Shown here: positions 1 through 64,000 of the stretch, piece by piece
How positions within the stretch are numbered: position 1 is the stretch's first letter
Layout of the letters: each line of letters starts with the position of its first letter
IMG/VR virus record: IMGVR_UViG_3300044728_000163
Location: 1 to 64,000 of that record
Reading direction: 5' to 3' (one strand)
Length of the DNA: 64,000 nt
Source of the DNA: a virus
Taxonomy: Duplodnaviria > Caudoviricetes
Notes under the pieces: generated by a model
Told to the model about the DNA's origin: nothing
The model's database searches: none
What the model saw: the letters and a program-made list of their open reading frames with translations, nothing else
Position numbers and translations under genes: made by a program

Positions 1-237
1 GTGTGGGGTCCGTTCATTACGTTTTCGTACCGGGGGGGTCTACAACCTGATAAAACGGCGGAAATCCGCCATTCTGGCCCTGTATAACGATTGAGACAGG
101 GTCAATGCCCATCCAGGGTTGTAGGAGGGGAGGGGGACCACACCCGCACCCGATGCCGCGGTTGTGTCGCCGGTGCGATCCACCCTCGAGCCGCGGTGAG
201 TCGCGCAATGGTAGCGCCAGGTGGCACCCTCGCAAGC

Positions 238-318
238 GAGGCCGGCACCAGGTTGTGAGGCCTCGACCCGCCACACCAGAGGCCAGCACCAGGTTGTGAG
301 GCCTCGACCCGCCACACC
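238..318. repeat. 40-bp direct repeat, two copies (238-277, 279-318), one mismatch
   Basis: GAGGCC(G/A)GCACCAGGTTGTGAGGCCTCGACCCGCCACACC read twice in tandem. Confidence 0.95.
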
Positions 319-450
319 CTCGACCCGCTGGCATGGCCTCCCCTGGCCTCCCCGCTGGCCGCTGGCATGGTGTCGACCCGCTGGCCTCCCCTCGACCCTC
401 GACCCGCTGGCATGGCCTCCCCGCTGGCCGCTGGCCTCGACCCGCTGGAC
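300..450. repeat. Modular low-complexity repeat cluster (CCTCGACCCG / CCGCTGG / CCTCCCC / CATGG modules)
   Basis: Short modules reshuffled many times; the same modules recur at 2357-2856. Confidence 0.9.
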
Positions 451-579
451 TCAACCTATTGAGGGGACTCCGTTAATTCGCACTGGCCTCGCGATTAATG
501 CCGACTCAATGCTTGCAATGTGACCCTGACAGGTTCACAAGGCACCCGCACCGCATGCCGCGGCCGCAGGGGACACCCG

Positions 580-741
580 ATGAATCTGGCCTCTATCGTT
601 TACCTGGTGCTTATCTGGCTGGTGTTTATCACAGGGTCATATCTGGCGATTTACACCATGCTACCGCATGACCCGCGCAAGACTCGCGCGGGTCGCGCGC
701 ACTACGCCAGAATCGCGCGGCATCGGCGCGCGACTCGCTAA
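580..741 (+). CDS. Small membrane protein (53 aa, N-terminal TM helix, basic tail)
   Basis: ATG 580 after AGGGGACACCCG; hydrophobic LASIVYLVLIWLVFITGSYLAIY then Arg-rich tail. Confidence 0.65.
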   Translation: MNLASIVYLVLIWLVFITGSYLAIYTMLPHDPRKTRAGRAHYARIARHRRATR

Positions 742-769
742 TCTCTCACTCTCTCAGGGGACACCCGCA

Positions 770-1762
770 ATGACTCAATATGACTTGTCACAGTACAGCG
801 TCGCTGAATTGCGCGCACTCATGGTCGACATGGTCGACCAAAACGACCGACTCCACGCGATTATGAAGTTGACGCGCAAGGACAAGGCGCAGCTTGCCAG
901 CAACGACTCGCTGATCAGCCAGGCCTCGGCGCTGCTTGCCACCATGGCACCAGAGGCACCCGCCAAGGCACCGCACAAGGCACCCGCCAAGGCCAAGGCG
1001 CGCAAGGCCAAGGCACCCGCGAGCTTTGTCTTCTACCGCGGTCCCAGTGCGCTAGATGGCGCGCCAATCGTCGCGATCGCGACCCTACGGAGTCGGAACG
1101 ATAAGACCAGCGACATGGTCCAAACCTGGATCATGCGCGACGATGTCGACCCGATTAACGCGGCGCGCACTGGCCGCGACTCCTCTATCTGTGGGGACTG
1201 TAAGCACCGCGGCAAATATGAGGGGATTGGCGCACTGGCGCTGCGCCTGGCCTCGACCCGTTCGTGTTACGTGCAATTGCAGAATGCGCCTCTGGCCGTA
1301 TGGAAGACTCGCAATAAGTACCGCGACCTGACAGGCCAGCTTGACGTTGCCGCGGAAGCTTGCGCGGGTCGCATGGTGCGCCTCGGGTCATATGGTGATC
1401 CTACCGCGGTCCCCTATGGCGTATGGGTCGCACTGCTAGCCCATTGCGCGGGTCATACAGGGTACACGCACCAGTGGCGCAGCTTCCCTGAATTCGCCGC
1501 CTGGTGCATGGCCTCATGCGACACCAGCGAGGAAAGAGTCCACGCCAAGGCGCTAGGATTCCGCACTTTCCGCGTAGCACCCGCGGAAGGGTGGACTCTA
1601 GAGGGTCGCGAGGCCTTGTGCCCGGCTTCCGCGGAAGCGGGAAAGAAGACCAATTGCCAGGCCTGTCACGCATGCGGAGGCACTCAATCGAAGGCACGGG
1701 TCGACATCATGATTCCCGCGCATGGTGGCGGTAAGGCCATCGTGACAGGAGTCGCGGCATGA
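770..1762 (+). CDS. Cys-rich phage protein, putative Fe-S / radical-SAM-like
   Basis: ATG 770 after GGGGACACCCG; motifs SICGDCKHR..SCYV, RLGSYGDP, TGYTHQW, CPAS..CQACHACGG; Ala/Lys-rich N-terminal linker. Confidence 0.6.
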   Translation: MTQYDLSQYSVAELRALMVDMVDQNDRLHAIMKLTRKDKAQLASNDSLISQASALLATMAPEAPAKAPHKAPAKAKARKAKAPASFVFYRGPSALDGAPIVAIATLRSRNDKTSDMVQTWIMRDDVDPINAARTGRDSSICGDCKHRGKYEGIGALALRLASTRSCYVQLQNAPLAVWKTRNKYRDLTGQLDVAAEACAGRMVRLGSYGDPTAVPYGVWVALLAHCAGHTGYTHQWRSFPEFAAWCMASCDTSEERVHAKALGFRTFRVAPAEGWTLEGREALCPASAEAGKKTNCQACHACGGTQSKARVDIMIPAHGGGKAIVTGVAA

Positions 1763-1920
1763 GTGCGACCCTACTGGTGCTAGGCCTTGGACTCTGTGGA
1801 GTCCACGCCGCGACAGATTGGCAATTGCCGCGGGTCAAGTTGACCCGCCGCGGAGGCCTCCGATTCCTGCGAATCGGCCGCTGGCAATTCAGCTTTTGTA
1901 AGTGCAAGGAGTCCATCTAA
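1759..1920 (+). CDS. Hypothetical protein (53 aa), absent from ORF track
   Basis: ATGA overlap with upstream stop and TAATG overlap with downstream start; MSATLLVLGLGLCG...GGLRFLRIGRWQFSFCKCKESI. Confidence 0.6.
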   Translation: MSATLLVLGLGLCGVHAATDWQLPRVKLTRRGGLRFLRIGRWQFSFCKCKESI

Positions 1921-2189
1921 TGGCGAATCTTCCCGCGATCGTTCGTGCGACCCGCGCCAGTGCCAAGGCCTTGGAGTCGATGTCGCGCCTGGCGCGCCTG
2001 GCGCATGACTCGACCCATGGAATCACCCTCAATCGGCGCGCCATGGCCGCGGGTCGCATGTCGAGGGTCGAGTCGGAGGCCTTAAACGCGACCCTGCGAA
2101 TCGTGCGCGACAAGGCGCGCAAGGACTGGCGCAAGGCCTACAAGCGACACCTGGCCGCGCAAGCTGTATTGGAGGCGAATCCTATCTAG
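1920..2189 (+). CDS. Hypothetical basic helical protein (89 aa)
   Basis: AAGGAG RBS at about 1906-1911; coupled to the previous stop. Confidence 0.7.
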   Translation: MANLPAIVRATRASAKALESMSRLARLAHDSTHGITLNRRAMAAGRMSRVESEALNATLRIVRDKARKDWRKAYKRHLAAQAVLEANPI

Positions 2190-2215
2190 CACCCTCGACC
2201 CTCGACCCGCGCGAC

Positions 2216-2347
2216 CCTCGACCCGCCTTGTGCGGGTCGAGGCGCGTACTGATCTAAACTCGACCCGCCTAGTGCGGGTCGAGGCGCGTACCGCACTCGA
2301 CAAGCTGGCCTCGACCCTCCCCGCTTTACGCGGGTCGAGGCGCGTAC
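2216..2347. repeat. Three tandem hairpin units (C)CTCGACCCGC-N5-GCGGGTCGAGG, each followed by CGCGTAC
   Basis: Perfect 11-bp and 10-bp inverted repeats at 2216-2242 and 2259-2283; interrupted third copy at 2309-2340. Confidence 0.9.
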
Positions 2348-2356
2348 TGTGACTCA

Positions 2357-2856
2357 TGGCAAGGCCTGGCCGCTGGCCTCCCCGCTGGCCTCGACCCTAC
2401 GCCAGGCCTTGCCATGGTTCACACCCGACACCCGACACCCGACTCGCCTGGCATGGCCTCGCATGGCCGCGCCTCGCATGGCCGCGCCTGGTGCCTCCCC
2501 TCCCCTCCCCGCTGGCCGCTGGCCTCGACCCGCTGGCATGATGTCGACCCGCTGGCCTCCCCTCGACCCGCTGGCCTCGACCCTCCCCGCTGGCCTCCCC
2601 GCTGGCCGCTGGCCTCGACAAGCTGGCCTCGACCCGACTCCGGCTTAAGCTGGCCTCGACAAGCTGGCCTCGACCCGCTGGCCGCTGGCCTCCCCTCGAC
2701 CCTCCCCGCTGGCCGCTGGCCTCGACCCGCTGGCCGCTGGTGTCGACCCTCGACCCGCTGGCCTGGCCTCGACCCGCTGGCCTGGCCTGGCCTCGCATGG
2801 CCTCCCCTCCCCTCGACCCTCGACCCTCCCCGCTGGCCTCCCCGCTGGCCTCGACT
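2357..2856. repeat. Large modular repeat cluster (CCTCGACCCG, CCGCTGG, CCTCCCC, CTCGCATGG)
   Basis: Same module set as 300-450; ORFs across it are low-complexity artefacts. Confidence 0.9.
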
Positions 2857-2898
2857 CCGCGGCCAGGTAGCAGAATCGATTCCTTTTCGCGCATGCCA

Positions 2899-3013
2899 GC
2901 GGGTCGAGTGCGACCCGATGCGGGGACACAATCGCGCACTATTGCCAGGTAGAGTCGCGACCCTCGACCACACCCGCGCCGCGGGTCGAGTGCGACCCGA
3001 TGCGGGGACACAA
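2899..3013. repeat. 33-bp perfect direct repeat (2899-2931, 2981-3013) with internal GGGTCG/CGACCC stem
   Basis: GCGGGTCGAGTGCGACCCGATGCGGGGACACAA occurs twice. Confidence 0.95.
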
Positions 3014-3136
3014 CCGGCCAGAATCGGCGATTCAACGGCTGATTGTCGTACGACATCGAAACGACACGCCATGCGTGCATGCCAATCGCGCAATGGTTGT
3101 AATGGGTCGACCCTAGGGTTTCCGCCGTTTTTGGCC

Positions 3137-3150
3137 TTGACGAACGTCAA
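3137..3150. promoter_or_regulatory. Palindrome TTGACG-AA-CGTCAA, possible operator overlapping a -35 box
   Basis: Perfect 6-bp inverted repeat of a sigma70-like -35 hexamer in an AT-richer intergenic stretch. Confidence 0.4.
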
Positions 3151-3266
3151 ATTTACCATCTCAATCCTGAGATTCGACCCCAATTTTCGGGCTACTTTTC
3201 TGAGACGACCCCCCGTTTTTCGGCCTTCCAGATAAAAGGCCGCTCCCCAGGATATCCCCCTCCCCT

Positions 3267-3334
3267 CGACCCCCCGTTCTTTGCACCTGATTCAAAAAAT
3301 CGACCCCCCTGCTTTGCACCTGATTCAAAAAAAT
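3267..3334. repeat. Tandem 34-bp repeat containing TTTGCACCTGA
   Basis: CGACCCCCC..CTTTGCACCTGATTCAAAAAA(A)T twice; related pair at 8171-8244. Confidence 0.9.
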
Positions 3335-3372
3335 GGCATACGCCGCCGGTCACCTCAGAGCGGGAAACCCCA

Positions 3373-3624
3373 ATGACTCCTGAACGCTTTCGCGAATGCA
3401 TGGACATTCTCAATCTCGGCAATCACCACCTCACGACCTGGCTCGATGTCGATGATCGGCGCGTGCGGCGATGGAAAGACGGAAAACGCGAAGTGCCGCC
3501 CGAGTTCGCCGAATGGCTGGAAGCGCTGATGACATTCTGGGAAACCCACCCGATGCCAGACGTGCGCGGCGTGCCACGCGATGAGGCCTACATCTACCCG
3601 ACGACGGCGGGACCGTTCAGGTGA
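3373..3624 (+). CDS. Small XRE-like HTH protein (paralog of 7805-8029)
   Basis: HHLTTWLDVDDRRVRRWKDGKREVP pattern; tail EWLEA..HPMPDVR shared with paralog. Confidence 0.7.
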   Translation: MTPERFRECMDILNLGNHHLTTWLDVDDRRVRRWKDGKREVPPEFAEWLEALMTFWETHPMPDVRGVPRDEAYIYPTTAGPFR

Positions 3625-4127
3625 TCGGCGAGCCGCTGTAGGCCCAGCACCACGATCGCGGTGCCACGCCGCCGGTCGACCCGGCATTGCTCGCAATATC
3701 CCCGCACGGTGCCGCCCAGGCACACCCACAGCACCGCGGGCCACGCCACGGCTCCCAACATGGCCTGAACCTCGCGCACGCGCCTGGCCGCGCGCATCTG
3801 GCCATCGTTGATCGGCTCCACGGGATAGCCCGACAGGCTGACCCTGGCGAAGTCGCCGCCGCCGGAGGACACCAGCCGCTCCAGATGCTCCCGCAGCGTC
3901 TGGGCGGCTTCCACCTCGCGCGGTCCCAGCGTCCCGGCACGGCGCAGCAGTTCGACGGAATCGACGCGATAGGCCCGCCGGAGCCGCCTGTTCGGATTAT
4001 CCGGATCGGCGGCGCGATCGTTGATCTCCACGTCGGGATCGCGCAGCACGTCACCGGTCCCGCCGCGCACCGGTCGCCGCCGCAGACCAGGCCCAAAGTC
4101 CACGCCACGGGACCGGCTCACCACCAT
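3594..4127 (-). CDS. DUF6456-like putative transcription regulator/antiterminator
   Basis: LGPREVEAAQTLR..VLWVCLGG..R.G.AIVVLGLQRLADHL resembles this alphaproteobacterial phage family (recalled). Confidence 0.55.
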   Translation of the reverse strand: MVVSRSRGVDFGPGLRRRPVRGGTGDVLRDPDVEINDRAADPDNPNRRLRRAYRVDSVELLRRAGTLGPREVEAAQTLREHLERLVSSGGGDFARVSLSGYPVEPINDGQMRAARRVREVQAMLGAVAWPAVLWVCLGGTVRGYCEQCRVDRRRGTAIVVLGLQRLADHLNGPAVVG

Positions 4128-4145
4128 GTCCCGATCCCCCTCGCT

Positions 4146-4352
4146 TCAGCGAGCGGTCCCCTTGACCCCCGCGGCCACACTGTTACCTGGCGAGAACGCG
4201 GCGCACCAGCATTCCAGGCACCATGCCCGGTCAGCCCGATCCGGTTCCTCAAACAAGGAAATGGCGCTGCCACCTTGGGAATACCCAGGTGACAACGCCA
4301 TGACATGATCAGAACCGCACGGGCATCTTAAGTCGGCCCATATCAGGATCAT
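4146..4352 (-). CDS. Small Zn-finger-like hypothetical protein
   Basis: CPCG and CLEC motifs; G-rich RBS. Confidence 0.5.
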   Translation of the reverse strand: MILIWADLRCPCGSDHVMALSPGYSQGGSAISLFEEPDRADRAWCLECWCAAFSPGNSVAAGVKGTAR

Positions 4353-4356
4353 CCCC

Positions 4357-4785
4357 CTACTCCCCGAAAAAACGGCCCCTGCAGATAGGACCGATCCCGA
4401 GTTCTACGCTCTCCTCATTGGTCAGCAACCGCGCGCAACACGAACACCGCTTCGTCGCCTTGCCGTAGGCCACCGCCCCTTCCAGCGGGTTCGACGCCAG
4501 CATCGCGATCGCCCGCGCCGCCTCCGCGTCGCACTCCCCAGCCGGGTAGAACCGGCCATACCTGATCTTGCCCAGCCAGGTGCGATTCCGCTTCACGTAG
4601 ATCGATCCGCCGTTCGCGCCCGCGGGCGGGGCCAGGTAGAACAGGAACGCGCCCAACCGGAGATTGGGCGAGGTGATCCCGTTCCGCTGGGCGTTCTGAA
4701 ACGCGTTCTTGATCTGCTGCGCGTCGGTGAGTTCAACCGGTGAAGCTGTCACTTCACCGGTCGAACGGGACGGGAACAGCCTCAC
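4357..4785 (-). CDS. DUF6011-type Zn-finger protein
   Basis: C-terminal CSCCARLLTNEESVELGIGPIC. Confidence 0.75.
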   Translation of the reverse strand: MRLFPSRSTGEVTASPVELTDAQQIKNAFQNAQRNGITSPNLRLGAFLFYLAPPAGANGGSIYVKRNRTWLGKIRYGRFYPAGECDAEAARAIAMLASNPLEGAVAYGKATKRCSCCARLLTNEESVELGIGPICRGRFFGE

Positions 4786-5006
4786 GACATGTCCCCCGTG
4801 TCCTCGATCCGCAGCCCCAGATACAGCGGCGAGCCGCCGCAGCCATCCTCTGGGGGAGAAACGATCCAGGCCGACAACCGGCCAAACGTATCGTCCTCGT
4901 ACGCGGACTCATCATGAGCCAGGTAGAAACGAACCTCGGTATCATCCGGAGCCTCGCCCAGGTTGGCGAGCAACGCGCGCAACCGTCCCAGTGTCGTATG
5001 CTTCAT
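4782..5006 (-). CDS. Hypothetical protein
   Basis: Coupled start/stop overlaps on both sides. Confidence 0.6.
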   Translation of the reverse strand: MKHTTLGRLRALLANLGEAPDDTEVRFYLAHDESAYEDDTFGRLSAWIVSPPEDGCGGSPLYLGLRIEDTGDMS

Positions 5007-5443
5007 TACACGGCCTCCTCGACCTGGCGGAACTCGTAACCCGACGCGTCACCGTCGTACCACTCGTCCGCGGCGTTCTGCATGATCCCGCGCCCGAACG
5101 CCTCGTCGTCGCACACGACCGTGCAGAGGTATTCCACGCTGCCATACAAAGGCCGCTCGCGATCATCGAAACCGAGCAACGCGACCGTCAGGTCGATGCG
5201 CGGCGCGATGTCCCGATCGAAGTCGACCGGGTTGTCGCTCCAGCGATCCACCAGCGCGGAACACGCGACCTGGTGGCAGTAGCCACCCGGCAGCATCTCG
5301 CACACCGCCAACGTGTCGATGTCGGCGGCGAGAACCAGTTCCGTCATCGCCTTGGTGTCGATCGGTGTCATCACCCTGCAGCGCGGCTCCAGGTCCGTCA
5401 GGTCGACACGAATGCCGTAAGTAAATGTCCAACGCGTAGCCAT
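5006..5443 (-). CDS. Hypothetical acidic protein (145 aa)
   Basis: ATG 5443 after GGGGGAACCCACC; the upstream ORF extension crosses a divergent promoter region. Confidence 0.7.
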   Translation of the reverse strand: MATRWTFTYGIRVDLTDLEPRCRVMTPIDTKAMTELVLAADIDTLAVCEMLPGGYCHQVACSALVDRWSDNPVDFDRDIAPRIDLTVALLGFDDRERPLYGSVEYLCTVVCDDEAFGRGIMQNAADEWYDGDASGYEFRQVEEAV

Positions 5444-5482
5444 GGTGGGTTCCCCCTGTGTGACGCCGCGAAAAGGCCGCGG

Positions 5483-5532
5483 CGAGGTGCATATACGCAC
5501 CTCGACAAACCTGATGCACGCAGCGTATACGC
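5483..5532. promoter_or_regulatory. Operator-like palindromes in a divergent promoter region
   Basis: CGAGGTGC-ATATAC-GCACCTCG (5483-5504) and GCGTATACGC (5523-5532) between divergent starts 5443 and 5656. Confidence 0.45.
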
Positions 5533-5655
5533 ATGGCTGGCATGTCGAAAGTGAATGCCACAGAGCCACATATTGGATTGCTATCTGACCCAACTGGGTT
5601 CACAAAGCAGCCGCACCGGCGATCGCCGGTGCAACCACCACTGGGGATACCCGCC

Positions 5656-5889
5656 ATGAACATGACGCCTACCGAGATGAAAGTTTTACTGGCCGCGAGT
5701 CGGTGCCACGCCGTCCCGGTCTACCGTGACGGGGAAAGCGCCCCCTACGGCTACGACCTGAAAGGCCCCCGCGGGAACAAGGAGTTCGCCGCGGTCGATC
5801 GGGACGGCAACGTCTCCGAGTTCAACATCAGGCTCTGGCTGGACTGCATCAACTACGGCGATCGCCGCGCCGCCCACCGCCACGGCTAA
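5656..5889 (+). CDS. Hypothetical protein (77 aa)
   Basis: ATG after GGGGATACCCG; phage-like codon usage. Confidence 0.7.
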   Translation: MNMTPTEMKVLLAASRCHAVPVYRDGESAPYGYDLKGPRGNKEFAAVDRDGNVSEFNIRLWLDCINYGDRRAAHRHG

Positions 5890-5897
5890 CCGAAACC

Positions 5898-5921
5898 GGC
5901 CCGCTCCACGGGGAGCGGGCC
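5898..5921 (+). other. Intergenic 10-bp perfect hairpin without U-tract
   Basis: GGCCCGCTCC-ACGG-GGAGCGGGCC. Confidence 0.6.
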
Positions 5922-5941
5922 ACCTCAGAGGGAAACCCGAC

Positions 5942-6286
5942 ATGCAACGCGTGACATGGACACCGAAAACCAACAGCCAGCGCTTCTCGCTCACCCAGTT
6001 CGGTCCCGAATGGCAGGTCAGCGACACGCTGTTTCACGAACGCCCCAGCGTCATCCGCGGCAACCGTTGCTGGTTCATCCACCCCGTGGGCAACCCCGGT
6101 GAGGCCCGTTGGGTGCCCGCCGATCAGGTGACCCTCCTGACGGCGAAGGAGCAAGCCCTGGAAGCCCTCCTGCCCGCGCTGCGGGCCTGGGTGAACCTGT
6201 TCGACACCAACCCCGCCACCTGGCCAGACGACGATCGCGACCTTCTCACCGCCGCCCACGTCGCCCTCAACCTCCCCACCGCCTGA
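5942..6286 (+). CDS. Hypothetical protein
   Basis: ATG after GAGGGAAACCCG; Trp-rich globular sequence. Confidence 0.75.
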   Translation: MQRVTWTPKTNSQRFSLTQFGPEWQVSDTLFHERPSVIRGNRCWFIHPVGNPGEARWVPADQVTLLTAKEQALEALLPALRAWVNLFDTNPATWPDDDRDLLTAAHVALNLPTA

Positions 6287-6334
6287 TCATGCCGCCTGGC
6301 GTGCCTGGGTCATCCAGGTCGCCATGCGAGATGG
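6287..6334 (+). ncRNA. Conserved intergenic RNA hairpin, copy A
   Basis: TCAT/ATGG, CGC/GCG, TGGCG/CGCCA and CCTGG/CCAGG stems; covaries with copy B. Confidence 0.6.
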
Positions 6335-6378
6335 TCCGCATTCCGCGCACGATCACACTCAGCAGGGACACCCGCACC

Positions 6379-6645
6379 ATGAAGAACAGCACCCCTCGTT
6401 TCATCGTCATGACCTCGTCGGCCAAGATGCCCGCGAGCGTCAAATCCCGCTACCGCAACGTCGCGGTGGTCGAGACGGACGGCGAAGCCGAGCCAAAGAT
6501 GATCAGCGGCCACGCCAAACATTGCGTGCGCGTCGTTCACCACTACGGCCCCCAGTTCGTCGGCAAGACCAGCCGCTGCGCCTACGACGTGACCCTGGAA
6601 GACGCCCAGGCCTACGCCAACCAACTCAACGCCGCGGAGGGCTGA
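6379..6645 (+). CDS. Hypothetical protein (88 aa)
   Basis: ATG 6379 after AGGGACACCCG. Confidence 0.75.
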   Translation: MKNSTPRFIVMTSSAKMPASVKSRYRNVAVVETDGEAEPKMISGHAKHCVRVVHHYGPQFVGKTSRCAYDVTLEDAQAYANQLNAAEG

Positions 6646-6648
6646 TCC

Positions 6649-6870
6649 ATGGCCACCTTCGAACATCCCGACGCCAGGGCGCTGCGCTGCATCAAGGCCT
6701 ACCTGGCCGCGAAGCCCACCAGCATCATGCGCCACACCGCCTACCGGGCGCTGCTACGCCACCTGAAGGCATCGTTTCTGCTGGACGGCTACGGCCCGGA
6801 GGAAATCCGCTGGATGGACCTCAACAGCCACGCCGACGCCTGGATCGACCGGGTGCGGCGCGAAGGCTGA
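6649..6870 (+). CDS. Hypothetical protein
   Basis: GGAGG RBS inside the upstream gene end. Confidence 0.75.
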   Translation: MATFEHPDARALRCIKAYLAAKPTSIMRHTAYRALLRHLKASFLLDGYGPEEIRWMDLNSHADAWIDRVRREG

Positions 6871-6905
6871 CCAACCTGACCCCTCGACCCACAAGGAATC
6901 TCATC

Positions 6906-7172
6906 ATGAACATCAACGACCTCAACGCACGCGAACAACTCGACGCCGCCGCCGCCTGGCTAGGCTATCAGGACGAAGACCTGTCGTTCGGCCTCAAGAC
7001 GCCAGAGGACGCGCTCAAGCTGTGGCGCGGCTGGATCGCCGATCCCGAACTGCCCGAGTTCTGCGACGAGGCAGAGGACAAGGAAGACCGCGCCGTCCTG
7101 CTTGCCCGCACCATCAAAATCCTGGGCTACAACCCCTGGAAACGCGCCGCCAACCTCGCGCTGGAGGACTGA
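6906..7172 (+). CDS. Hypothetical acidic protein (88 aa)
   Basis: AAGGA RBS, ATG 6906. Confidence 0.75.
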   Translation: MNINDLNAREQLDAAAAWLGYQDEDLSFGLKTPEDALKLWRGWIADPELPEFCDEAEDKEDRAVLLARTIKILGYNPWKRAANLALED

Positions 7173-7175
7173 TCC

Positions 7176-7451
7176 ATGGCCACGCTCGCCATCCCCACCA
7201 TCCACCTCAACGGCACCAGCGCGGACGACCTCATCGAAGGCCTGGTCAGGGCGCGCCACGCCCTGAACGAGGCCGTCAGCCTGCTGCAGGACGCCGCGCC
7301 CAATGGGCGGGACTATTACGTCCAGACCCCCTCCACCTTCAGCCTGGCCCAGGACCAGCACGCCAAACGCGTCAAATCCATCGTCGCGATCTATGACGAC
7401 CTGGGCGAGATCACCCAGGCGATCGACGCCCAGCGCCGCGCCAGACGCTGA
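7176..7451 (+). CDS. Conserved phage hypothetical protein
   Basis: PTIHLNGTS...PNGRDYY motif recognised from small phage proteins. Confidence 0.75.
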   Translation: MATLAIPTIHLNGTSADDLIEGLVRARHALNEAVSLLQDAAPNGRDYYVQTPSTFSLAQDQHAKRVKSIVAIYDDLGEITQAIDAQRRARR

Positions 7452-7499
7452 CCATGCCGCCGGGTGTGCCTGGAAAGTCCAGGGCACCCAGCGAGATGG
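7452..7499 (+). ncRNA. Conserved intergenic RNA hairpin, copy B
   Basis: CCAT/ATGG, CGC/GCG, GGGTG/CACCC and CCTGGA/TCCAGG stems. Confidence 0.6.
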
Positions 7500-7544
7500 C
7501 CAGGCAATCACGCCAGCGATCAAATCCCAGAAGGGGAACCCGTC

Positions 7545-7808
7545 ATGCCCATGAAGATCAGCAAGGCCGACGAAAAGGTCTTCAGCACCCTCGCCGACGC
7601 CGCCGCCACCGCGTGCCGCGATCTGCGCGATTTCATCACCGAAACCATCCTCGACCCCAGGACGGAGGAGATGTCGGAATGGTCCGAGAAGCGCCTGGAA
7701 AGCGACAAAGGCCAGGCGGCGCGGTCGTGGGTGGACGAGTGGGAGCAATTCCGCGACGACCTCCCCGAGTTCGATGAATGGCCCGCGATGGCACCGGAGG
7801 AGCCATGA
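7545..7808 (+). CDS. Hypothetical acidic protein (87 aa)
   Basis: ATG 7545 after AGGGGAACCCG; very Asp/Glu/Trp-rich C-terminus. Confidence 0.75.
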   Translation: MPMKISKADEKVFSTLADAAATACRDLRDFITETILDPRTEEMSEWSEKRLESDKGQAARSWVDEWEQFRDDLPEFDEWPAMAPEEP

Positions 7809-8029
7809 CACCCGACCAGCGCCTCCGCGTCGCCATGGCCACGCTGCACTGGCAACAGTTCGCGCTGGTCGAGGAAACCGGCGTCAGCCAAAGCACGGCG
7901 CGCCGCTGGTACCGTGGCATCACCGAGCCGCCGATCACCCTGGTCGAATGGATCGAGGCCCGCGCCGACAACCTCCAGCACAACCCCGCTCCCGACGTGC
8001 GGCCCCCGATGGGACGCCGCCCGGTCTAA
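7805..8029 (+). CDS. Small XRE-like HTH protein (paralog of 3373-3624)
   Basis: ATGA overlap; QFALVEETGVSQSTARRWYRG HTH; EWIEA..NPAPDVR tail. Confidence 0.75.
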   Translation: MTPDQRLRVAMATLHWQQFALVEETGVSQSTARRWYRGITEPPITLVEWIEARADNLQHNPAPDVRPPMGRRPV

Positions 8030-8170
8030 CCATCGCCGCCCATGATGCCCGCGTCGCTCCCGTGAGGGGGCGGCGCGCAACGCATTTGGGGGCATTGCTG
8101 ACAGGCGGCGAGCAAGATCAGGAGGGAGAAAATCAGGGCGGGAACCAGGGGGCGCATGACAGCACCGTAA

Positions 8171-8244
8171 CCCCCGTTCTTTGCACCTGACCAAGAAAAA
8201 CGACCTCCCTCGACCCCCCTGTCTTTTGCACCTGATCAAAAAAT
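8171..8244. repeat. Second pair of TTTGCACCTGA-containing repeats
   Basis: CCCCCGTTCTTTGCACCTGA..AAAAA and CGACCCCCCTGTCTTTTGCACCTGATCAAAAAAT. Confidence 0.85.
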
Positions 8245-8763
8245 TGGCGTCAACACGATCACGTCGCCGTCGACCACGCAGTCATAGCCGGACAACAGCG
8301 CCCACTTCTCCACCGCCTCGAGCCGCGGGCATGCCGGGTATGGCGTTCCCGGCAGAAAACAATGCGCGTCATCGATCAAGATGACATGGTGATGCGGCGA
8401 CCGCTCGATGATCGCCAGTTCCTCCATGATCGGCCAGTCATCCGCCGATCCGAACATCCCCGGCGCGGCATGCGCGTCCAACCAGAACATGGACGGCCCC
8501 ATCAGGATCGAGGCCACGAACGGCAAACAGAACCGCGTGTCCCCCGAAAGGAACGCCACATTGGAATGGTTGGCGCAATGCTCACGCGCCAAATCCTGAA
8601 AGTCCGAGTTGACCTCGATGGTATAGACCTTCGAAAACCGTTCCGCCGCCCACAAGGTCGAATCCCCCTCGTACGTGCCCGTCTCGACCAGCACCTCGAG
8701 ATCGAACCGCTGCTTCAACCCCATCGCCAGACCCGCCACGGGTGGATCACTCAGCTTCGACAT
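8236..8763 (-). CDS. Class I SAM-dependent methyltransferase (small-molecule/glycan type)
   Basis: LVETGTYEGDS, YTIE, LSGDT, FWLDAH, VILIDDA motifs. Confidence 0.8.
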   Translation of the reverse strand: MSKLSDPPVAGLAMGLKQRFDLEVLVETGTYEGDSTLWAAERFSKVYTIEVNSDFQDLAREHCANHSNVAFLSGDTRFCLPFVASILMGPSMFWLDAHAAPGMFGSADDWPIMEELAIIERSPHHHVILIDDAHCFLPGTPYPACPRLEAVEKWALLSGYDCVVDGDVIVLTPIF

Positions 8764-8801
8764 GCGACACCTCCGACCCGACACCACGAGGAGCGACCCC
8801 A

Positions 8802-9956
8802 ATGGCCACTCTATCGGTCGGACAAAACCAGCAATACGTCACGATCGCCGCCGCCGTCGCCGCCTCCCAAAGCGGCGATGTCATCACCGTCCAGGCGGGC
8901 ACCTACACCAACGACTGGCTGAACATCGACCACGACCTGACCCTCACCGCCCAAGGCGGCTGGGTAAAGCTGGTCACCAACCAGGCCCAACCGCCCGATG
9001 GCAAGGCCTACATCACCGAGTCAGGCAACGTCACCATCAGCGGCTTCGACATCAGCGGCGTCACCGTGCCCGACGCCAACGGGGCCGGCGTACGCTACCA
9101 GGGCGGCAACCTCACCCTCGACAATGTGTTCATCCACGACAACCAGGAGGGTCTTCTCGGTGCCGCCGATCTCAGCGGGTCGATTACCATCACGAATTCT
9201 GAGTTCGCCCGCAACGGCCTCGGCGGCGACGGACATACCCACGCCATCTACGTCGGTCCCGTCAGCAACTTCACCCTTACCAACAGCTATATCCACGACA
9301 CCAACATCGGCCACGAGGTCAAATCCCGCGCCCAGAACAACGTCATCACCGGCAACCGGATCTTCGACAACGATGCATCGGCGTCCTACAGCATTAACCT
9401 ACCCAACGGCGGCACGGCCACCATCACCGGCAACGTCATCCAGCAAGGACCAAACAGCCAGAACCCCGCGATTCTGGCATACGGTGAGGAAGGCATTCCA
9501 ACGGGCTACAGCACCGGAGCCACGGTATCCAACAACACGATCATCAATGATCAGGGTTCAGGTTATTTGCTACTTAACCCTGGCGGCTATCCTGTTAATT
9601 TCGTTGACGGCACGGTATTTGGGCTGACCACGGGTGGCACGGTTCTGGCGGCACGCCCTGTTTTGGACCTGGCTCCGATAGGATTCCTTGGAGCGTCACC
9701 ACCACCGTCGCCACCGCCACCAGCGGCACCGCCGCCGCCGCCACCAGCCACGCCACCATCAGTGCCTGACCCATCGCCCGCTCCCGTCCTCACGCCGCTT
9801 GAACAATATCACGCCGACGTTCTCGCCGATTTCAAAGCCTGGGCACCCACCCACATCAAGTTGTCCACCATGGACCGCACGCTGGCCGTGTTGAACACCG
9901 AACTGAACTCCACCACCGTTCTCGGCATCATCCGCGGCGACAAGTGGAGCCACTAA
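8802..9956 (+). CDS. Right-handed parallel beta-helix (pectin-lyase-like) protein with Pro-rich linker
   Basis: GAGGAG RBS; repeated strands (IHDNQEGLL, HAIYVG, IHDTNIGHEVKSRA, ITGNRI); poly-Pro C-terminal linker. Confidence 0.8.
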   Translation: MATLSVGQNQQYVTIAAAVAASQSGDVITVQAGTYTNDWLNIDHDLTLTAQGGWVKLVTNQAQPPDGKAYITESGNVTISGFDISGVTVPDANGAGVRYQGGNLTLDNVFIHDNQEGLLGAADLSGSITITNSEFARNGLGGDGHTHAIYVGPVSNFTLTNSYIHDTNIGHEVKSRAQNNVITGNRIFDNDASASYSINLPNGGTATITGNVIQQGPNSQNPAILAYGEEGIPTGYSTGATVSNNTIINDQGSGYLLLNPGGYPVNFVDGTVFGLTTGGTVLAARPVLDLAPIGFLGASPPPSPPPPAAPPPPPPATPPSVPDPSPAPVLTPLEQYHADVLADFKAWAPTHIKLSTMDRTLAVLNTELNSTTVLGIIRGDKWSH

Positions 9957-9996
9957 AAAAAGACCCGGCGCTCGCTCTGCTAAGAAGCGCCGGGTC
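9955..9996 (-). terminator. Rho-independent terminator for the - strand PEP-CTERM genes
   Basis: GACCCGGCGCT/AGCGCCGGGTC 11-bp stem followed by 7 U on the - strand. Confidence 0.8.
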
Positions 9997-10154
9997 AGTT
10001 GGGGGTCTTGGCGGTGGAAGTGCTAAAAAACACCGCCTGTCGGCCTGGACGGGGGTGGGGATGCCCAGGCCAACCTCGTTACCACACGGTCCAGACCGCG
10101 AGGCAAAACACCGCCCAGAAGGCCACCACGAGGACGACCAACCAGGCTAAACCA

Positions 10155-10919
10155 TCAGGCACGACGACGCCGACGCGCCGCCACCAGTCCAGCCATCCCC
10201 ATTCCAAGCACCGCCAGCGTGGCGGGTTCCGGGGTATCGACGGCGGTCGGCACGATGACCAGGTAGAAGCTTTCCGCGCCGTCGCTGGCACCACTCCACG
10301 CCGCGTGGAACAGCAGATTGTCTCCCGGCTGGATCACGCAATCGGCCAGGACGAACTGGCCGCTGTCACGGCAACCCAGTGACAGGTCGAACCCGCTGAT
10401 CAGATAGTCCCCTTTCCCGTTACCGTTCTGGATATCCGGCAACGCGAGCGGCAGACCGGCGAGGTCGAAGATCACCCGCTGACCGGCGGGCTTGCTGATG
10501 TCCAGAAGCTGAAACGCGTCCAACGTCTCGCCGCCATGCGCGGTGTTCACGTCGATGACGACACCGAATTTAAACAACGGATCAGTGCCGCCCGCGTTCA
10601 GGAACGCCTCCAGAAAGGCCCCGGTGTAGGGCAACGCATTGGCTTCAAGATCACCCACCAACGGCCCGCCATTGGCGATGTTGGTGGAAAACGTGTTGAA
10701 CGCCGCGTCGGTCCCCCGGTTACTGAAGTCGTTATAGCCGAACCCAGACGGCTGGCTTCCGGCGTTCGTGCCGCAGATGATGCACGGGGCTGACAGAGAC
10801 TGCGGCACCGGGTTGGCCAGTGTCGTGACCGTCAGCGCCGCCTGGACCGGAGCCGGGATCGCCATGTTGGCGAACACAGCGACCCCGACAGACGCGGCAA
10901 GGAGAATAGAACTCTTCAT
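10155..10919 (-). CDS. PEP-CTERM sorting-domain surface protein
   Basis: Signal peptide (..PAPVQA) and C-terminal TPEPATLAVLGMGMAGLVAARRRRR. Confidence 0.9.
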   Translation of the reverse strand: MKSSILLAASVGVAVFANMAIPAPVQAALTVTTLANPVPQSLSAPCIICGTNAGSQPSGFGYNDFSNRGTDAAFNTFSTNIANGGPLVGDLEANALPYTGAFLEAFLNAGGTDPLFKFGVVIDVNTAHGGETLDAFQLLDISKPAGQRVIFDLAGLPLALPDIQNGNGKGDYLISGFDLSLGCRDSGQFVLADCVIQPGDNLLFHAAWSGASDGAESFYLVIVPTAVDTPEPATLAVLGMGMAGLVAARRRRRA

Positions 10920-11599
10920 GCCGCGCACCCCTCAAAGCTAGCGCGCCGTTTCCGGCGCGTCAGCCCCAGACCCACCAGACCGGCACCCAGGATCGCCAGC
11001 GAGGCCGGTTCCGGCACGTTGGCCGACTCAGCCGATACGTCGCCCGTGAAACTGGCCGTGAACGCCCCAATCGTCGCCGCGCCGATGCCCGCGGAGGTGA
11101 GGTGCAGCGCGGGAGAAAGGTTGACGAAGGTCAGATTGAAGCTGGTGGGATCTTGCAGTTCGCTCGCTGGGACCACGTTGGAGGTCAGCGTCAGCACGTC
11201 TGGCGGGCTGCTTGCCGAGATCACGAGGCCCGTGCCGCCGTTCGCCCCAAACGCCGCGTCCGAAAACACGCCAGACAGGAAGTTGCCGCCGCAGCCCGAG
11301 ATTGAGGAAACGCAGAAGCTACCGGCGAAGTGCTGGATAACCGAGCCGCCGAAATTGACCGCCGTGTCGATGGAAGTGGCGGTCATCTGGAAGCTGGCAC
11401 CCGCGACATTGAACGAGCCACCACCCAACGTCACCAAAGTCCCCGGCGCGATGCTGATCGTGGTCGTCACCCCGTTGTCGGTCGCGACGACGGTGTTGGT
11501 CCCGCTTTCCTGCGCCATCGAGGTGATCAACACCGCCGATGCCGGGTTGGCCAGGCCGATGGCGCAGAGCGCCGCGCCCGCGTAAAGTAATTTCTTCAC
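10916..11599 (-). CDS. PEP-CTERM sorting-domain surface protein
   Basis: GTG start after GGAG; signal peptide ..NPASA; C-terminal VPEPASLAILGAGLVGLGLTRRKRR. Confidence 0.9.
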   Translation of the reverse strand: MKKLLYAGAALCAIGLANPASAVLITSMAQESGTNTVVATDNGVTTTISIAPGTLVTLGGGSFNVAGASFQMTATSIDTAVNFGGSVIQHFAGSFCVSSISGCGGNFLSGVFSDAAFGANGGTGLVISASSPPDVLTLTSNVVPASELQDPTSFNLTFVNLSPALHLTSAGIGAATIGAFTASFTGDVSAESANVPEPASLAILGAGLVGLGLTRRKRRASFEGCAA

Positions 11600-11775
11600 A
11601 GTGAAGTCTCCCATGGGTTAACGGCGATCCACCGCCGCGAAACCCATTGTAGGACCGTCACCATCAGCCGTCCCGGCGAAACGTCGCGGCGATGTTTATT
11701 GGACGCTGTAATAAACTCAATAAGTTGCGGACCAATACAGGGGAAATTCCCTTAAACCGTCGCCATTCTTTACAG

Positions 11776-11946
11776 TCACCAAAACCGCCCTTCCATCGTA
11801 TCGACCGGCGTGCGGGTCGGAGCCAGCAACGCTTTCACCGCCTCGCGCAGTTCCAGATTATGCCGGGTGATGTTGGCTACCTCGCGCTCCAGGTTGGCGA
11901 CCCGCGCCCGTAGCCAAAGTATGTCCTCGTTCTCGCTCACCTTCAT
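11776..11946 (-). CDS. Small coiled-coil hypothetical protein (56 aa), absent from ORF track
   Basis: AAGGG RBS; MKVSENEDILWLRARVANLEREVANITRHNLELREAV heptads. Confidence 0.6.
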   Translation of the reverse strand: MKVSENEDILWLRARVANLEREVANITRHNLELREAVKALLAPTRTPVDTMEGRFW

Positions 11947-11948
11947 GT

Positions 11949-13565
11949 TTATTTCCCTTTCGATACCAGTTGGATGCGCTCACCAATCCACCTGACGACC
12001 GGCGCGGCGAATGAATTCCCCAATGCTTTGTATTTCGCCCCATCAGATGCCGGTTTGCCACGAAACTGAATATCCAGATAGTCGTCGGGAAACCCCTGTA
12101 AACGGCAACACTCGGTTGGCGTCAGCCGCCGCACGGCGGCTCCGGCCTCTACCATCGGCGTGCCACGCCCGGTGCCGTCTTCGCTACCATCGAAGCCCTC
12201 GCCGGTCAGCGCGTGGGTCACGACCGTCCCCTCCATGGCACCGGTCCCCGCCGACGCGTCACGCAGCGGGCTGGCCGTGTCGGCCCAGTTCCACCAGCCC
12301 TGGCCGGTGTTGTTGTACGTCACCACCACGTCGCCGCCCTGCGCGCCGCTGACCGGTCCCGATCCCATCAGCGGTTGCGATACCTCCACGGCGCGGGCCT
12401 TGTAATCGGTGTTCTGGCGCTGCGGCATGATCGAATAGAGTTGCTGGGCGACGAAGGTATCCTGGCTGTCGCGACCAGACCCGAACACGCCGCCCTCGTC
12501 CTGCTTGCCAGCCGAGACAGCGTAGGCCGGGTCGGGAAACCCTTGGGTGATGAACGTCTCGGTTTCGAAGTCCATCCTGCCACCGGGATGGGCGTTGCAC
12601 GCGGTGGCCACGTCGAGGGGGCCGGACTGCCGATTGCCGCCAAACGCCACACCGCCACTCAGATTCCGAGCGCGGAAATTGGTGCCTTCGTGGCTCCAGG
12701 TTTTCCACTCGGTGGTGCTGACCGGGTCCGCGACGGTCTGGATGTAGGTTTCCTGGTCGAGGTCGCCGCGCCAACCACCTTTGCCGGGAGTTCCTCCAAT
12801 GGGTCGGGAAACAGCGACAACGGGGTCTTGGCCTCTGGTTTCACCACCGCGGGAGTAACCCCGGCCACTCGCTCCAAGGCTCTGTGCAACGGGGTGGGTA
12901 ATGCCTTGCCCCGCTTCGCCGCGCGCCGGAGGATTCCCAAGCATGCTCGCGCGCTCAAGTAATACCGGCTCCCGATCGGCCCAGTTTCCAAAATCGCAGA
13001 CAAAGAAGATACGCTTGCGCCGTTGCGCCAGTCCCCGCCATTGCGCGTCCAGCACGCTCCACTCGACCATCCCAGTTGGTCCGACAGCACAACCGGTGCT
13101 TCGCCAGCCATCTCGCGGAACGTCAAATCTGGTCCCAACCAGACCGCCAACCACGCCAGCAAAGTCGCGTCCCGCGTGGGAACTGAACAGGCCTGGGACG
13201 TTTTCGATGACGACCCAGCGGCATCCGCAATGCTGCCTGGCCCGCTGAACAAATCGCATTGCATCCCAGAAAAGACCGGACCTGGTGGCGCTTCCATCGG
13301 CATGCTTAAACCCCCTCCTTTTCCCCGCTATACTCACGTCCTGGCAGGGAAAACCACCCACGACGACATCGACGCGACCCAGCGCCCGAATAACATCTTC
13401 GTCAATATATCTAACATCGCCCAAATTGGGCGCGGTGCGGTGCCGTACCTTCAAGACCTCACAAGGGAATGGCTCCACCTCTGCCGTGGCGACGCACGTC
13501 CAACCCAGCGGCTCCCACGCCAGCGACGCCGCCTCGATGCCGCTGAACAAGCTGACGAACCGCAT
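11949..13565 (-). CDS. dcm: DNA (cytosine-5) methyltransferase with long variable region
   Basis: FSGIEA (I), GGFPCQD (IV), ENVPG (VI), QRRKRIF (VIII), RRLTP.EC.RLQGFPD (IX), YKALGNS (X). Confidence 0.95.
   Translation of the reverse strand: MRFVSLFSGIEAASLAWEPLGWTCVATAEVEPFPCEVLKVRHRTAPNLGDVRYIDEDVIRALGRVDVVVGGFPCQDVSIAGKRRGFKHADGSATRSGLFWDAMRFVQRARQHCGCRWVVIENVPGLFSSHAGRDFAGVVGGLVGTRFDVPRDGWRSTGCAVGPTGMVEWSVLDAQWRGLAQRRKRIFFVCDFGNWADREPVLLERASMLGNPPARGEAGQGITHPVAQSLGASGRGYSRGGETRGQDPVVAVSRPIGGTPGKGGWRGDLDQETYIQTVADPVSTTEWKTWSHEGTNFRARNLSGGVAFGGNRQSGPLDVATACNAHPGGRMDFETETFITQGFPDPAYAVSAGKQDEGGVFGSGRDSQDTFVAQQLYSIMPQRQNTDYKARAVEVSQPLMGSGPVSGAQGGDVVVTYNNTGQGWWNWADTASPLRDASAGTGAMEGTVVTHALTGEGFDGSEDGTGRGTPMVEAGAAVRRLTPTECCRLQGFPDDYLDIQFRGKPASDGAKYKALGNSFAAPVVRWIGERIQLVSKGK
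12659..13264 (-). CDS. Nested alternative-frame ORF inside dcm, M.EcoHK31I beta-subunit-like
   Basis: Open same-strand shifted frame; SSLSAILETG..YYLSARACLGILRRAAKRGK motif; start uncertain (13264 or 13303). Confidence 0.55.
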   Translation of the reverse strand: MQCDLFSGPGSIADAAGSSSKTSQACSVPTRDATLLAWLAVWLGPDLTFREMAGEAPVVLSDQLGWSSGACWTRNGGDWRNGASVSSLSAILETGPIGSRYYLSARACLGILRRAAKRGKALPTPLHRALERVAGVTPAVVKPEAKTPLSLFPDPLEELPAKVVGAATSTRKPTSRPSRTRSAPPSGKPGATKAPISALGI

Positions 13566-13978
13566 CAGGCGTGCCCCACGTCTTCATGGATCTGGATCGG
13601 TCGTATCTCGCCTTCGAACATCGAGATGATCTTATCGCGCATCCGGATCACCATGAGGTCACGATCCTCCACCGCGCAGTCATCGCAGACCAGGAACATG
13701 ACCGCGCCGGTCGCCGCCCGCGGCGCGTGCAGCGCGCCGAGCGTCGCGCAATGCGACAGCCGCACCGAGCGGGCACAGAACAGGCATCCGACCGCGCCCC
13801 GCGTCATGTCGCGCTCGACCGCCTGGATGAACAACTCCAGCGAGAACCGCGCGTGCGCGTCGCCATCGCGCGTCCGCGTCACCAGCCGCGGCACATCCTC
13901 CAGCCAGATAAACGAACTCACCATCAGCCCCTCGCCTTCGCTGACGATGCGGTTGATCTGTTCCTGTATCGCGTTCAC
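13565..13978 (-). CDS. Hypothetical Zn-binding protein
   Basis: GTGA coupling at 13975-13978; CLFC and CDDC. Confidence 0.65.
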   Translation of the reverse strand: MNAIQEQINRIVSEGEGLMVSSFIWLEDVPRLVTRTRDGDAHARFSLELFIQAVERDMTRGAVGCLFCARSVRLSHCATLGALHAPRAATGAVMFLVCDDCAVEDRDLMVIRMRDKIISMFEGEIRPIQIHEDVGHA

Positions 13979-14268
13979 CGCCCGAGCCACGCCGAACGAA
14001 GCTGATCGAAGGCGCTCAAATGAACCCAAAGATTGAACAACGGCCCCGGCTTGCCACCATACGCGCGCAACGCATCGACCATGGCCGTCCTCCTGTTTTC
14101 CTCTGGCCCAAGATCACCCGACTGAATGACGAACGGCGGCATCACCGTCCCAGCCCTTTCGTGATGCGCCAGCAAATCATGTAACAGTCCATGCGAACTG
14201 GCCATGACCATGTCCATCGCCCGCGTCAGCGCCGGAAGCCGGACGCTCATATCGCGATCATCGCTCAT
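13975..14268 (-). CDS. Hypothetical protein
   Basis: In operon with short overlaps. Confidence 0.65.
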   Translation of the reverse strand: MSDDRDMSVRLPALTRAMDMVMASSHGLLHDLLAHHERAGTVMPPFVIQSGDLGPEENRRTAMVDALRAYGGKPGPLFNLWVHLSAFDQLRSAWLGR

Positions 14269-14470
14269 CTTTCCCCGCTTCCATCCTGCCCAGCAAATCG
14301 AATACTTCCAGCCTCATTTTCGCACCGCAACGAGGGATCAAAAACCACCGGCCCGAGCGCAGCCCCGCCAGATCGTTGATCCCATCGTTGACCAGGAGCC
14401 GCGCCGCGCGCGTGGACAAGCCGAGACTTCTCCAGTGATACACCAGCCTCTCGCGCTCCTCGCCGGTCAT
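14258..14470 (-). CDS. RNA polymerase alpha-CTD-like (HhH) protein
   Basis: LGLSTRAARLLVNDGINDL..L...FLIPRCGAKMRLEV matches the alpha-CTD pattern LS.R..N.L...I..L..L....L....N.G.KS..EI. Confidence 0.6.
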   Translation of the reverse strand: MTGEERERLVYHWRSLGLSTRAARLLVNDGINDLAGLRSGRWFLIPRCGAKMRLEVFDLLGRMEAGKDER

Positions 14471-14802
14471 GTTTCCGGTTCCTCTTTCACCGCCCTCCAC
14501 AACACGCGATTCGAACCGTCCTGAAAGCGTCGCAGCTTTGTATCGACGATCAAACCCATCTCGGTCAGTTCCGATCGCCGGGTGCGATGAGTGCTTTTGT
14601 GATCATTGAAATACGACTGAAGGTCCAGGTCGGTGATCGCTTGTGGCCAGATCGAACGGAAATAATCCAGCACTTCAATCTGGATATCCGTCATCCGATG
14701 TTGGATGCGCTCCGCGGCGATATGCGATGTGTCGGGATCGCCAGGCCGCGCGCGGGTATGCGGTTCGAACAGACTTATCTGGTTTGAGTTTTTCCGTGCC
14801 AT
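14467..14802 (-). CDS. Winged-HTH protein with N-terminal QISLF beta-clamp motif
   Basis: AR..DP.TSH.AA motif, then EVLDYF..ITDLDL..RTRRSEL.EMGLI wHTH. Confidence 0.7.
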   Translation of the reverse strand: MARKNSNQISLFEPHTRARPGDPDTSHIAAERIQHRMTDIQIEVLDYFRSIWPQAITDLDLQSYFNDHKSTHRTRRSELTEMGLIVDTKLRRFQDGSNRVLWRAVKEEPET

Positions 14803-14821
14803 GACGGTTACCAGTCGCCGG

Positions 14822-15337
14822 TCATGGCGTCGTTTCCTGTTCCTTCCCGATCCCCAGACGGCTCGCCATCATGGTCAGCGTCGTGGCGACCGGCGTCGGC
14901 TTATCTGGCGAAACGATCTGCGCCACATGCCGGTCGCGCGCCAGGTAGCCGATCAACTGCAGCGCGCTCGCCTCCGCGTAGGCCCGCGCCTGGCCGTTCG
15001 CGGTCATGTCGTTGGCCACCTCCACCGCCCGTACAATCGACCCCGCCGCGCGCCGGGTGCTACGGCGGATGCGGCGGCGCAGATTGACCCCCACCAGCGC
15101 GGCCCGCTCCGCTTCCAACCTCTGATAGCCAACCGTCCGCACGTTCACGAACAGGCTTCCGCCTTCCTTGTTCGCCAGGTCGATCGCTCGCAACACCAGA
15201 TACCGACGCGCCTGGACATCGGCCCCGATCGCGGCGGAAAGCTGCGAATACGTCACGATCTCGCCAACGCTGGTCGCCATCAGCCGGTCGCGTAGATGCT
15301 GGATATCCGCGGCCAGAATACTCTGTGGTTTGAACAT
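14822..15337 (-). CDS. Winged-HTH-like accessory protein downstream of the array
   Basis: AGGAG RBS right after the last array unit; VGEIVTYSQLSAAIG..RAI..VRTVGYQRL. Confidence 0.7.
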   Translation of the reverse strand: MFKPQSILAADIQHLRDRLMATSVGEIVTYSQLSAAIGADVQARRYLVLRAIDLANKEGGSLFVNVRTVGYQRLEAERAALVGVNLRRRIRRSTRRAAGSIVRAVEVANDMTANGQARAYAEASALQLIGYLARDRHVAQIVSPDKPTPVATTLTMMASRLGIGKEQETTP

Positions 15338-15360
15338 GGATTATCTCCTGGGTTGAAGAC

Positions 15361-16911
15361 GATGCGATGCGATGAGCAGTGCAGCGCAGAGATGCTGGGC
15401 GGCGCGACGCGGTGCGAGGCGCTGCGGCGCGGCGTTGGGCCTCTCGACCCGGCATCCAGTCCGCAAACTGGATGCCGCGTGGAGAGGCAATGCGATGCGA
15501 TGCGGGGCGCGGTGGCGCGATGTGGAGCGGTGCGTCGCGGCGCGGAGCGCTGTGAAGCGCGGAGCGGCGTCGCGGGGTTGAGTCTCTCGACCCGGCATCC
15601 AGCAAAACGCTGGATGCCATGTCGAAAGAACGATGCGAGGCGACGCGGGAAAGTGCGCTGTGGCGAGACGCGGTGCGGCGCGCGGCGCAGTGTCGCGCAG
15701 GGTGTCGGGCCTCTCGACCCGGTATCCGGCCTGATCCGGATGCCATGTCGAGAGCGATGCGATGCGGGGCGCAGCGTGGCGTAGCCGAGCGCAATGACGC
15801 GGAGCGAAGCGGGGTGAAGCCATGAGAAGCGGTGAGCAGCGATGTGTGGCGTGGCGCGGTGTTGCGACGAGGAGCGCCGTTCGGTTTGAGTCTCTCGACC
15901 CGGCATCCGGCCCACGAGTCTGGATGCCGCGTGGAGAGCGATGCGAGGCGATGCGAGGCGCGGAGTGGTGTTGCGTAGTAGTGCGTAGCGCGGTGCTGCG
16001 CGGCGTGGTGCTGCGCCGAGGCGCGCGGCGTGGGACCACCTGGGCCTCTCGACCCGGTATCCAGCCGATCTGGATGCCGCGTCGAGAGCGTCGCGTCGCG
16101 ACGCGTTGAGTTGCAAGGCGGTGCGTTGCGCCGCGAGGCGGGGCGATGGGCTGCGGAGCGGCGCGTGGCCTGGTGGTGCGGCGTGTGGCGTGGCGCTGTG
16201 CAGAGCGGCGAAGCGGCGCGACGAAGGGGCCTCTCGACCCGCCCTTGGGACCGATCCCAAAGCCATGTCGAGAGACGGTGAGGCGATGCGAGGCGATGCG
16301 GCGCGGGGCAGAGCGCAGAGTGGCGAGGAGTTGCGTGAAGCGGCGGCGCGGCGCGCTGCGTTGAGTGAAGGCCTCTCGACCCGGCATCCAACATGACCTG
16401 GATGCCGCGTCGAAAGACGCGTTGCGCGGCGAGGAGTAGCGGCTCGTCGTGAGGCGTAGCGTGGAGCGGCGTTGCGTCGAGTCGAGGCGTGAGGCGCTGC
16501 GGCGCGCGGTGTCGCGACGAGGAGCGTCGTTGGGCCTCTCGACCCGGCATCCAGCCGCGAAGGCCGGATGCCGCGTCGAAAGACGCGTTGCGTTGAATAG
16601 CGACGAGTCGCGGGGCGAGGCCGAGCGATGAGTTGAGATGCCTTGAGGCGGTTGGCCTTGAGTCTCTCGACCCGGCATCCAGACCAAATCTGGATACCGC
16701 GTGGAGAGAACGATGCGATGCGATGCGATGAGATGCGCGGAGGTGCGTTGCGCCGCGATGCGCCGCGTCGCGCGGCGAGGTGTAGCGTCGATGGACCTCG
16801 CGATCCGACCTTCAGACCAACCGGTCTGAAAGCCGCATGGCGAGGCGAGGCGTCGAAAAGCGATGAAGCGCGAGGCGTCGCGGCGCGGTGAGAAGTGTTG
16901 CGGCGCGGTGG
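15361..16911 (-). repeat. Hairpin-punctuated pentamer array, putative guide-RNA (ncRNA) array
   Basis: Hairpins CTCTCGAC-CC-GGCATCCAG-loop-CTGGATGCC-GC/AT-GTCGAGAG at 15441-15486, 15584-15628, 15711-15754, 15892-15938, 16046-16088, 16231-16274, 16373-16416, 16536-16582, 16664-16708 and a divergent one at 16796-16845; intervening tracts parse as G-NN-G-(C/A/T) pentamers on + (GC-NN-C on the sense strand). Confidence 0.95.
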
Positions 16912-16916
16912 AAACA

Positions 16917-17510
16917 TTAAGCTGCGATCTGGCGATTATCTTGCCATACCAGCTTATCGATTTGGAAACGACCGTTCGTTCCACCCTTCTCGGGCCGGAA
17001 CCGACCGATGCCAACGAACAGGCCACTCAGGTTGACCATCTCGCGGAAAATCGTTTCGGTAATAATAGGATCTAGGATAATCACATCGAAGGTTGATTGC
17101 CATTCCGGCATGATCGGAAACCTACGCGTCACCCGCTTGCCAGAGCCGCGCACCCCATCGGGGTTGGCGCTGATGGTCACGCTCGTCACCGTCGCTGGAT
17201 CGATGTTGAGCGCGGGGTCTTCCAGAACCGCGATACCCGCCGTAAACTTAGCTGTCCATGTCGCCTTGCCCTGGCCGGGGATTTGTCGCTTGGAATATTT
17301 GGCACCAGAAGCGAAGCACTGTTGCAGACCATGCGCCGGAATCACCACGGTCGGTTTCCCATCGCGAATGGTGTGATTCATCTTGTGTTTCCAAGTCCTT
17401 AAGTCCCAATCGTCGGGCCTTTCTCCTTCTAGTTTAGGCTCATCATGCTGACGGCTCTGCGACAAGGGCGTGATGCCCTTGATCGTGACGGTGGCGATGC
17501 TGGCTTGCAT
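16917..17510 (-). CDS. Cas7/RAMP-superfamily-like RNA-binding protein, putative effector of the array
   Basis: N-terminal strand TVTIKGITPL, VVIPAHGLQQCF (cf. Csm3/Cas7 IPGSSLKG), and Gly-rich loop GLFVGIGRFRPEKGGTNGRF before the last strand; array begins 6 nt after the stop. Confidence 0.75.
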   Translation of the reverse strand: MQASIATVTIKGITPLSQSRQHDEPKLEGERPDDWDLRTWKHKMNHTIRDGKPTVVIPAHGLQQCFASGAKYSKRQIPGQGKATWTAKFTAGIAVLEDPALNIDPATVTSVTISANPDGVRGSGKRVTRRFPIMPEWQSTFDVIILDPIITETIFREMVNLSGLFVGIGRFRPEKGGTNGRFQIDKLVWQDNRQIAA

Positions 17511-17530
17511 GGTAAAAGTCCTTTTTTAAC

Positions 17531-17590
17531 GTGGCGTCGAGACGCGATGAGAGGCGTTGAGTCGAGATGCTATGCGACGCGCGGCGACGC
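17531..17590 (-). promoter_or_regulatory. Twelve-unit pentamer tract in the 5' leader of the RAMP-like gene
   Basis: gtggc gtcga gacgc gatga gaggc gttga gtcga gatgc tatgc gacgc gcggc gacgc; same G-NN-G-C code, ends 20 nt before the ATG. Confidence 0.8.
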
Positions 17591-17785
17591 GCGATCGTCT
17601 CCAGCCTCGCGACTGGCGTCCAGCCGCAAGACTCCATCCAGAATGTCGCAGATGATCCAACTGACTGACCGGCGCTCCATCTCGGCGCGCCGATTGAGCA
17701 CGCCGTACAGGTCGTCGGTCAGCCGAACGTGAACTGACTTACCCTTGGCCCCGCCCGAACCAGGCGCGACAGGTCTTCCAGCCAT
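17570..17785 (-). CDS. Ribbon-helix-helix (Arc/CopG-like) repressor
   Basis: KSVHVRLTDDLYGVLNRRAEMERRSVSWIICDIL; GGAG RBS. Confidence 0.8.
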   Translation of the reverse strand: MAGRPVAPGSGGAKGKSVHVRLTDDLYGVLNRRAEMERRSVSWIICDILDGVLRLDASREAGDDRASPRVA

Positions 17786-17850
17786 CACTCACTCCAACCC
17801 TGAACAGACCAAACGGACTATCATGGGAACATGAGGATAGCAATGGGTAA

Positions 17851-18183
17851 TTATTTCAATATTCCGTTGTCGATGCCCCACCCACGCATGATGTCCAGGC
17901 CACGCTGGCGCTTCTCTTTCTCGGTGTGGCCATCGTTGTAGAAATTCACCCCCGTGAGGATGTCGGCCACCCACTCCTTGCCGTCCGCGCGCATCACCGG
18001 ACCCACTTCGCGATCACCTCCCTGGCGCTCCCAGATCGGCTCGTAGAACCGGTTGAACAGCACCTCGCGACCGGTCTTCGTCGTCCACATGCCGTAAGCG
18101 ATGTCATTCTGACGTTCGAAGTCACGCGCGGTGGCGAAGTGACGAGGCTTCCCGCCGTGGGTGAACCGTTCCTTGAAACTCAT
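17851..18183 (-). CDS. Hypothetical protein
   Basis: GGAGG RBS; aromatic-rich globular sequence. Confidence 0.75.
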   Translation of the reverse strand: MSFKERFTHGGKPRHFATARDFERQNDIAYGMWTTKTGREVLFNRFYEPIWERQGGDREVGPVMRADGKEWVADILTGVNFYNDGHTEKEKRQRGLDIMRGWGIDNGILK

Positions 18184-18214
18184 GTCCCTACCTCCCTAAC
18201 GTGCCTCTACCATC

Positions 18215-18425
18215 CGCCCCTACCTATTGTGAAGAAAATGGCTGATTTCCGCCATTTGCCTCCACGTCACCACCTCCCCACCGGTTTTCCAAAACCCTCT
18301 CCTGTGCGTGCGTATACACACATGCGTGCAGGTGCCTATAGGTAGGGGCGTGGGGGCATGTTGGTTTATTACCTAGAGAAAGCTGGTTGGGGAAGTGCCA
18401 CCACGGTGGGGGCATAGTGGGGGCG
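18215..18425. other. Candidate replication origin
   Basis: 13-bp inverted repeat CGCCCCTACCTAT (18215-18227) / ATAGGTAGGGGCG (18338-18350); three GTGGGGGC repeats; non-coding, just downstream of the VapE helicase. Confidence 0.35.
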
Positions 18426-18447
18426 AAACACCCAAAGGTAGAGGCAA

Positions 18448-19887
18448 TCAGGTGCCAGGAGCCTCGTCAGGCGGTTGCCAGGTCGTGGTCTTCCCGCGCG
18501 ACAGTTCATTTTTGACTGTTGGCAATCTAACGTGGCGAGACGCGATCCATCCCATCGCCTTCAGAACCTCGGCCACCCTCATCTCATGCACCTTAGACAT
18601 TTTATCTTTTGTCATGCCGATCGCGTGTTCCAAGATCCTGGCGACGTAGATTGGTTCGACGGCGAGGAACGCGTCGGTCGGTTCCGCCTGATCGGCGATG
18701 ATCCGCGCCTTCGCTTCCGAGCGCTCCCGTTCGGTTTTGGCGACCCATCGTTGGACGGCCACGGTCCAGATGTCCTCGCGCATGCGCGTGTTGGTCAGCC
18801 GCGCCGCCTCGGCCTGCAGTTCGTCGGTGTCCAGCCATAGCCGCCGGTCGTCCCCTTCCGCCTCGCGCGCCGCCGCTTCCGCCCATAATTGTTCTCTGTT
18901 AGCAATGATCCATTGAACATCCGCCTTCTGACAGAAGGCCGGCCAGAACCGTGTATTCCCAGTTGTATCCTTCAAATAATCTTGTTGATTTGTCGTTCCA
19001 AAGAACACTCCCTCGCGTGGCACGTCGCGGAAATGGCGCTCATACGGTGGCCGGAAATGATCGGTGTTCCTTGACAAAAACGCCTTGAGTGTTTCCACAT
19101 CGGAACGGATGACCTGCTCGATCTCGCTGAACTCGACCACCCATTTGCCGAAAAGTCCTTGCGCCGCCTCCTTGTTTCGCAAATCCGCGAACACCGTGTC
19201 GGTGAAGAACTCCTTGCCGTACAGCACCTCGATCACCGTGCTTTTGCCGAGCCTTTGCTCGCCTTCCAATATCAACATCGAATCGAATTTGACCCCTGGA
19301 CGGCGCAGCCGCCGCACCGAAGCGACCAGCATCCGCGCGCCGATCGCGGCGTAGTAATCCTCGCGTGCCTTCCAGCGAGCGTATTCCGCCTCGTCACCAT
19401 TGCGGTCGAACTCGTTGCGGACATCGAAGGCCTCGACCATCCAGGTGTCGATCCGATAGACACCATCCCATCGTAACGAATTAATCCAGTCCAGTATTGG
19501 ATGATATGAATTCTGCCGCGCCACGACCTCCATGGCGTCGGCCACGTTGGCGCGTGGCCAGTTCTTGTTCCAGGCGCACTGCAGGTACCCGGTGACCAGG
19601 GTGATGTCGGTGGTGTTCCACGGCCTGGGGTATGGCCCCCGCTCGTCCACCTCCGAGCCGTCGAACCGGGGTGGTGGCCGCAGCAACACCGCCTGACAAC
19701 GGTAACTGTCGAAGGCGAACATCGGACCCAGCGTGCCCGTGAACGGATCATCGTTAGCCAGGATCATCATCGCGTTATGTAAAGTAACAAAGACATCACC
19801 GTCTTTGGGCCGCGCCAGGCGGAACCGCCAGCCTGGGTCCGGTGATTCGAAAGCGTCTGGCGCGTCGGGCGGATCATTTGGCATCAT
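18448..19887 (-). CDS. vapE: VapE / virulence-associated E family P-loop helicase
   Basis: YHPILDWINSLRWDG..RID, LILEGEQRLGKST, WVVEFSE, FFGTTNQQDYLKDTTGNTRFWP. Confidence 0.9.
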   Translation of the reverse strand: MMPNDPPDAPDAFESPDPGWRFRLARPKDGDVFVTLHNAMMILANDDPFTGTLGPMFAFDSYRCQAVLLRPPPRFDGSEVDERGPYPRPWNTTDITLVTGYLQCAWNKNWPRANVADAMEVVARQNSYHPILDWINSLRWDGVYRIDTWMVEAFDVRNEFDRNGDEAEYARWKAREDYYAAIGARMLVASVRRLRRPGVKFDSMLILEGEQRLGKSTVIEVLYGKEFFTDTVFADLRNKEAAQGLFGKWVVEFSEIEQVIRSDVETLKAFLSRNTDHFRPPYERHFRDVPREGVFFGTTNQQDYLKDTTGNTRFWPAFCQKADVQWIIANREQLWAEAAAREAEGDDRRLWLDTDELQAEAARLTNTRMREDIWTVAVQRWVAKTERERSEAKARIIADQAEPTDAFLAVEPIYVARILEHAIGMTKDKMSKVHEMRVAEVLKAMGWIASRHVRLPTVKNELSRGKTTTWQPPDEAPGT

Positions 19888-20720
19888 CTCTTCCCCAGTG
19901 GAGTGCGTCGGCCAGCCTTGATCGCGGAATGGATCGTCGCCGCGGCTTCCATCCCGTCCAGGCCCGCGGCGCGAGCGGCGGCGTAGAGGGTATCCACCGC
20001 CCGGTCCTCATCCAGCAACCCGGCCCCGATCAACTTACCGATCGTCCACGCGCGCCGGTTCAGGACGATGTTGCGGCCCCCCTCGCGCGCGTCGCTGATC
20101 GCGAACGCCGCCCGGTTCAGCGCCTCGTGGGCGGCGTTGCCAGCCCGCTCCCCATCGGAGAAGCGCTCCGCGACCGGCGGCGGCGGCGGGGTCCGCAGCG
20201 CCGTCAGGAGCCACCCCGGCGCGTCCGGCGGGCTGACCTCCCATGGTGCCACGATCCACCGGTAAGCCCGCCCCGTGGTGGTGTGGATGCTGGGCGGGAT
20301 CGTTTGCGTCTGGGCACCCCTCTTGGGGTCGATGCCCGCCCACGCGGCTCCCAGCCGGTCGGACGACCCGACCAGGTTCAGGCCGATGTTGGCGCGATAA
20401 AATAACAACACGCCGCCGCCACCGGATCTGGCCCGCGGCCCGACCGGCAAGGGTCCATTCTCGGCGACCAGCCGCGCCATCGAGGCGATCCCGTCATGCG
20501 CGTGCGTCTCGGTGGAATCCACATCGAGGCCCCACACGCCAGACCGGCCAAACACCACCCGCCAGTTGCAGCCGGGATGCTCCCTGGCCCACAGCGCCAG
20601 GGTATTGAGGTCGGAGGTCGCCTCGCCCTGTGACCCCTTCCAGAGGCCCGCCCTGGACGTGCGCGAACAGGGATATAAAGCCCATCCAAGCAACGCCAGG
20701 CGTTCCAGGTCCCGATGCAT
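19884..20720 (-). CDS. Bifunctional DNA primase/polymerase (Prim-Pol) N-terminal-domain protein
   Basis: WALYPC, CNW, GVWGLDVD, SGGGG, GID, PPSIH..TG..YRW, PDAPGWL; helical tail G.RN..L. Confidence 0.85.
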   Translation of the reverse strand: MHRDLERLALLGWALYPCSRTSRAGLWKGSQGEATSDLNTLALWAREHPGCNWRVVFGRSGVWGLDVDSTETHAHDGIASMARLVAENGPLPVGPRARSGGGGVLLFYRANIGLNLVGSSDRLGAAWAGIDPKRGAQTQTIPPSIHTTTGRAYRWIVAPWEVSPPDAPGWLLTALRTPPPPPVAERFSDGERAGNAAHEALNRAAFAISDAREGGRNIVLNRRAWTIGKLIGAGLLDEDRAVDTLYAAARAAGLDGMEAAATIHSAIKAGRRTPLGKR

Positions 20721-20788
20721 CCCCGACCCCGTCCCCTTATTGGGCGACCAGTTATACGCCGGTCGCCGGTCCCGTCACCGCGGCGCGG

Positions 20789-20959
20789 CTAATCCTCGAC
20801 CGTCACCTTGAAGCCGTTCCTGGTCGCGTCGATCACGAACCGCGCACCCACCAGAAACCCCATGAACATCACCCGTCCGGACGGCAGCGTGACCATGATC
20901 TCACCCTCCTGGGTGACGCGGGTGACGATCACTTCCGGTTCATCCTCGACGCCGCTCAT
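20789..20959 (-). CDS. Hypothetical protein (56 aa)
   Basis: TGATG coupling at 20959. Confidence 0.6.
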   Translation of the reverse strand: MSGVEDEPEVIVTRVTQEGEIMVTLPSGRVMFMGFLVGARFVIDATRNGFKVTVED

Positions 20960-21372
20960 CAGCCCCGCTCCTTCGCGTTCCACGGTTTGAACGCGCGCAT
21001 CGCGTCGGCCTGTAGTTCCGGCGCGTTCCAGTCACCTCGAAAACAGACCGCCCGGTCGTCGATCGTGAGCCACGCCGCCGGTTTCTCGTGCGCGAACTCA
21101 ATTTCCAGCGGCTGCACGGGATCGCGCTGACCACCGGCTTTGATCCAGGTGTTGCGCTGTTCGTGCAGCCATGTGCCCATCGCTATCACGCCCGCATCGT
21201 CTTTGGACCGTGATGAGTAGATCACGAGCCTGAACTTATCCCGCACCGTCTCGACCCATTCAAAGAAGCCCTCGGTGACATCATCGTATAGTTCACCGTT
21301 TTGCCACCCCTTGCTGTATTTATTTATAACGCCATCGAAATCAATACAGATTGTTGGTTTGAAGTCGCTCAT
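20959..21372 (-). CDS. HAD-superfamily phosphatase-like protein
   Basis: [30 protein letters not shown]. Confidence 0.8.
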
Positions 21373-21376
21373 CGTT

Positions 21377-21586
21377 TCAGCCCTTCTCCATCGCCCGCAG
21401 CAACAGCCAGGCGAGGATCACGGGATGCGACTCCCCGCCGCGGGATCGTTCCATGGCGGCGCGCATCGCCGCCGCATCGCCTTCATACGTCCCATCGGCG
21501 TTCAGGATGATCTTCACCGCTTCGTTACCGAAATTAAAAGTGATCTTCGCCGGGAACGTCGGATCGCCGTCGAAGAAGCTGTTCAT
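21377..21586 (-). CDS. Hypothetical protein (69 aa)
   Basis: TGATG coupling with the helicase stop. Confidence 0.65.
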
Positions 21587-22917
21587 CACACCCCCACCAG
21601 CACCAGGCCCCGAGCGGCCCGCGTCGCCCCGGTATATAAAAGCCGCCTGACCTCCAGCGGATTGTCCGGCATGCGCGCCCGCGTGTTGGGGATGTCGAGG
21701 AACGCGAACTGAAACGTCGAACCCTGCGAGGCGTGCAACGTCATCGCGTAGATCGACTGAGCGCGCGTGAAGAAATTCATGAAGTCGTGATACTGGCTCC
21801 ATGTTTTGGACGAACCCTTGCACTCGTCGCGCAGTTCGCCGAGTTCCAGTTGATACTCCTGCCAGTCACGCGGCACATGGATCATGTGCGGGATGCCAGC
21901 ATCCGTCTCGACCTGAATGTCCCAGGTCGAAACCTTGGCGTGCAATCCCTTCTCGATCGTCCTGACGCGCACTTCCTCGTTGGTGGCGATCAGCACCGTG
22001 TCATCGATCACCAACGGTGAGCGCATCAGCAACATCTCACCCGGCAAATACGGCGACTGCTTCGCCTCGTCGCCGTAGAGCCAGCCGCGGACGCGGGTGT
22101 TGATCTGCAGGACGCGGTCGTTGGTGTGGCAAAGGTAGCGAGCGAAGTCAGGGTCTTTCGCGAAGTCCTCCGACATGATGGCCTTCTTCAGCCACGCGTC
22201 GGTCTGCCCCCGCGGCGGCACGAAGATGCCGATGTCGCCCACCCGTTCCGGACGGCACCATGACCAGTCCATCGGTGCCTCCGGCGTCTTCTGCGTGGCG
22301 CGGATCACCTGGGCCGCGGCGATTATGGGGTTATCCGCCGCCTGGCGCACCACGGTCGTCAGATGCGAAGCCGGTAAAACCTTGAACGAGTCCGAATTCA
22401 TCTCTCCCACGGGAGGTATCTGCGCCGGGTCGCCGACGAATATCACCGCGCGAACATCCAGCCAGCGATTGATCATCTTCATGATGTCCTCGCCGAACAT
22501 CGAACATTCATCGAGGATGAACACCTGTCCCTCGATCGCCCTGGCGTTGTCGGAGCGGACGAATACCTGTTTGTCGCGCACCTGTTTCGGTCGCAGCGAC
22601 AACAGCGAGTGGATGGTGCCGCAGGGGATGGAGCGGCCTATCTTCGCGCGCAGCACCGCCGCCGCCTTATGCGTCGGCGCGGCGCATCGCACATCAATAA
22701 ACCGATTTTTCAGTTCCGCCGCGATGATCTGGACGAGGGTGGTTTTGCCGGTCCCCGCCGAGCCGGTCAGCAGATGCTGCCGCCGCATCTCGATCGACGC
22801 CATGATCTCGGCCTTGGCCCGCGCCTGGTCCTCGGTCAGCGTGACATCGGGTACCGGCACGGGGGCGTAATCCGATACCCCGTAGTCGTCATCGTCGTCA
22901 TCCCATTCCCTGTCCAT
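21586..22917 (-). CDS. SF1B helicase (RecD/Dda-like)
   Basis: GSAGTGKTT, APTHKAA, TIHSLL, ILDECSM, VGDPAQIPPV, VVRQA, YAMTLHASQGSTF, YTGATRA. Confidence 0.92.
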   Translation of the reverse strand: MDREWDDDDDDYGVSDYAPVPVPDVTLTEDQARAKAEIMASIEMRRQHLLTGSAGTGKTTLVQIIAAELKNRFIDVRCAAPTHKAAAVLRAKIGRSIPCGTIHSLLSLRPKQVRDKQVFVRSDNARAIEGQVFILDECSMFGEDIMKMINRWLDVRAVIFVGDPAQIPPVGEMNSDSFKVLPASHLTTVVRQAADNPIIAAAQVIRATQKTPEAPMDWSWCRPERVGDIGIFVPPRGQTDAWLKKAIMSEDFAKDPDFARYLCHTNDRVLQINTRVRGWLYGDEAKQSPYLPGEMLLMRSPLVIDDTVLIATNEEVRVRTIEKGLHAKVSTWDIQVETDAGIPHMIHVPRDWQEYQLELGELRDECKGSSKTWSQYHDFMNFFTRAQSIYAMTLHASQGSTFQFAFLDIPNTRARMPDNPLEVRRLLYTGATRAARGLVLVGV

Positions 22918-23120
22918 CAATCTTCTTCCTCTGTTATTTTCCTGCTGGTCCACGACCACAGGGCGCACGGCTGCACGGAAAAATCTGTTTCACATTCATC
23001 ACAATGTAATTCGTAGCCGCCCTCATCGAAGTAGTGCGCTTCATCGAGTTTCCATGTGTGGCCACAGCCAGGGCATTCCGGACCTTCATGGCTGAACGAG
23101 GAAGACCCCCAGCGCGTCAT
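22917..23120 (-). CDS. Small Zn-ribbon protein
   Basis: CPGCG..CDECETDF. Confidence 0.7.
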   Translation of the reverse strand: MTRWGSSSFSHEGPECPGCGHTWKLDEAHYFDEGGYELHCDECETDFSVQPCALWSWTSRKITEEED

Positions 23121-23425
23121 TCTTCTTCCTTAACCTCGCCATCATCTGGCACCGCGCCGACAGGCTCCGATGGCCCATCGATCAGCGGGAAATGTATCTC
23201 ATCCGGAACCTTGCCACGCCAGCCACGCAGGTAATAAACGCCAGATTCCAATGTCCCGATCATGTGGATCGGCCAGTTCAACAGATCGTTGATCGTCAAA
23301 CCCAGAGTGCCGTTCTTGTTCTTCCACAAGAGTCCGGTGTAATGCGGCGGCACGTCCGGCGGTTTGAAGTTCCGCACCACGCCAGGCACCCCGCGATCGG
23401 GATCGTCCTGTTTAAAATCCGCCAA
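23117..23425 (-). CDS. Hypothetical protein (TTG start)
   Basis: GGAG RBS before TTG 23425. Confidence 0.6.
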   Translation of the reverse strand: MADFKQDDPDRGVPGVVRNFKPPDVPPHYTGLLWKNKNGTLGLTINDLLNWPIHMIGTLESGVYYLRGWRGKVPDEIHFPLIDGPSEPVGAVPDDGEVKEEE

Positions 23426-23642
23426 GTTTCTCTCCGATCCTGTTGATGATTTCCCACATCTTGTCGCTGATCCGCGTCTTGTTTCCGTAGTCGAGGAGAC
23501 GATCTCCCACATCGTCGATGAACGCGGCCTCCCAGTCGGTCAGCACATTGCTGTGTTCCGCCTCGCTAACGATTTCCCTGATGCGTTCCAGTTCGTCATC
23601 AGTCAGAACATCGTGATCCTGTGGTGTCGGCCTGGTTCGCAT
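23412..23642 (-). CDS. Hypothetical protein
   Basis: LTDWEAAFIDDV..R...YG..T.IS.K.W motif. Confidence 0.7.
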   Translation of the reverse strand: MRTRPTPQDHDVLTDDELERIREIVSEAEHSNVLTDWEAAFIDDVGDRLLDYGNKTRISDKMWEIINRIGEKLGGF

Positions 23643-23659
23643 CGGGAAATCTCCAGTGT

Positions 23660-24139
23660 CTAGAAGGGAATCGAGTCGTCCTCGATGGTGCCAGCCGGGA
23701 CCGCCTTACGCGCCGCCGCCGGACGCGCCGCCGGTTTCGCCGCCGTCGCCTCGGCCTCGATGTAGTCACGCACGCTGTTGGACGGTCCATACTCGCCACG
23801 CGCGGGCCGCAACGCCAGGTTCAGCTTGCCGGTCTTGCCCTGGCAATCCCAGGCATCCAGTTCGCCGCTTTCATATTCCGCGATCAGGCCAACCGCGGCG
23901 CAGAAATGCCGCACCTTCCACTGGCTTTTCTCATCCGCGCCCAAATAATCAAAAACCTTGCGCTGTTCGCCCTTGGTGTTGAACACCAGAAGCGTCAGCT
24001 TCATCTGGTCGCGGCCACTCGCCTTGGAGGTTTCATCCTCCGCGAGTTCGACCTCGAAATCGTAGGTGCCTGACGGCCACGGCACGAAGTTGCCGCCTTT
24101 ATCAGCTTCTTCCTTCGACATTGTGGTAGGGATTCTCAT
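23660..24139 (-). CDS. DUF669-family single-stranded DNA-binding protein
   Basis: PSGTYDFEV..AEDETSK.SG..MKLT..V..FDYL..WK...F; acidic DDSIPF tail. Confidence 0.85.
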   Translation of the reverse strand: MRIPTTMSKEEADKGGNFVPWPSGTYDFEVELAEDETSKASGRDQMKLTLLVFNTKGEQRKVFDYLGADEKSQWKVRHFCAAVGLIAEYESGELDAWDCQGKTGKLNLALRPARGEYGPSNSVRDYIEAEATAAKPAARPAAARKAVPAGTIEDDSIPF

Positions 24140-24363
24140 CTGGGTTTCTCCATTGTTAAGGACACGATCGACGCCACCAACCTGGCGACATCGCCTTCAT
24201 TCAGCCAGACCCGGCGCACCGAACCACGTCCAATGCCGATCGACAGAATGTTACACTTCGCCACCCGGTCATGAACCAGTTCAAGGACCATCGGTGGTTC
24301 GGTTTCCATGACCACGCGCCGCAGCACACGCGGCGAGCGCGAGGGCACCGGTTTGAACTTCAT
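24136..24363 (-). CDS. Hypothetical protein
   Basis: ATGA overlaps on both sides. Confidence 0.6.
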   Translation of the reverse strand: MKFKPVPSRSPRVLRRVVMETEPPMVLELVHDRVAKCNILSIGIGRGSVRRVWLNEGDVARLVASIVSLTMEKPR

Positions 24364-24722
24364 TCCTTCATCGCGATCCGGATGTCGTAAGCACCGGTCT
24401 TTGGATCACGGCCAACGATCTTTCCGAAACCGCAACACATGGCTATTACACCCATGGTAGATTTATCCATCCGCCATTCCATGACCGGAGGCGCGTTGAG
24501 AACAAACATCGCGCCCACGAACATCTCGAAATAGTCTTTCGCTTCCGGAATGTCCCAGACCTCGCGCGGATCATCATCGAATCCGCTGATCATCAGGTGG
24601 AGATCCGCGAACGGATATCGCCGCATCGCCATGATCACGATTTCCGCCGCCGCCATGGCGTTGAAGGAGGTCAGTTCCCCCGCCCCGCCGATCTCGATGA
24701 AGGCCGCGTCGAACCCTTCCAT
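24360..24722 (-). CDS. Hypothetical protein
   Basis: TGATG coupling. Confidence 0.65.
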   Translation of the reverse strand: MEGFDAAFIEIGGAGELTSFNAMAAAEIVIMAMRRYPFADLHLMISGFDDDPREVWDIPEAKDYFEMFVGAMFVLNAPPVMEWRMDKSTMGVIAMCCGFGKIVGRDPKTGAYDIRIAMKE

Positions 24723-25639
24723 CAGCCACCCGCCTGACTGATCTTGTTCTGCAGATAGACGATCGCCTTGCCGATGCGCTCCTCCGTCATCTCATCCCAC
24801 GCGGAGACGTTCGCCGCGGCCAGCCACTTATCCACCGTTCCATCTTCCAAACGAACAATGTCCAGCAACCGCGCCACCTCGGCCAGTTGTTCCGGTGTGG
24901 CGAAGCTTTCCTTTACCGGCGTCTCCTCGATCACATCGCCGATGCGGGTGGCCAGTTCCTCGTAATTACAATCGAAAGTGTCGCCTTGTGGAAAGGCCGC
25001 GAGCCGGGTCTTGCGGACCCTGGCGAGACGCCTCGATCCCGCCTTGAACATGCCGATGGCGAGGTCCAGTTCGTACTCCAACCTGGGCCAGCAGTCGAAT
25101 GTCGTTCCGATCTGGGCACGTTCTCCGTTCACCAGACCCCACTCAGCCGTCTCACCCGCGATCAGAATGACGTTCATGTTCAGTCTGGGAAGCCACGCCA
25201 CCAGTTGCCGCATCGCGCCCACGGCTGGTTTCCGATCCGCACCGAATTCGTTCTTTTTGCCAGCGTCCTGCAGCCTCTCCGCTTCCCTGGCGATCTCGTT
25301 GGTGAAGACTTTCGTTATGCTATCGATGACCAGGGTCTTGCGATCATGCTCAGTCGTGGCCAGCGCCTTGACCTGGTCAAGCACCACATCAAGCGATGCC
25401 GCGCCTTCATCGGGACCAAGATATAAAGCCCCGGCGTCGATCAGCCTTTGACGATACTCCGGCTGCGTCGCGCCGCCCTCCGAATCGATAAAATACACGT
25501 CGGGAAATTGCGTCGTCAGCACCGTCTTGCCGACGCCACTCGGCCCATACAGCAGTATGGTCGGGTGCCTCGCCTGTATAATCGTGGCGGCGGTGCCGAG
25601 AAGTTTAGTTCGCCTTTTCGTCGTGGTTCCGTCTGGCAT
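24722..25639 (-). CDS. Sak4-like (AAA_24) recombination ATPase
   Basis: LLYGPSGVGKT, FIDSEGG, LVIDSIT, VILIAGE; adjacent to DUF669 SSB. Confidence 0.85.
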   Translation of the reverse strand: MPDGTTTKRRTKLLGTAATIIQARHPTILLYGPSGVGKTVLTTQFPDVYFIDSEGGATQPEYRQRLIDAGALYLGPDEGAASLDVVLDQVKALATTEHDRKTLVIDSITKVFTNEIAREAERLQDAGKKNEFGADRKPAVGAMRQLVAWLPRLNMNVILIAGETAEWGLVNGERAQIGTTFDCWPRLEYELDLAIGMFKAGSRRLARVRKTRLAAFPQGDTFDCNYEELATRIGDVIEETPVKESFATPEQLAEVARLLDIVRLEDGTVDKWLAAANVSAWDEMTEERIGKAIVYLQNKISQAGG

Positions 25640-25775
25640 TTTTGTTTCCTCGAAACTGATCGATGATTCGTCGGATCAAATCCGACACGGTTATCCCGAG
25701 CCGGTCAGCTTCTTCGCGAAGATAAGAAATCTGTGGCTGGGTGAATTGAACTGTGCGCCTTGATAGTTCGCTCAT
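25605..25775 (-). CDS. CopG-like RHH protein (56 aa), absent from ORF track
   Basis: GGAGGAG RBS; RRTVQFTQPQISYLREEADRLGITVSDLIRRIIDQF. Confidence 0.75.
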   Translation of the reverse strand: MSELSRRTVQFTQPQISYLREEADRLGITVSDLIRRIIDQFRGNKNARRNHDEKAN

Positions 25776-25820
25776 GGCTCCTCCATCGAGGTGCGAATTG
25801 GCACCTCAAAAACAATCCTG

Positions 25821-26069
25821 TCAAGGATAAATATCGATGCTGATTCGCACCCGCACCACGCGTGGTATTTTCATCCCGTGCGGCTCCACGCGCGCGTCCC
25901 GACGCCGCGCGATCCAGCCATGCTTCTCCCAGCACCACGCCCGCGCCTCGCGCCTGGTGGCGAACAGGCGGGTGCCGGTCGTGCCGTTCGGAACACCCTC
26001 CAACCACGATCGATCGCCATCCAGTTTGTTGACCGATCGATGCAGGATCGCCCAGGCGAACGTGGTCAC
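25821..26069 (-). CDS. Hypothetical protein
   Basis: GTGA coupling. Confidence 0.6.
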   Translation of the reverse strand: MTTFAWAILHRSVNKLDGDRSWLEGVPNGTTGTRLFATRREARAWCWEKHGWIARRRDARVEPHGMKIPRVVRVRISIDIYP

Positions 26070-26329
26070 TCATCCCGCTCCATATCCTCGCGCGCCTCGC
26101 GCACGATCCGCAGTGTGATCGGGTCTGGCCGCGACCACATCGGGCGCTCTTCCACGACCTCGACCGGCGGCGGCGGGTCGGGCCGCGGCCTCCAGTCACG
26201 CAGGATCTGGCCGACACGGGCGCGGCTGATGCCATGCAGCCTGGCGATGGTCGTCTGACTCAGACCAGCGGCGAACTGGGCATGGACCTCGGCGTTCCGC
26301 GCTTCTTTGTTCACGGGGGCAGCCTCCAT
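26066..26329 (-). CDS. Sigma70 region 4-like HTH protein
   Basis: RNAEV...AGLSQTTIARLHGISRARVGQIL. Confidence 0.75.
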   Translation of the reverse strand: MEAAPVNKEARNAEVHAQFAAGLSQTTIARLHGISRARVGQILRDWRPRPDPPPPVEVVEERPMWSRPDPITLRIVREAREDMERDE

Positions 26330-26330
26330 C

Positions 26331-26528
26331 TCAACGAAATGCTTCAGACAGTGGTCCCTTTGGGTGGCGTTTCAGTTCGGCCTTAATCGCCTTGTCGGTC
26401 CAAATGCGATGGGCCAACGGACACATGCCTGGCGCGTAGCTGGGGAGACTGGACAGACAAAGTGGGGCGCATTGCTTTGTTCCGATGGAGCGGCACGCGG
26501 CCTGTTGTGCTGGTGTCGCGTCCGTCAT
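26331..26528 (-). CDS. Cys-rich hypothetical protein
   Basis: ATGA overlap with the RusA-like stop. Confidence 0.55.
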   Translation of the reverse strand: MTDATPAQQAACRSIGTKQCAPLCLSSLPSYAPGMCPLAHRIWTDKAIKAELKRHPKGPLSEAFR

Positions 26529-26968
26529 AACGGCAACCGCCACTGCAGCCCCTTCGATTTAGGTCGACGCCATTCCTTGCCCACGTAACGCGGTGGGGCC
26601 TGTGGCCTGACGCCGCCCATCTCCGGTAAAAGAAACAGCGCCACCATGACATCGAGCCGCTCGATCGGTCGCACGATCAACTCATGCACATTGCCGTCGT
26701 TGCTGACCACACCGACATGTTCCAAAAGGTCCATGGTGGCTTTTTCCCAGTTTCCGGTATCCCGTTTCGATATCGGAACCTCGATGAGACAATTGAATCG
26801 GCACGTCACCTTTGGCATGCCAACCGTCTGCATCTTAACTTCCCACCCGGCCCGATTGATCCAGGCGACATAGTCGGGCGATCGCACCCGTGCCCGCCCA
26901 TTTCCTCGTATCCACAGGGCATTGGTGCTGGGACCGCCGGTCATCGTCAGCACCCGGTCGGGCGGCAC
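26525..26968 (-). CDS. rusA: RusA-like Holliday junction resolvase
   Basis: PSTNALW..RSPDY..W, RDTGNWEKATMDLL..GVVSND..V. Confidence 0.75.
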   Translation of the reverse strand: MPPDRVLTMTGGPSTNALWIRGNGRARVRSPDYVAWINRAGWEVKMQTVGMPKVTCRFNCLIEVPISKRDTGNWEKATMDLLEHVGVVSNDGNVHELIVRPIERLDVMVALFLLPEMGGVRPQAPPRYVGKEWRRPKSKGLQWRLPL

Positions 26969-27047
26969 GCTGCTCCAGTGAGGTCCGCTCACCGAATGCC
27001 GCCGCCCGACAATTGGCACCCATCAACGGCAACGCCAGCCGAGCATA

Positions 27048-27353
27048 TCACAACCACGTCTCCTGTATCTCTTGCGGATCATTGGGATCGGCGACCGCCA
27101 TGACCAGCCCAGGCGGCAGCAAGGTCCGCAATTCCTCCAACGTGTCATGGCTCATGACGAACCGCGTGCGCCTCAGTTCAGGCAGGATGATATGCATTCG
27201 GGTCACCCAGAGGCCTGGATACTCGCGGGTAACCGGCTTGTAGATCACCCATATAGGCATGCGTTTTCTCAGCTTATCGTGCAACCGCCGCATATAGTCC
27301 GCGTCCCGGATAAGAACGATCGGGAAACCATCGGCGCGCCACCAGGTGGTCAC
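27048..27353 (-). CDS. Hypothetical protein
   Basis: W.IY.P.T..YPG.WV.R..TLEELR..LPPGL..DP..I.ETWL phage motif. Confidence 0.7.
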   Translation of the reverse strand: MTTWWRADGFPIVLIRDADYMRRLHDKLRKRMPIWVIYKPVTREYPGLWVTRMHIILPELRRTRFVMSHDTLEELRTLLPPGLVMAVADPNDPQEIQETWL

Positions 27354-27622
27354 CGGGTGCGCCCACCCAGCATGCTAAAGCCGCCCGGTCCCAGCTTTGG
27401 CCGATCCGGTGCCGGTAACGGCTTCACTGGCCGTTCGACCGGTGGCGGCTTGCGGTTCCACCTCCCGGCTTGCCACAGCACTTCGTGTTCGGACGGGTAC
27501 CATCCCAGGACCGGACGCAGCCGCCCCCTGATCGCGCCGACATAGACATTTGACAGCGTCAGCCGGTCCAACAGCGCCAAGGCCTCTGGGGGCCACGTTC
27601 GCTCCCTCTGATCGTACAGCAT
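27350..27622 (-). CDS. Hypothetical protein
   Basis: GAGGAGAGGGAG RBS; GTGA coupling downstream. Confidence 0.6.
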   Translation of the reverse strand: MLYDQRERTWPPEALALLDRLTLSNVYVGAIRGRLRPVLGWYPSEHEVLWQAGRWNRKPPPVERPVKPLPAPDRPKLGPGGFSMLGGRTR

Positions 27623-27842
27623 TCCGCTCCCTCTCCTCGTTCATCATGGCCGTCAGTTTAGCCAGCGCCCTTGGCGAATTCCGTTGCATGTAGCGCCACA
27701 GGTGCCACGCCTCGCGGCGTTCGCGATCGGCACGACCGCGATTGTATTTTTGTTGGCAGTCCGATGAGCAATAGCGTTTGTGCGCCATCGCCTTGTGACC
27801 CGGCCCGGTCGGGATCAACTTCCCGCATCGCTGGCAATTCAC
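27375..27842 (-). CDS. Zn-finger protein whose C-terminus overlaps the next gene
   Basis: CQRCGK..YCSSDC; GTGA coupling upstream. Confidence 0.55.
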   Translation of the reverse strand: MNCQRCGKLIPTGPGHKAMAHKRYCSSDCQQKYNRGRADRERREAWHLWRYMQRNSPRALAKLTAMMNEERERNAVRSEGANVAPRGLGAVGPADAVKCLCRRDQGAAASGPGMVPVRTRSAVASREVEPQAATGRTASEAVTGTGSAKAGTGRL

Positions 27843-28054
27843 GCGGCCCCCATCAGTTTTCTGTCGTACAGATTCGGCTCGCCGGTCCTGACCTCATGCT
27901 CCCAGCGCGCCGCCTGGGCATCCATCCGGATCGCCGCTTCCAGGCGGGTGATCGACAAGATGCTACCCCCGCCGCCGGTCAGCATGATCTCAGGCATGCC
28001 CTGGCCATGTTCCCAGCGCAGATCATCCGCCATGTCGCGGCAGACCTTGACCAT
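27839..28054 (-). CDS. Hypothetical protein (71 aa)
   Basis: TAATG coupling at 28052-28056. Confidence 0.55.
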   Translation of the reverse strand: MVKVCRDMADDLRWEHGQGMPEIMLTGGGGSILSITRLEAAIRMDAQAARWEHEVRTGEPNLYDRKLMGAA

Positions 28055-28296
28055 TACGTGGGGAATGATTGGACGGTAACGTCCCGCTCCGCGGGGTTTG
28101 TACGCACGCCACGTTCCTTTTGTATCGTATCGGCCAAGAGGCACAGCGCCTCGGCTATGATCGCTTTCCGGTAATGATCCGGTTGATCCAACATGTTCAT
28201 CCCGCCCAGGCCCAGATACTGATTGGCCAGGGTCCGAACCTCCCACAACGTCGCTCCGCTTGGTGGTGCCTTCATTTTCCATCCCCTTATCCTCAT
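28054..28296 (-). CDS. Hypothetical protein
   Basis: ATGA overlap with dnaN stop; alternative start 28275. Confidence 0.55.
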   Translation of the reverse strand: MRIRGWKMKAPPSGATLWEVRTLANQYLGLGGMNMLDQPDHYRKAIIAEALCLLADTIQKERGVRTNPAERDVTVQSFPT

Positions 28297-29486
28297 GCCC
28301 GTAGTGGCCCGCTGACATAAGTCACGCTGGCGTCATCCTCATCCGAAACCAGGAACGGCGCGCTCGCGTTGAAACCGAACACCAGCCGCCCCTTCGCCAG
28401 CTTCGCCGGTTCGATCAGCGAGGCGGCGTTGAAGGCGATCGTCGCCTTGTCGCCCGTGTAGGTGAACGACCCCTCCGGCAGTTCGGAGACGATCTGATCG
28501 TTGCCCTCACCGCCGGTCACGCCGACACGGTCCTTTGACATCGACAGCCTGACCCATGGCTTCTTCTTTTCCTCGCGCGAGAACAGCGCCGCCAGTTCGA
28601 TCACCTCGACCAGCGCCTTGCCGTTGACCGTCAGAACGTGCGGTCCAGCCGGAGGGATCACCCTGAGATAATCGGGGAAGGTCGCCGCGATCAACTTGGT
28701 CAGCAGAACCATCTCGCCCACCGTGGCGACGAGCGCCGCCTCGGTGATCGACAGGTCGACCGTGTCGGCTCCGCGCAGCAGCCGCTCCAGTTCATCCGCC
28801 GCCGGGGCGGGGACGATGATGTCGGGCATACCATCGGCCCCCGGCGGCACCGGGACGGCGATGACGGCCAGTTCATTGCCGTTGGTTGACGCGGCGCGCA
28901 TCCGCGCCTCATCCTCTTCACCGCGCACGTTCAGCGATACACCACAGAGGTAGAACCTGGTTTGCTCCTGGGAGATGGCGTAATGCACCCGCGCCAGCAT
29001 ATCGGCCAGCGTGGCCGCGGACATGACGAACTCGGTGGTCTTGTCGGGCCGCAGCGAGAACACGGGGAAGTCCGACAACGGCCACAGCGTGATCGTCACC
29101 CGCGTCGCACCGGATCGCACCACCAGCGCCGCACCGGCGAATTCCAGCGTCGTATCGCCCTCCGGTGGCAGACGGCGGATGACCGACGCCAGCTTGTCCC
29201 AGTCGACGCAGCCGCCGCCCACGCCGACACCAGTGATGGTGATGGTCTGGCGCAGCGCCTGTTCCAGGTTCGATGACTCGATGGTCAACCGGCCACCGCC
29301 CGCGGTCAGGGCGACGCAGTTCAGGATCGGCAGCGTCCCGCCGCGGGTGACGAACCCGGCGGCACGCGCCAGCGCGGCGGCGAACGTCTTGTTGCCGACG
29401 CGGATTTCCATCAGGTCCGACGTGGCCTGGACCGGAGCGGCCTTCGCCGCCCGCGGTTTCCTCTCCCTCTGTTTTACTTCACTCAT
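28293..29486 (-). CDS. dnaN: DNA polymerase III beta sliding clamp
   Basis: LPILNCV, SSNLE, YAISQEQTRFYLCGV, ASTNG.EL, IVP, TKLI..TFPDY.RVIP, IAFNA..L. Confidence 0.92.
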   Translation of the reverse strand: MSEVKQRERKPRAAKAAPVQATSDLMEIRVGNKTFAAALARAAGFVTRGGTLPILNCVALTAGGGRLTIESSNLEQALRQTITITGVGVGGGCVDWDKLASVIRRLPPEGDTTLEFAGAALVVRSGATRVTITLWPLSDFPVFSLRPDKTTEFVMSAATLADMLARVHYAISQEQTRFYLCGVSLNVRGEEDEARMRAASTNGNELAVIAVPVPPGADGMPDIIVPAPAADELERLLRGADTVDLSITEAALVATVGEMVLLTKLIAATFPDYLRVIPPAGPHVLTVNGKALVEVIELAALFSREEKKKPWVRLSMSKDRVGVTGGEGNDQIVSELPEGSFTYTGDKATIAFNAASLIEPAKLAKGRLVFGFNASAPFLVSDEDDASVTYVSGPLRA

Positions 29487-29689
29487 GATGCCCTTTTCCT
29501 TTGTGTCGTGACCAGCGCCGCCTCGATCTTACGCCGCATGCCGGTCCTGACCCTGCGACCATTGCGAAGATCAAGAACAAGATGGGAATCGCCAGCCACG
29601 CGCTTGCCGAACGCCGTGCCCGTCTCCCCGGTTTCCCGCAGATAGACTTCAATGGCTCGTAGTAACTCTTTTTCCACTACCTCATACAT
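29483..29689 (-). CDS. Cro-like HTH regulator
   Basis: ELLRAIEVYLRETG..GTAFG..VAGD..LV.DLR.GR. Confidence 0.8.
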   Translation of the reverse strand: MYEVVEKELLRAIEVYLRETGETGTAFGKRVAGDSHLVLDLRNGRRVRTGMRRKIEAALVTTQRKRAS

Positions 29690-29718
29690 TGGGGCATTCC
29701 CTCACAATTGTTTTACCC

Positions 29719-29776
29719 CGTCAACAGCAGAGGGGACATTTTCCCACTTGACGACTTATACAACCGCTGCCATGAA
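29719..29776. promoter_or_regulatory. Divergent promoter pair
   Basis: TTGACG on + (29748-29753) and on - (29724-29719) in an AT-richer gap between divergent operons; -10 boxes degenerate. Confidence 0.5.
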
Positions 29777-29802
29777 GGTCAGGCATTCAGAAGGGAAACC
29801 CG

Positions 29803-30285
29803 ATGCCAACCAAACGCCACGCGGTCCAGACCATCGTTCGCTCCGCTGACCTCGCCACCGATTTCGGCCTGGAATGGGCCACCAAACTGTTCGGCGCGGA
29901 GGCCATCGCCTCGCTGCCCGTCCGCTCTGTCGGCAAGAACAAGGGCGCGCCCAAGGGCCACGTCCTCTGGGAAAAGGCGGCGACCGCCGGTTACGTCCCT
30001 CACCTCGGCCACGCCGTCGCCGTTGGCTCGCTCATGGGAGCCTGGATCGGCGGCTCCAACCAGACACCCCGCGGCGCGGCGGTGTCGGGCAAATGGCTGG
30101 GCCGGGTCCAGACCCTCGCCGCCTCATCCTATTACCTGTTCGAACAGGGCCGCGAGCGGCACGCCGCTGAAGTGGCGGCGAACGAGGCCCGCATCGCGGA
30201 ACAGCGGGCCGAGTGGCTCGCGGAGGAAGCCGAAATCGACGCCGAGATCGCCCGCCGCCTCGCCGCCAAAGCGGAGGCGGCATGA
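29803..30285 (+). CDS. Hypothetical protein
   Basis: ATG after AAGGGAAACCCG; coiled-coil C-terminus. Confidence 0.75.
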   Translation: MPTKRHAVQTIVRSADLATDFGLEWATKLFGAEAIASLPVRSVGKNKGAPKGHVLWEKAATAGYVPHLGHAVAVGSLMGAWIGGSNQTPRGAAVSGKWLGRVQTLAASSYYLFEQGRERHAAEVAANEARIAEQRAEWLAEEAEIDAEIARRLAAKAEAA

Positions 30286-30470
30286 GCGTCACTCTTACCC
30301 GCCACTGGTCGGACGATGCCGAGTGGCTCGTCCTCGAGGGTGGCCATCACCTGGGCAGCATCCTCTGGCTGTCCCAGCCCATGCTGTGGCGCGCCCTGGC
30401 GCACGACCGTCGCCCGGTGCGCCACTTCGAAGAGATGAATGACGCCATCACCTACCTGGAGAACAACTGA
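30282..30470 (+). CDS. Hypothetical protein
   Basis: ATGA coupling, GGAGG RBS. Confidence 0.7.
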   Translation: MSVTLTRHWSDDAEWLVLEGGHHLGSILWLSQPMLWRALAHDRRPVRHFEEMNDAITYLENN

Positions 30471-30679
30471 TGACCGACTACAAATACATCCGCGCCTGGG
30501 GCCTCATGATGAACTCCATGGAGTATTACATCCGCGGCGAGGTCGACAGAGCGCGCCGCGAGAAGGCACCCGCCGACGCGATCTACAAGAACCACGATGG
30601 CAAGTGGGCCACCTACGCCACCATCGCCCGCGACGACACGCGGACGCTGTTGGACCGGCTGGTCGAGGGGGTTCAGTGA
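30470..30679 (+). CDS. Hypothetical protein
   Basis: TGATG coupling, GGAG RBS. Confidence 0.75.
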   Translation: MTDYKYIRAWGLMMNSMEYYIRGEVDRARREKAPADAIYKNHDGKWATYATIARDDTRTLLDRLVEGVQ

Positions 30680-30825
30680 TGCTGAACCACCCTCTCGCCT
30701 GGCACCGTCACCACCGCCGCCGCCTGACCGAGCGGCTGGAAGCCTTTCTGGAGTGGCTTCCAGACTCCCTCATGGTGATCGCCCTGACCGCCGCCGTGCT
30801 GGTCCTCGTCATGGTGGCGACATGA
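30679..30825 (+). CDS. Small membrane protein (48 aa)
   Basis: TGATG coupling; C-terminal TM helix. Confidence 0.6.
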   Translation: MLNHPLAWHRHHRRRLTERLEAFLEWLPDSLMVIALTAAVLVLVMVAT

Positions 30826-31022
30826 GCCACTTCCGAGTCCGCTGGAAACATCAGGGCAACCACGTCTACGCCCGCGTGTTCGCCGCCGGTCATGAAACCG
30901 GCGGCTACGCCATGAACGGCCAACTGGTGTTCCGCGAGGACGAGTGGTTCGCGTTCGCGCGCTGCTTCGACAGCGACGGAAGCGATACCGTCAAATTCAT
31001 CCCAGAGGAAAACCAACCATGA
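30822..31022 (+). CDS. Hypothetical protein (66 aa)
   Basis: ATGA coupling. Confidence 0.7.
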   Translation: MSHFRVRWKHQGNHVYARVFAAGHETGGYAMNGQLVFREDEWFAFARCFDSDGSDTVKFIPEENQP

Positions 31023-31228
31023 CCGACGAACGACTGCCAGAAAGGGATAAGGAAACATACATCGGTGATGGCCTGTACGTGTCCCTCGATGGCTACCGGG
31101 TCTGGCTCCGCGCGCCTCGCCCTGAAGGCGATCACCACATCGCCCTGGAACCGGAAGTCTGGCGCGCGTTGCGCGCCTGGATCGACAGCCACTCGCTCCT
31201 GAAGCTGCACATGGAGGGCAAGCGATGA
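31019..31228 (+). CDS. Conserved phage hypothetical protein
   Basis: TYIGDGLYVS.DGY.VWL..IALEP.V motif. Confidence 0.75.
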   Translation: MTDERLPERDKETYIGDGLYVSLDGYRVWLRAPRPEGDHHIALEPEVWRALRAWIDSHSLLKLHMEGKR

Positions 31229-31455
31229 GCCGCGCCGATCAGATCAACCGCTACCTGGCCCGCGGTGGCATTGTCAGGCTGCGCGCCGATGGTCCCGAGT
31301 GGCGCACCATCACCGCCGCCAACCACATGTTCTCGGAGTGGACTTTTGTGACGTTTAACGACGGCACCGAGCGCGTCCTGGGCACTGAGGCGAACGACAG
31401 CTTCACCCTGGAATACGCGCCGGGGCCTGACTTCGTAAGGGGAGAGCAACCATGA
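31225..31455 (+). CDS. Hypothetical protein
   Basis: ATGA coupling. Confidence 0.65.
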   Translation: MSRADQINRYLARGGIVRLRADGPEWRTITAANHMFSEWTFVTFNDGTERVLGTEANDSFTLEYAPGPDFVRGEQP

Positions 31456-31727
31456 CCGACAGACCGACCGGCTGGATCGAACCGCCGGACCCCACCGTGC
31501 GAGGCCGCTGGTGGCTCACCCGCCGCGAGGCCGATAGCGCCCCCGGCTACAGCGGCTCGCCGATCCTGCCCGACCTCCGCGTTTGCTGGGAGTGGAACGT
31601 CGAGGAGGCTTGCTGGATCAAGGGCACTCTGAGAGACAAGCAGAACCGCCCGATCCCGCACAACGTCGTGATCCACAGCAATAATGGCTGGCGCATCGAA
31701 GGCCCGTTCGAAAAGCGGGAGCCATGA
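31452..31727 (+). CDS. Hypothetical Trp-rich protein
   Basis: ATGA coupling. Confidence 0.65.
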   Translation: MTDRPTGWIEPPDPTVRGRWWLTRREADSAPGYSGSPILPDLRVCWEWNVEEACWIKGTLRDKQNRPIPHNVVIHSNNGWRIEGPFEKREP

Positions 31728-32098
31728 TGCGCTCGTTCATATGGGTAAAAGGCCGGTCAGTCGAAGTGTTCCCCGATCCAAACAAAGACCGCACCCGCCT
31801 GTTCGCCAACCAGGTGTTCGCGCTGCACGAGGAGATTTACGAGATCGAACTCAACTGGGATACGCCAGATGGCCCCTGGTTCGCGCACAGGCTTCTCCAG
31901 GTGGCGCTCGATGATCAGGTCGCTTTCCTCCACGACGCCGATCCCTGGCGCGAGGAACTGCGCGACATCCGCGCCGCCAACACGTTGCGCCCCGGCAAGG
32001 CGCTGGAGTTGCTTTACGCCCTGGCCTGGGACGGCGGCGGCTGGCGACCGGAGGGTGAGACATTCGGCTGGATCGACCGGCTGGAGGACCAGGCATGA
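31724..32098 (+). CDS. Hypothetical protein
   Basis: ATGA coupling. Confidence 0.7.
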   Translation: MMRSFIWVKGRSVEVFPDPNKDRTRLFANQVFALHEEIYEIELNWDTPDGPWFAHRLLQVALDDQVAFLHDADPWREELRDIRAANTLRPGKALELLYALAWDGGGWRPEGETFGWIDRLEDQA

Positions 32099-32313
32099 CC
32101 ATCAGGGACGACATGGGAATGGTTCAGGTCGCGCTCGCGCGCATCGCCGATCCCACCGAGCGCGAACGGACCATCGAAGCGTTCCACCGCATCATCCTGG
32201 AGATGTACGACATGAAGGCCCGCATCCGTTCGGCCCAGGAGACGCTGGCCGACATACGCGAACAACTCGAAAGCCAGATGGAATTCTGGAAGCCCAACGG
32301 GGACAAGTCCTGA
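32095..32313 (+). CDS. Coiled-coil hypothetical protein
   Basis: ATGA coupling, GGAGG RBS. Confidence 0.7.
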   Translation: MTIRDDMGMVQVALARIADPTERERTIEAFHRIILEMYDMKARIRSAQETLADIREQLESQMEFWKPNGDKS

Positions 32314-32408
32314 TGCTGCACCTCACGAGTTGCGAGATCGTCTGTCACCCCAAAACGTGCCAGCACGACTGCCTTGGCCTCGGCTACTGCGTCCGCGCCG
32401 TGGACAAC

Positions 32409-32438
32409 AAAAAAGCCCAGAGCCGTGAGGCTCTGGGC
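32409..32438 (-). terminator. Rho-independent terminator of the late (- strand) operon
   Basis: GCCCAGAGCC-GTGA-GGCTCTGGGC perfect 10-bp stem plus 6 U on the - strand. Confidence 0.85.
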
Positions 32439-32477
32439 GAGGTGGAACGGGTGTGCGCGGTCGCGGGGGCGACCGCG

Positions 32478-32636
32478 CTAGAGCATGCCAAGCAGGATCA
32501 GAATCAGCACGATAATTAGCACCGTCGAGAGGACGCCGGTCGGGGCGTAGCCCCAGCCGGAGGAGTAGGGCCACTGCGGCAGCACCGCGATCAGCAAGAC
32601 GATCAGGACAATGAATACAAGGACGTTGCGTGGCAT
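32478..32636 (-). CDS. DUF3309-family small membrane protein (52 aa), absent from ORF track
   Basis: LLIAVLPQWPYSSGWGYAPTG.L..VLIIVLILILLG. Confidence 0.8.
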   Translation of the reverse strand: MPRNVLVFIVLIVLLIAVLPQWPYSSGWGYAPTGVLSTVLIIVLILILLGML

Positions 32637-32648
32637 GGTGGCTTCCTC

Positions 32649-33014
32649 TCAGACCGTCTCGACAACGTAGAAGCGGCTGGCATCGTTGTTCGCGGTGCCC
32701 GCGCCGCCTTTGTTCCTGATCGTCCGCTCATGCACGGGCTGGCCGCGCCACTGATCGACCACCTCGATCGATCCATCATCGTTATAACAAAGGAACACGG
32801 CGATATGCGATGAGCCATTCGTCTGGTTCGCGTATCGACCGGCTGAATTGAAGGTGGCGATGATCGCCCCCGGCGGCGTGTCCGGACCCACCTTCGCACC
32901 CCGGCGCAACGCCGAACTGTGCGGTACGCCATGGCATTCCTGCACATGCCTCATGCAGTGGCCGTTATCGACCACCTGTCCCAGCGCCTCGTGGGGATCG
33001 CTCGCGATGATCAT
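32649..33014 (-). CDS. BPSL0067/Tae-like NlpC/P60-type putative peptidoglycan hydrolase
   Basis: NGHC..HVQ, PGAIIATF..GRY, SHIAVF, IEVVDQW, FYVVE. Confidence 0.7.
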   Translation of the reverse strand: MIIASDPHEALGQVVDNGHCMRHVQECHGVPHSSALRRGAKVGPDTPPGAIIATFNSAGRYANQTNGSSHIAVFLCYNDDGSIEVVDQWRGQPVHERTIRNKGGAGTANNDASRFYVVETV

Positions 33015-33022
33015 GTCACCTC

Positions 33023-33637
33023 CTAGTGTGTGGCGAGTTTCTTGGCGATCTCACGCGCCGCGCCGACCGCCACCTTCTCCTGGCTTTCGTCTGGTTTGGT
33101 TTCCGATGCCCAGGCGATGTAGATCACGCCGACGAACGATTCCGGATTTGGTGGAATGGGAACGGCGCAGCCACGATGCATGCCCCTGTCGGCCAGCCGA
33201 CGCGCCAGCGGCGAGCCGGTCGTCTCCAGGTTAACGCAGGAGGGATGTCCTTCCATCACATCAATCAGCGCCCGCACATCGGAGGTATGCACGATGATCG
33301 GCAGTCTGCGCGGAGCCGGGATCACCGGGCGCTCTCCATCCCGGCGGCGCGCGGCGAGAAACCACTGTGAATTACTGGAGAGATCGACAGCCCAGATTTG
33401 AACCATGTCGGCATTCGTTTCGGTGACCAACTTATCCATCGCTTCCGGCACCAGATCGTTCCGCAGTTCCGGTGCCGATGGCGTCAGCCACGCCTCGATG
33501 ATTTCGTCGCGCTTCTCATAAAGCACCCAGGCCGTTCCGCAGATAAGAAACGATATAATAACGAAAGCGGCTTTCCAGGGTTTGTCGCCGATGAAGGCCA
33601 GGGCACGATCAATAATGCCCTTGGCCTGTTCCACCAT
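33023..33637 (-). CDS. Putative holin, single TM plus GAF-like domain (T4 T-like topology)
   Basis: One N-terminal TM; C-terminal GCAVPIP..FVGVIYIAW; located beside the endolysin. Confidence 0.55.
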   Translation of the reverse strand: MVEQAKGIIDRALAFIGDKPWKAAFVIISFLICGTAWVLYEKRDEIIEAWLTPSAPELRNDLVPEAMDKLVTETNADMVQIWAVDLSSNSQWFLAARRRDGERPVIPAPRRLPIIVHTSDVRALIDVMEGHPSCVNLETTGSPLARRLADRGMHRGCAVPIPPNPESFVGVIYIAWASETKPDESQEKVAVGAAREIAKKLATH

Positions 33638-33647
33638 CGGTCTTCTC

Positions 33648-34466
33648 CTAGTCCGTTACGACAATGTCGCGTTTATGACCCGTCGTGCTGATCAGCACCG
33701 CCGCTCCCTTGGGAAGCCGCAGCGTCAGGATGCCGCCCTGGATCGATCCGACGACGTGGATCGATACACGGTCATACTCACCCTCGATAACGTCACCATG
33801 ATCCACCGGAGGTCGCTCCGGTCGCGGTGGCCGGTCGGGCCGTCCCGGTAGCAGAACAGGGCGACCACCAGCCCACTCCGCTTCCAGCGCCGACATGGGG
33901 CCGTCGTACGCGTCCTGATCGACATCGCCGACGATGCCGGGTGTCTTCCCCTTATCGGTCCATTGCCACAGCCAGGGCGTGTCCCAGCCGGGTGGGCAGA
34001 CCGGTTGGCTGGCATAGTGCGCCAGCCAGAGGCGGCAACGCGACAGCGTCGCGTTGGGTGACCCCAGTGCTTCCTTCGCCGTGTTGCCCGAGTAGAGGAC
34101 CGGCAACTGGCCGGTCTGGCTCTCCACCTCGGTGACGAACTGCACCGCCTGACTGAGCGACATCGTGCCGGTCGAGTTGGTGTTGTCCTCCCAGTCAAGC
34201 GCCAGCAATTCGTTTTCGTCGTTCAGGTCCGCGAGAAAGTTACGGACCTGGCTCATCACATCGCTGCCCTCCGCGAAATGATAACGACCAAACAACAACC
34301 CCGCCTTGCGACAGCCCTCGCGCGCCGCGGCAAACATGGGATCTCTGTAGCCAGTGCCTTGCGAAAACTTATGGACGACGCCATGGACACCCGATGCCTT
34401 GATCGCATGCCAGTCGGTCACCTCATTCCAGTGCGAAATGTCGATGACCATACTGTTCTGGATCAT
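33648..34466 (-). CDS. GH25 muramidase endolysin
   Basis: IDISHWN, HKFSQG, GRYHF, LALDWEDN, PVLYSG, LWLAHY, WQWTD.G..PGI..VD.D. Confidence 0.92.
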   Translation of the reverse strand: MIQNSMVIDISHWNEVTDWHAIKASGVHGVVHKFSQGTGYRDPMFAAAREGCRKAGLLFGRYHFAEGSDVMSQVRNFLADLNDENELLALDWEDNTNSTGTMSLSQAVQFVTEVESQTGQLPVLYSGNTAKEALGSPNATLSRCRLWLAHYASQPVCPPGWDTPWLWQWTDKGKTPGIVGDVDQDAYDGPMSALEAEWAGGRPVLLPGRPDRPPRPERPPVDHGDVIEGEYDRVSIHVVGSIQGGILTLRLPKGAAVLISTTGHKRDIVVTD

Positions 34467-34684
34467 GACGCGTGCGCGGCCCCGTTGGCCGATGCCGGGA
34501 CCGGCGGCAGCACCTCGCCCTCGCGCGCGGCCATCTGCCGCTTGCCCTCGACCTCTTGGACCTGGCGCATGATATCCGCGATGATCGGCGCGGCCTGGCG
34601 GTAGGGCGCGCTGTGCAGCGCGTCCAGCACCCCATTCCACATCTGGGCTTCCAGGGTGATCGATACCTTGTCGGTGAGTTCCAT
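34463..34684 (-). CDS. Small helical protein (tail-fibre accessory?)
   Basis: GGAG RBS; sits between fibre and lysis genes. Confidence 0.6.
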   Translation of the reverse strand: MELTDKVSITLEAQMWNGVLDALHSAPYRQAAPIIADIMRQVQEVEGKRQMAAREGEVLPPVPASANGAAHAS

Positions 34685-34693
34685 GGTGTTCTC

Positions 34694-37045
34694 CTAAGCG
34701 ATTGTTCGTGTTTCAGGGGGTCGTTCAAGTTCAACGATGCGCCGGATGGCGACCGCCAGATCAGCCGTGGTTTTGTTTAGCTTATCGTTCAATTCGCGCA
34801 ACGCATTGATGACGACGAACAACAACGGCTTCTCGTCCACCGATAGCTGGCCAGGAAAACGGATATCGGGCGGTTGCTCCTCGTCCATGGCATTATGTGG
34901 CTGCGGTGGCGTGGGATAGACGGCTTCCGGCACCAGCGACTCCAGTTGCTGGGCGACCAGCCCGACGTGGCGCTTGCCGTCGTCGGCGGTGCCGCCCAGT
35001 CCGTTATAGAGATAACTGACCGGCGTCAGTTGCATGATGACATCGAGGCCGCGCCGCCAGGGTGCGACCTCCTTCTTGACCCGCTCGTCCGATATCGCGT
35101 TGCCACCATAGAACTGGCCAAAGGCATTCACGTTGCCCGAGCCGTCCACCCAAAACATCGCGTTCCGGCCTGGCCCCCACTTATCGGTATTGCCGCGAAA
35201 CACCATCGAGCCATCAACGGAACTCCAGGTCAAAGCCCAGCCATCGCTCTGAAACTGGATGGCGCGGCCAGAAGGGCCACCATAGATGGCGAAGTTCTGG
35301 CCAAGCCCAGGCTGACCGGCCCCGTTGCCCGCGCCGACGAAAATCCCCTGGAAAGCATAGATATTGCCAACCATGTCCATGGCACCGACGCGCGTGGACC
35401 CCCAGTAATATTCGAAGGCGTAAAGCGGACGCCCGCCGCCGTTGAATATCTGGTTGGCCCCGCCGGTAAAATCAGTGCTGCCACAAACCGTGATATATGA
35501 ATTATTGTCACGCGCGTTGATGCTGTTGTCGCCGAGAGAAATATACAGCCGATTCTGCAAGTTGGTGACGCCGACGACGCCGACGTTGCGCCCGACGTGG
35601 AGATCGTAACCAGCGAACAGGCTGATCGCGGCACTGATATGGCCGGTCATATACAGACTGCCCCGGTTGCCATCGTTGATGGGGTTCTCCGTCACCATCC
35701 CGCCCCAGTAAATAAGCGCGTTGCCACTGCCGTCCATCTGGCCGAACCGCAGACCGGTGTCGGCGTAAATCCCGGCGGCGAACTGGTGGTAGTCGTCCCA
35801 CATACAAAACGATGGGTTGTTGTTGTAACCTTTTGAGGTGATCCGCGCGCTACTGGTGAAGATGCGACCGGCGGTCGTGAGCGGCCCGCTCATCGACACC
35901 TCGGCGGTCTGGCGATTGATGTAGATCGGCGCGTCGAGGTAAGTCCCGCCGTCGTTGCAACGGCCCAACAAAAAATTGGAGCCGATATTGCTGCCGTCCT
36001 GCCGGTCGGTATCACCCGTGCCCAGTTGCAAGATCCAGCGAGTGAACCCGCCGCTGTAGCCGACGATCTGGTTGACCTGGGCGTAGCCGTTCGGGCGATT
36101 GAGGGCGAGGGTCGAGGACTGACCCGGCTGGGCGGGGATGCCGATATAATTGGTGGCGTTGAACGCGCCGTTGGCGGTCAACGCTCCCACCGTGGCCGCG
36201 CCCGTGATCGTGAGCGCGCCGGTCGCCGAGAGCGCGCCGCTCACACTGAGCGAACCACCCATGGTCCAGCCGGTGTAGCCGTTCTCCGCGTTCATGTTCA
36301 GCGTCGTCGTACCAAAACCGACGTAGCCCGCGCGCACGCCGTTAGCCTTGTGGAAGGCGACGTAGCCCGCGTTGTTGGCGTCGCCCAGGTTGAGCGCCGA
36401 GTAGCCGACCGCCGGGGCACGCGCCGTGACACCAGCCGCCTGTAGCCCTCCGCTAACGGCGACCGTGCCCAGTAAATTGATGCTGGTGCCGGTCAGGGTG
36501 ATGGTGTTCAGCGTCATGCCCGTGCGGGTGACGGAGAGCCAGTTGCTGGACACGGTGTAGGGGTCGTTCATGGCGCGACCCCAAAGGGTGTCGCCAGACG
36601 AGAGGAAGTCCCACGCCTTACTGTCCGACGCGCCCGACTGTTCGCGCACACCGATGATCGCGCCGCCCCCGGTGGCCGTCGCGTAGAACCCCTTGGCGGT
36701 GATGTTGGCCCCGGCGACGGAGATGTTGCCCGCGTTATCGACCCACAGCGTCCGTTCCGATGGAAGATCGTTGTATATTTTAGTTTCGCCCAGGAAATTG
36801 AGGCGCGACAACGAGCCGGCAGAATTCTTTAAAACCGTAGTCCTGTTCAGCTTGTTTGGCGAACCAGCGGTATAGGTTCCGATACCCCATTCCATCTGCG
36901 CGCCATCGGTCATCACGTAAAAACACTGCGCGCCTGACGCGAACCAGAAGCCGAACGGCAAACGTCCGGCGGTGGGGCCAAGCAGATTGCAATCCGCCGC
37001 CGTCCCCGGCGCGTTGGTCAGTTCAAGAACGAGGTTGCCAAGCAT
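34694..37045 (-). CDS. Tail fibre with C-terminal peptidase S74 chaperone domain
   Basis: SDERVKK..GL..I.QL.PVSY.Y..GLVAQQLE..VPEAV plus terminal coiled coil. Confidence 0.85.
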   Translation of the reverse strand: MLGNLVLELTNAPGTAADCNLLGPTAGRLPFGFWFASGAQCFYVMTDGAQMEWGIGTYTAGSPNKLNRTTVLKNSAGSLSRLNFLGETKIYNDLPSERTLWVDNAGNISVAGANITAKGFYATATGGGAIIGVREQSGASDSKAWDFLSSGDTLWGRAMNDPYTVSSNWLSVTRTGMTLNTITLTGTSINLLGTVAVSGGLQAAGVTARAPAVGYSALNLGDANNAGYVAFHKANGVRAGYVGFGTTTLNMNAENGYTGWTMGGSLSVSGALSATGALTITGAATVGALTANGAFNATNYIGIPAQPGQSSTLALNRPNGYAQVNQIVGYSGGFTRWILQLGTGDTDRQDGSNIGSNFLLGRCNDGGTYLDAPIYINRQTAEVSMSGPLTTAGRIFTSSARITSKGYNNNPSFCMWDDYHQFAAGIYADTGLRFGQMDGSGNALIYWGGMVTENPINDGNRGSLYMTGHISAAISLFAGYDLHVGRNVGVVGVTNLQNRLYISLGDNSINARDNNSYITVCGSTDFTGGANQIFNGGGRPLYAFEYYWGSTRVGAMDMVGNIYAFQGIFVGAGNGAGQPGLGQNFAIYGGPSGRAIQFQSDGWALTWSSVDGSMVFRGNTDKWGPGRNAMFWVDGSGNVNAFGQFYGGNAISDERVKKEVAPWRRGLDVIMQLTPVSYLYNGLGGTADDGKRHVGLVAQQLESLVPEAVYPTPPQPHNAMDEEQPPDIRFPGQLSVDEKPLLFVVINALRELNDKLNKTTADLAVAIRRIVELERPPETRTIA

Positions 37046-37830
37046 CAGAGGCGCTCCTTCACGCGGAACTTCCACGCGTGTCGATCATGAAAGCCCGCGA
37101 TATAGCTGACATCGGCGGTCACCGTGACGCGCCCGAACACCGCTTCGCTCGCCACCGTCTGCGAGGTGTAGGTGGGAATGAACAGGATGTTGCCACCGTA
37201 ACGAGATACCCGGTCGAGGTTCTGCGCGTCGGTCCACAGTTCGCTGTCGGTTATCGCGTCGAAGGCGGCTTCCCAGCGTCGTTGCTGAAAGCGATAGGTG
37301 GGATATTCCTGGCCACCGCGCGAGATCATTTCATCAACGGTACTATCTCTGCCGTACGTGCTGTTCCATGTGAAGCCCAGTTTGGGAATCCAGCCGGGGC
37401 CAAGGAAGGCCAACGGCACGTTGATGAAGCCATCCGGATTGCCCGCGTCGTTGATCTCGACCACGCAATAATCCGCGTAGATGTCCTCCAGCGCCACGGC
37501 GACGACCTGGCCGTAGCCGGGTTGCGGTCCCGTCACCGTGCCGCTCCAGACCAACGTGGAGGGGTTGATGAACAAGTTGAATGTCACACTCGCGCCCTGC
37601 GACAGGTTGGTCCTGAACAGGCCGAATATCCGCCATAGCTGGCGCGGTGGCGTGCAGCGGAAGGTCGCCCCGGCGGCGGCGGTGACCACCCCGGCGGCGG
37701 TCTGCCATGCCATCGAGGACGCGCCTGAATCGGTCTGCAGATTGGTGATCGGCATGTTGTTCGCGGTGGACCCGGCGATCAGCGCGCCGGATTTGACCAG
37801 GTTCTTGATGCCGAGCGCCGAGTTTCCCAT
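37045..37830 (-). CDS. Minor tail / distal tail protein
   Basis: Position and beta-rich sequence in the tail-tip operon. Confidence 0.6.
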   Translation of the reverse strand: MGNSALGIKNLVKSGALIAGSTANNMPITNLQTDSGASSMAWQTAAGVVTAAAGATFRCTPPRQLWRIFGLFRTNLSQGASVTFNLFINPSTLVWSGTVTGPQPGYGQVVAVALEDIYADYCVVEINDAGNPDGFINVPLAFLGPGWIPKLGFTWNSTYGRDSTVDEMISRGGQEYPTYRFQQRRWEAAFDAITDSELWTDAQNLDRVSRYGGNILFIPTYTSQTVASEAVFGRVTVTADVSYIAGFHDRHAWKFRVKERL

Positions 37831-39602
37831 CAGACCAAGATCCTGATCGTGACCGCCGCGTCGGGCGAGCGGAATGAATAGCCAACAATCTGGCCCATCT
37901 TGCCGTTACCCAGGTCATCCATCGGATAGACGATGGTGACGACATGACCCATGTCCAGCACGATGCCAGAGAAGGCGGGCACGGTGACATCGTAGAGCCG
38001 CCGCCTGACCCCCCATAGCGCGCCCAGGTCGTTGACCACCTGTTGGGCGTCAGCCTGACGCAGCAACAGCCCGGTGACCGGCGGCGGGTCGTTGGGACGC
38101 CTGAACGCGGTCAGCACCGCCGTGGACGACCAGTAGGCGAACGCGCCGGTCATCTCGACATATTGTTTGTGCGTCGCCGACATCGACGCGGTGTTCATGT
38201 CCGATGTCTGGATCGTGTAGTTGTGGGTGTATTCGGAACGGATACGATACGGCGGCGGGTCGAGCGTCGCGGGCAGGGCGATGGGCGCGATCTGGATGAT
38301 GTTCGACAGGTCGAAGGTGCCCTCGGAGCGCGGGTTCGCCGTCAGCGCGCGGAGCATGAACAGGCCGAGCCGCCCATCCCGCTTGGAGATCAGCTTGGCA
38401 CCGGGTCCGGACACCATGGCCGACAGCACGTCGATGCCGGTGATCGATGATCCGGAGTCGTAATAGCCACCCGCCACATATGGCCACGATGCGTCCACCA
38501 CGTTGAACGATGCGATATCGATCAGTTCCGGTGGCAGCACCAGATCCTCGGTCAGAGTGAACCGGGCGATCTGGCTGAACGTGGTGATCGCCCCGGCCAC
38601 GGGAAACTCGCCGGTCACATCACAGGTGATCGCGTGGACCGCGACCGATCCCAACTGGAAAAGCCCACGCGAGTTGTCGGTGCGATACCGGCCCGCCGGG
38701 ACCGACCCGGCGTAGAGGTTCGTCGTGTCGCCGTTATAAGTGATGACCTGGGCACCGCCCTCGTAAAGCGCCACGACCGAGCCGCGCCCATCGGTGTACT
38801 GGTAGATGCGGTTCACCGGATCGACCAGCACCGGGGTGATGTTCTGTACCGGGTTGGCGGCGGTGCCACCACGCGTGCGCGGGAGCGGCTTGCCGGTCAG
38901 CGTGGCGGTGCCGTCATAGCCGCCCGTGCCGCCGTAGACCGTCTGCTGATAAGGCTTCTCCAGCCAGTAGGTGGCGTCGCGGATGGGCACGGTCAGCGCC
39001 GCGTCGGATAAAAACCACGGTGCCGAGATACCCGCCCACATAAATTGCAGCGAGGCGTAGGGCGGGTCGCGGTGATACTGGCGCGCGGAGTCCCAGGTCT
39101 TCACCCCGGTCAGGATGCGGACGTTGCGGCCATCGGAGTTGAAACTTCCCGCGGTGGCGTCGAACAGGTTGTCAGCGTTGGAGAACACGATGGTGCCCCA
39201 GGCCGCGCCGACACCCGACGCACTCATTTCGAGGTTGATCTTATTATCCACCTGAAACGCCTGGTTCAGTATCGGCGGATAAGGCCTGATGCCACCGGCA
39301 TCGGTGGACATGGAGCGATAGCCAAGGTCGGATGCGATGATCTGGCTGTCGAGCGGAGCGGGGTCTTCCAGCAACGCCAGAGCCAGGTTGGGGCGCGAGT
39401 TATAGGCATCCTCGGTGGTCAGTTCGTGAACCACGCCGGGATTGTAGACATTAAGTTCCACCACCAGAAACCGGATCTCCGGTCCTGGGATATCATCGTA
39501 ATGCTCGATCTCGATCGGATTGATGCCGTCTTCAGTCATGATTGGCTCGTCCCCGTTCTCTTCCATTCGGATAGCGTAAGGACCGCCGAATATCCAGAGC
39601 AT
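37830..39602 (-). CDS. Tail tip / hub-like protein
   Basis: GK.LP..G..V.NITPVLVD motif; upstream of distal tail and fibre genes. Confidence 0.6.
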   Translation of the reverse strand: MLWIFGGPYAIRMEENGDEPIMTEDGINPIEIEHYDDIPGPEIRFLVVELNVYNPGVVHELTTEDAYNSRPNLALALLEDPAPLDSQIIASDLGYRSMSTDAGGIRPYPPILNQAFQVDNKINLEMSASGVGAAWGTIVFSNADNLFDATAGSFNSDGRNVRILTGVKTWDSARQYHRDPPYASLQFMWAGISAPWFLSDAALTVPIRDATYWLEKPYQQTVYGGTGGYDGTATLTGKPLPRTRGGTAANPVQNITPVLVDPVNRIYQYTDGRGSVVALYEGGAQVITYNGDTTNLYAGSVPAGRYRTDNSRGLFQLGSVAVHAITCDVTGEFPVAGAITTFSQIARFTLTEDLVLPPELIDIASFNVVDASWPYVAGGYYDSGSSITGIDVLSAMVSGPGAKLISKRDGRLGLFMLRALTANPRSEGTFDLSNIIQIAPIALPATLDPPPYRIRSEYTHNYTIQTSDMNTASMSATHKQYVEMTGAFAYWSSTAVLTAFRRPNDPPPVTGLLLRQADAQQVVNDLGALWGVRRRLYDVTVPAFSGIVLDMGHVVTIVYPMDDLGNGKMGQIVGYSFRSPDAAVTIRILV

Positions 39603-39622
39603 CGCATCGTGCGCCTCATCAG

Positions 39623-39910
39623 CTAGATTTTATCGGGCAGCTTCTTGTGCAGCGCGGCCTGACCGGCGACCTGGGAAATCTCCCACATCTGCGAACAGGT
39701 GGCGCACGTAAACGTCGAGACGTGGATGTTGGGATCGGAATTCGTCATCCTTCCGGTGCCATCGTAGATCGGCTCCCAGGCGATGACCGGCTCGACCACG
39801 CTCGCCGAGCGCGCGACGCGGCACTGCGAATAATCCGGCTGGTGGGGACAGTCCGGATTGGCGTTGGGCGCGGGTGGGGGCGGTCCCCCACCGGATACGG
39901 TATCTCCCAT
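39623..39910 (-). CDS. Small Cys-containing hypothetical protein
   Basis: TGATG coupling; CPH..C..CATC. Confidence 0.6.
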   Translation of the reverse strand: MGDTVSGGGPPPPAPNANPDCPHQPDYSQCRVARSASVVEPVIAWEPIYDGTGRMTNSDPNIHVSTFTCATCSQMWEISQVAGQAALHKKLPDKI

Positions 39911-40260
39911 CACATCGCCGCCTGGCCGTTGTCCAGGGTCTTGATGATCGGCGCGGCCAGCGCCCAGAACGCGTCCCACTGCACGGCCAGCGCCTGCACG
40001 GCATCGGCGTAGGCCTGGCCGTTCAAACCGGGCGTGGTGGGATCTGGCTGCACGCCGAAATTGTTCTGCGTGTAGGGCATCCCCATGCCACCGCTGGCGG
40101 CTTCGAACTCGGTCCCCGCCGTTCCCATGAAACCGGTCGAGGCGGTCGCCACGGCCTCGTTGAGCCGCACCACGGTGGTGTTGAGGCCCGCCAGCCGGGA
40201 GACGACACTGTTGGTCATCTGCCCAAATGTCGTACTGTTCGGAATGATAATCGCGGCCAT
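39910..40260 (-). CDS. Hypothetical (possible fibre accessory) protein
   Basis: Starts 2 nt after the giant fibre stop; GAGG RBS. Confidence 0.7.
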   Translation of the reverse strand: MAAIIIPNSTTFGQMTNSVVSRLAGLNTTVVRLNEAVATASTGFMGTAGTEFEAASGGMGMPYTQNNFGVQPDPTTPGLNGQAYADAVQALAVQWDAFWALAAPIIKTLDNGQAAM

Positions 40261-40261
40261 G

Positions 40262-43200
40262 TCAGTGCATCCTCTGTTCAAGTTGTTCCATGCGCGCCAT
40301 GAGCGCGACATTCTGTTCCGTCAACTGCTGAATGGCGCGTGCCATTGTCGCGATCAGCGGCAGTTCCCTGATTTGCGCGTAGCCTTCGCCCTCGTTGTTT
40401 TTGACGACGGCGAGCGGAATGACCTCCTCCACCTCGTCGGCGATCAGCGCGCAATCCCAGTGCTGGCTGACGGCGTTGGGGACCGGCGGCAGAAGATCGA
40501 GTTCATGAAACGTCAGTCTGTTGATCTGGCCAAGCGCGTCGATGGTGGCGGGCCGGATGTTGCTTTTCAGGCGGCGGTCGGACCAGACGATTGACCAGCC
40601 CGCGAAGCCATCACCCGGCCACCAGATGCCACAGGTTCCGTTACCGTTGAGCATCAACTGATGACAACCGGTCCACCCGCCCCCGGTGTCATACGACCTG
40701 AGAAGCCGTCCCTGGTAACCTCCGTCCAATCTGAAGGCAACACTATAACCATCCCATGGAAGGGCGACGGCCTGTCCGTTCCATGCCGAATAGACGATGC
40801 CGTTGTTATTGCACCAGACGATGCTGAACGTGGGACCGGCACCGTAATCGCAGTTCTGGTTTGGGCCGTTGGGGTCGCGCGTGTCGCGCAGTTCGACGTA
40901 GGCCGCGCCGCCATCAATCCAGCACTGTACACGACCGTTCCAACCCATCGCGAGCCATGAGTTGGACCACCACCGATATTTGTGACCGTATTGTCCATCG
41001 TTGTAGACGTTCTTGGTGACGTTATCCCCAATGAAATTGGTCCCAGCGAAAGTAGGACCGGCACCATTATCGACGTTCTGGTTGGGCGTGTAAGCGCCGA
41101 TGTTCTTGAAGTTGGCGGAAGTCCATTGCCGTGCCGCGATGCCATGCTGGTAGACACCGTCAACGTAAAGATTGATGAGGCCGTTCGTCCCGTCCCAGCC
41201 GAAGCCGATTTGATTGACGGCGTAGCTGCGATAGACGACGCCGCTCGTGACCGAAGCCGTGCCAACCACATGAATATTTCCACCAAGTAGAACGCCGGTC
41301 GGCCCGTTCTCCGGTTGGATGTAAAGCCAGTTAGTGTCTGTGTTGCCGATGTAGCCTGTGCGCGCCCCAGCGTTGTTGAACAGCGCGACGTAGCCGGAAT
41401 TGTTCACGCCAGCGGGTTGCAGCGCGATGTATCCGCCAGATGCGGTTCTGGCCTGGACAAAGTAAGCGAAGACCGCGTGGTTAAACGAGGCGTCCCCGGT
41501 GGCACGATTGAGGACAAATGGCGCGTCGAGATAAGTGCCCGCGTCGTTGTAGCGATGGATCAGGAAGTTATCACCCGCCTGACCGTCACCCAGTTGCATG
41601 TTCCAGTGTAGCAGACCGCCTCTGTTCCCGATGATCTGCGAGGGCTGACCCGCTACCGGGACCAGCCAAAGGGTCGATGCGTTACCGGCGGCGGCGGTGA
41701 TCGTTATCGCGTTCGTCACCCCCAGCGCGCCGGTCATGCTGTCGCCTGTCTTGGCGACGTAATTTCCTCCTGAGATAGCAACGAATTTGTTATCTGTGTA
41801 CTGCTTTGTCGCCGCTTCATAAGCAGATGTTGGATCGCGTCCTAACGTGACGGTGAGCGTGCTTGAAAGCGTGATACCGTTGCCATTGAAACTCGCGACC
41901 AACCCACCCGCCGTTGGATAGAAATTGGTGGCCCCACCAGCGACGATGTTGAGGGTGCCGCCCGTGACGCTGAATCCGTAGTTGGGTTCCCAAAGCTGGA
42001 TGTGCTGCGAGAGGTCGAGCGGGTTGTTGCCGATGGCGGTGCGCTGGCCGAACGTGAGGCCCGCGTTGGGGACCGCGAGGACGCCGTTGACCTGTAGCCG
42101 GTTGCTGAAGACCGCGTCGCCGTTTGTTCCGATCCAGAAGCGTGCGGCGGGAGCATTCTCGTCCGAGATGACGTAGAGGCCGTCGCTTCGCGTGCCCGCG
42201 CTCCAGGTGCGAGCGTTGGTGACGGTTGACCAATAACGCGCGGACTGACCGGCTGGCACGGTCATCTGGATTGTGTCGCTGCTGGGGCCTCCCTGCATCA
42301 ACATCCGCCCCGTCTCGCGGTTGAAGCGGAGGATGGCCCCCGGCGTGCCGGTATCGGTCCAGCGCGTGAGGATCAGGTCGGAGCCGACGTTGCTGCCCGT
42401 CTCGTTGGAATACTCGGCCTGGATATTCCAGCGCGGCGATCCCGACGACCACCACTGGATGGTTCGCCATGAGGCCGGTGGTCCATCCAGATTGAACTGC
42501 GGATTAGTGCCTCTGACCGTGGGCTGATTTAGGAACGTGGACACGCCGTTGAACGTGGCGTTGCCGTAGATGGTCGCGCTGCCGCCGGGATCGACCTGAA
42601 AGATCGGGTTGTTGCCTTCAACGAACCGCCAGAAGCCATCATTGCGGCGCTCGAAATAGTAGGCCGGGTTGTTGGCCATGATGAACTGGCCACTGTTGGA
42701 GACTACCGCGTTGCCACCGATGTTACCCGATGCCCAACTGTAGCCACTGACACTCAGACCGGCCATCGTGAACCGCGCGATCTGGGATTGCCTCGCGTCG
42801 GTGTTGTCGTCGTTCACCTGATTGGTGATCCAGACATCGAGGAACTCGCTGCCCCAGCCAATCCCGGCGAAGCCGGAACGGATGGAGGCAACGTAGCGCG
42901 CCCCCTGGTCAGCGTTACCGACGAAGTTGCCACCAAAGCGAATTCGGCTTTGCCCGCCGTCCATGTTGGGCGTTGAGAGCCACAGTTGCGCGCTCGTATT
43001 GTTCGATGCGTGATTGATTCTTAATGGTCCGGACATCACATCGCCGGTTCTCGCGACGTAACCGCCGCCCACGATGGGCGCGTAATTGTTGACCACCCAC
43101 TGCCTGGTCACCGCGTCCATGTTCGCCGTGGGGTCGCGGCTCAGAGTGATCTGGCGGAATGAGCCGATACCCTCCCGCGTATCGAACCAGATGCCAGCCT

Positions 43201-46200
43201 GTCCACCAGGGACGGAGCCAGCCCCGACGCTGTTGTAAAAGCCGACGCCCCACCATGATTCGATCTTGATGTTGTTGTTGATGGGACCGACGCCATCAGG
43301 CCCCTGCCTGATGTAGTTGTTGTTCCCGTTGCTGACGAACTGAATGGCTTGCGTCATCGTCAGCGGCACGGTCAGGTAGCCATCGACCGTGCCAAGCATC
43401 CGATACCATTTGGCGTCGGTCCAGCCACCGTCTTGTTGTGAACGATACCAGATCGCGGGACCGCCGCCGCGGTCGCGGCCACCCATCATCAGTTGGTTGC
43501 GCCAACCCTGGTTGCTGTTCCAACCCTCCAGCACGAGCGCGCACTGGTCATACTGGTCATAAGGCCAGTTCAACCCACCGCTCTGATTGGTGATCTGGCG
43601 CAGCCCCATGAACGAATTCGATGGGGTGTTCATGTCGAACGCGACATTCCCATACCCAATGACGGCGGGCACCCAGTCCCAGACGCCAAGGCGACGACCG
43701 TAAGCCAGTTCATTGTTCGGCGCGTCGGTGGTAATCGGCGTGCGCCCATCGACATACCGCCGGGTCGCCGCTTCCATCGGCTGGGAGGGATCTTTGTTGA
43801 GGGTTACCGAACTGCCGAATGTCGTCGCGCCATCAATCGACACGAGGCCGGGATAGCGAACATATATCACTGAAGTCCCGGCTCGATCCGCGAAGGCGAG
43901 ATCGGAATTAACGCCGGGATGTCCCCTGAACAATCCGCCCCAGTTGGGATCGGTGTAGATGGACCCCGGCCTGAAATCACCACCCTGCGTGGACCACGCG
44001 ATGCCGCCGTTGTGCAGCGTCATGCCGTAGAAATAAATTCCGGTGGCGGCATGGATGGCGACATTGTGCTGCGCGCCGTCAATGCGAATACCAAGATTGG
44101 ATTCACTCCATGGCATGAGCGTGATGACGCCAGAGTTTGGGACACCCGTGCTAACGACGAACGAGACATCCCCGGCGACGACGATGCCGTTGTATGCTCC
44201 GGTCGCGTAATGGTTGGGCCAAATGTCTAAATATACCCCGCCAGAACTCACCTTTATCGCTGGAGAGAAATTCGTTTGCCCATTGAAATTCGTTGCTCCA
44301 TTAACCGTTCCGCCGGTCAACGCGAGGTAGTTTCCACTGACCCATCCCCGCGACGCGAGGTAACCCAGATCGTTCCCATCTACGAACAGTTTTAGCGCGC
44401 TGTCGGCTGTCCAGGTGAAAGCGATGGCGTTGCCGCCGCCCGCGACACCGTTGAAGGTGACTCCGAGTCCAAAGAGCCGCAGGATGGCGTCAGAGCGAAG
44501 AGTCGCCAACGTCTTCCATGTCCCGGTGCCGGTGACTTGCATGAAGTCGAAGCCAGCGGGTGCCCACGAACAACCGTTGACGAAAGAAACCTCCCCCCAC
44601 CCACCGGACGAGTTCCAAAGCAGCCAGCCGCCACCGGAAGGAGGGATGGGATCGCCGTTGTGGCGATTGGTAAAGACGAAGTCACCGTTGGCCGCGAGTT
44701 GACCGCGAACGTCGAGGTTCTGCTGAATGGTCAACGATCCGGTCATCGTATCGCCATCGGCATTCACGAAGCGAGCATCGGCCTGCGCGGTCGTCAGGTA
44801 GTTCGTCTCGATCCACCGCTTGTTCACCGCGCTGGTCGGTTGCCATGGGTCTTGCGCCAAATAGACGTGGCCGTTGAAACTCACATCGCCGCCGCGCCCT
44901 TCCGCGCGCGTGATAAACAACGCCTGACCAACGTAGTGGCCGTCGTTGCCGTAGGCGTGCATCTCGAAAGCAGACCCGGTTGTGCCGGTAGTGTCGGTTC
45001 CCTCGCTACTACCAAGGGCCAGACGCAACAGCCACCGCGCTCTCCCGCTGTTATATCCCCATATACTTGTCTCACCTCCGTTATTATTTAGGATCAGTCC
45101 CGCGTTACCCCCAGGAACACCGTCGATCTGGATGTAGCTGCTGACGTTCAATGGCAGATAAGAATAAAGTTTGTCGCCGCCCCACACGCGGAGCAACAAG
45201 TTCCCACCAGCGTAGAAATCGTATTTATTGCTGGCGTCGAAAACATTGAAATTGAGTGTGCTGCCGGTCACGAGGATGCTGTAATTCTGCCCGGTTGGCG
45301 TGCCATAGAAGGTGATGCCACGCGAAGCATCCTGCGGGTTCCCAACGACCCCGTTGCCAAAGTTTATCCCTTGGTTGATCCACAGCGTGTTAACCGCCGA
45401 GACGCCGTTCCCACCACCGTCCAGATACACGCCGCCGCCTGGAGCGTACAACACCACCTGACCGGCGGTGTGTTGCATCACCAACCGCGTCGGCATGGTC
45501 CAGGCGAGTTGAACCTGAACATTGAACGCGACCGATCCGGCGATAGCCGTCAGACCGATGGGGTTGGCGCTCCCCGGCCCGTTGATGGTCATACGCTGGT
45601 GATCCATGCGGAGGTCGGTGACACCCCCACCGGACACCGCCAGCGCCGTGTAGGCATTGCCGTAGTCGTCCCTGAACCGGTCGCCGACGTTGACGCTGCC
45701 GCCAGGATTGGTGATGGAGACAAGCGACGGGTAACGCGAAAGGGAATTGATCTCGATGGTTTGATCGTTGTTGTAGCGCGCGATCCCTAGCGCCTGGACC
45801 TGCACCCTGGCCCCGTTGCGTCCCTCCCTGACCGAGAGGCCGGTCATCTCGATGTAGCCGTCGCGCGTGCTGAACGCGATGCCATACATGCCAAATGGCA
45901 TCATCTGGCCTGGGCAAGTGGTCGTCAGGCCGATGCCATGCCACGAACCCAAGGCGAAATTGACGCCCAGATTGTCAGCGCGGTCCAGGCCCGTGCTGCC
46001 GATGAACATGCTGCCATTGAAGAAATTGACCCTGGTGGTCCCGGTCATCAAAATATCGCCGGTCATATTGCCGCCGGTCAGCTTCAAATATCCCGACATC
46101 TGATCGTCAACGTACTTCTTGTTGACCGCTTGCATGTCCAAAGTCGGAGGCCGGGACAGGTAGATGTCGTAGCCGTTATACATGCCGATGCCACCGGCAT

Positions 46201-49200
46201 TGATCAGCATCACGTCCGCGCCGCCCACCAGGAACACATGGGAGGTGTTGACGTTGGTCGTGTAGTTCAGCCGCGCGTCGGTGATCGAGAACCCCATACC
46301 GGGCTGCCACAGCGTGATGTGACGCGAGGTATCGGTGGGGTTGCCGCTGGGCACCGACTGAGAACCAAAGCTGATGCCGCCCTGCATCGTGCCGCCGGTC
46401 AGCTTTAGGAACGCTTTGTTATCGACGTAGTCCTTGCTCGCCGCCTGGGTGCCCGTGGTGGGAATGCCATCCAGATAGAGATGGCCTTGCATCGTTCCGC
46501 CAGCGATTTTCAGATCGTTGGCGTCGAACCACTGCAATGTGTCCTGCACATTGTAGGTGCCCTGCACCGGTGGATCGACCGCCACCGCCGACGCGGTGAA
46601 GTAGACCAGGCCGAGCGGCAGGAAGATCCAGTCCTCGCCGTCGCTGATAAACCAATCGCCGCGCACGTATTGCGAGGTGCCCGCTGGCATCGGCGGAATG
46701 TGTGTTCCAGAAGCTGGTGGAATGCCCGCCTCGACCACGATGAAGTAACTTCCCTTGACCAGCAAGGTCGGGTCGGGCAGCGGCCCGTTGGGAAGGTTCA
46801 GCATGGTTTTGTAGAACACTTCGTCGCGCGTGCCAGCCGGGTTCAGGTGCAACTGGCCAAAGAACACCAGGTTGCCAGCGGCGACCGCCGATATCTGGTC
46901 CTGCAAGACCTGATCGGCGTTCCGCACATAGAACAACGGCGTCGCGTGTTCATCGACCGTGGGCGTCGTGTGCGGCAGGTACAGCATGCCGGTCAGCGCC
47001 ATCCCAGATCCCGCCGTCAGCGGCAGGAACGGCCCGCCAGCGCGGTCCAGCACCCCATCGGCGTACTTCCTCGTCGCCGCTTCCATGTCGGTCGTCGGCT
47101 CGCGTCCCAGCGTGACGGTGTAGAAGCCGTCGAAGGTCAGGCCGGTGGCGTCGAACCGGGCGATGTCATTGCCGCCGCTGTTGAAATACGTCCAAACGGG
47201 GCTGACGATGTTCAGGCGGTTGTTGGTGACCGAGAGGCCGTAGCTGCCACCGAAAAGGTCGAGGTGCCGCGACAGATCGGTGGGTCTACCAGACGGCGTT
47301 GTGTCGCCGCCGAACGACAGGCCCACATACATCGATATCACCGTGCTGGAGAGCGCGACGGTGGTGATGCTGTCGTTGATGAAATACGAGGCCCCGGCGA
47401 CGATGTTCATCCCACGGTAGGAGACGTTGATGCCGTGGTTCGGGTAGAGCGATATATGCTTCGTCAGGTCGGTGTTGTTGTTCCCGGTGATCGCGCTACC
47501 GAAACTGATCCCGCCGTTCATCAGCAGACCAGCGGGCTGGAACGTGCCGATCAGTCCGGTCCCCTGAATCAAAAACTGATGCACGCCATCGAGGCCGGCG
47601 ACGTAGTTGAAGTGCGCCGGGTTAACCCCGTTCCACTGGACGTTGAAGCCGTAAGTGTGCTGCCCGCCGCCATCGTAAAGCAGGATGTGCTTCGACAGGT
47701 CGTAGTCGCCAGCTACCTGAAACTCGCCCAGGCTGATGCCCAGGTTCTTCATGTGCAGCCCGGTCGCATTGATCCGCGCTGTCTCGACCGTGCCCGCGAT
47801 GAAGACGTTGTTCCCCGGCGCGTCGGTGACGTGAGACAGCATCCCGGTATTGGTGACCGAGATGCCGTAGCCCGCGTAGTGGAACCTGATGTGCTTCGAC
47901 AAATCCCATGCATCGGTGACGGTCGCGCCGCCGAAATCGATACCGATGTTCTGCACGAACAACCCGGCCTGAGTGTAGAACCCGCCGGTTTTACGATTGA
48001 CGCTGAACGATGAGCCAAGATAGTGCCCGTCGTCGGCGAAACGATGCATCGTCAGACCGGAGCCGATGTCGGTGCCGTCCTCGGCTGGATAGTTGTCCAG
48101 GGATAGCTGGAAGCGCGCGACGCTCGCGGCTTGCCACTGGAACCCGGTGCCATACTGAGACTGCTTCGCGCCGTTGACCGCGACCATGCCGCCGGTCCCG
48201 GCTGACGTGCCGACGTTGATGCCGCCATCAACGCTCATCCAGTTCTTGACCGTGACGCGTCCATCCCACGCGCTGATCGCGAACGACTGCCCCAGGTAAG
48301 TCCCGTCAGCCGGGTTGTAGCGGTCGATCCAGAACGAGCCGCTGTTGCGAAGCTGCATGATCGCGCTGACGCCGTTCGGCATCCGCTGCCACCAGATGAA
48401 GCCACGGCTTTCCGACGTGTCGGAGAGGTTGTTGAAGAAATCGAAATCGACCATGCCGCCGTAAGACAGGCCCAGGCTGGCGCTGAAATTGGCCGGTGGC
48501 GGATTGCCCGCGTTGTTGGAATACCACGTCAGCGGAATGCCGGTTCCGTTCGACCCAGGCCACGCGATCTCCAGGCCCCCGGTCATCGTGTCGCCGGTTA
48601 CATTCACGAAACGAGCGTCGGCCTGTGTGGCCGTCAGGTAGTTGGTTTCGATCCATCCGCGGTTGACGGCATGCTTTGGATAGACCGGATCGCGCCTCAG
48701 TTCCAGGTCGCCAGCGTTGTTGAGACTCAGCGTGACCACGCCGTTCATATCAACGAAGTGCGTATCCCAGTTCGATACGATGTTGAGCGTGCCGCCCGTG
48801 ACGCTGAATCCGGCGAAGCCGTTGTAGAGGTTGATGTGGCGCGAGGTGTCCTGGGCCAGGGCGACCGTGTCGTTGCCCAAATTAAGGCCACCCGTATAGA
48901 GCCGCAGATGCCCGGTCTGGTCGAGGGTCATCCCGTAGTTGCCGCCGCGAACGTCAGGCCCCCACTCGGCGCGGCCAGAGCCGTACACGCGGGAGACGCA
49001 GTAGCCGCCCAGGCCGTTGTTCGCCGTCAGTTCCCACAGGCTGCTACGGTCGCCAGCGGACCAGTCGTTCAGCGTCAGCAGACGGAACTCGCCACCGCCA
49101 TGGTAGGCCGTGCCGTCGTAGCCGATGCCGTCCAGGTCAACGAGGACATCATCCGCCGTCAGCGCGCGTGGAGCCGCGCGCGGGCCTTCCGCCGAACGAC

Positions 49201-51235
49201 CGGTGAAGCGCGGCGTGGATGAGTAGGCATTGAACACATCGATCAGGTAGCGAACCGGCATCCCCAGCGTGTCGGTGCCCGCCAGGACCACCACGCCGCT
49301 GTCCACGGGAGATGTGGCGAAGCCCGGTAACGGGCCAGAGCCGTAGTCCCAGATCATCGCCGGGACGCCCTCGCCGGTCTTGGGGATCAGGATCGGCCCA
49401 GACCGTGACGTGGCGAGCGTGACGGGGGAGGTCGTGGTCGCGGCACCCGGTGTGATCACCAGACTGTTATTGGTGGCCGCGCCGATGGTGACGGGACCGC
49501 CGCCAGGAAACGTGACGGCCATGGTGTCGCGAAAGGCCCGAATGATCTGGGCCAGGGGGTTTCCCTGGTTATCGAATGGCCGAATGTTCAGCGGGCTTCC
49601 GGTGGCCGTGCCGCTTTCCGCCGCGCCGCCACCCAGTTCGATAGACCAGCGCGGCACGCCGTTGCGCGCGGCCTGGATATATCCCGCCGCCGTTCCCGCG
49701 GCCAGGGCGTCGAAGGTCAGCGTGGGCCAACCGGTTGTGTAACGAATTTTCAACTCGCCGGTCATTACGTCGCCGGTCTTCATCACATACCCACCGTTGG
49801 CGATGGGCGCGAAATTGTTCGTCACCCACCGCATCGGAACGGCTTGCAGACCCGTGGTCGGGTCGCCCATCAGATATAGCGGCGTGTAGGTTTCGATGGC
49901 CCCCGTGCCGCGTCGGATGACGAGCGGCGTCGGCGAGATCCAGTTACCGTCATCATCGAAACGGTTCATGATGTAGTCGGTGCCGACGTTGCCACCCGGC
50001 TCGCCGCCGCCCGTGCCGAACTCGATGCTCCAGCGCGGCTTGCCGTAGCGTTGGCTCTCGAAATAACCGGCGGCGCTGGTCGCCGTCGTCGTGTTCCACT
50101 TGACCGCGGGCCAGTCGCCACCCGTGCCGATCACGCGGATCGTCGCATCCGTATCGCTGGTGATATAAAGCGCACCGGACATCTGATCGCCGGTTTTCTT
50201 TACATACCCGCCGCTCACGACCGGCGCGAAATTGCCATCGACGTAATTCTTGGGGACGGCTTCCCAGTCGGATGTCGGCGTGCGCGGCAGCGTGACCGGC
50301 ACCTTCGCGTAGAGCCAGCCACCATCGGAGGACAACACGTTCGTGCTACCGGCGATCATGTTGAGGCTGTTGCCGGTGATATTAAAACCACCCCAGCCAT
50401 CGAACAGCGAGATGTGCTGCGTCAGGTCCGTCAGGTTCGCGCCGAAACGCTGACCAAACGAAATACCGCCCTGCATCGTACCGCCAGACAGGGGCAGGAA
50501 TTCAGCGGCGGTATCGCCCAGGACGGCGACGGCGACGGTGGTGTTGTTCGGCAGCGGAAACCCGGTCGCGCTGACCGGCGTGACGTGCAGGATGGTGTAG
50601 CCGCCCATGTCCTCCGCTGGCGCGGCGATGGTCCAGCGCGCGACGCGGCTATGATCGGCGATGGGCTGGATGCTGATCTTCTGGCCAACCTTGAGCGCCA
50701 TCAGCAACAGCGTCCAATCGCGACCGGCGTTGCTCACCTGATCGACGTAGAGCGCCGTCGCGTCGCTCTGATTGGATGCGTTGAAGGTGATCGCGCCCGT
50801 GCCGGGATCGCCAGAGGCCATCACGGTCTTGATGGTATACTCCATGACCGTGACGCCACCGGACGCGGTCGCGGCCATCAGCGTATCGACATAGGATTTC
50901 GAGGCCGCGTCCAGGCCTTCCACGGGATCGCCGACCAGGGAGAGATTGCCCAGCATCTGACCGCCGCTGATCGGCAGGAAGGGTCCGCCAATCGGGACGT
51001 GGCTATCGACGTAGCCCTTGGTCGCGGCTTCCTGGTCGAAGCGCGGGATATCATACAGGTAAAGCGGGCCGGTCAGCTGGCCACCGGAGGTCGGTAAATA
51101 CGTGCTGCCGTCAATGGCCATTTGAAAGTCGCTGACGCGCATCGAATAAGTCTTCCCGTTGTGAACAACGGGAATCAAATCCAGCGTCGGCGTGAAGCCG
51201 GTGTGCAGCGGATCGAGTTCGCTGATCTTCGTCAT
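40262..51235 (-). CDS. Giant modular tail fibre (3657 aa) with S74 chaperone
   Basis: Repeated L.L.GGTM.G and A.K.YVD shaft motifs; about 9 D(L/T)S.HI.L modules; C-terminal SDRRLKSNI..IA.EVE..IP.AV. Confidence 0.88.
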   Translation of the reverse strand: MTKISELDPLHTGFTPTLDLIPVVHNGKTYSMRVSDFQMAIDGSTYLPTSGGQLTGPLYLYDIPRFDQEAATKGYVDSHVPIGGPFLPISGGQMLGNLSLVGDPVEGLDAASKSYVDTLMAATASGGVTVMEYTIKTVMASGDPGTGAITFNASNQSDATALYVDQVSNAGRDWTLLLMALKVGQKISIQPIADHSRVARWTIAAPAEDMGGYTILHVTPVSATGFPLPNNTTVAVAVLGDTAAEFLPLSGGTMQGGISFGQRFGANLTDLTQHISLFDGWGGFNITGNSLNMIAGSTNVLSSDGGWLYAKVPVTLPRTPTSDWEAVPKNYVDGNFAPVVSGGYVKKTGDQMSGALYITSDTDATIRVIGTGGDWPAVKWNTTTATSAAGYFESQRYGKPRWSIEFGTGGGEPGGNVGTDYIMNRFDDDGNWISPTPLVIRRGTGAIETYTPLYLMGDPTTGLQAVPMRWVTNNFAPIANGGYVMKTGDVMTGELKIRYTTGWPTLTFDALAAGTAAGYIQAARNGVPRWSIELGGGAAESGTATGSPLNIRPFDNQGNPLAQIIRAFRDTMAVTFPGGGPVTIGAATNNSLVITPGAATTTSPVTLATSRSGPILIPKTGEGVPAMIWDYGSGPLPGFATSPVDSGVVVLAGTDTLGMPVRYLIDVFNAYSSTPRFTGRSAEGPRAAPRALTADDVLVDLDGIGYDGTAYHGGGEFRLLTLNDWSAGDRSSLWELTANNGLGGYCVSRVYGSGRAEWGPDVRGGNYGMTLDQTGHLRLYTGGLNLGNDTVALAQDTSRHINLYNGFAGFSVTGGTLNIVSNWDTHFVDMNGVVTLSLNNAGDLELRRDPVYPKHAVNRGWIETNYLTATQADARFVNVTGDTMTGGLEIAWPGSNGTGIPLTWYSNNAGNPPPANFSASLGLSYGGMVDFDFFNNLSDTSESRGFIWWQRMPNGVSAIMQLRNSGSFWIDRYNPADGTYLGQSFAISAWDGRVTVKNWMSVDGGINVGTSAGTGGMVAVNGAKQSQYGTGFQWQAASVARFQLSLDNYPAEDGTDIGSGLTMHRFADDGHYLGSSFSVNRKTGGFYTQAGLFVQNIGIDFGGATVTDAWDLSKHIRFHYAGYGISVTNTGMLSHVTDAPGNNVFIAGTVETARINATGLHMKNLGISLGEFQVAGDYDLSKHILLYDGGGQHTYGFNVQWNGVNPAHFNYVAGLDGVHQFLIQGTGLIGTFQPAGLLMNGGISFGSAITGNNNTDLTKHISLYPNHGINVSYRGMNIVAGASYFINDSITTVALSSTVISMYVGLSFGGDTTPSGRPTDLSRHLDLFGGSYGLSVTNNRLNIVSPVWTYFNSGGNDIARFDATGLTFDGFYTVTLGREPTTDMEAATRKYADGVLDRAGGPFLPLTAGSGMALTGMLYLPHTTPTVDEHATPLFYVRNADQVLQDQISAVAAGNLVFFGQLHLNPAGTRDEVFYKTMLNLPNGPLPDPTLLVKGSYFIVVEAGIPPASGTHIPPMPAGTSQYVRGDWFISDGEDWIFLPLGLVYFTASAVAVDPPVQGTYNVQDTLQWFDANDLKIAGGTMQGHLYLDGIPTTGTQAASKDYVDNKAFLKLTGGTMQGGISFGSQSVPSGNPTDTSRHITLWQPGMGFSITDARLNYTTNVNTSHVFLVGGADVMLINAGGIGMYNGYDIYLSRPPTLDMQAVNKKYVDDQMSGYLKLTGGNMTGDILMTGTTRVNFFNGSMFIGSTGLDRADNLGVNFALGSWHGIGLTTTCPGQMMPFGMYGIAFSTRDGYIEMTGLSVREGRNGARVQVQALGIARYNNDQTIEINSLSRYPSLVSITNPGGSVNVGDRFRDDYGNAYTALAVSGGGVTDLRMDHQRMTINGPGSANPIGLTAIAGSVAFNVQVQLAWTMPTRLVMQHTAGQVVLYAPGGGVYLDGGGNGVSAVNTLWINQGINFGNGVVGNPQDASRGITFYGTPTGQNYSILVTGSTLNFNVFDASNKYDFYAGGNLLLRVWGGDKLYSYLPLNVSSYIQIDGVPGGNAGLILNNNGGETSIWGYNSGRARWLLRLALGSSEGTDTTGTTGSAFEMHAYGNDGHYVGQALFITRAEGRGGDVSFNGHVYLAQDPWQPTSAVNKRWIETNYLTTAQADARFVNADGDTMTGSLTIQQNLDVRGQLAANGDFVFTNRHNGDPIPPSGGGWLLWNSSGGWGEVSFVNGCSWAPAGFDFMQVTGTGTWKTLATLRSDAILRLFGLGVTFNGVAGGGNAIAFTWTADSALKLFVDGNDLGYLASRGWVSGNYLALTGGTVNGATNFNGQTNFSPAIKVSSGGVYLDIWPNHYATGAYNGIVVAGDVSFVVSTGVPNSGVITLMPWSESNLGIRIDGAQHNVAIHAATGIYFYGMTLHNGGIAWSTQGGDFRPGSIYTDPNWGGLFRGHPGVNSDLAFADRAGTSVIYVRYPGLVSIDGATTFGSSVTLNKDPSQPMEAATRRYVDGRTPITTDAPNNELAYGRRLGVWDWVPAVIGYGNVAFDMNTPSNSFMGLRQITNQSGGLNWPYDQYDQCALVLEGWNSNQGWRNQLMMGGRDRGGGPAIWYRSQQDGGWTDAKWYRMLGTVDGYLTVPLTMTQAIQFVSNGNNNYIRQGPDGVGPINNNIKIESWWGVGFYNSVGAGSVPGGQAGIWFDTREGIGSFRQITLSRDPTANMDAVTRQWVVNNYAPIVGGGYVARTGDVMSGPLRINHASNNTSAQLWLSTPNMDGGQSRIRFGGNFVGNADQGARYVASIRSGFAGIGWGSEFLDVWITNQVNDDNTDARQSQIARFTMAGLSVSGYSWASGNIGGNAVVSNSGQFIMANNPAYYFERRNDGFWRFVEGNNPIFQVDPGGSATIYGNATFNGVSTFLNQPTVRGTNPQFNLDGPPASWRTIQWWSSGSPRWNIQAEYSNETGSNVGSDLILTRWTDTGTPGAILRFNRETGRMLMQGGPSSDTIQMTVPAGQSARYWSTVTNARTWSAGTRSDGLYVISDENAPAARFWIGTNGDAVFSNRLQVNGVLAVPNAGLTFGQRTAIGNNPLDLSQHIQLWEPNYGFSVTGGTLNIVAGGATNFYPTAGGLVASFNGNGITLSSTLTVTLGRDPTSAYEAATKQYTDNKFVAISGGNYVAKTGDSMTGALGVTNAITITAAAGNASTLWLVPVAGQPSQIIGNRGGLLHWNMQLGDGQAGDNFLIHRYNDAGTYLDAPFVLNRATGDASFNHAVFAYFVQARTASGGYIALQPAGVNNSGYVALFNNAGARTGYIGNTDTNWLYIQPENGPTGVLLGGNIHVVGTASVTSGVVYRSYAVNQIGFGWDGTNGLINLYVDGVYQHGIAARQWTSANFKNIGAYTPNQNVDNGAGPTFAGTNFIGDNVTKNVYNDGQYGHKYRWWSNSWLAMGWNGRVQCWIDGGAAYVELRDTRDPNGPNQNCDYGAGPTFSIVWCNNNGIVYSAWNGQAVALPWDGYSVAFRLDGGYQGRLLRSYDTGGGWTGCHQLMLNGNGTCGIWWPGDGFAGWSIVWSDRRLKSNIRPATIDALGQINRLTFHELDLLPPVPNAVSQHWDCALIADEVEEVIPLAVVKNNEGEGYAQIRELPLIATMARAIQQLTEQNVALMARMEQLEQRMH

Positions 51236-54200
51236 GCGGCGATCCTCGCGGGAGCGGTGGAATTTTGACGCAACTGCGTCGTGATCGTTTCGACCGCCGC
51301 TTTCAAATCCGCCAGCGAGGACACCAGTTCAGCCGTCTGGGAGCGCGTCTCGACCTGGAGGACCGACGCGGTGAGCGTGTCGGGTGCCACGTTGGCCACC
51401 GCGCCCAGCGCCTCGAGGACGCGTTGGAAGTCGCTGACGTAGGCCTCGCCCGAGCCATAGACGGCGCGCGAGGCGTTGAGGAATGTGTCGGCGTAGCCCT
51501 GCAGTTGCTGGATCGAGGTGTAGTCGCCCGCGCCCGCGGCACCGGAAACGGCATTGAACCGGCTGCGTGCCAGGCTGAGTTGGTCTTGCGGTGACAGCGG
51601 TGAGGCGTTGGAGGTCTGCAGCCCCTGCGCGTAGGCCACCAGCGAGGTGATCGACCCCGCCGCCGTCGCCGCCGCCGCTTCGCTTTTCGCCGTGATCTCG
51701 TCGGCGTACTTCTTGACGATGGCGAGCCGCTCCTCGCCGAGCGTGACCTCCAGCAACGACATCTGGTCGGCGTAGGATTGCGACGCGGTGAAACTTTCGC
51801 CGAACAGGCCGATCAACTGATCGCGGAAAGCCACCCGCTGGCGTGACGCGCTCAGATCGAAGCTGAACAGTTCCTTGTCCTGGGCGCTGGCCGATCCGGC
51901 GTTGACCCGCCGCGCGTTCAGATCCTCGTCAGCCGCGACCACGGTCTTCCACGCCGCCTCGATCTGTTCGTTGTATTTCCTGATGATGGCGAGACGCTCC
52001 GCGCCGAGCGTCCGCTCCTCCAGCGCCATCTGATCGGCGTAGGCCTGGGTGGACCGGAACGCCTCGCCGAACGAGGCGATCATGCCGTCGCTGAAATCTT
52101 CCCGTTCGCGCCGTGCCCGCACGTCGAACGAATACAATTCCTTGTTCAGGTCATCATAAGGGCCGGTACTCTTCGTGGCGGCGTTGATCCGCACGTTGAA
52201 GTCCTCATCCGCCCTGGTCAGGCTCTTCCACGCGGCGGTGATCGCCTCGGCGTATTTCCGGACGATCTCGGCCCGCTCCGCGCCATGCACCCGCTCCATC
52301 AGGTTGATCTGATCGGCGTAGGCCTGGGTGGTGCGGAACGCTTCGCCGTAGATGCCGACAAGCTGGTCGCCGAACTGTCGCGTCTCCCGGTTCGCTTTGA
52401 CATCGAAGGCGAACAGTTCCTTGCCCTGCGCGTCGCCAGGCGTGGCGTTGGACAGCCGCACCGCCAGATCCTCATCGATGTCTCGGATCTGTCTTTCCGC
52501 CGCTCTCATCTGTTCAGCGGCCTGTCTGACGAGGGCGACGCGCTCCGCTCCCAGCGTCTCCTCCAGTTGCCGCATCTGATCGGCGTAATAAGCGGTGGAG
52601 GTGAACGCGTCGCCGAACATACCGACCAGTTGTTTCTTGTAGGCATCGCGCTGTTGGTCCGCGCCCTGATCGAAACTCGCCAGCGCGATGGCGCGCGGGT
52701 CTTCGCCGTTCGCCTGCATCCGGCGGATGCGGAGCGTGGTGTCGAAGTCGCGGATCTGGGCGTTCGCCGCGTCGCGGATCTTCGCCTCGCCCGCCGCCTG
52801 GGCCTTGGTCAAATCCTCGGTCGCCAGGCCGTATTTCTTCGACCCCTCGACCGCCGCGTTGAACGCGTCGTTCAGTTCCTTGACCGCCGCCTCGACCGTC
52901 CCCGTGGTCTTGCCGAAATTCATCAGTGTCGGAATCGTGTTCTCGACCAGGACATGATAGTCGGAGATGGCTTTCTGGAGCGTGGCGCTGTCGGGGAAGC
53001 TGGTGCGCTGCAAGTAAGCGTTCAGCTTTGGGTCTTCAGATTTGAAGCGTAACTGATCGAAACCGGTAGCCAGATCCTTGAATTTCGTTGGGTCTTGGTA
53101 ACCATACGGCGTGTTCGATCCAAGCTGACCAACGTCACCCAGCGAGGACAATTTCAGCGATACCGAGTCGAGGTAGCTGTTCAAGGCATCCACATCCTTG
53201 ATCGCCTGGGTGCGTTCCGCGTCGGTATCGACACCCTGGCCAATCGTGCGTCCGATCACGGCGTGACCATCGGCGATGTCGATAAGCGTACTGCTGTAGG
53301 GGCTGGCTTTCTTGGGACCGATGAAGCCACCCGCGCCGCCGCCCAGAGTACCGCCCAGGATGCCGCCGATCAGTGCCCCGAGCGGATTTCCCCCGGTGAT
53401 CAGGAAGCCCGCCAGCGTGCCCATGAGGGCACCCGCGCCCGCGCCAATCTCGGGGGCGGGACCGGTCGTGCCGCGCGCTCCCTGGATACCCTCACCCGCC
53501 AGAGAGCCAAGCACGAAGCCGCCCGCGATGCCGCCGCCGATGCCAGCCAGTGAGCCGCCGACCGTTGAACCAGCCGCGCCATAGCTGCCGAACAGGTTGC
53601 TGGCGGGTCCACCGAGATAATTCGTGATGGGAGTGAAGATCGTGCCGCCGCCCTTCGTGGCCCACAAAGAGCCGCCGGGACCGCCAAGCGCGCTGTTGAT
53701 CGAGCCGCCGATGCCTTCCTTCAAACCGAACAGGTCGGCGAGGGTGCCAGCACCCGAAGCGTAGGTGCTAAGCGAACCGCCAATGCCGTTGGTCGAGCGG
53801 CCAGACGTATCGTCGGTCACGCGGCCACCCGCCGCGCCGCCACCGGCGAAAATCGCGTTGAGGCCTTCGAACAATTCCGGTTGCCTGGGGCCGATGCCAA
53901 GGTAATTGAGGAAGGGACCGACGAACGCCAGTTTGAGGAAGGCCTGGAGAACTTGTTGCGCGGCGGCAACCATGACGTTCTTCCAGTTCACCGCGGCACC
54001 CTGACCCGATATCAGCGCCTGGGTGATCGAGTTGCCAATGGTATCGAACGCCTGGGTGAACGCCGAACTGACCGCGGTGACGGACGCCTCGATGTTTTTC
54101 AGCGCCAGGTTCTGGCGCGCCAGGTCATCCAGTAATGACTGCCGTTCCGCTTTGTCTTCTTTTTCGCCGCCGGGGGCCATGTTCTTCACGGCTATTTGGT

Positions 54201-57200
54201 CGCGCGCTTTCTGAATGAGCAGTTCTCGCGCGTCGGCGTTCATCCCCAGCGTTTTGGTCTGCAACTGAACCAGGGCGATCTCATCTTTAGTGGCTATGTT
54301 GGCCTTGTTGAGCGTGACCTTGGCCGCGGCGGCGGCTTGTTTCTCCATCTCAAGCGTCAATACGGCGGTGGCCTTGGTCGCGTCGTCCGAACCCTCTTTG
54401 TAATGCTTGTTCGCTTCCGCCAGCGCCTTGTTGGCGATTTCCGTATGGAAAGCGGCTTCCGCGCCCTTCCGCCACGACTCGGCTAAATTATCGTTGGCGG
54501 CGGTATCTTCCTTGAGCGCGCGGACCTGAAGGTCAATCGCGGGAACGCTGTCGTACAGTTCCTTGGTGAGCGCCGCCGCTTGTTGCGCCAGCGCGGCGCT
54601 GGCCGGGTTGGCCTTCGCCGCGTCCTGGGCATACTTCAACCGGGTCGTGAGTTCCTCGGCACGGCGCGCGGGTGTATTCGCCGCCTGTTCCGCTTCCAGC
54701 TTCCGTGTCGATTCAAGTTGTTCATCGTACAGCTTATTTATTTGCGCCTCGGCGGCGATTCTCTCGTCGGTTACCGGCCCGAATTTCTCCCTTACCGCGA
54801 TCAGGGCTTTTTCCCTGTTCGCCTGGATTTGCGCCGCTTCCGATCCATGTTGCCACGCGAGGCTCATGCGGCTGTTGGCGTCGATTTCTTCCTTGATTTT
54901 ACGGACCTGGGCATCGAACGCCGGGACCGTCTCGTAGATGGCCCTGGTGAGTTCCGTTTGTTGTTGCTTCCACGCGACGTTGTTGGGGTCGAGTTTCAGT
55001 AGTTCCTTGGTGGCTTCCAGTTCGCGGTTGAGCGCCTCGACGCGCCGCTGCGGCGTGGCTTTCGCCGACGCGGCATCGCTCAGTTCGGCGGCTCTGGTCT
55101 GTTCGTTGAACGCCGCGGCCAGTTTCGCCTGGAGCGGAATGAGTTCCGCGCTGTCCTTGCCCACCAGCCGGAGCGCCTCGGCCCTGGCTTTATTCGCGTT
55201 GGCCTGGATGATCGCCGCGTCGTTGCCCTGGCCCCAGGCGTCCTTTTGCCGACTCTCGGCGTCGATGCTCTCCTTGATCGAGTTAACCAGCTTATCGATC
55301 TCGGGGATGGCCTCGCTGATCTGTCTGTTGAGGTCTCGCCGCATCTGGAGGTAGGCCTCGTTTTTCGGGTCGAGAACCAGGGCGTTGTTGATCACCTGAA
55401 GCGATTTGCCGAGCGCCTCGGCCTGTTTCGCTGGTTGGCCCGCCGAGAGCGCGTTGGCCATGTCGATGATGGTCTTGGTCTGGTTGGCCATACCGGCGGC
55501 ACTGAAGACGGTCGTGGGACCGCCTTCCGGATCTCTTCCGCTCATCGCTCTCAGGCGCGCGTTCAGCGCGTTGGTGAACTCAGGCAGGGTGATGCCTTGC
55601 TGCCCACCTCCCGGCATCGACGGCCAGACTTCTTTCAGCGCCGCCGGGATGCCCGCCGTGCGGCCCGCCAGGAGATCGGCGTTCAGGTCGCGCCCGGTCA
55701 CCCTCTTGTAGGTCGATTGAGCCAGTGCCCACGCCGCCTTGTCCTGTTCGGCGGGACTGAACCCGGTCAGGCCGAGTTCGCTCGCGATGGGCTGGTAGGT
55801 CGAGGACAGGAACTGGTAGCGACCGGCGGCGTCGCTGGTCGTGTTGGTCCCCGGTATCCGCACGGGGACCATGGGATGGCTGGCGTAACTGTCGAAGGTC
55901 TGCGGCCCCGCCGAGCCGCCGTAGCGGACGTTGTAGCGACCGCCTGACTCGGGACCGGCGATGACATCCAGCAACGCCCTGGCGACCGCCGTGAGGCTCG
56001 CGTCGGCGGTGCCGCCATAGGTCGTCGTGGGCCGCATTCCGGCGGGCAGATTGCCGCCCGCGGGGCCACCCGGCCACCAACTGCCATACAGCGCGGGACC
56101 GCCGGTCTTTTGCGCCCAGTCGTTCAGGTCGCGCAGCGCCTGGACGGACATCGCCGTTCCCTTGATGATGGCGGCACCCATCGCTCCCGCGGCGGTGCCG
56201 ATGCCATCGAACGCCTGTTGGCCCGACTGCCCGGTCGCGGTGAAGGCCTTGCCCAGATCCTCCACCGCCCTTTGCCACAGCGTCCGCTCCAGCGGCTTAC
56301 CGGCGTCCTGCACCGCCTTCAGCGCGACGGCGAACGCAGCCGCCTTATCGCCACCCATCGCCAGCAACCGCGCGTGATCGACCAGATTGGCATCGACGCC
56401 TTTCAGCGTTTTTTCCATCTCGGCGAGGAACGCCACCGGATCTTTCAGCGCCTGGCCAAGCTGCGCCATGTCCAGTTCCGCCTTGCCTTGCGCGGAGGAC
56501 AACCGGGCGAACGCATCGATGATCGCCTCGACCTCTCGCGCCCCGCCGACGAACCCCGGCGTGGTGACGATGGCCTTGGCCGCGGCCCGCGCGTCGGCGG
56601 TGCTGGTCGGCGTGTTTTTGGCGATGTCGTTCGCCGCCTGGGTCGCCACGCTGGCGAGGTTCTTGTAGTCGTCGGAGACGAGCGATATTTCGTTACGCAA
56701 CCCGGTCAACCGGCGGGCCGCGCTTTCCGACGAGGAAATCAGCAAGGCGAGCGAACTGACCACCGTGACCATACCGGTGATGAACAGGCCGATGGGCGAC
56801 ATGATCGCCTTGAACACGACCCCCAGGATGCTGAACCCGGTGCCGCTGGAAATCGCCACGTCGATGATCTGGTGGCCTTGCTGGATCAGCGTCATGAGGA
56901 TCGGCTGACCGGTGGCGATTCCGGAGATCAACTGCGACGTTTGCACGGTCAACTGTTGCGTGGCGAACTTCATCTGGCCAACGGAAACGGTGCCGTCATC
57001 TACCTTTTTCTTATGATCGACGTGCGCTCTGCTGACGCCGTTGATCGCGTCCACCTGTTTATTGTAGCTGTTCAGCGCCTCGGCCCGCGCCGCGTTGGCC
57101 ACCGCCGTTCCATCGGCGACGTTCTTCTCCCACACGGCGATCTCGGCCAGCTTGGCCTTGTACGCCTCCTCGGCGGCGAACAGCTTATCGAACCCAGCGC

Positions 57201-58548
57201 GCATCGCGTTGAGTTCTTCCGGCGTGGGACCGCCCGTCCCGCCGCCCGCGGCATCCCTTTTCTTGATCGCCACGACCTCGGCGTCATAAGCCGCCGTGGT
57301 CCGTTTGATCGCCGCCGTTATCGCGTCCGACATGGTGGGCAACAGCTTCTCAGCCGCCAACAGCCGGTCGATCTCCTTGTTGTATTTCTGGGTCGCCGCG
57401 AACAATGGATCGATGCTGGCGCGCAACGCATCAAAATCGACATGAGCGTCGCCCAGTTCATTGATCGCCTTGACGTTCGCGTAATACGCGGCGGCTACTT
57501 TCGCCAGTTCCTTCTCGATCACGGCGGCGCTGGACCCCAGCTTGGCGTGATCGGATATGACATCCGCTAACTCGTTCTGATACTTTTGCAGCGCGGCGGT
57601 GAGCGGATCGTACTTGGCCGTTAACTTGTCCAGGCCCAGGAACACGGCTTCCAGTTCTTGCTGGCGCTTCTCTTGCGCCGCGCCATAAAGCCGGTCGGTG
57701 ATGACGAGCGTGTTGTCGAGTTGACGCGCCACGGGAGCCGCTCCTGGCTTCACCCGCGGGTCGAAGGTCATCTGATTCGCCGCGATGACACTAAGCTTCA
57801 TCGCGCGGGCAGCGGCCTCGACATCGTACATGTGCGCTTCAACGTCGGTCATGCCCTTGACCGCGTCGCTGGTGCCGCCGGACAGCCGCCTGTAAGCGTC
57901 CCCGGCTTCGTTTACCGATATGACTTCCTTGTCCAGGGCGAACTGAATCTCGGCCACCGCGGCGGCGAACGCCTTTTGCTGGGCTTCCAATGGCACCAAC
58001 TTGGCGCGCAGCCCATCGACATCGACGGCGACCTCTTTCACCCCCTTGGACAGTCGTTCCGCCGTCGTGCTCATGAACGCCATCGCGTCGGCGGCTTCGA
58101 TGGTCCCGGCTTCCAACTGGGCCATGACGCCGATGAGTTCTTTCTCGCGCATCTCCAGTTGTTTGACCCGCGCGATGGCTTCTTCGTCTTTTATCTTCTT
58201 GGCGATCAACAGTGTGTCGACGCCCTTAATCGCCTGTCCGACCTTGCCCATCTCCCGCGACAGAGAGGTGTGGGCGAAGATCAGCGGGTCCATGCGGCCC
58301 AGGTAAGCGTCGGAGTCGGCCTTCGCCTTGCGGAGCGCCCCCGCCGTGATGGTCAGCGAGTCGGCTACATCTATTCCCGCTTCCGCCGCCCGTTGGGTGG
58401 CGGCGGTGTTCTGCATGATTGTCGCGGTGGTCTTGTCGAACTCGCGTTGCGCCGCCCGCTGCGCCGCCGCCAGTTGCGCCATGCTGAGTTCGGCCTGATC
58501 GGCATCGATAATAATCTCGGTAACGATCTGATTTGTCGTGCCGCTCAC
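51232..58548 (-). CDS. Tape measure protein with embedded lysozyme-like domain
   Basis: Ala-rich helical sequence; QLTVQ..Q...G.ATGQP..L.QQG.Q; LLDVIAGPES..YNV..AAGRYQF..TY (lambda-R/GH104-like). Confidence 0.92.
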   Translation of the reverse strand: MSGTTNQIVTEIIIDADQAELSMAQLAAAQRAAQREFDKTTATIMQNTAATQRAAEAGIDVADSLTITAGALRKAKADSDAYLGRMDPLIFAHTSLSREMGKVGQAIKGVDTLLIAKKIKDEEAIARVKQLEMREKELIGVMAQLEAGTIEAADAMAFMSTTAERLSKGVKEVAVDVDGLRAKLVPLEAQQKAFAAAVAEIQFALDKEVISVNEAGDAYRRLSGGTSDAVKGMTDVEAHMYDVEAAARAMKLSVIAANQMTFDPRVKPGAAPVARQLDNTLVITDRLYGAAQEKRQQELEAVFLGLDKLTAKYDPLTAALQKYQNELADVISDHAKLGSSAAVIEKELAKVAAAYYANVKAINELGDAHVDFDALRASIDPLFAATQKYNKEIDRLLAAEKLLPTMSDAITAAIKRTTAAYDAEVVAIKKRDAAGGGTGGPTPEELNAMRAGFDKLFAAEEAYKAKLAEIAVWEKNVADGTAVANAARAEALNSYNKQVDAINGVSRAHVDHKKKVDDGTVSVGQMKFATQQLTVQTSQLISGIATGQPILMTLIQQGHQIIDVAISSGTGFSILGVVFKAIMSPIGLFITGMVTVVSSLALLISSSESAARRLTGLRNEISLVSDDYKNLASVATQAANDIAKNTPTSTADARAAAKAIVTTPGFVGGAREVEAIIDAFARLSSAQGKAELDMAQLGQALKDPVAFLAEMEKTLKGVDANLVDHARLLAMGGDKAAAFAVALKAVQDAGKPLERTLWQRAVEDLGKAFTATGQSGQQAFDGIGTAAGAMGAAIIKGTAMSVQALRDLNDWAQKTGGPALYGSWWPGGPAGGNLPAGMRPTTTYGGTADASLTAVARALLDVIAGPESGGRYNVRYGGSAGPQTFDSYASHPMVPVRIPGTNTTSDAAGRYQFLSSTYQPIASELGLTGFSPAEQDKAAWALAQSTYKRVTGRDLNADLLAGRTAGIPAALKEVWPSMPGGGQQGITLPEFTNALNARLRAMSGRDPEGGPTTVFSAAGMANQTKTIIDMANALSAGQPAKQAEALGKSLQVINNALVLDPKNEAYLQMRRDLNRQISEAIPEIDKLVNSIKESIDAESRQKDAWGQGNDAAIIQANANKARAEALRLVGKDSAELIPLQAKLAAAFNEQTRAAELSDAASAKATPQRRVEALNRELEATKELLKLDPNNVAWKQQQTELTRAIYETVPAFDAQVRKIKEEIDANSRMSLAWQHGSEAAQIQANREKALIAVREKFGPVTDERIAAEAQINKLYDEQLESTRKLEAEQAANTPARRAEELTTRLKYAQDAAKANPASAALAQQAAALTKELYDSVPAIDLQVRALKEDTAANDNLAESWRKGAEAAFHTEIANKALAEANKHYKEGSDDATKATAVLTLEMEKQAAAAAKVTLNKANIATKDEIALVQLQTKTLGMNADARELLIQKARDQIAVKNMAPGGEKEDKAERQSLLDDLARQNLALKNIEASVTAVSSAFTQAFDTIGNSITQALISGQGAAVNWKNVMVAAAQQVLQAFLKLAFVGPFLNYLGIGPRQPELFEGLNAIFAGGGAAGGRVTDDTSGRSTNGIGGSLSTYASGAGTLADLFGLKEGIGGSINSALGGPGGSLWATKGGGTIFTPITNYLGGPASNLFGSYGAAGSTVGGSLAGIGGGIAGGFVLGSLAGEGIQGARGTTGPAPEIGAGAGALMGTLAGFLITGGNPLGALIGGILGGTLGGGAGGFIGPKKASPYSSTLIDIADGHAVIGRTIGQGVDTDAERTQAIKDVDALNSYLDSVSLKLSSLGDVGQLGSNTPYGYQDPTKFKDLATGFDQLRFKSEDPKLNAYLQRTSFPDSATLQKAISDYHVLVENTIPTLMNFGKTTGTVEAAVKELNDAFNAAVEGSKKYGLATEDLTKAQAAGEAKIRDAANAQIRDFDTTLRIRRMQANGEDPRAIALASFDQGADQQRDAYKKQLVGMFGDAFTSTAYYADQMRQLEETLGAERVALVRQAAEQMRAAERQIRDIDEDLAVRLSNATPGDAQGKELFAFDVKANRETRQFGDQLVGIYGEAFRTTQAYADQINLMERVHGAERAEIVRKYAEAITAAWKSLTRADEDFNVRINAATKSTGPYDDLNKELYSFDVRARREREDFSDGMIASFGEAFRSTQAYADQMALEERTLGAERLAIIRKYNEQIEAAWKTVVAADEDLNARRVNAGSASAQDKELFSFDLSASRQRVAFRDQLIGLFGESFTASQSYADQMSLLEVTLGEERLAIVKKYADEITAKSEAAAATAAGSITSLVAYAQGLQTSNASPLSPQDQLSLARSRFNAVSGAAGAGDYTSIQQLQGYADTFLNASRAVYGSGEAYVSDFQRVLEALGAVANVAPDTLTASVLQVETRSQTAELVSSLADLKAAVETITTQLRQNSTAPARIAA

Positions 58549-58942
58549 TGTTCGGAGTCCTTTTGCGCCTGCGCCTGGGCGCGTAGCCAGAGGTCATCCA
58601 TCCGCTCGATCAAAGCGACCTCCCACGACAAAAGGCTCAGACCCGACAGGCGCGAAAACGCCTCGATGTCTGGCCATTCCAGCGGCGAATGGCCAAAGCC
58701 ATTGCCGCCTTTCCGTCCACGCAGTCGATGGTAGACACGCCAGAGGTACATCATGGACATCGGGAATTCCGGCATCCACAACTCGGCCTCGTACTCGGCT
58801 CGCTTCTCCGCGCGCCGCGACCGGTTCAGCAAACCCTCGAGAGTTTCCCGCCAGGAAACCCCGCTTTTGTCTACTGCGTTAAGTCTGAACTCGCACTCGG
58901 CGAAGTCTGTGAGGTCGTCGCCGAGCGTTTTGTAAAACTTTC
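58545..58942 (-). CDS. Tail assembly chaperone GT extension (-1 frame, reached by frameshift)
   Basis: The -1 frame is open through the G/T overlap: KFYKTLGDDLTDFAECEFRL...; no convincing independent start. Confidence 0.75.
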
Positions 58943-59362
58943 GTCGGAATTGAAGTACTCCAGAAGTTGTAAGTAAACTTTCCCGAACGATGGATCGAGT
59001 AACAGACCCACGACATTCTCGCGCGTGTAGGGATAGTCGTTCCCGTTCAGCTTGATCGGGGTCCAGCCCAGGACGCGGGTGGCGAAGCTTTCCGCGTTCT
59101 CCCTTCTCATGTCATCCGGTGTGCGATCCGGCTCGACCCATTTACGCCGGTTGACCACCGCCTGTTCGCGCAGCCGGGTCAGCCGCAACGCATCCCGCGC
59201 CGCGATATTCGCCGACTCGATCGACTTTGGGTGGCCAGGACCGGCGAGCGTCCACACCCATGTGGTTGGCGCGCCGGTCAACGGATGAACGATGGCCAGT
59301 TCATCCGTCTCCGTCGATTTGAGGTCACTGAGATCGAAAGCGTCCCCGTTCTCCATAAGCAC
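58871..59362 (-). CDS. Tail assembly chaperone G
   Basis: Between tail tube and tape measure; HP.TG.PT..V..AGP.H motif; ends SFTKRS. Confidence 0.85.
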   Translation of the reverse strand: MLMENGDAFDLSDLKSTETDELAIVHPLTGAPTTWVWTLAGPGHPKSIESANIAARDALRLTRLREQAVVNRRKWVEPDRTPDDMRRENAESFATRVLGWTPIKLNGNDYPYTRENVVGLLLDPSFGKVYLQLLEYFNSDESFTKRSATTSQTSPSASSDLTQ

Positions 59363-59371
59363 TCCTTCTTG

Positions 59372-60619
59372 TTAAGACGAACTCTGGATCTTGATCATCG
59401 TCGCATCGTAACCAGCCCCGCCGTTGTCCATGCCGACCAGCGCCATGGGCACCGTGATGGACTGCGTGCGCGGCCCGCCTTCTTTCGAATAGGCGCTCTT
59501 CGACAAACCGCCAAGGGTAAGATTCGGAACCGTAATTGATACGAAACTCTTAGGTTCCGCCTCATTCTCCACCGCGAGGATGTGGATGGAGTACTGCGTT
59601 TCGGCTACGAAATCATTGAGGAACTGCAAGTCTTTTCGCAAACACGTAAAGTTGATGCCGATTCCCATCTGACCCGTGAACACATCCGGCCCATATTTTA
59701 TGTTTCCGGAGCCGAACACGTCGGGCGACATCGGGGTGATATCCATGGTCAGGTCGAACGATGTCAGATCGACCATGTCCTGGTTGCCGATGCGGACGGT
59801 GGCGTCCACGACCGCCAATGGCAGGGTCGAGGAGGGGACCGGCGCGGTGAACACGGGTGCCGACGCGGACGGGTAGGTCTGCATCTGCCCGGTGCCGACG
59901 CCGCTGGGATCGACCGTGATGATCCCGTTCGGAGCCATCCCCAGCCGCATCGCGCCCCACACGAAATCGGACATCACCTCGGAGGTGTCCACGTCGATCT
60001 CATACTCTTCGACGGTGAAGTAGCGTTTGATCAACTGGGTACCCGTCTGGATCAGCTTCTTGCCGGGGCGGGTGATAGTGAACGTGGTGTCCGCCGTGGG
60101 AGCGGGGGCAAGCTGTTCAGCGACCGAGATGACGGTCGGCGTCAGGGCGGCGATGCGGAGGTTCTTGCCGTTGTTCAGCGGATCGCTGTGACCGCTGATG
60201 CGGATGATGTCGTTAACCCGCAGTCCAGCCGTGATCCACGAGCCGCCCGCGGCGGTGATGGTGCCGCCGCCGACGCCGGTCGCGGTGACGATGGACAACA
60301 GCCCACCCGTGGACTCGGTGATCGTCAGATCAGCGGTTGACCATGTGTCGCGCATGATCGCCTCGATGATCTGGTCGAAGCTGCCAAGCGAACCTTCCGC
60401 GCTCCACGCGCCCACGGTCTTTTGGATGCCGTGACGGCCCCGCGTCCGCATTCCATCGTAACGAACTTCGTTACTCTCGGTGGCGGCCTTGGTGAGGCTT
60501 CCGCCCGACCCGCCAGCGACGCGCAGGATGGACGCACCGGCACCGGTCGCTGGCACACCGAGTCCGGACTGGGCTTTGTAGGCGACGATGGAGTTGGATT
60601 GAGTTTGATATACGGGCAT
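59372..60619 (-). CDS. Major tail (tube) protein
   Basis: AAGGAG RBS; YKAQS.LG, S.EVR.DG, RYFTVEE; position. Confidence 0.85.
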   Translation of the reverse strand: MPVYQTQSNSIVAYKAQSGLGVPATGAGASILRVAGGSGGSLTKAATESNEVRYDGMRTRGRHGIQKTVGAWSAEGSLGSFDQIIEAIMRDTWSTADLTITESTGGLLSIVTATGVGGGTITAAGGSWITAGLRVNDIIRISGHSDPLNNGKNLRIAALTPTVISVAEQLAPAPTADTTFTITRPGKKLIQTGTQLIKRYFTVEEYEIDVDTSEVMSDFVWGAMRLGMAPNGIITVDPSGVGTGQMQTYPSASAPVFTAPVPSSTLPLAVVDATVRIGNQDMVDLTSFDLTMDITPMSPDVFGSGNIKYGPDVFTGQMGIGINFTCLRKDLQFLNDFVAETQYSIHILAVENEAEPKSFVSITVPNLTLGGLSKSAYSKEGGPRTQSITVPMALVGMDNGGAGYDATMIKIQSSS

Positions 60620-60657
60620 TTCTGACTCCTTTCGAGAGCGAACCGTTAGCGAACCTT

Positions 60658-61095
60658 TCAGTTCGTGTAGTAGAAATCGAAGGGCACGCTACAAAGCAGA
60701 ATCGCATAGTTCCCTGCTTCATCCGTCGCCACGCTGTCGTAAGCCGAGAAGTCAAGAGTTCTGACTGTCTGTCCGAGTTCGGGCACCCTGCCGAATTCAG
60801 CCCTTTCCATGAAAGCCGCCAGCGCGTCGGCGACATCCAGGGAATCATCCATCCCGGTATTCCAGGGTGCCCAGATGTAGAACCGTATCAATCCGGGGTG
60901 GATATAAAGTTGGTTGCCACGCTGGCTGAACCCGGTCAGCGCGTTGTAGCCACCGATGATTTCACACTCGACAAACGGCGAGGCGGTCTGCATCGGGTCT
61001 TGCCCGTCCCAGTTCTCGTTCGCCCACCGCAGTGGAAGCGCGTTGAAGTTGGCGTCCACATGCGCGCGGATCGCCTTGATCGCCGGTCCAAGCAT
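60658..61095 (-). CDS. Tail terminator-like protein (DUF4128-like)
   Basis: W.NE...P.....FV..EI..G.....G..G.I; position. Confidence 0.7.
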   Translation of the reverse strand: MLGPAIKAIRAHVDANFNALPLRWANENWDGQDPMQTASPFVECEIIGGYNALTGFSQRGNQLYIHPGLIRFYIWAPWNTGMDDSLDVADALAAFMERAEFGRVPELGQTVRTLDFSAYDSVATDEAGNYAILLCSVPFDFYYTN

Positions 61096-61098
61096 TGG

Positions 61099-61836
61099 TT
61101 ACCTCGCTTCGATCTCCAGCGCCGGGAAACGATCTTTCGCGTCGTTGCCGTGGCGCGGCCCGCCCTGTGAATGGAAGCGTCCCAGTTTGTTTCGCCTTGG
61201 CGTGCGCGCGATGGCCTCTTGTTCGATCAGCGCGCCCTCGACATTGCCGTGATAGGCGAAACGGATGATCGCGACCTTTTCGTACTTGTTCTTCAGGTCG
61301 CGCGCGGTGACCTCGTAGACGCCGTTCGGTGCCTGGGCGGACAGGCCGGGACGCCGCTGGGTCAGCCGCGCGCGATACTTATGCTTCGCCCCACCCTCGA
61401 TCTTCCTGGCGTAGGGTTTGACGTTGATGATGACGACCTTGTCACCCTTCCTGAGTTCGACCTTGGTGCCACCTTGCAACATCACGTCGCGGCGCTGGCC
61501 GTTGACGTAGAGTAAATGGTTGTCACGATAGTGCCCGTTCCTGCCGGGTCCGACCGGTGAGCGAGAGATCAACAGCCGCAGCGCTTCATCGACCACATTG
61601 GTGTGCAAGTGGAAGATCGTGTCGGTGACCGATTGGGCCTGGTTCAGCGGCTTGCCAACCTGGCCGTCCACGATCAGTTCAGTCGGTGCCGGGGAGCCGA
61701 ACGCCTGCATGATGCGGTTCTGGTTCAAATCCGTCAGCCGTTTCGTCTCGCTGATCAGCATCTCGCGGGTATTCGCGCGATAAATCTTGATCAGGTCATC
61801 GACCTTTTGCGGCGTGAAACCCAGCATCCCGGCCAT
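61099..61836 (-). CDS. HK97 gp10-like neck/tail completion protein
   Basis: L...SPVG..G.YR.NH, N..PYARKIE, SAQAPNG.Y..T. Confidence 0.75.
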   Translation of the reverse strand: MAGMLGFTPQKVDDLIKIYRANTREMLISETKRLTDLNQNRIMQAFGSPAPTELIVDGQVGKPLNQAQSVTDTIFHLHTNVVDEALRLLISRSPVGPGRNGHYRDNHLLYVNGQRRDVMLQGGTKVELRKGDKVVIINVKPYARKIEGGAKHKYRARLTQRRPGLSAQAPNGVYEVTARDLKNKYEKVAIIRFAYHGNVEGALIEQEAIARTPRRNKLGRFHSQGGPRHGNDAKDRFPALEIEAR

Positions 61837-62186
61837 CACGCCATCCCCATTACCTGCATGATATGCTCCGCGATCACGCCGCCGGGTGCCGCGACCTGGA
61901 CGCCCTGCACCGTGTAGGTCGTCGCGGCGATGATGATCTGATCACCCCTGCGGATCGGCAGGGGAAAGCCGCTGGCGGTGATTTCCTTGTTCGACACCCG
62001 CACATCAATGCGACCCTGCACCACGCCACCCACGGCCTCCCCAGGCGCGACAAACGTGGGCACGCATTTCAACGTCACCTCGACCCGCGGCTGGGTTTTG
62101 GTCGCCAGCCGGATCAACGTGCCGGGTTCGCCGACGCGATCGATCGCCGCGGCGACCTGTTTGGCGACATAGTCCCCTTTGTTCAC
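61836..62186 (-). CDS. Head-tail joining (head closure-like) protein
   Basis: GTGA coupling; GEPGTL..; P.R.GD.I....YTV. Confidence 0.7.
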   Translation of the reverse strand: MNKGDYVAKQVAAAIDRVGEPGTLIRLATKTQPRVEVTLKCVPTFVAPGEAVGGVVQGRIDVRVSNKEITASGFPLPIRRGDQIIIAATTYTVQGVQVAAPGGVIAEHIMQVMGMA

Positions 62187-62851
62187 GTATTGAATTCCTG
62201 AAACGGCTGCAGCATCTCGCAAATCTCCGGCGGCAGCGCGGACGTATTCGGCATCGTCATGCTGTTGTATTCTTCCTTGATCACGCCTGGGATTTCCTGC
62301 GATCGTAGGAACCGGTCGCGGCCCCAGGTATCATTGCGGATCTTCAGCAACGACAGGCATGCCGCCTGCAGATCGGGCGGCAGATCATCGGGGGTGCCGT
62401 AGCCGCCCGTGTAGACGATCTCCAGGGACATCATGGCGGCGTTCGACCAATGCCACGACCAGTAAGACCGCATCCCCTCGTGCAGCCGCCACAGCCGTCC
62501 CCTGTAGGCGTCAAGCTGGTAGTCATCCGCGGTCAGCGGCGGGTCTTCATCGATGGAGCCGAACGAGGTGATCTCCACCACCGGATAACGGCGCAGATTT
62601 AGCGGTCTGATCTCCTGGGAAACCTCCGGAAGGTACCAGTAATCCGCGCCGTGCCAGACTTCCTTGACCGTCTCCTTCACCAGGACGCGATTGCAGTGCC
62701 GTTCGATATAAACGCTGGTTTCACGTATCCACCGCGCCAGCCGCGCATCATTCTCGTCGGTGTCGATGCCGAGTTCCTCTTTGGCGATATCCAGCGTGGT
62801 CAGATCGTGCGTCGCCGCCGGAGTGATCACTTCGATGATCGATGATTTCAT
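62183..62851 (-). CDS. Head-tail connector (gp6-like adaptor)
   Basis: LTTL..AKEELGI..D.RL..I..S.YIE..CNR; V.YTGGY..P.DL..AC. Confidence 0.85.
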   Translation of the reverse strand: MKSSIIEVITPAATHDLTTLDIAKEELGIDTDENDARLARWIRETSVYIERHCNRVLVKETVKEVWHGADYWYLPEVSQEIRPLNLRRYPVVEITSFGSIDEDPPLTADDYQLDAYRGRLWRLHEGMRSYWSWHWSNAAMMSLEIVYTGGYGTPDDLPPDLQAACLSLLKIRNDTWGRDRFLRSQEIPGVIKEEYNSMTMPNTSALPPEICEMLQPFQEFNT

Positions 62852-63519
62852 GGCCGCGACACCCTCCGAAACGCGAACGAGGTAATCTCCTCGCGGCCCA
62901 GGATCGTCTCCACGTAGCTGACCTCACGCACCGCGAAGCCGAGACACCACATAAAATTGATCAGGCCATCCCTGCTAAAATACCAATAATGCTCATCCTT
63001 GCGATAGTGTTTCGATGCCAGCACGTCATCGGGACCGGCGAATGTCGGCAGCGAGATGAAGACGCTGTCCTCGACCTGTTCCAGAAGCTTTGGGAAATCG
63101 GGAATGTGTTCCAATGAATCCCAAAACGACATCGCCAGGCACGGCTGGCGGTAAGGGTTCCACAGCTTCTCCTGGGCCTTCAGCCAGGCGACCCCCGCCG
63201 GGTTGACATCGTAACCCCACGTAAACGGTCTGGCATCCACGAAAGCCCCGCTGCCGATGCCGATGTCAACGAGATGGCCAGTGTAATGCCGCGCGACCAG
63301 CGCGATGCGCGCGACATTCAATTTCGCTCCCAGTTCGGTGCGAGCGTATGCCTGATACTTTTCGAAGTAGGCGGCATCGTAGATCGTGGTGCCGCCGGTC
63401 GCCGGGTAGTAGCCGTATCCCAGTTCAGGAAACCAGCAGAGTCCAGTGGACAGCGCCTTCGTCAGGCAGCGCGGGAAGACCGGGAAAGGCGTGGCAAGGC
63501 ATTCGCCCAGCGACGCCAT
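62848..63519 (-). CDS. Class I SAM-dependent methyltransferase
   Basis: LVDIGIGSGAF, GYDVNP, FWDSLEHIPD, HYRKDEHYWYF; start uncertain. Confidence 0.8.
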   Translation of the reverse strand: MASLGECLATPFPVFPRCLTKALSTGLCWFPELGYGYYPATGGTTIYDAAYFEKYQAYARTELGAKLNVARIALVARHYTGHLVDIGIGSGAFVDARPFTWGYDVNPAGVAWLKAQEKLWNPYRQPCLAMSFWDSLEHIPDFPKLLEQVEDSVFISLPTFAGPDDVLASKHYRKDEHYWYFSRDGLINFMWCLGFAVREVSYVETILGREEITSFAFRRVSRP

Positions 63520-64000
63520 TGCTTTTCCAGGTCCGGTATCCGCTTCTCGCACTGATGACGCATGTCGATGCATGTGCAGAAATCCTTTGGGGTCGCGAAC
63601 CCAATCAGGGATGGGTCCATGCGGTGATCGATAAGCTTGTTCGGCGCGTTCATCCCGCCATTGCCGCCCAACACGATGAAAGCCGCTGTTTTCATTGCTA
63701 TCGCCGCGGGAACGATCCATCCGACACCTCCCACGACCACCGCCGCGTCGCGCACCATCGCCATCAACTGATTGACCGTGCTTTCGCCACGCAGTCTGGC
63801 CAGATTATGTGGCGGCACGTCGCCCTCGATCCACTCCGCGTTGTAGGTGTTGCTGGTGTCCGCGATCACCACCACCGCGAAACCGCGCCGCTTTAAATCA
63901 CCCGCGATGAAATGAATGTATTCCGGCAACGGGTTCCTGGCCTGGTTGTCCCACTCCAACCGCCGCATCACCGGGCGCACGACGGCCAGCGGCGCGCCAC
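63462..64000 (-). CDS. GT9 (heptosyltransferase)-like glycosyltransferase, partial (5' end outside window)
   Basis: Frame open to the window edge; LMAMVRDAAVVVGGVGWIVPAAIAMKT..F.VLGG resembles the GT-B C-terminal domain. Confidence 0.65.
   Translation of the reverse strand, partial: GAPLAVVRPVMRRLEWDNQARNPLPEYIHFIAGDLKRRGFAVVVIADTSNTYNAEWIEGDVPPHNLARLRGESTVNQLMAMVRDAAVVVGGVGWIVPAAIAMKTAAFIVLGGNGGMNAPNKLIDHRMDPSLIGFATPKDFCTCIDMRHQCEKRIPDLEKQWRRWANALPRLSRSSRAA

What the first reader, a model, noticed from the sequence alone, without database searches (positions are those of the whole stretch)
14822..17788. Phage-encoded RAMP/Cas7-like protein plus non-contiguous-guide pentamer array: candidate RNA-guided system
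Seen: a compact same-strand unit RHH > Cas7/RAMP-like gene (197 aa) > 1.55-kb array > wHTH gene. The array is 11 tracts (81-142 nt for the nine internal ones, about 13-28 pentamers each, about 200 in total) in which positions 1, 4 and 5 of each pentamer are near-fixed (sense strand CGC, less often CAC/CTC) and only an NN dinucleotide varies. Ten long hairpins separate the tracts. Established: Cas7-type RAMPs polymerise along guide RNA with fixed periodicity. Inference: each tract is a guide whose NN dinucleotides spell a gapped target, with about one protein subunit per pentamer. This parallels my recollection of the reported phage VIPR systems (GGY/NN repeats plus a RAMP-like protein), but the scaffold here is CGC/CDC and units are delimited by large hairpins, so it may be a distinct, undescribed class. 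No cas1/2/3/6 or nuclease is nearby, suggesting silencing or roadblock activity, for example against competing phages.
Basis: partly seen in the sequence, partly recalled or inferred. Interest (0 to 1): 0.97.

Follow-up and report, generated by a model that had tools for sequence, protein, structure and literature searches.

The report
Phage VIPR guide-RNA system, variant repeats
A phage carries a recently described kind of RNA-guided gene-silencing system (VIPR: a small CRISPR-like protein plus guide RNAs made of 5-base repeats), here in a variant whose repeats read C-G-C instead of G-G-pyrimidine and whose twelve guides are strung together with hairpins between them.

Summary
On the minus strand of a 72-kb phage contig, a 197-aa gene (16917-17510) is flanked by 12 tracts: 1 upstream and 11 downstream, 223 pentamers, all but one parsed step in phase. 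The unit is C-NN-C-G (C 95%; NN about 0 bits; C 88%; G 69, T 16, A 13%). Ten covarying hairpins separate the downstream tracts.

The protein is a Vipr. A family profile hits the solved SUSP1 Vipr at E 1.3e-11, and a pLDDT-96 model matches Cas7/Csm3. This is therefore a VIPR system (bioRxiv, April 2026), not a new class. Its C-D-C/NN scaffold is non-canonical. An October 2026 preprint lists CAC/NN, and this scan already met the class on another genome (e1-3409758).

Added here:
- vipr, array and a 171-aa accessory gene are conserved in 57 of 65 related loci; the RHH gene is not.
- G.U asymmetry (21 versus 3) puts the RNA on the gene strand.
- The G-loop residue at the position of SUSP1 D177 is Arg in CGC/CTC loci and Gln in all seven CAC loci.
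- One Rhizobium prophage guide of this class matches a small-terminase gene 20/20 under the 1-nt-skip rule, with skips on wobble bases.

Targets of this phage's own guides were not found.

The parts
16917..17510 (-). vipr gene: 197-aa minimal RAMP. RRM core, thumb hairpin about residues 109-145, G-loop 167-181 (GIGRFRPEKGGTNGRF).
   Evidence: Profile of 120 relatives hits PDB 36pp 'SUSP1 Vipr protein' at E 1.3e-11. AF2 model pLDDT 96.3. Foldseek top hits are type VII Cas7, Csm3 and Cmr4, E about 1e-7. 984 relatives at 90% clustering and 1120 representatives at 50%.
17530..17594 (-). Upstream vrRNA-like tract: 12 C-NN-C-G pentamers. It overlaps the RHH stop codon and ends about 20 nt before the vipr start codon.
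   Evidence: Related loci also carry a tract immediately upstream of vipr.
15338..16916 (-). Downstream vrRNA array: 11 tracts and 10 separator hairpins.

Tracts: 16843-16916, 16710-16796, 16582-16663, 16419-16535, 16277-16372, 16092-16230, 15938-16045, 15757-15891, 15630-15710, 15487-15583, 15358-15440.

Hairpins, about 46 nt each: 16797-16842, 16664-16709, 16536-16581, 16373-16418, 16231-16276, 16046-16091, 15892-15937, 15711-15756, 15584-15629, 15441-15486.

Tracts end in constant CATCG or CAACG units.
   Evidence: Segmentation and logo. Hairpin consensus has 20 pairs, 8 of them with compensatory changes; 21 G.U cells on the minus strand against 3 that would be G.U on the plus strand. Summed folding energy is -356 kcal/mol on the minus strand against -309 on the plus strand. 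No Rfam family matches. No T-run, so these are not intrinsic terminators.
14822..15337 (-). vap-like accessory gene, 171 aa. Its RBS directly follows the last tract. A DNA-binding wHTH is suspected but not shown.
   Evidence: Homologue on the same strand downstream of vipr and the tracts in 57 of 65 related loci. Weak hits only to the MGMT/Ada wHTH. The ESM Atlas neighbours are unnamed, mostly viral clusters.
17570..17788 (-). RHH (CopG/Arc-like) gene upstream. It is a neighbour in this phage, not a conserved component.
   Evidence: Pfam RHH_1 E 5.7e-5. PHROG Arc-like repressor E 5e-4. No homologue in any of 65 related loci.

Best explanation
This is a VIPR system (Viral Interference Programmable Repeat) of a divergent subfamily, sitting in the replication/early region of a phage.

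Proposed mechanism:
- The operon is transcribed on the minus strand.
- The long transcript carries 12 guide tracts. The ten hairpins between the downstream tracts probably mark where host RNases cut, or form the structured 3' ends of the internal guides.
- Vipr protomers polymerise along each tract, one per pentamer. Each protomer pair grips the fixed C-G-C (C4, G5 and the next C1) and exposes the two variable bases.
- The exposed NN string pairs with a target that has one skipped base after every two. This gives sequence-specific binding and silencing of a competing phage or prophage rather than cleavage, since no nuclease is present.
- The 171-aa partner is the accessory (vap) protein.
- The G-loop residue Arg170 (Gln in CAC-type relatives) reads the middle scaffold base.

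Shown here: family membership of the protein, repeat anatomy, RNA strand, conserved gene-array-gene architecture, the residue/base covariation, and one natural 1-nt-skip target in a relative.

Inferred from published VIPR work: filament assembly, DNA rather than RNA as target, silencing. The processing role of the hairpins is my own inference.
For: Protein:
- The family profile hits SUSP1 Vipr at E 1.3e-11 over residues 22-182, including the G-loop.
- The model has pLDDT 96.3. Its best structural matches are Cas7/Csm3/Cmr4 backbone subunits.

RNA:
- 223 in-phase pentamers have three fixed and two information-free positions.
- Such tracts are confined to this locus within 72 kb.
- The hairpins show compensatory changes and a 21:3 G.U asymmetry favouring the gene strand.

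Conservation:
- 56 IMG/VR viral contigs and 9 alphaproteobacterial and other (pro)viral contigs encode relatives at 49-77% identity. Nearly all have period-5 tracts on both sides of the gene, on its strand.
- The vap-like gene follows in 57 of 65.

Scaffold reading:
- Loci fall into CGC, strict CAC and CTC-rich classes.
- Residue 170, aligned to SUSP1 D177 (a GGY-contacting G-loop residue per 10.64898/2026.04.26.720927), is Arg in all 43 CGC and 2 CTC loci and in 10 of 11 mixed-scaffold loci. It is Gln in all 7 CAC loci: six in the strict A class plus L048, filed as mixed. One CAC locus (L027) is nested among Arg sequences. Arg-G and Gln-A are the classical pairings.

Targeting rule:
- Guide 5 of the Rhizobium ruizarguesonis Vaf-46 prophage (L065) matches a P27-family small-terminase gene (PF05119, E 8.5e-7) at 20/20, 19/20 and 19/20 NN positions in 3 of 173 Rhizobium genomes. 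About 0.1 matches at 1 mismatch or fewer were expected.
- Every skipped base falls on a codon wobble position, and the three constant 3' pentamers do not match.

Context: phage genes surround the locus, namely primase/helicase, Dda-like helicase, clamp and tail fibre.
Against: - There are no expression or binding data.
- The canonical GGY motif is not met.
- No convincing target was found for this phage's own guides. The searches were the 72-kb contig, 1 Mb of related loci, eight IMG/VR seed scans and one metagenome scan. All hits extended at chance level or were out of wobble register.
- The natural-target evidence rests on one guide of one relative. A second guide tested genus-wide found nothing. 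A third guide's pattern was searched only in L065's own genome and found nothing. None of the other four guides matched within 30 kb either side of the three terminase hits.
- The Arg/Gln switch has few independent events on a poorly resolved tree.
- The aligned SUSP1 residue contacts G1, not the middle base.
- The vap fold was not modelled.
- The codon-register test on this window's NN strings favours wobble skipping only weakly (z 1.8).
Confidence: 0.88

Rival explanations
1. Same ribonucleoprotein, but it binds RNA (mRNA of a competitor) rather than double-stranded DNA, as type III/VII Cas7 backbones do.
For: The best structural matches are RNA-targeting type VII Cas7 and Csm3. The one natural match found has the guide antisense to the terminase coding strand, so it could pair with the mRNA.
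Against: The characterised relatives bind dsDNA on either strand and form an R-loop triplex (10.64898/2026.04.26.720920 and .720927). A single antisense example cannot discriminate between the two readings.
Confidence: 0.1
2. The RNA is made from the plus strand, so the functional repeat is GCG/NN (Y-G-NN-G), nearer the published YNNNG variants.
For: Three of ten hairpins fold slightly better on the plus strand. Two hairpins have a C.A cell that would be G.U on the plus strand. Target searches cannot distinguish the strands.
Against: G.U cells number 21 on the minus strand against 3 on the plus. Total energy favours the minus strand by 47 kcal/mol. In all 65 loci the tracts read C-x-C on the gene strand and abut the RBS of vipr and vap. 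Arg/Gln covaries with G/A on that strand.
Confidence: 0.04
3. The tracts act as DNA, for example iterons or a centromere-like site bound by the RHH or wHTH proteins, and the RAMP gene is incidental.
For: The RHH gene gives weak hits to Arc repressor and partition proteins. The array lies in the replication module.
Against: RHH is absent from all related loci, while the RAMP gene is always present. DNA-binding sites would not keep two of five positions information-free over 223 units. The G.U asymmetry indicates selection on an RNA. A protein residue covaries with the scaffold base.
Confidence: 0.02
4. A separate, undescribed RNA-guided class that only resembles VIPR by convergence.
For: The scaffold is CGC/CDC rather than GGY. 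Tracts reach 27 units against the published 9-16. The hairpins are unlike the SUSP1 pseudoknot tail or hammerhead separators.
Against: There is direct sequence-profile homology to SUSP1 Vipr, including the G-loop. The locus logic is the same: vipr, flanking 5-nt repeats, small accessory gene, viral location. The 1-nt-skip rule holds in a relative. Non-canonical scaffolds are already assigned to VIPR.
Confidence: 0.03

Closest known systems
VIPR systems, type II (Escherichia phage SUSP1, Pseudomonas fulva prophage); bioRxiv 10.64898/2026.04.26.720920 and 10.64898/2026.04.26.720927
   Same: - A homologous protein of about 200 aa (profile E 1.3e-11), with G-loop and thumb.
- One guide upstream and an array downstream of vipr.
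- 5-nt units with 3 fixed and 2 hypervariable bases.
- A small accessory gene.
- Phage location and no nuclease.
- The 1-nt-skip, wobble-aligned target seen in a relative.
   Different: - The fixed triplet is C-G-C (C-D-C across the subfamily), not G-G-Y.
- The G-loop Asp177 position is Arg or Gln.
- Tracts run 12-27 units against 9-16.
- Guides end in constant CATCG/CAACG units and are separated by a 46-nt hairpin instead of carrying a pseudoknot tail.
- There are 12 guides against 4.
Non-canonical VIPR-like arrays (GAC/NN, CAC/NN, WGT/NN, TGH/NN) found by entropy periodicity; bioRxiv 10.64898/2026.10.21.760802
   Same: Period-5 arrays with a non-GGY fixed triplet next to a Vipr-like fold. 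CAC/NN is the scaffold of seven loci in this protein family (L025, L027, L039, L045, L046, L048, L055).
   Different: That report is computational and names no CGC/NN or CTC/NN motif in its text. Its figure S10 and cluster lists were not available to me. It gives no specificity residue, target or separator analysis.
Ribozyme-interspersed and staggered VIPR arrays (types I and V; fig. S18-S19 of 10.64898/2026.04.26.720920)
   Same: Multi-guide arrays in which a structured element, or direct abutment, delimits successive vrRNAs.
   Different: The separators here match no hammerhead or any other Rfam family. They are plain, strongly paired hairpins, so cutting would need a host or phage RNase.
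Class 1 CRISPR Cas7 backbone (Csm3, Cmr4, type VII Cas7)
   Same: RAMP fold (Foldseek E about 1e-7, TM about 0.55). Periodic binding along a guide with base flipping.
   Different: There is no CRISPR repeat-spacer array, no other cas genes and no adaptation module. The period is 5 nt with three sequestered bases, not 6 nt with one.

Membership tests
VIPR | Vipr protein: minimal RAMP with RRM core, glycine-rich loop and thumb | tested here: met
   AF2 model pLDDT 96.3 with beta-alpha-beta-beta-alpha-beta core, thumb hairpin and G-loop GIGRFRPEKGGTNGRF. Cas7/Csm3 are the top folds.
VIPR | Sequence homology to an experimentally characterised Vipr | tested here: met
   A profile of 120 family members against PDB sequences gives SUSP1 Vipr (36pp) at E 1.3e-11, 47.9 bits, residues 22-182 against 38-190. 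The narrower profile gives E 0.0017.
VIPR | Tandem 5-nt repeats with three conserved and two hypervariable positions flanking vipr | tested here: met
   223 in-phase units; information 1.65 / 0.04 / 0.01 / 1.30 / 0.71 bits. Also present in nearly all of 65 related loci.
VIPR | Conserved triplet is GGY (canonical consensus) | tested here: not met
   The triplet is CGC, with CAC and CTC as minor forms. No run of five or more YNNGG units occurs anywhere in the contig. The founding paper allows 'a related consensus', and a later preprint lists non-GGY triplets. This excludes the canonical type, not the family.
VIPR | Minimal locus: vipr plus a vap accessory gene, with no CRISPR array or cas genes | tested here: met
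   A 171-aa gene is conserved downstream in 57 of 65 loci. No cas, nuclease or defence-model hits among the neighbours. Whether this gene belongs to vap1-6 could not be tested, as no reference sequences were available.
VIPR | Mainly viral or proviral location | tested here: met
   The window is a 72-kb virus record with phage replication and tail genes. There are 56 relatives in IMG/VR and prophage copies in Rhizobium and Ancylobacter.
VIPR | Targets follow the 1-nt-skip (NNx) rule, with skips on codon wobble positions | tested here: inconclusive
   No target was found for this window's guides, and the codon-register test is weak (z 1.8). The rule is met for a relative: L065 guide 5 against small terminase at 20/20, 19/20 and 19/20, with all skips on wobble bases.
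VIPR | vrRNAs are expressed, processed to about 100 nt and co-purify with Vipr | not testable with these tools
   Needs small-RNA sequencing and a pull-down.
VIPR | Invariable structured 3' tail after each repeat tract | tested here: inconclusive
   Tracts end in constant CATCG/CAACG units, and the 10 internal ones are followed by a conserved hairpin. The last tract, the upstream tract and single-guide relatives have no hairpin.
CRISPR-Cas class 1 | Repeat-spacer array (about 60-79-nt period) with cas genes beside the Cas7-like gene | tested here: not met
   The period is 5 nt. No cas genes are present.

The most novel reading that the evidence does not exclude
The C-D-C/NN subfamily is an orthogonal VIPR lineage with its own 'scaffold code'. 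A single G-loop residue (Arg170 against Gln170) sets which middle base (G/U against A) the protein accepts in its guides. Co-resident or competing VIPR phages therefore cannot load, or be hijacked by, each other's guide RNAs. In addition, non-ribozyme hairpins let a phage carry a dozen or more guides in one transcript.
Probability: 0.35. Interest if true: 0.7.

Novelty: new variant of a known kind. Interest (0 to 1): 0.5.

Why it matters
VIPR was described only in 2026, and all mechanistic work is on GGY-type systems.

- **Size of the subfamily.** It is large: 984 clusters at 90% identity, about 1100 representatives at 50%, and 56 viral contigs. It uses a different fixed triplet.
- **Specificity residue.** One aligned G-loop residue switches Arg to Gln exactly where the scaffold switches G to A. 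That gives a direct, cheap test of how Vipr proteins choose their guides. It is also a route to mutually orthogonal VIPR tools.
- **Array length.** This phage's array is unusually long, with 12 guides in tracts of up to 27 units. It offers a natural case of multiplexed guide expression with plain hairpin separators.
- **Reach of the targeting rule.** The terminase match in Rhizobium extends the 1-nt-skip, wobble-tolerant rule beyond the published types. It fits the inter-phage-conflict role.

It is not a new class of RNA-guided system.

Tried and rejected
- **Single-sequence fold.** The AlphaFold run on the 197-aa protein alone was useless (pLDDT 32). Only the 120-sequence alignment gave a model.
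- **Curated libraries.** Pfam, NCBIfam and PADLOC have nothing for Vipr or the 171-aa protein. PHROGs gives only 'unknown function' families. No relative exists in 50,697 deposited phage genomes.
- **Known RNA families.** Rfam found no ribozyme or other family in the array at gathering or E up to 10.
- **Coding reading of the array.** ORFs of 496-561 aa run through it. I rejected this reading because the period is 5, all frames are open, and the information sits in positions 1, 4 and 5.
- **Hairpins as terminators.** Rejected, because no T-run follows them.
- **Self-targeting.** None at skip 0, 1 or 2 in the contig; skip 3 only finds the array itself.
- **Cross-targeting among loci.** 204 guides against 1 Mb of related loci gave no excess over shuffled guides. 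An earlier version of that script timed out.
- **Seed scans for this phage's guides.** Eight exact-seed scans of IMG/VR and one of JGI metagenomes were run. The 17 hits for guide 7 are a few redundant gene families that stop matching outside the seed and skip codon position 2. L086 and L087 likewise fail. L088 is a single hit at the chance rate.
- **Other L065 guides.** A second guide found no genus-wide target. A third guide's pattern found nothing in L065's own genome. None of the other four guides matched within 30 kb either side of the three terminase hits.
- **Hairpin homology.** An nhmmer profile of this window's hairpin found no homologue in the 65 loci, so cross-locus covariation of this hairpin could not be done.
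- **False positives.** Runs of 94 and 76 'pentamers' in L003 and L014 are a 15-nt coding repeat, not guides.
- **Tool limits.** No supplementary tables of the VIPR paper are held, so I could not check whether this clade is among its 667 typed systems.
Full report
**Observation**

Read on the minus strand, the locus runs in this order:
- an RHH gene (17570-17788; Pfam RHH_1, E 5.7e-5);
- a 12-unit pentamer tract (17530-17594);
- a 197-aa gene (16917-17510);
- a 1.58-kb non-coding array (15338-16916);
- a 171-aa gene (14822-15337).

Ten copies of one hairpin cut the array into 11 tracts. A phase-tracking parse found every tract in a single 5-nt register, the only exception being one 3-nt step in tract 2. 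Over all 223 units the composition is:

| Position | Composition |
|---|---|
| 1 | C 95% |
| 2 | 0.04 bits |
| 3 | 0.01 bits |
| 4 | C 88% |
| 5 | G 69%, T 16%, A 13%, C 2% |

Lag-5 identity is 0.46 in the array against 0.27 (sd 0.05) elsewhere. In the whole 72-kb contig, tracts of nine or more units occur only here and only on this strand.

**The protein**

No curated library names it. It does belong to a large family: 984 clusters at 90% identity and 1120 representatives at 50% identity. A profile of 120 members hits exactly one meaningful solved protein, 'SUSP1 Vipr protein' (PDB 36pp). The E-value is 1.3e-11 over residues 22-182, and the match includes the G-loop.

With that alignment AlphaFold2 gives a pLDDT-96.3 model. 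Its best structural matches are type VII Cas7, Csm3 and Cmr4 (E about 1e-7, TM about 0.55). The single-sequence fold was useless.

**What is already published**

VIPR systems were described in April 2026 (10.64898/2026.04.26.720920). They comprise:
- a phage Vipr RAMP;
- vrRNAs of 9-16 YNNGG units plus a 3' tail;
- a 1-nt-skip target rule with skips on wobble bases;
- seven types, some with ribozyme-interspersed or staggered arrays;
- vap accessory genes.

The companion structure paper shows one protomer per repeat. GGY is held by H17, D177, R138, W178, R179 and neighbouring residues. An October 2026 preprint (10.64898/2026.10.21.760802) reports 21 clusters of VIPR-like arrays with non-GGY triplets, naming GAC, CAC, WGT and TGH. 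An earlier follow-up in this scan (e1-3409758) met a C-(G/T/A)-C VIPR cassette on another genome. The system is therefore a member of a known kind, with a variant scaffold.

**Conserved architecture**

Relatives at 49-77% identity occur on 56 IMG/VR viral contigs. They also occur on nine genome contigs: Roseomonas, Hyphomicrobiales, Geminicoccaceae, Massilia and other MAGs, Ancylobacter amanitiformis, and the Rhizobium ruizarguesonis Vaf-46 chromosome. None occurs in deposited phage genomes.

Nearly all have period-5 tracts directly on both sides of the gene, reading C-NN-C-x on the gene strand. The 171-aa gene follows on the same strand in 57 of 65 loci. The RHH gene, the 110- and 111-aa neighbours and the primase do not.

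Arrays range from single guides to 16 tracts (L030). Separators are mostly strong hairpins of lineage-specific sequence, but some loci have short unstructured spacers. Single-guide loci such as L063 have no hairpin at all. This window's hairpin has no detectable homologue in the other loci. Several separators do share GGATGCC on the 3' arm.

**RNA strand and hairpins**

The ten hairpins give a 20-pair consensus with compensatory changes at 8 pairs. On the minus strand, 21 cells are G.U or U.G pairs that would be A.C mismatches on the plus strand. Only 3 cells go the other way. Summed energy is -356 kcal/mol on the minus strand against -309 on the plus strand.

The hairpins lack a T-run and match no Rfam family. 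They lie only between tracts. I read them as processing sites or as 3' structures of the internal guides; this is inference.

Tracts end in constant CATCG or CAACG units. Two long tracts here contain internal CAACG punctuation, as do 36-41-unit tracts in L036 and L040. These may hold more than one guide (inference).

**Scaffold reading**

Loci sort into three scaffold classes:
- CGC: most loci, with 10-20% A or T at the middle position;
- strict CAC: seven loci, of which six have 88% or more A and L048 has 79% (23 of 29);
- CTC-rich: L043 and L058.

The middle base is almost never C.

Residue 170 aligns with SUSP1 D177. It is Arg in all 43 CGC and both CTC loci, and in 10 of the 11 mixed-scaffold loci. 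It is Gln in all seven CAC loci, counting L048, which my classifier filed as mixed. On a weakly resolved tree one CAC/Gln locus (L027) sits among Arg sequences, so at least two switches are likely. Arg-G and Gln-A are the classical recognition pairs, and this fits reading of the gene-strand RNA.

There is a caveat. In SUSP1 the aligned residue contacts G1, not the middle base.

**Targets**

For this phage's own guides I found none:
- The contig gave nothing at skip 0-2.
- 1 Mb of related loci gave no excess over shuffles.
- Eight IMG/VR seed scans and one metagenome scan gave only hits that extend at chance level or are out of wobble register.
- A codon-register likelihood test on the NN strings prefers wobble skipping, but weakly (z 1.8).

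The class can still be tested through a relative. Guide 5 of the Rhizobium prophage (L065) was searched as an NNx pattern in 173 Rhizobium genomes. It hits three at 0, 1 and 1 mismatches of 20, with about 0.1 expected. All three sites lie in homologous P27-family small-terminase genes (PF05119, E 8.5e-7). Every skipped base falls on a wobble position of the peptide DGQTF(T/M)DRFGQ. The three constant 3' pentamers do not match. One of the sites is in the prophage's own host chromosome, about 1 Mb away.

A second guide tested genus-wide found nothing. A third guide's pattern found nothing in L065's own genome. None of the other four guides matched within 30 kb either side of the three terminase hits. 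This is one guide and one target family. It is significant, but it is a single case. The guide is antisense to the gene, so mRNA binding is not excluded.

**Verdict**

This is a real, well-formed VIPR locus on a phage whose neighbours include primase/helicase, Dda-like helicase, clamp and tail genes. It is ordinary in kind. It is notable for its C-G-C scaffold, its twelve long guides with hairpin separators, and the Arg/Gln scaffold-reading residue that the family comparison exposes.

Noticed in passing
window 2190-2990: An 800-bp non-coding mosaic of short words. On the plus strand these are CCTCC, CCTGG, CCTCGAC and CCGCTGG, every word starting with CC, in 5- and 7-nt lengths, concatenated in varying order. 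Palindromes of the type CCTCGACCCGC...GCGGGTCGAGG sit at its edges. It gives a period-5 signal but has no fixed register, so it is not a vrRNA tract. It shares GGGTCGAG with the array hairpins. It remains unexplained.
   Followed up: partly
window 40262-58548, minus strand: Two adjacent giant ORFs of 3657 and 2438 aa with high GC3 (0.78-0.80), upstream of tail genes. They were not analysed.
   Followed up: no
L085 (G001:C1:3420421-3420449) and L065 (same chromosome, CP171853.1 4414599-4425191): Rhizobium ruizarguesonis Vaf-46 carries both the VIPR prophage and, about 1 Mb away, a small-terminase gene matching one of its guides at 19 of 20 positions. A resident prophage may be silencing another resident element.
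   Followed up: partly
L042:4736-5013, L019:4696-4882, L054:3580-3674, L058:5663-6050, and window hairpins: Separator hairpins of otherwise unrelated sequence share a GGATGC(C/G) element on the 3' arm, often followed by GAAGG. This could be a common recognition site for processing or loading.
   Followed up: no
L036:795-974 and 1588-1777; L040:3168-3372: Tracts of 36-41 pentamers without hairpins, punctuated internally by CAACG units. They are probably several guides abutted directly, as in the published 'staggered' arrays.
   Followed up: no
L003:2274-2743, L014:2409-2788: A 15-nt tandem repeat (CGGCGCCAATCTGGC-like, with the look of a pentapeptide-repeat gene) about 1.3 kb upstream of vipr. 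It mimics a 76-94-unit pentamer tract and is a trap for period-5 detectors.
   Followed up: partly
window 17530-17594 and 15358-15440: The upstream tract ends about 20 nt before the vipr start, and the last tract runs into the RBS of the 171-aa gene. Vipr coating of these tracts could feed back on translation of both genes. The same idea appears in the earlier first-reader note e1-5899505.
   Followed up: no

What the first reader, a model, noticed from the sequence alone, without database searches (positions are those of the whole stretch)
15441..16845. Array delimiters are structure-conserved hairpins with compensatory changes (likely processing signals)
Seen: each delimiter is an 8-bp outer stem (CTCTCGAC/GTCGAGAG), a 2x2 internal loop and an 8-11-bp inner stem with a variable 4-8-nt loop. 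Pairing survives sequence change: GGCATCCAGT/ACTGGATGCC versus GGCATCCAGC/GCTGGATGCC; copy 16231-16274 swaps the inner stem to TTGGGA/TCCCAA; copy 16796-16845 uses TTCAGACC/GGTCTGAA and CCTCGC/GCGAGG. Each hairpin is followed on the sense strand by GCCCA/ACTCA-like linkers, and many tracts end in stereotyped GCATC or GCAAC units. Inference: stems of about 18-20 bp with an internal loop fit RNase III-type substrates, so a host nuclease could cut the transcript into single guides without Cas6.
Basis: partly seen in the sequence, partly recalled or inferred. Interest (0 to 1): 0.8.

Follow-up and report, generated by a model that had tools for sequence, protein, structure and literature searches.

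The report
Hairpin tails of phage VIPR guides
The ten hairpins are real and keep their pairing through sequence change, but they are the structured 3' ends of guide RNAs in a VIPR system, a CRISPR-like phage system first described in 2026, so this is a new example of a known kind, and which enzyme cuts the guides apart is still unknown.

Summary
Ten imperfect hairpins of 17-22 bp lie at 15441-16845. They fold far better than shuffles, and 8 of 22 stem positions show compensatory changes.

They sit in a VIPR locus (Viral Interference Programmable Repeat; bioRxiv 10.64898/2026.04.26.720920). The 197-aa gene at 16917-17510 is a Vipr-type RAMP. It is followed on the minus strand by ten tracts of 13-27 NN-CGC pentamers, each kept in one register and each ending in a hairpin. 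An eleventh, tail-less tract runs into the ribosome-binding site of a conserved accessory gene at 14822-15337.

The hairpins match the published "structured 3' tail" of vrRNAs. Here the tail is a long hairpin with one conserved mismatch, not the SUSP1 pseudoknot.

G·U bias, a relative's array (L073) and two guide-target matches under the published 1-nt-skip rule all point to a minus-strand RNA with the hairpin 3' of its guide.

The RNase III idea is untested. No promoter, terminator or ribozyme lies inside the array, so cutting is needed. However, related loci separate their tracts without long hairpins, and the published tail stays on the mature RNA.

This scan has noted VIPR on other DNA before (113 notes in at least 101 genomes). 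Verdict: new member of a known kind, modest interest.

The parts
16917..17510 (-). vipr gene, 197 aa, minimal RAMP (Cas7-like)
   Evidence: Profile of 29 homologues hits PDB 36pp_D 'SUSP1 Vipr protein', E=1.5e-5. AF2 model has pLDDT 89. Foldseek top hits are Cas7/Csm3 subunits of type VII and type III complexes, E about 1e-6. G-rich loop GIGRFRPEKGGTNGRF.
17511..17595 (-). Upstream tail-less pentamer tract that runs into the vipr ribosome-binding site and overlaps the end of a 72-aa RHH-like ORF (17570-17788)
   Evidence: Unit parse; ORFs; Arc-like PHROG hit.
15338..16916 (-). vrRNA array: eleven NN-CGC pentamer tracts and ten hairpin tails between vipr and vap
   Evidence: Period-5 signal. 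Tracts of 71-142 nt, 13-27 units, each in a single register; unit positions are C 85%, G 67%, C 92%, with two free positions.
16796..16845 (-). Tail 1 (divergent copy: CCUCGC/GCGAGG outer stem, UUCAGACC/GGUCUGAA inner stem)
   Evidence: -37.9 kcal/mol, z=-6.0.
16664..16708 (-). Tail 2
   Evidence: -32.9 kcal/mol, z=-6.1.
16536..16582 (-). Tail 3
   Evidence: -44.6 kcal/mol, z=-7.2.
16373..16416 (-). Tail 4; the 14 units just 5' of it match a viral-contig gene
   Evidence: -37.1 kcal/mol, z=-7.1; target match.
16231..16274 (-). Tail 5 (inner stem swapped to UUUGGGA/UCCCAAG)
   Evidence: -32.8 kcal/mol on the minus strand against -21.8 on the plus strand.
16046..16088 (-). Tail 6
   Evidence: -30.7 kcal/mol, z=-4.4.
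15892..15938 (-). Tail 7
   Evidence: -27.3 kcal/mol, z=-2.7.
15711..15754 (-). Tail 8
   Evidence: -28.1 kcal/mol, z=-3.9.
15584..15628 (-). Tail 9
   Evidence: -35.2 kcal/mol, z=-7.5.
15441..15486 (-). Tail 10
   Evidence: -40.0 kcal/mol, z=-7.4.
16846..16916 (-). Tract 1 (13 units): its NN string matches vipr genes under the 1-nt-skip rule
   Evidence: 21/26 on the window's own vipr and 22/26 on L073 and L041, in codon phase at WTAKFTAGI; shuffled guides reach 18-19.
15338..15440 (-). Tract 11: tail-less, with normal GCCCA start and AUCGC AUCGC end, running into the AGGAG of the next gene
14822..15337 (-). Accessory gene (vap-like), 171 aa
   Evidence: A homologue lies downstream of vipr on the same strand, after a 99-952-nt gap, in 48 of 60 related loci; in one more (L055) it lies upstream. 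No Pfam family.

Best explanation
The hairpins are the structured 3' tails (handles) of ten vrRNAs in a VIPR array. The minus strand is transcribed together with vipr and the accessory gene. Each unit is a short linker, then 13-27 NN-CGC pentamers, then a hairpin of about 45-50 nt. Vipr protomers are expected to coat the pentamer tract, one per unit, holding the fixed CGC and exposing NN to read DNA with one skipped base. The hairpin marks and caps the 3' end of each guide. It most likely blocks 3' exonucleases and sets the filament end, and it is the landmark next to which the precursor is cut. Shown here: the hairpins, their covariation, the strand bias, the Vipr homology, the strict register and two guide-target matches. 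Inferred from the SUSP1 work: filament assembly, capping and DNA silencing. Unknown: the cutting enzyme and the exact ends.
For: The protein is Vipr-like. Homologues in 60 loci are flanked by the same pentamer tracts, and 49 loci also carry the vap homologue. The pentamers keep one register over 13-27 units. The unit C-NN-C-G fits the published alternative YNNNG. Hairpin covariation is shown. Non-Watson-Crick cells are G-U on the minus strand 22 times and A-C only 3 times. Summed folding energy is -346.6 kcal/mol on the minus strand and -301.4 on the plus strand. A relative's array (L073, Vipr 75% identical) has seven tails of different sequence but the same design: a 9-bp base, one mismatch and a variable 10-bp top. 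These are 92.5% paired with 4 compensatory pairs, and mean energy is -26.4 kcal/mol on the sense strand against -14.9 on the antisense strand. Polarity: tract 1, which has a hairpin only on its 3' side, matches vipr genes over its whole length. Tract 4 matches a viral-contig gene with the 14 units next to its 3' hairpin, 24/28 against a shuffle maximum of 19. Three other 20-base patterns gave no hit in the same collection. In L039 a TTGACA..TATAAG site directly precedes the leader tract.
Against: There is no RNA evidence for this locus. The covariation comes largely from two divergent copies and the top of the stem, and copies within one array are related by duplication, so cells are not independent. 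Three of ten hairpins fold slightly better on the plus strand, and some relatives (the L049 group) fold better antisense. The fixed trinucleotide is CGC, not the studied GGY, and the tail is a plain hairpin, not a pseudoknot, so function is carried over from a distant relative (E=1.5e-5). The tract 4 match covers only its 3' 14 of 23 units. The tract 1 match to the window's own vipr (81%) is almost as good as its match to rivals.
Confidence: 0.82

Rival explanations
1. One reading: host RNase III cuts within the 17-22-bp stems, near the internal mismatch, and so releases single guides.
For: The helices span about two turns with one internal mismatch. No ribozyme, promoter or terminator lies inside the array. 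This array lacks the AU-rich single-stranded spacers seen in relatives. From textbook knowledge: T7 early mRNA is cut by RNase III at hairpins with internal loops, which leaves a protective 3' hairpin on the upstream product.
Against: Untested here. In SUSP1 the structured tail is kept on the mature RNA, so a double-strand cut through the stem would remove what appears to be needed. Relatives with short tails or none (L021, L058, L052, L069) and SUSP1 itself manage without long dsRNA. Continuous helices are at most 13 bp because of the conserved mismatch, and four copies also carry a C-C mismatch in the outer stem.
Confidence: 0.22
2. The hairpin is a 5' handle of the tract that follows it, or the plus strand is the RNA, so that units read hairpin-then-tract.
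For: There are n hairpins and n+1 tracts, so the count alone does not set polarity. Three hairpins fold a little better on the plus strand.
Against: Tract 1 has no hairpin before it, yet it matches vipr genes over its whole length. The tract 4 match abuts its 3' hairpin and not the 5' one. G-U bias is 22 to 3 for the minus strand. In L073 the sense strand folds much better than the antisense. The published order is tract then tail. On the plus strand the unit GCG-NN does not fit x-G-Y.
Confidence: 0.06
3. Vipr itself, or the accessory protein, binds the hairpin and cuts at its base, as Cas6 (also a RAMP) does at CRISPR repeat hairpins.
For: Vipr is a RAMP. A GGAUG(C/G)C word recurs on the 3' arm in tails of 12 loci from several sequence families, in 26 of 190 windows against a 4% background, which hints at sequence-specific protein contact.
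Against: The preprints describe no nuclease activity for Vipr. The motif enrichment is weak, and its partly palindromic nature inflates it: the antisense of the same windows gives 19 of 190.
Confidence: 0.08
4. The palindromes act as DNA, as protein-binding sites or recombination points, and not as RNA structure.
For: The word CTCGACCC of the outer stem is concentrated in two other non-coding regions of the phage, 250-460 and 2190-2960, with 24 of its 42 plus-strand copies in the window's first and third kilobases. Simple CTCGACCCGC hairpins occur there.
Against: The strand-asymmetric G-U bias and compensatory changes that alter the sequence completely fit a folded single strand, not a fixed DNA site. 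The position is always immediately 3' of a tract.
Confidence: 0.03

Closest known systems
Type II VIPR system of Escherichia phage SUSP1 (Vipr, Vap1, four vrRNAs; bioRxiv 10.64898/2026.04.26.720920 and 10.64898/2026.04.26.720927; PDB 36pp)
   Same: Phage-borne minimal RAMP. Pentamer tracts with three fixed and two free bases on both sides of the gene. A structured conserved 3' tail after each tract. A downstream accessory gene. A 1-nt-skip match of NN to codon positions 1-2 of targets, including vipr genes of rivals.
   Different: Fixed trinucleotide C-(G/U/A)-C instead of GGY. Tail is a 17-22-bp hairpin with one mismatch instead of a pseudoknot of about 40 nt. Ten tailed guides plus two tail-less tracts fused to ribosome-binding sites. 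Tracts of up to 27 units against 9-16. Protein similarity detectable only by profile (E=1.5e-5).
Non-canonical VIPR arrays (NNNGG, YNNNG, NNNNG; GAC/NN, CAC/NN, WGT/NN) and hammerhead-interspersed or staggered arrays (same preprint; bioRxiv 10.64898/2026.10.21.760802)
   Same: Shows that the fixed trinucleotide and the punctuation between guides vary among VIPR clades. The relative L068 uses CAC/NN.
   Different: CGC/NN with hairpin punctuation is not named in the text I could read. No hammerhead or any other Rfam family is found here.
Cas6-processed CRISPR repeats of type I-E/I-F
   Same: A hairpin sits at the 3' end of each mature guide and stays bound in the complex, and a single precursor is cut into units.
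   Different: No Cas6 or other cas genes next to the array. The 'spacers' are pentamer tracts of unequal length. The hairpins are about three times longer.
RNase III sites of phage T7 early mRNA (e.g. R1.1), recalled from textbook knowledge and not tested
   Same: Phage polycistronic RNA punctuated by hairpins with an internal loop. Cleavage leaves a stabilising 3' hairpin on the upstream product.
   Different: No cleavage data here. The internal loop here is a single mismatch.

Membership tests
VIPR system | Vipr protein: minimal RAMP with RRM core, G-rich loop and thumb | tested here: met
   hmmsearch hit to SUSP1 Vipr, E=1.5e-5. Model with pLDDT 89 matches Cas7/Csm3. G-rich loop.
VIPR system | Tandem pentamers with fixed trinucleotide and hypervariable dinucleotide flanking vipr | tested here: met
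   NN-CGC in one register per tract, with fixed positions at 85/67/92% and near-uniform free positions. The same is seen in nearly all of the 60 related loci.
VIPR system | Canonical GGY fixed motif | tested here: not met
   The motif is C-(G/U/A)-C. It fits the published alternative YNNNG, so this does not exclude membership.
VIPR system | Conserved structured tail 3' of each tract | tested here: met
   Ten hairpins with covariation. The form differs: a hairpin, with no conserved loop that could form a pseudoknot.
VIPR system | Accessory vap gene in the locus | tested here: met
   A homologue of the 171-aa gene is found in 49 of 60 related loci, downstream of vipr in 48. Its DNA-binding fold was not tested.
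VIPR system | Noncontiguous 1-nt-skip match of NN strings to targets | tested here: inconclusive
   Two of twelve tracts have matches above controls: tract 1 on vipr genes at 81-85%, and the 3' 14 units of tract 4 at 86%. Ten tracts have no target in the DNA I could scan.
VIPR system | vrRNAs expressed and bound by Vipr | not testable with these tools
RNase III substrate | About two turns of dsRNA | tested here: inconclusive
   17-22 pairs, but interrupted by one to three mismatches.
RNase III substrate | Cleavage dependent on rnc | not testable with these tools
   No RNA end data.
Ribozyme-punctuated VIPR array | Hammerhead between guides | tested here: not met
   No Rfam match at E<=1 in 13000-19000 apart from one chance snoRNA hit.

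The most novel reading that the evidence does not exclude
In this alphaproteobacterial-phage clade the long mismatched hairpins serve both as the Vipr filament cap and as punctuation read by a host double-strand RNase. That would be a further way of cutting VIPR arrays besides ribozymes. In addition, the tail-less tracts fused to the ribosome-binding sites of vipr and vap would let Vipr throttle its own translation.
Probability: 0.15. Interest if true: 0.5.

Novelty: new member of a known kind. Interest (0 to 1): 0.3.

Why it matters
VIPR is a newly described RNA-guided DNA-silencing system, and how its guide arrays are cut into units is not settled in the preprints I read. This locus is a clean, large example: ten guides, a plain hairpin tail and a non-GGY repeat. 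It comes from an uncharacterised clade, with a relative (L073) that shows the same tail design in a different sequence. That makes it a convenient substrate for asking what the tail does and which nuclease matures the guides. It does not reveal a new kind of system.

Tried and rejected
- **Rfam:** a scan of 13000-19000 at E<=1 found nothing relevant.
- **Phage blastn:** the array against 50,697 phage records gave no match.
- **Exact outer-stem pattern in IMG/VR:** 12 loci matched. Nine are chance hits. L010, L013 and L015 looked array-like but were not followed up.
- **Covariance model:** a model built from the ten tails found only those ten and nothing in 60 related loci. Homologous arrays therefore could not be pooled in one model, and L073 was analysed on its own instead.
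- **Strand-symmetric hairpin census:** across all loci it was too noisy to set the strand, because many self-complementary CGC tracts were picked up.
- **Exact 20-base seeds:** 1-nt-skip seeds from tracts 6, 7 and 8 gave no hits in viral contigs.
- **Other guides:** they do not match the loci that hold the tract 4 target.
- **Supplement of the discovery preprint:** it held no locus tables, so the VIPR type (I-VII) could not be assigned.
- **Readings considered and dropped:** a coding region (all three minus frames are open only because the sequence is C-rich and poor in the bases that make stop codons); TRAP-like or Rho-loading RNA; iterons or a centromere. All were dropped once the Vipr homology appeared.

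Full report
**What is there.** Window 15338-16916 is a non-coding stretch between two minus-strand genes. It holds nine exact matches to CTCTCGACCCG..GTSGARAG and one divergent copy at 16796-16845. There are none elsewhere in the 72,464-base virus record and none for the reversed control pattern. Between the hairpins lie tracts with a strong 5-nt period.

**The hairpins are real.** Each folds into a single hairpin of 17-22 pairs. On the minus strand the energies are -27 to -45 kcal/mol, with z = -2.7 to -7.5 against dinucleotide shuffles. The plus strand also folds, but less well overall: the sums are -301.4 and -346.6 kcal/mol, and the minus strand is better in 7 of 10 copies.

On the alignment of the ten copies, my 22-pair structure gives 90.5% paired cells and 8 pairs with changes on both sides. 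None of 500 shuffles reaches the observed values, and structures slid by 1-3 columns pair only 29-46%. Most compensatory changes come from the two divergent copies (16796-16845 and 16231-16274) and from the top of the stem. The copies are related by duplication, so this counts as solid but not independent evidence.

**What the locus is.** The 197-aa protein upstream (16917-17510) has no Pfam family and hits only an unnamed PHROG.
- A profile of 29 homologues hits PDB 36pp_D, "SUSP1 Vipr protein", at E = 1.5e-5.
- Its AlphaFold model (pLDDT 89) matches Cas7/Csm3 subunits.

VIPR systems were described in 2026 as phage-borne minimal RAMPs. Their guide RNAs (vrRNAs) consist of 9-16 YNNGG pentamers followed by an invariable structured 3' tail, which is a pseudoknot in SUSP1. 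The NN bases read DNA with one skipped base (bioRxiv 10.64898/2026.04.26.720920). Alternative repeats (NNNGG, YNNNG, NNNNG) and alternative array layouts (staggered, hammerhead-interspersed) are mentioned there. GAC/NN and CAC/NN motifs appear in a later preprint.

**How this array fits.**
- Read on the minus strand, each tract is 13-27 units of NN-C-G-C held in one register. The fixed positions are C 85%, G 67% and C 92%, and the two free positions are near-uniform. Written as C-NN-C-G, the unit fits the published YNNNG form.
- Ten tracts end in a hairpin.
- An eleventh tract (15440-15338) and the tract upstream of vipr (17595-17511) have no hairpin and run straight into a ribosome-binding site.
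- No promoter-like or terminator-like site lies inside the array, and no ribozyme or other Rfam family.

**Relatives.** Sixty loci encode homologues of the protein at 45-77% identity: 51 viral contigs and 9 contigs that are mostly alphaproteobacterial.
- Nearly all have the same C-type pentamer tracts directly before and after the gene.
- Forty-nine carry a homologue of the 171-aa downstream gene on the same strand. It lies after a 99-952-nt gap downstream of vipr in 48 of them, and upstream in L055. The window's 1,579-nt gap is the longest.
- A covariance model of the window's tails finds no copy in any relative, so tail sequences are clade-specific.
- Several tail families share one design: a basal helix of 8-11 bp, one mismatch and a variable upper helix.
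- The clearest case is L073 (Vipr 75% identical). It has seven tails of 44-45 nt with a different sequence, 92.5% paired, with 4 compensatory pairs. Mean energy is -26.4 kcal/mol on the gene-sense strand and -14.9 on the other.
- Other relatives (L021, L058) separate tracts by AU-rich spacers of about 22 nt without a hairpin. L052 and L069 have long tracts with no hairpin.

**Strand and polarity.**
- Within the ten window hairpins, non-Watson-Crick cells are G-U on the minus strand 22 times and A-C (which would be G-U on the plus strand) 3 times. For the 20 core pairs the counts are 12 and 3.
- Under the published 1-nt-skip rule, tract 1 is the only tract without a hairpin before it. It matches the WTAKFTAGI region of vipr genes in codon phase: 21/26 on the window's own gene and 22/26 on L073 and L041, where shuffled guides reach 18-19.
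- A 20-base seed from tract 4 hit two related viral contigs. There the 14 units next to the 3' hairpin match 24/28, in frame with a 224-aa gene next to a small ORF that reads like a helix-turn-helix regulator (my reading of the sequence, not tested), while the 5' nine units do not match.
- Three other 20-base seeds gave no hit at all. This shows that chance hits of this length are rare in that collection.

Together these results place the hairpin 3' of its guide on the minus-strand RNA, as in the published layout. Some relatives (the L049 group) fold better antisense, so the strand argument is strong for this window and for L073 but is not universal.

**Processing.** One precursor with no internal promoters must be cut. 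The preprints I read name no enzyme for hairpin- or pseudoknot-tailed arrays.
- For RNase III: the helix length, the internal mismatch, and the absence of AU-rich single-stranded spacers in this array.
- Against RNase III: the tail is retained on the mature SUSP1 RNA, where it caps the filament. Relatives do without long hairpins. Uninterrupted helices here are at most 13 bp.

I put RNase III at about 0.2. A single nick at the 3' base or at the mismatch, which would leave the hairpin on the upstream guide, is the only version compatible with the tail's presumed role.

**Verdict.** The "guide delimiter" reading is right and already in print as the vrRNA tail. The RNase III step is open. This scan has met VIPR loci many times on other DNA (113 notes in at least 101 genomes), including C-type repeats and hairpin tails. 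This is a new member of a known kind.

Noticed in passing
window 250-460 and 2190-2860 (+ strand): Two non-coding mosaics built from a few short words (CCTCGAC, CCGCTGG, CCTCC, CCTGG, CATGG) joined head to tail. Simple CTCGACCCGC-loop-GCGGGTCGAG hairpins lie at 2200-2350. The word CTCGACCC, which is also the outer-stem arm of the vrRNA tails, has 24 of its 42 plus-strand copies in the window's first and third kilobases and 9 in the array. The flanked genes (668-1762, 1902-2189) have no Pfam family. Function unknown.
   Followed up: partly
window 15338-15440 and 17511-17595 (- strand); same layout in L044, L039, L021, L073: The last tract of every intergenic array has no tail and ends 10-25 nt before the start codon of vipr or vap. 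These genes therefore carry a Vipr-binding-type tract in their leaders, which could allow autoregulation.
   Followed up: partly
window 16846-16916 versus 17220-17258 (vipr codons 85-97): Tract 1 matches the phage's own vipr gene at 21/26 NN bases, just above the 80% cut-off used in the preprint. This is nearly as good as its match to rival vipr genes (22/26). It could be self-regulation or anti-rival targeting.
   Followed up: partly
L082:6230-6904 (-) and L081: Candidate natural target of tract 4: a 224-aa gene just downstream of a small ORF that I read by eye as a Cro/CI-like HTH protein (not tested), in two related IMG/VR contigs. Only the tail-proximal 14 of 23 units match.
   Followed up: partly
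tails of 12 related loci (e.g. L037, L039, L065-L067, L070, L072, L073) and the window: A GGAUG(C/G)(C/G) word recurs on the 3' arm of otherwise different tails. In some families the 5' arm changes (CUUUCCC) but keeps pairing through G-U. This may be a protein contact.
   Followed up: partly
L068:6990-7350: A relative uses CAC-NN units and three near-identical tract-plus-tail repeats of about 95 nt with an AU-rich tail, placed after rather than before the vap-like gene.
   Followed up: no
L010, L013, L015 (IMGVR_UViG_3300045988 contigs): G-rich regions with several hairpins and one copy of the same CTCTCGACCCG..GTGGAGAG outer stem. They could be a related array read on the other strand.
   Followed up: no
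window 40262-58548 (-): Two very long ORFs of 3,657 and 2,438 aa lie back to back in this phage. Not examined.
   Followed up: no

What the first reader, a model, noticed from the sequence alone, without database searches (positions are those of the whole stretch)
17511..17595. Pentamer tract in the effector gene's own leader: built-in autoregulation
Seen: 12 units of the same G-NN-G-C code lie at 17531-17590, ending 20 nt upstream of the RAMP-like ATG and overlapping the RHH stop codon, with no full delimiter hairpin. Inference: excess guide-free effector could coat its own mRNA leader and block translation, balancing protein to guide supply. Alternatively this is an extra guide. It independently links the pentamer code to this protein.
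Basis: partly seen in the sequence, partly recalled or inferred. Interest (0 to 1): 0.7.

Follow-up and report, generated by a model that had tools for sequence, protein, structure and literature searches.

The report
Upstream guide tract of phage VIPR
The five-base-repeat tract in front of the Cas7-like gene is real and conserved, and it is the upstream guide-RNA tract of a VIPR system, a phage RNA-guided DNA silencer described in 2026 preprints; that it also throttles the protein's own translation is possible but untested.

Summary
Observation confirmed. On the minus strand, 17593-17534 holds 12 in-register NN-C(G/T)C pentamers. They overlap the RHH stop codon, end 10 nt before the Shine-Dalgarno site of the 197-aa gene, and have no tail hairpin. 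In 64 kb, such runs occur only here and in the array at 15364-16909.

The 197-aa protein models as a Cas7-type RAMP. The locus (protein, pentamer tracts with hairpin tails, conserved 171-aa partner) is a VIPR system (bioRxiv 10.64898/2026.04.26.720920), with a CGC/NN repeat instead of GGY/NN. This scan has already reported VIPR loci in at least 30 other genomes.

The leader tract is conserved: 53 of 61 loci (60 homologous loci plus this window) have a tract of 8 or more units upstream of the gene. In the 38 distinct leaders that end within 45 nt of the ATG, the median distance is 21 nt.

It behaves like a guide:
- Its NN dinucleotides are replaced between vipr genes that are 99% identical.
- Its length and NN composition match the array tracts.
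- The partner gene has the same tract-to-SD junction.
- In phage SUSP1 the upstream vrRNA is a working guide.

No natural target was found for it. Autoregulation is neither shown nor excluded, and the papers read do not discuss it.

The leader and array always share the locus-specific triplet. G-loop residue 170 switches R to Q wherever CGC becomes CAC.

Verdict: a new member of a known kind, with a tail-less guide tract embedded in the 5' UTR.

The parts
17534..17593 (-). Leader pentamer tract: 12 in-register NN-C(G/T)C units. It is an upstream vrRNA-type tract in the 5' UTR of the vipr gene. The first 4-5 units overlap the last codons and the stop codon of the RHH gene.
17534..17543 (-). Last two units, GTCTC GACGC. 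They equal the left arm (tail start) of the array hairpin. No right arm follows, so the tract is tail-less.
17519..17523 (-). Shine-Dalgarno AAGGA of the vipr gene, 10 nt after the last pentamer and 8 nt before the ATG.
   Evidence: read from the sequence
16917..17510 (-). vipr gene: 197-aa minimal RAMP/Cas7-like protein with G-loop motif GIG-R170-F171-R172-P...GG.NGRF.
15364..16909 (-). vrRNA array: 11 pentamer tracts (13-27 units, 201 units in the 11 tracts as listed, 184 of them C-x-C). The first 10 are each followed by a roughly 59-nt hairpin tail.
14822..15337 (-). 171-aa vap-like accessory gene (N-terminal winged-helix-like fold, weak support). The last tract ends 26 nt before its start codon.
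17570..17788 (-). RHH (Arc/CopG-type) gene whose 3' end runs into the tract. It is not a conserved neighbour of the system.

Best explanation
The tract is the upstream guide-type RNA tract (vrRNA) of a VIPR system that uses a CGC/NN pentamer repeat.

Proposed mechanism:
1. It is transcribed on the minus strand as part of the vipr mRNA leader. Here that probably starts upstream of the RHH gene and runs on through vipr, the 11-tract array and the vap-like gene.
2. Vipr protomers polymerise along it, one per pentamer. They clamp each fixed C-G-C triplet through the RRM face, thumb and G-loop, and expose the two variable bases.
3. By the published rule, those variable bases pair with double-stranded DNA while skipping every third base.

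Unlike the array tracts and the published SUSP1 vrRNA1, this tract keeps only the first 10 nt of the tail, has no hairpin, and runs straight into the ribosome-binding site.

My reading is that it is primarily one more guide, matured from the mRNA leader. Because the filament would end about 10 nt from the SD, loading probably also lowers vipr translation.

Shown here: the tract, its conservation, its shared locus-specific code, its guide-like turnover, and the RAMP fold.
Taken from the papers for a related type: one protomer per repeat, RNP formation, the skip rule.
Inferred: binding to this particular tract, its maturation, and any effect on translation.
For: - Protein fold. The AF2 model has pLDDT 85.5. 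Its best Foldseek and VIA-align matches are all Cas7-family: Cmr4 6s6b_I Z 11.8, Csm3 9g9a_D Z 11.6, type VII Cas7 8yhd_A Z 11.0.
- Link to canonical VIPR. A weak sequence match (E 1e-4) hits the RAMP gene of Pseudomonas phage LESphi2, which is preceded by canonical GGC/NN tracts with tails.
- Published VIPR definition. Vipr plus vap plus pentamer vrRNAs with tails; in SUSP1, one vrRNA lies upstream and three downstream. Non-canonical triplets such as CAC/NN and GAC/NN are also reported.
- Conservation. 53 of 61 loci (60 homologous loci plus this window) have a tract of at least 8 units upstream. 43 end within 45 nt of the ATG, and almost none lie on the other strand. In L019 and L020 the tract begins right after a TTGACA-17-TATAAG-type promoter, so it is the whole 5' UTR.
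- Shared code. The middle base is the same upstream and downstream in each locus: CGC, CAC or CTC.
- Guide-like evolution. L001 and L002 have vipr CDS 99.0% identical, but leader NN identity is 0.29 while fixed positions are 0.83 identical. L002 and L010 have CDS 91.7% identical, but NN identity is 0.86.
- Similarity to array tracts. Leaders and other tracts have median 13 versus 14 units, and NN composition correlates at r 0.89.
- The skip-1 rule works in CGC-type relatives. Two 16-unit guides match a sister phage at 28/32 and 27/32, against 0.59-0.66 for skip 0 or 2. In both, NN falls on codon positions 1-2 of open frames.
- The leader RNA is unstructured (z -0.34).
Against: - No natural target was found for this leader. 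Searches covered the 72-kb contig, 70 related loci, IMG/VR (exact 10 units), 401 alphaproteobacterial genomes (up to 3 mismatches in 24), and the metagenome collection, which gave 3 chance-level hits whose next units do not match.
- The tract lacks the tail that every array tract here and every characterised vrRNA has. Whether a tail-less tract matures into a stable RNP is unknown.
- It is more degenerate than the array: 4 of 11 middle bases are T, against 27 of 184.
- Its first four units are a 10-nt tandem duplication inside the RHH reading frame.
- No expression data exist for this locus.
Confidence: 0.6

Rival explanations
1. Pure autoregulatory operator. Free Vipr, in excess of guide RNA, coats the leader and blocks 30S binding at the SD 10 nt downstream. 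This balances protein against guide supply, and the NN bases carry no targeting information. It would work like T4 gp32 or ribosomal-protein feedback.
For: - The tract carries the protein's own recognition code and lies on its own mRNA.
- The junction geometry is conserved: the tract ends a median 21 nt before the ATG, 10-90% range 4-29 nt.
- There is no tail hairpin between the tract and the SD.
- The leader is unstructured, as a coatable site should be.
- The terminal ...AACGC-AACG motif next to the SD is kept even in L053, which has lost the variable part.
Against: - An operator read only through CGC would let NN drift neutrally. Instead, NN is replaced wholesale between 99%-identical genes and shared between more diverged ones.
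- The same junction precedes the vap-like gene, so it is not specific to the effector.
- The SD has no preferred register with the lattice: phases 10/5/5/8/8.
- 8 of 61 loci lack a tract of at least 8 units upstream.
- Canonical loci such as LESphi2 put about 100 nt and a tail between the last tract and the start codon.
- None of the VIPR papers read mentions autoregulation.
Confidence: 0.2
2. Loading or nucleation site acting in cis. The leader, and the matching tract before vap, recruit newly made Vipr onto the polycistronic transcript. This protects it from RNases or seeds filament growth into the array. The tract would have no targeting role of its own.
For: - Tracts flank the gene tightly on both sides in nearly all loci. 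The downstream tract starts 5-20 nt after the stop codon.
- No terminator-like or sigma-70-like site was found between 14700 and 18500, which is compatible with one long transcript.
Against: - There is no direct evidence.
- This reading does not explain the NN turnover.
- In the papers read, the SUSP1 vrRNAs are detected as ~100-nt transcripts and each native guide silences its own target; no requirement for an upstream tract is mentioned.
Confidence: 0.1
3. Decaying remnant. The tract is a former array unit cut off from its tail by gene rearrangement or by insertion of the RHH gene, and it is now functionless.
For: - It is more degenerate than the array tracts.
- It contains an internal 10-nt duplication.
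- The RHH reading frame runs into it.
- It keeps only the left arm of the tail.
Against: - A tail-less tract in exactly this position is the rule across the family, including remote clades with GAC/NN, CAC/NN and GGC/NN codes (L061, L062, L067).
- All 12 units are still in phase.
Confidence: 0.07

Closest known systems
VIPR systems, in particular the upstream vrRNA1 of Escherichia phage SUSP1 (type II; bioRxiv 10.64898/2026.04.26.720920, 10.64898/2026.04.26.720927, 10.64898/2026.10.15.759431)
   Same: - A small stand-alone RAMP (Vipr) gene in a phage.
- A DNA-binding-type accessory gene.
- Guide RNAs made of tandem pentamers with three fixed and two hypervariable bases, on the gene strand.
- One tract upstream of vipr and an array downstream.
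- The 1-nt-skip, wobble-phased target rule, seen here in CGC-type relatives.
   Different: - The fixed triplet is C-G-C (with some CTC and CAC units), not GGY.
- Array tails are a two-stem hairpin, not a pseudoknot.
- The upstream tract here has no tail and abuts the SD of vipr. The published vrRNA1 is a separate ~100-nt RNA with a tail.
- The G-loop triad is R-F-R instead of D177-W178-R179.
- The array is much larger: 11 tracts of up to 27 units.
Non-canonical VIPR arrays (CAC/NN, GAC/NN, WGT/NN, TGH/NN; bioRxiv 10.64898/2026.10.21.760802) and the YNNNG, NNNGG and NNNNG repeats noted in the first VIPR paper
   Same: A pentamer period with a fixed trinucleotide other than GGY, next to a Vipr-like fold. 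Relatives of this protein use CAC/NN (L025, L061 and others), GAC/NN (L062) and GGC/NN (L067).
   Different: CGC/NN is not named in the text I could read, although C-NN-C-G fits 'YNNNG'. That paper describes about 10 repeats per element, whereas here tracts reach 27 units. I could not see the figures or supplements, so I cannot assign a VIPR type.
Autogenous translational repressors that bind a copy of their normal ligand in their own mRNA leader: T4 gp32, ribosomal proteins such as S8 and L1, B. subtilis TRAP on (G/U)AG-NN repeats (from my own knowledge, not tested here)
   Same: A multimerising RNA-binding protein with a repeat-type site for it just upstream of an SD. TRAP also reads triplets spaced by two free bases.
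   Different: No evidence of repression here. The tract does not overlap the SD. Its free bases turn over like guide sequence. The same arrangement precedes a second gene.
Class 1 CRISPR-Cas Cas7 backbones (Csm3, Cmr4, type VII Cas7)
   Same: The fold of the protein: RRM core and glycine-rich loop.
   Different: There is no CRISPR repeat-spacer array, and no other cas gene lies among the conserved neighbours (only the 171-aa partner is conserved). The RNA period is 5 nt with sequence-specific triplets, not 6 nt with sequence-independent binding.

Membership tests
VIPR system | Vipr protein: minimal single-RRM RAMP fold with a glycine-rich loop and thumb | tested here: met
   The AF2 model has pLDDT 85.5. 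Top structural matches are all Cas7-family (Z 11-11.8; Foldseek E ~1e-6). The G-loop GxGxFRPxxGGxxGRF is nearly invariant in 150 representatives. The thumb was not examined in detail; a lower-confidence stretch at residues 111-130 (pLDDT ~70), which overlaps the region I aligned as the thumb (116-133), fits one.
VIPR system | Sequence relationship to published Vipr proteins (X1U2U4 / SUSP1 / P. fulva clade) | tested here: inconclusive
As a proxy, tblastn gave E 1e-4 (25% identity over 73%) to the RAMP gene of Pseudomonas phage LESphi2, which is preceded by canonical GGC/NN tracts with tails and has the D-Y-R G-loop triad.
VIPR system | vrRNA: tandem pentanucleotide repeats with a fixed trinucleotide alternating with a hypervariable dinucleotide, about 9-16 units, on the gene strand | tested here: met
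   The leader has 12 units and the array tracts have 13-27. The fixed part is C-G-C rather than GGY; the papers allow a 'related consensus' and other triplets. NN hypervariability is shown.
VIPR system | Conserved structured 3' tail after the repeat tract | tested here: not met
   This holds for the leader tract itself: the covariance model of the array tails finds nothing there, and only 23 nt separate the tract from the ATG. It is met for the first 10 of the 11 array tracts, which have tails with compensatory changes and score higher on the minus strand. The last tract runs into the vap-like gene's SD and has no tail.
VIPR system | Accessory vap gene in the operon, predicted to interact with DNA | tested here: met
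   The 171-aa gene is present next to vipr in 52 of 70 loci. The model has pLDDT 85 with an H-E-H-H-E-E N-terminal domain. Winged-helix matches are only weak (Foldseek E 0.05-0.3).
VIPR system | Viral or proviral context | tested here: met
   The window lies in a 72,464-bp virus record. 51 homologous loci are in IMG/VR. Neighbours are PrimPol, a VapE-like helicase and a C5 methylase.
VIPR system | Targets read by NN with a 1-nt skip | tested here: inconclusive
   This holds in CGC-type relatives L064 and L066, which match L065 at 28/32 and 27/32, wobble-phased. No target was found for any of this window's 12 tracts.
VIPR system | Vipr-vrRNA ribonucleoprotein forms and silences transcription | not testable with these tools
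   Needs pull-down, small-RNA sequencing and reporter assays.
Autogenous translational repression through a leader operator | A site with the protein's own recognition code in its own mRNA leader, conserved among homologues | tested here: met
Autogenous translational repression through a leader operator | The operator overlaps or occludes the ribosome-binding site | tested here: inconclusive
   In the window the tract ends 10 nt before the SD, at -24 from the ATG. In the family it ends 4-29 nt before the ATG. In the L001/L002/L010 group the pentamer phase runs through the SD. Overall the SD shows no preferred register.
Autogenous translational repression through a leader operator | The protein represses translation of its own mRNA | not testable with these tools
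   Needs reporter fusions, toeprinting or EMSA.
CRISPR-Cas (class 1) | A CRISPR repeat-spacer array, with further cas genes | tested here: not met
   There is no Rfam CRISPR-repeat match or other RNA family match. The only conserved neighbour is the 171-aa gene. The 'spacers' are pentamer-phased tracts.

The most novel reading that the evidence does not exclude
In this large CGC/NN VIPR clade, the tail-less tracts fused to the ribosome-binding sites of both vipr and the vap-like gene would be dual-purpose. They would be guide precursors and also translational operators. Vipr that finds no free guide RNA would coat them and shut down synthesis of itself and its partner. That would be a ribosomal-protein-style feedback that sets protein-to-guide stoichiometry, and maturation of a leader guide would consume the mRNA that encodes the protein.
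Probability: 0.3. Interest if true: 0.55.

Novelty: new member of a known kind. Interest (0 to 1): 0.4.

Why it matters
The system class is no longer new. VIPR was described in 2026 preprints, and this scan has met it in at least 30 other genomes.

What this locus adds:
1. A very large clade, mostly from metagenomes (984 protein clusters at 90% identity), that uses CGC/NN instead of GGY/NN.
2. A conserved design in which guide-type tracts lack a tail and form the 5' UTRs of both protein genes. I did not find this in the papers read. It raises a concrete, testable question about how guide maturation and translation are coupled.
3. A one-residue specificity switch in the G-loop (R170 with CGC, Q170 with CAC, in at least three placements on the tree). 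If confirmed, this gives a handle for re-engineering which repeat a Vipr protein accepts.

Tried and rejected
- Rfam on 14000-19000 gave no relevant family. Pfam found nothing for the 197-aa and 171-aa proteins. PHROGs gave only phrog_4652, of unknown function.
- Coding reading of the array. The three 496-561-aa minus-strand ORFs across 15060-17026 are artefacts of a stop-free, C-rich 5-nt repeat. A 5-nt period cannot be a reading frame, and the hairpins covary.
- Long-range pairing idea. I looked for pairing of the leader's left arm with a GTCGCAGAG-like stretch inside the vipr coding region. The fold is no better than shuffles (z -0.34) and the centroid does not contain it. Dropped.
- SD in lattice register with the tract: not supported.
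- RHH as part of the system: rejected. No homologue lies next to vipr in 70 loci.
- Target searches for the leader under the skip-1 rule gave nothing above chance: own contig and loci, IMG/VR exact, 401 genomes with up to 3 mismatches, and the metagenome collection. The 3 metagenome hits are antisense to a transposase-like ORF and to the start of iscU, and their flanking units do not match. The leader shared by L002 and L010 also has no exact IMG/VR hit. These searches have low sensitivity, so the negatives weigh little.
- The genome search cannot draw relatives for a virus record.
- Supplements and figures of the VIPR papers are not held, so no VIPR type could be assigned.

Full report
**Observation**

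All genes in this part of the window run on the minus strand. Read 5' to 3' on that strand, they are:
- PrimPol (19884-20720)
- a VapE-like helicase (18448-19887)
- a 110-aa ORF
- an RHH_1 gene (17570-17788)
- a 197-aa ORF (16917-17510)
- a 1.55-kb non-coding stretch
- a 171-aa ORF (14822-15337)
- further downstream, a C5 methylase

On the minus strand, 17593-17534 reads as 12 consecutive in-phase pentamers of the form NN-C(G/T)C. The RHH stop codon lies inside the tract. The last unit ends 23 nt before the ATG and 10 nt before the AAGGA Shine-Dalgarno site.

A phase-aware scan of both strands of the window finds such runs (at least 9 of 12) only in the array and at this leader. The + strand never exceeds 7 of 12.

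**The array**

The non-coding stretch holds 11 tracts of 13-27 pentamers. The first 10 are each followed by a roughly 59-nt two-stem hairpin. The hairpins show compensatory changes.

A covariance model built from them recovers exactly these 10 copies. It scores 60-77 bits on the minus strand against 19-42 bits on the plus strand. It finds nothing at the leader even at E <= 10.

The leader's last two units, GTCTC GACGC, copy the left arm of the hairpin. So the leader is a tract plus the first 10 nt of a tail, and then the ribosome-binding site.

**The protein**

The 197-aa protein has no Pfam match. It has 984 homologous 90%-identity clusters, the top 120 of them at least 70% identical and all unnamed. 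A profile search finds 1,883 clusters at 50% identity.

An AlphaFold model (pLDDT 85.5) matches only Cas7-family RAMPs at the top: Cmr4, Csm3 and type VII Cas7, with Z 11-11.8 and Foldseek E about 1e-6.

**What it is**

A literature search led to bioRxiv 10.64898/2026.04.26.720920 and two companion preprints. They describe VIPR systems:
- a roughly 20-kDa ancestral RAMP (Vipr) and an accessory vap gene;
- vrRNAs made of 9-16 YNNGG pentamers followed by a structured tail;
- one Vipr protomer per repeat, which clamps the fixed triplet and exposes NN;
- NN pairs with dsDNA while skipping every third base, silencing rival phages and satellites.

[quoted passage not shown] Other fixed triplets (CAC/NN, GAC/NN and others) and the YNNNG, NNNGG and NNNNG repeats are reported.

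The window's locus fits this kind, with CGC/NN as the repeat.

One direct tie to canonical systems comes from tblastn. It links the protein (E 1e-4) to the RAMP gene of Pseudomonas phage LESphi2, which is preceded by three GGC/NN tracts with tails.

This scan has already reported VIPR loci in at least 30 other genomes. None of those notes concerns autoregulation.

**Is the leader tract conserved?**

I fetched 60 homologous loci (51 IMG/VR, 9 genomes) and 10 from remoter clades. Counting the 60 homologous loci plus this window:
- 53 of 61 have a tract of at least 8 units upstream of the gene.
- In 43 it ends within 45 nt of the ATG. Among the 38 distinct leaders the median distance is 21 nt (10-90% range 4-29 nt).
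- A downstream tract starts 5-20 nt after the stop codon.
- Tracts are almost never inside the gene or on the other strand.

In L019 and L020 the tract begins just after a TTGACA-17-TATAAG-type promoter, so it is the entire 5' UTR. Remote clades show the same layout with GAC/NN (L062), CAC/NN (L061) and GGC/NN (L067).

The 171-aa gene is the only conserved neighbour (52 of 70 loci). RHH, PrimPol and VapE are not conserved next to vipr. Its model has a winged-helix-like N-terminal domain, with weak support.

The vap-like gene is also preceded by a tail-less tract, which ends a median 21 nt before its start (35 of 38 within 45 nt). So the junction is a design feature of the whole module, not of the effector's mRNA alone.

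**Link between code and protein**

The middle base of the fixed triplet is locus-specific. It is the same upstream and downstream of the gene: CGC in most loci, CAC in 7, CTC in 2.

G-loop residue 170 is R in 36 of 37 CGC loci (the exception is a gap) and Q in 7 of 7 CAC loci. The remote CAC locus L061 also has Q, while its CGC sisters have R. On a FastTree the CAC/Q state sits in at least three placements.

By motif alignment, the triad R170-F171-R172 corresponds to D177-W178-R179 of SUSP1 Vipr, which contacts the GGY bases in the cryo-EM structure.

The branch supports are unchecked, and the exact contact is inferred.

**Guide or operator?**

Five results favour a guide:
- L001 and L002 have vipr genes 99.0% identical (third codon positions 98%). 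Their leaders share only 29% of NN bases, which is chance level, while 83% of fixed positions agree. L002 and L010 are 91.7% identical but share 86% of NN. That is cassette-like turnover, not neutral drift of an operator.
- Leaders and array tracts have the same length (median 13 versus 14 units) and the same NN composition (r 0.89).
- The vap-like gene has the same junction.
- The SD has no preferred register relative to the pentamer lattice.
- The skip-1 rule holds in CGC-type relatives. Two 16-unit guides of L064 and L066 match sister phage L065 at 28/32 and 27/32, with NN on codon positions 1-2 of open frames. Skip 0 or 2 gives 0.59-0.66.

Three results weigh against a guide, or leave room for regulation:
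- No target was found for this leader. The searches were insensitive.
- It has no tail.
- It is more degenerate than the array.

Three results favour some regulatory coupling:
- The tract always stops just short of the SD.
- The leader is unstructured.
- In the L001/L002/L010 group the pentamer phase continues across the SD.

The VIPR papers I could read do not mention autoregulation, leaders or UTR effects.

**Verdict**

The tract is real and non-random. It is the upstream vrRNA-type tract of a VIPR system, and I expect Vipr to bind it. Most likely it is an additional guide matured from the mRNA leader. Its position makes a feedback effect on vipr translation plausible, but that is unproven.

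The kind is already published.

Noticed in passing
window 16917-17510 (residue 170); loci L025, L027, L034, L037, L040, L043, L048, L061: G-loop residue 170 is R where the repeat is CGC and Q where it is CAC (9 of 9 CAC loci, in at least 3 placements on the tree). Among 150 superfamily representatives this position varies (R, Q, S, A, T, V...) while its neighbours are invariant. It aligns with D177 of SUSP1 Vipr. It is a candidate specificity-determining residue.
   Followed up: partly
L064:2222-2301 and L066:4109-4188, matching L065:3384-3431 and L065:3808-3855: Two CGC/NN guides of sister phages match L065 at 28/32 and 27/32 under the 1-nt-skip rule only. NN falls on codon positions 1-2 of open frames, one of them with a helicase-like motif. 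This extends the published rule to the CGC-type clade.
   Followed up: partly
window 15338-15363 and 14822-15337; 38 distinct loci: The 171-aa vap-like gene is also preceded by a tail-less pentamer tract that ends a median 21 nt before its start codon, the same geometry as the vipr leader.
   Followed up: yes
window 15060-17026, minus strand: Three overlapping ORFs of 496-561 aa in all three frames cover the array. They are artefacts of a stop-free, C-rich 5-nt repeat, not genes.
   Followed up: yes
window 2190-2870, + strand: A roughly 680-bp mosaic of the short words CCGCTGG, CCTCGAC and CCTCC (TRF periods 7, 12, 19, 38, 52), plus three copies of a hairpin CTCGACCCGC-loop-GCGGGTCGAG followed by GCGCGTAC. 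The hairpin shares the GGGTCGAG motif with the array tails. The tail model gives only a marginal hit there (12.9 bits). Unexplained.
   Followed up: no
L053:3930-4000: This Massilia locus (protein 75% identical) has lost the variable part of the leader but keeps the terminal AACGCAACG motif next to the SD. It also has a mostly CTC/NN array downstream.
   Followed up: no
window 17574-17593: The first four leader units are an exact 10-nt tandem duplication (GCGACGCGCG x2 on the + strand). It lies inside the last codons of the RHH gene, so the RHH C-terminus is encoded by tract sequence.
   Followed up: no
window 238-318 and 3266-3332: Two further tandem repeats: 41 nt x2 at 97% identity, and 33 nt x2 ending in an A-run. 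Not examined.
   Followed up: no
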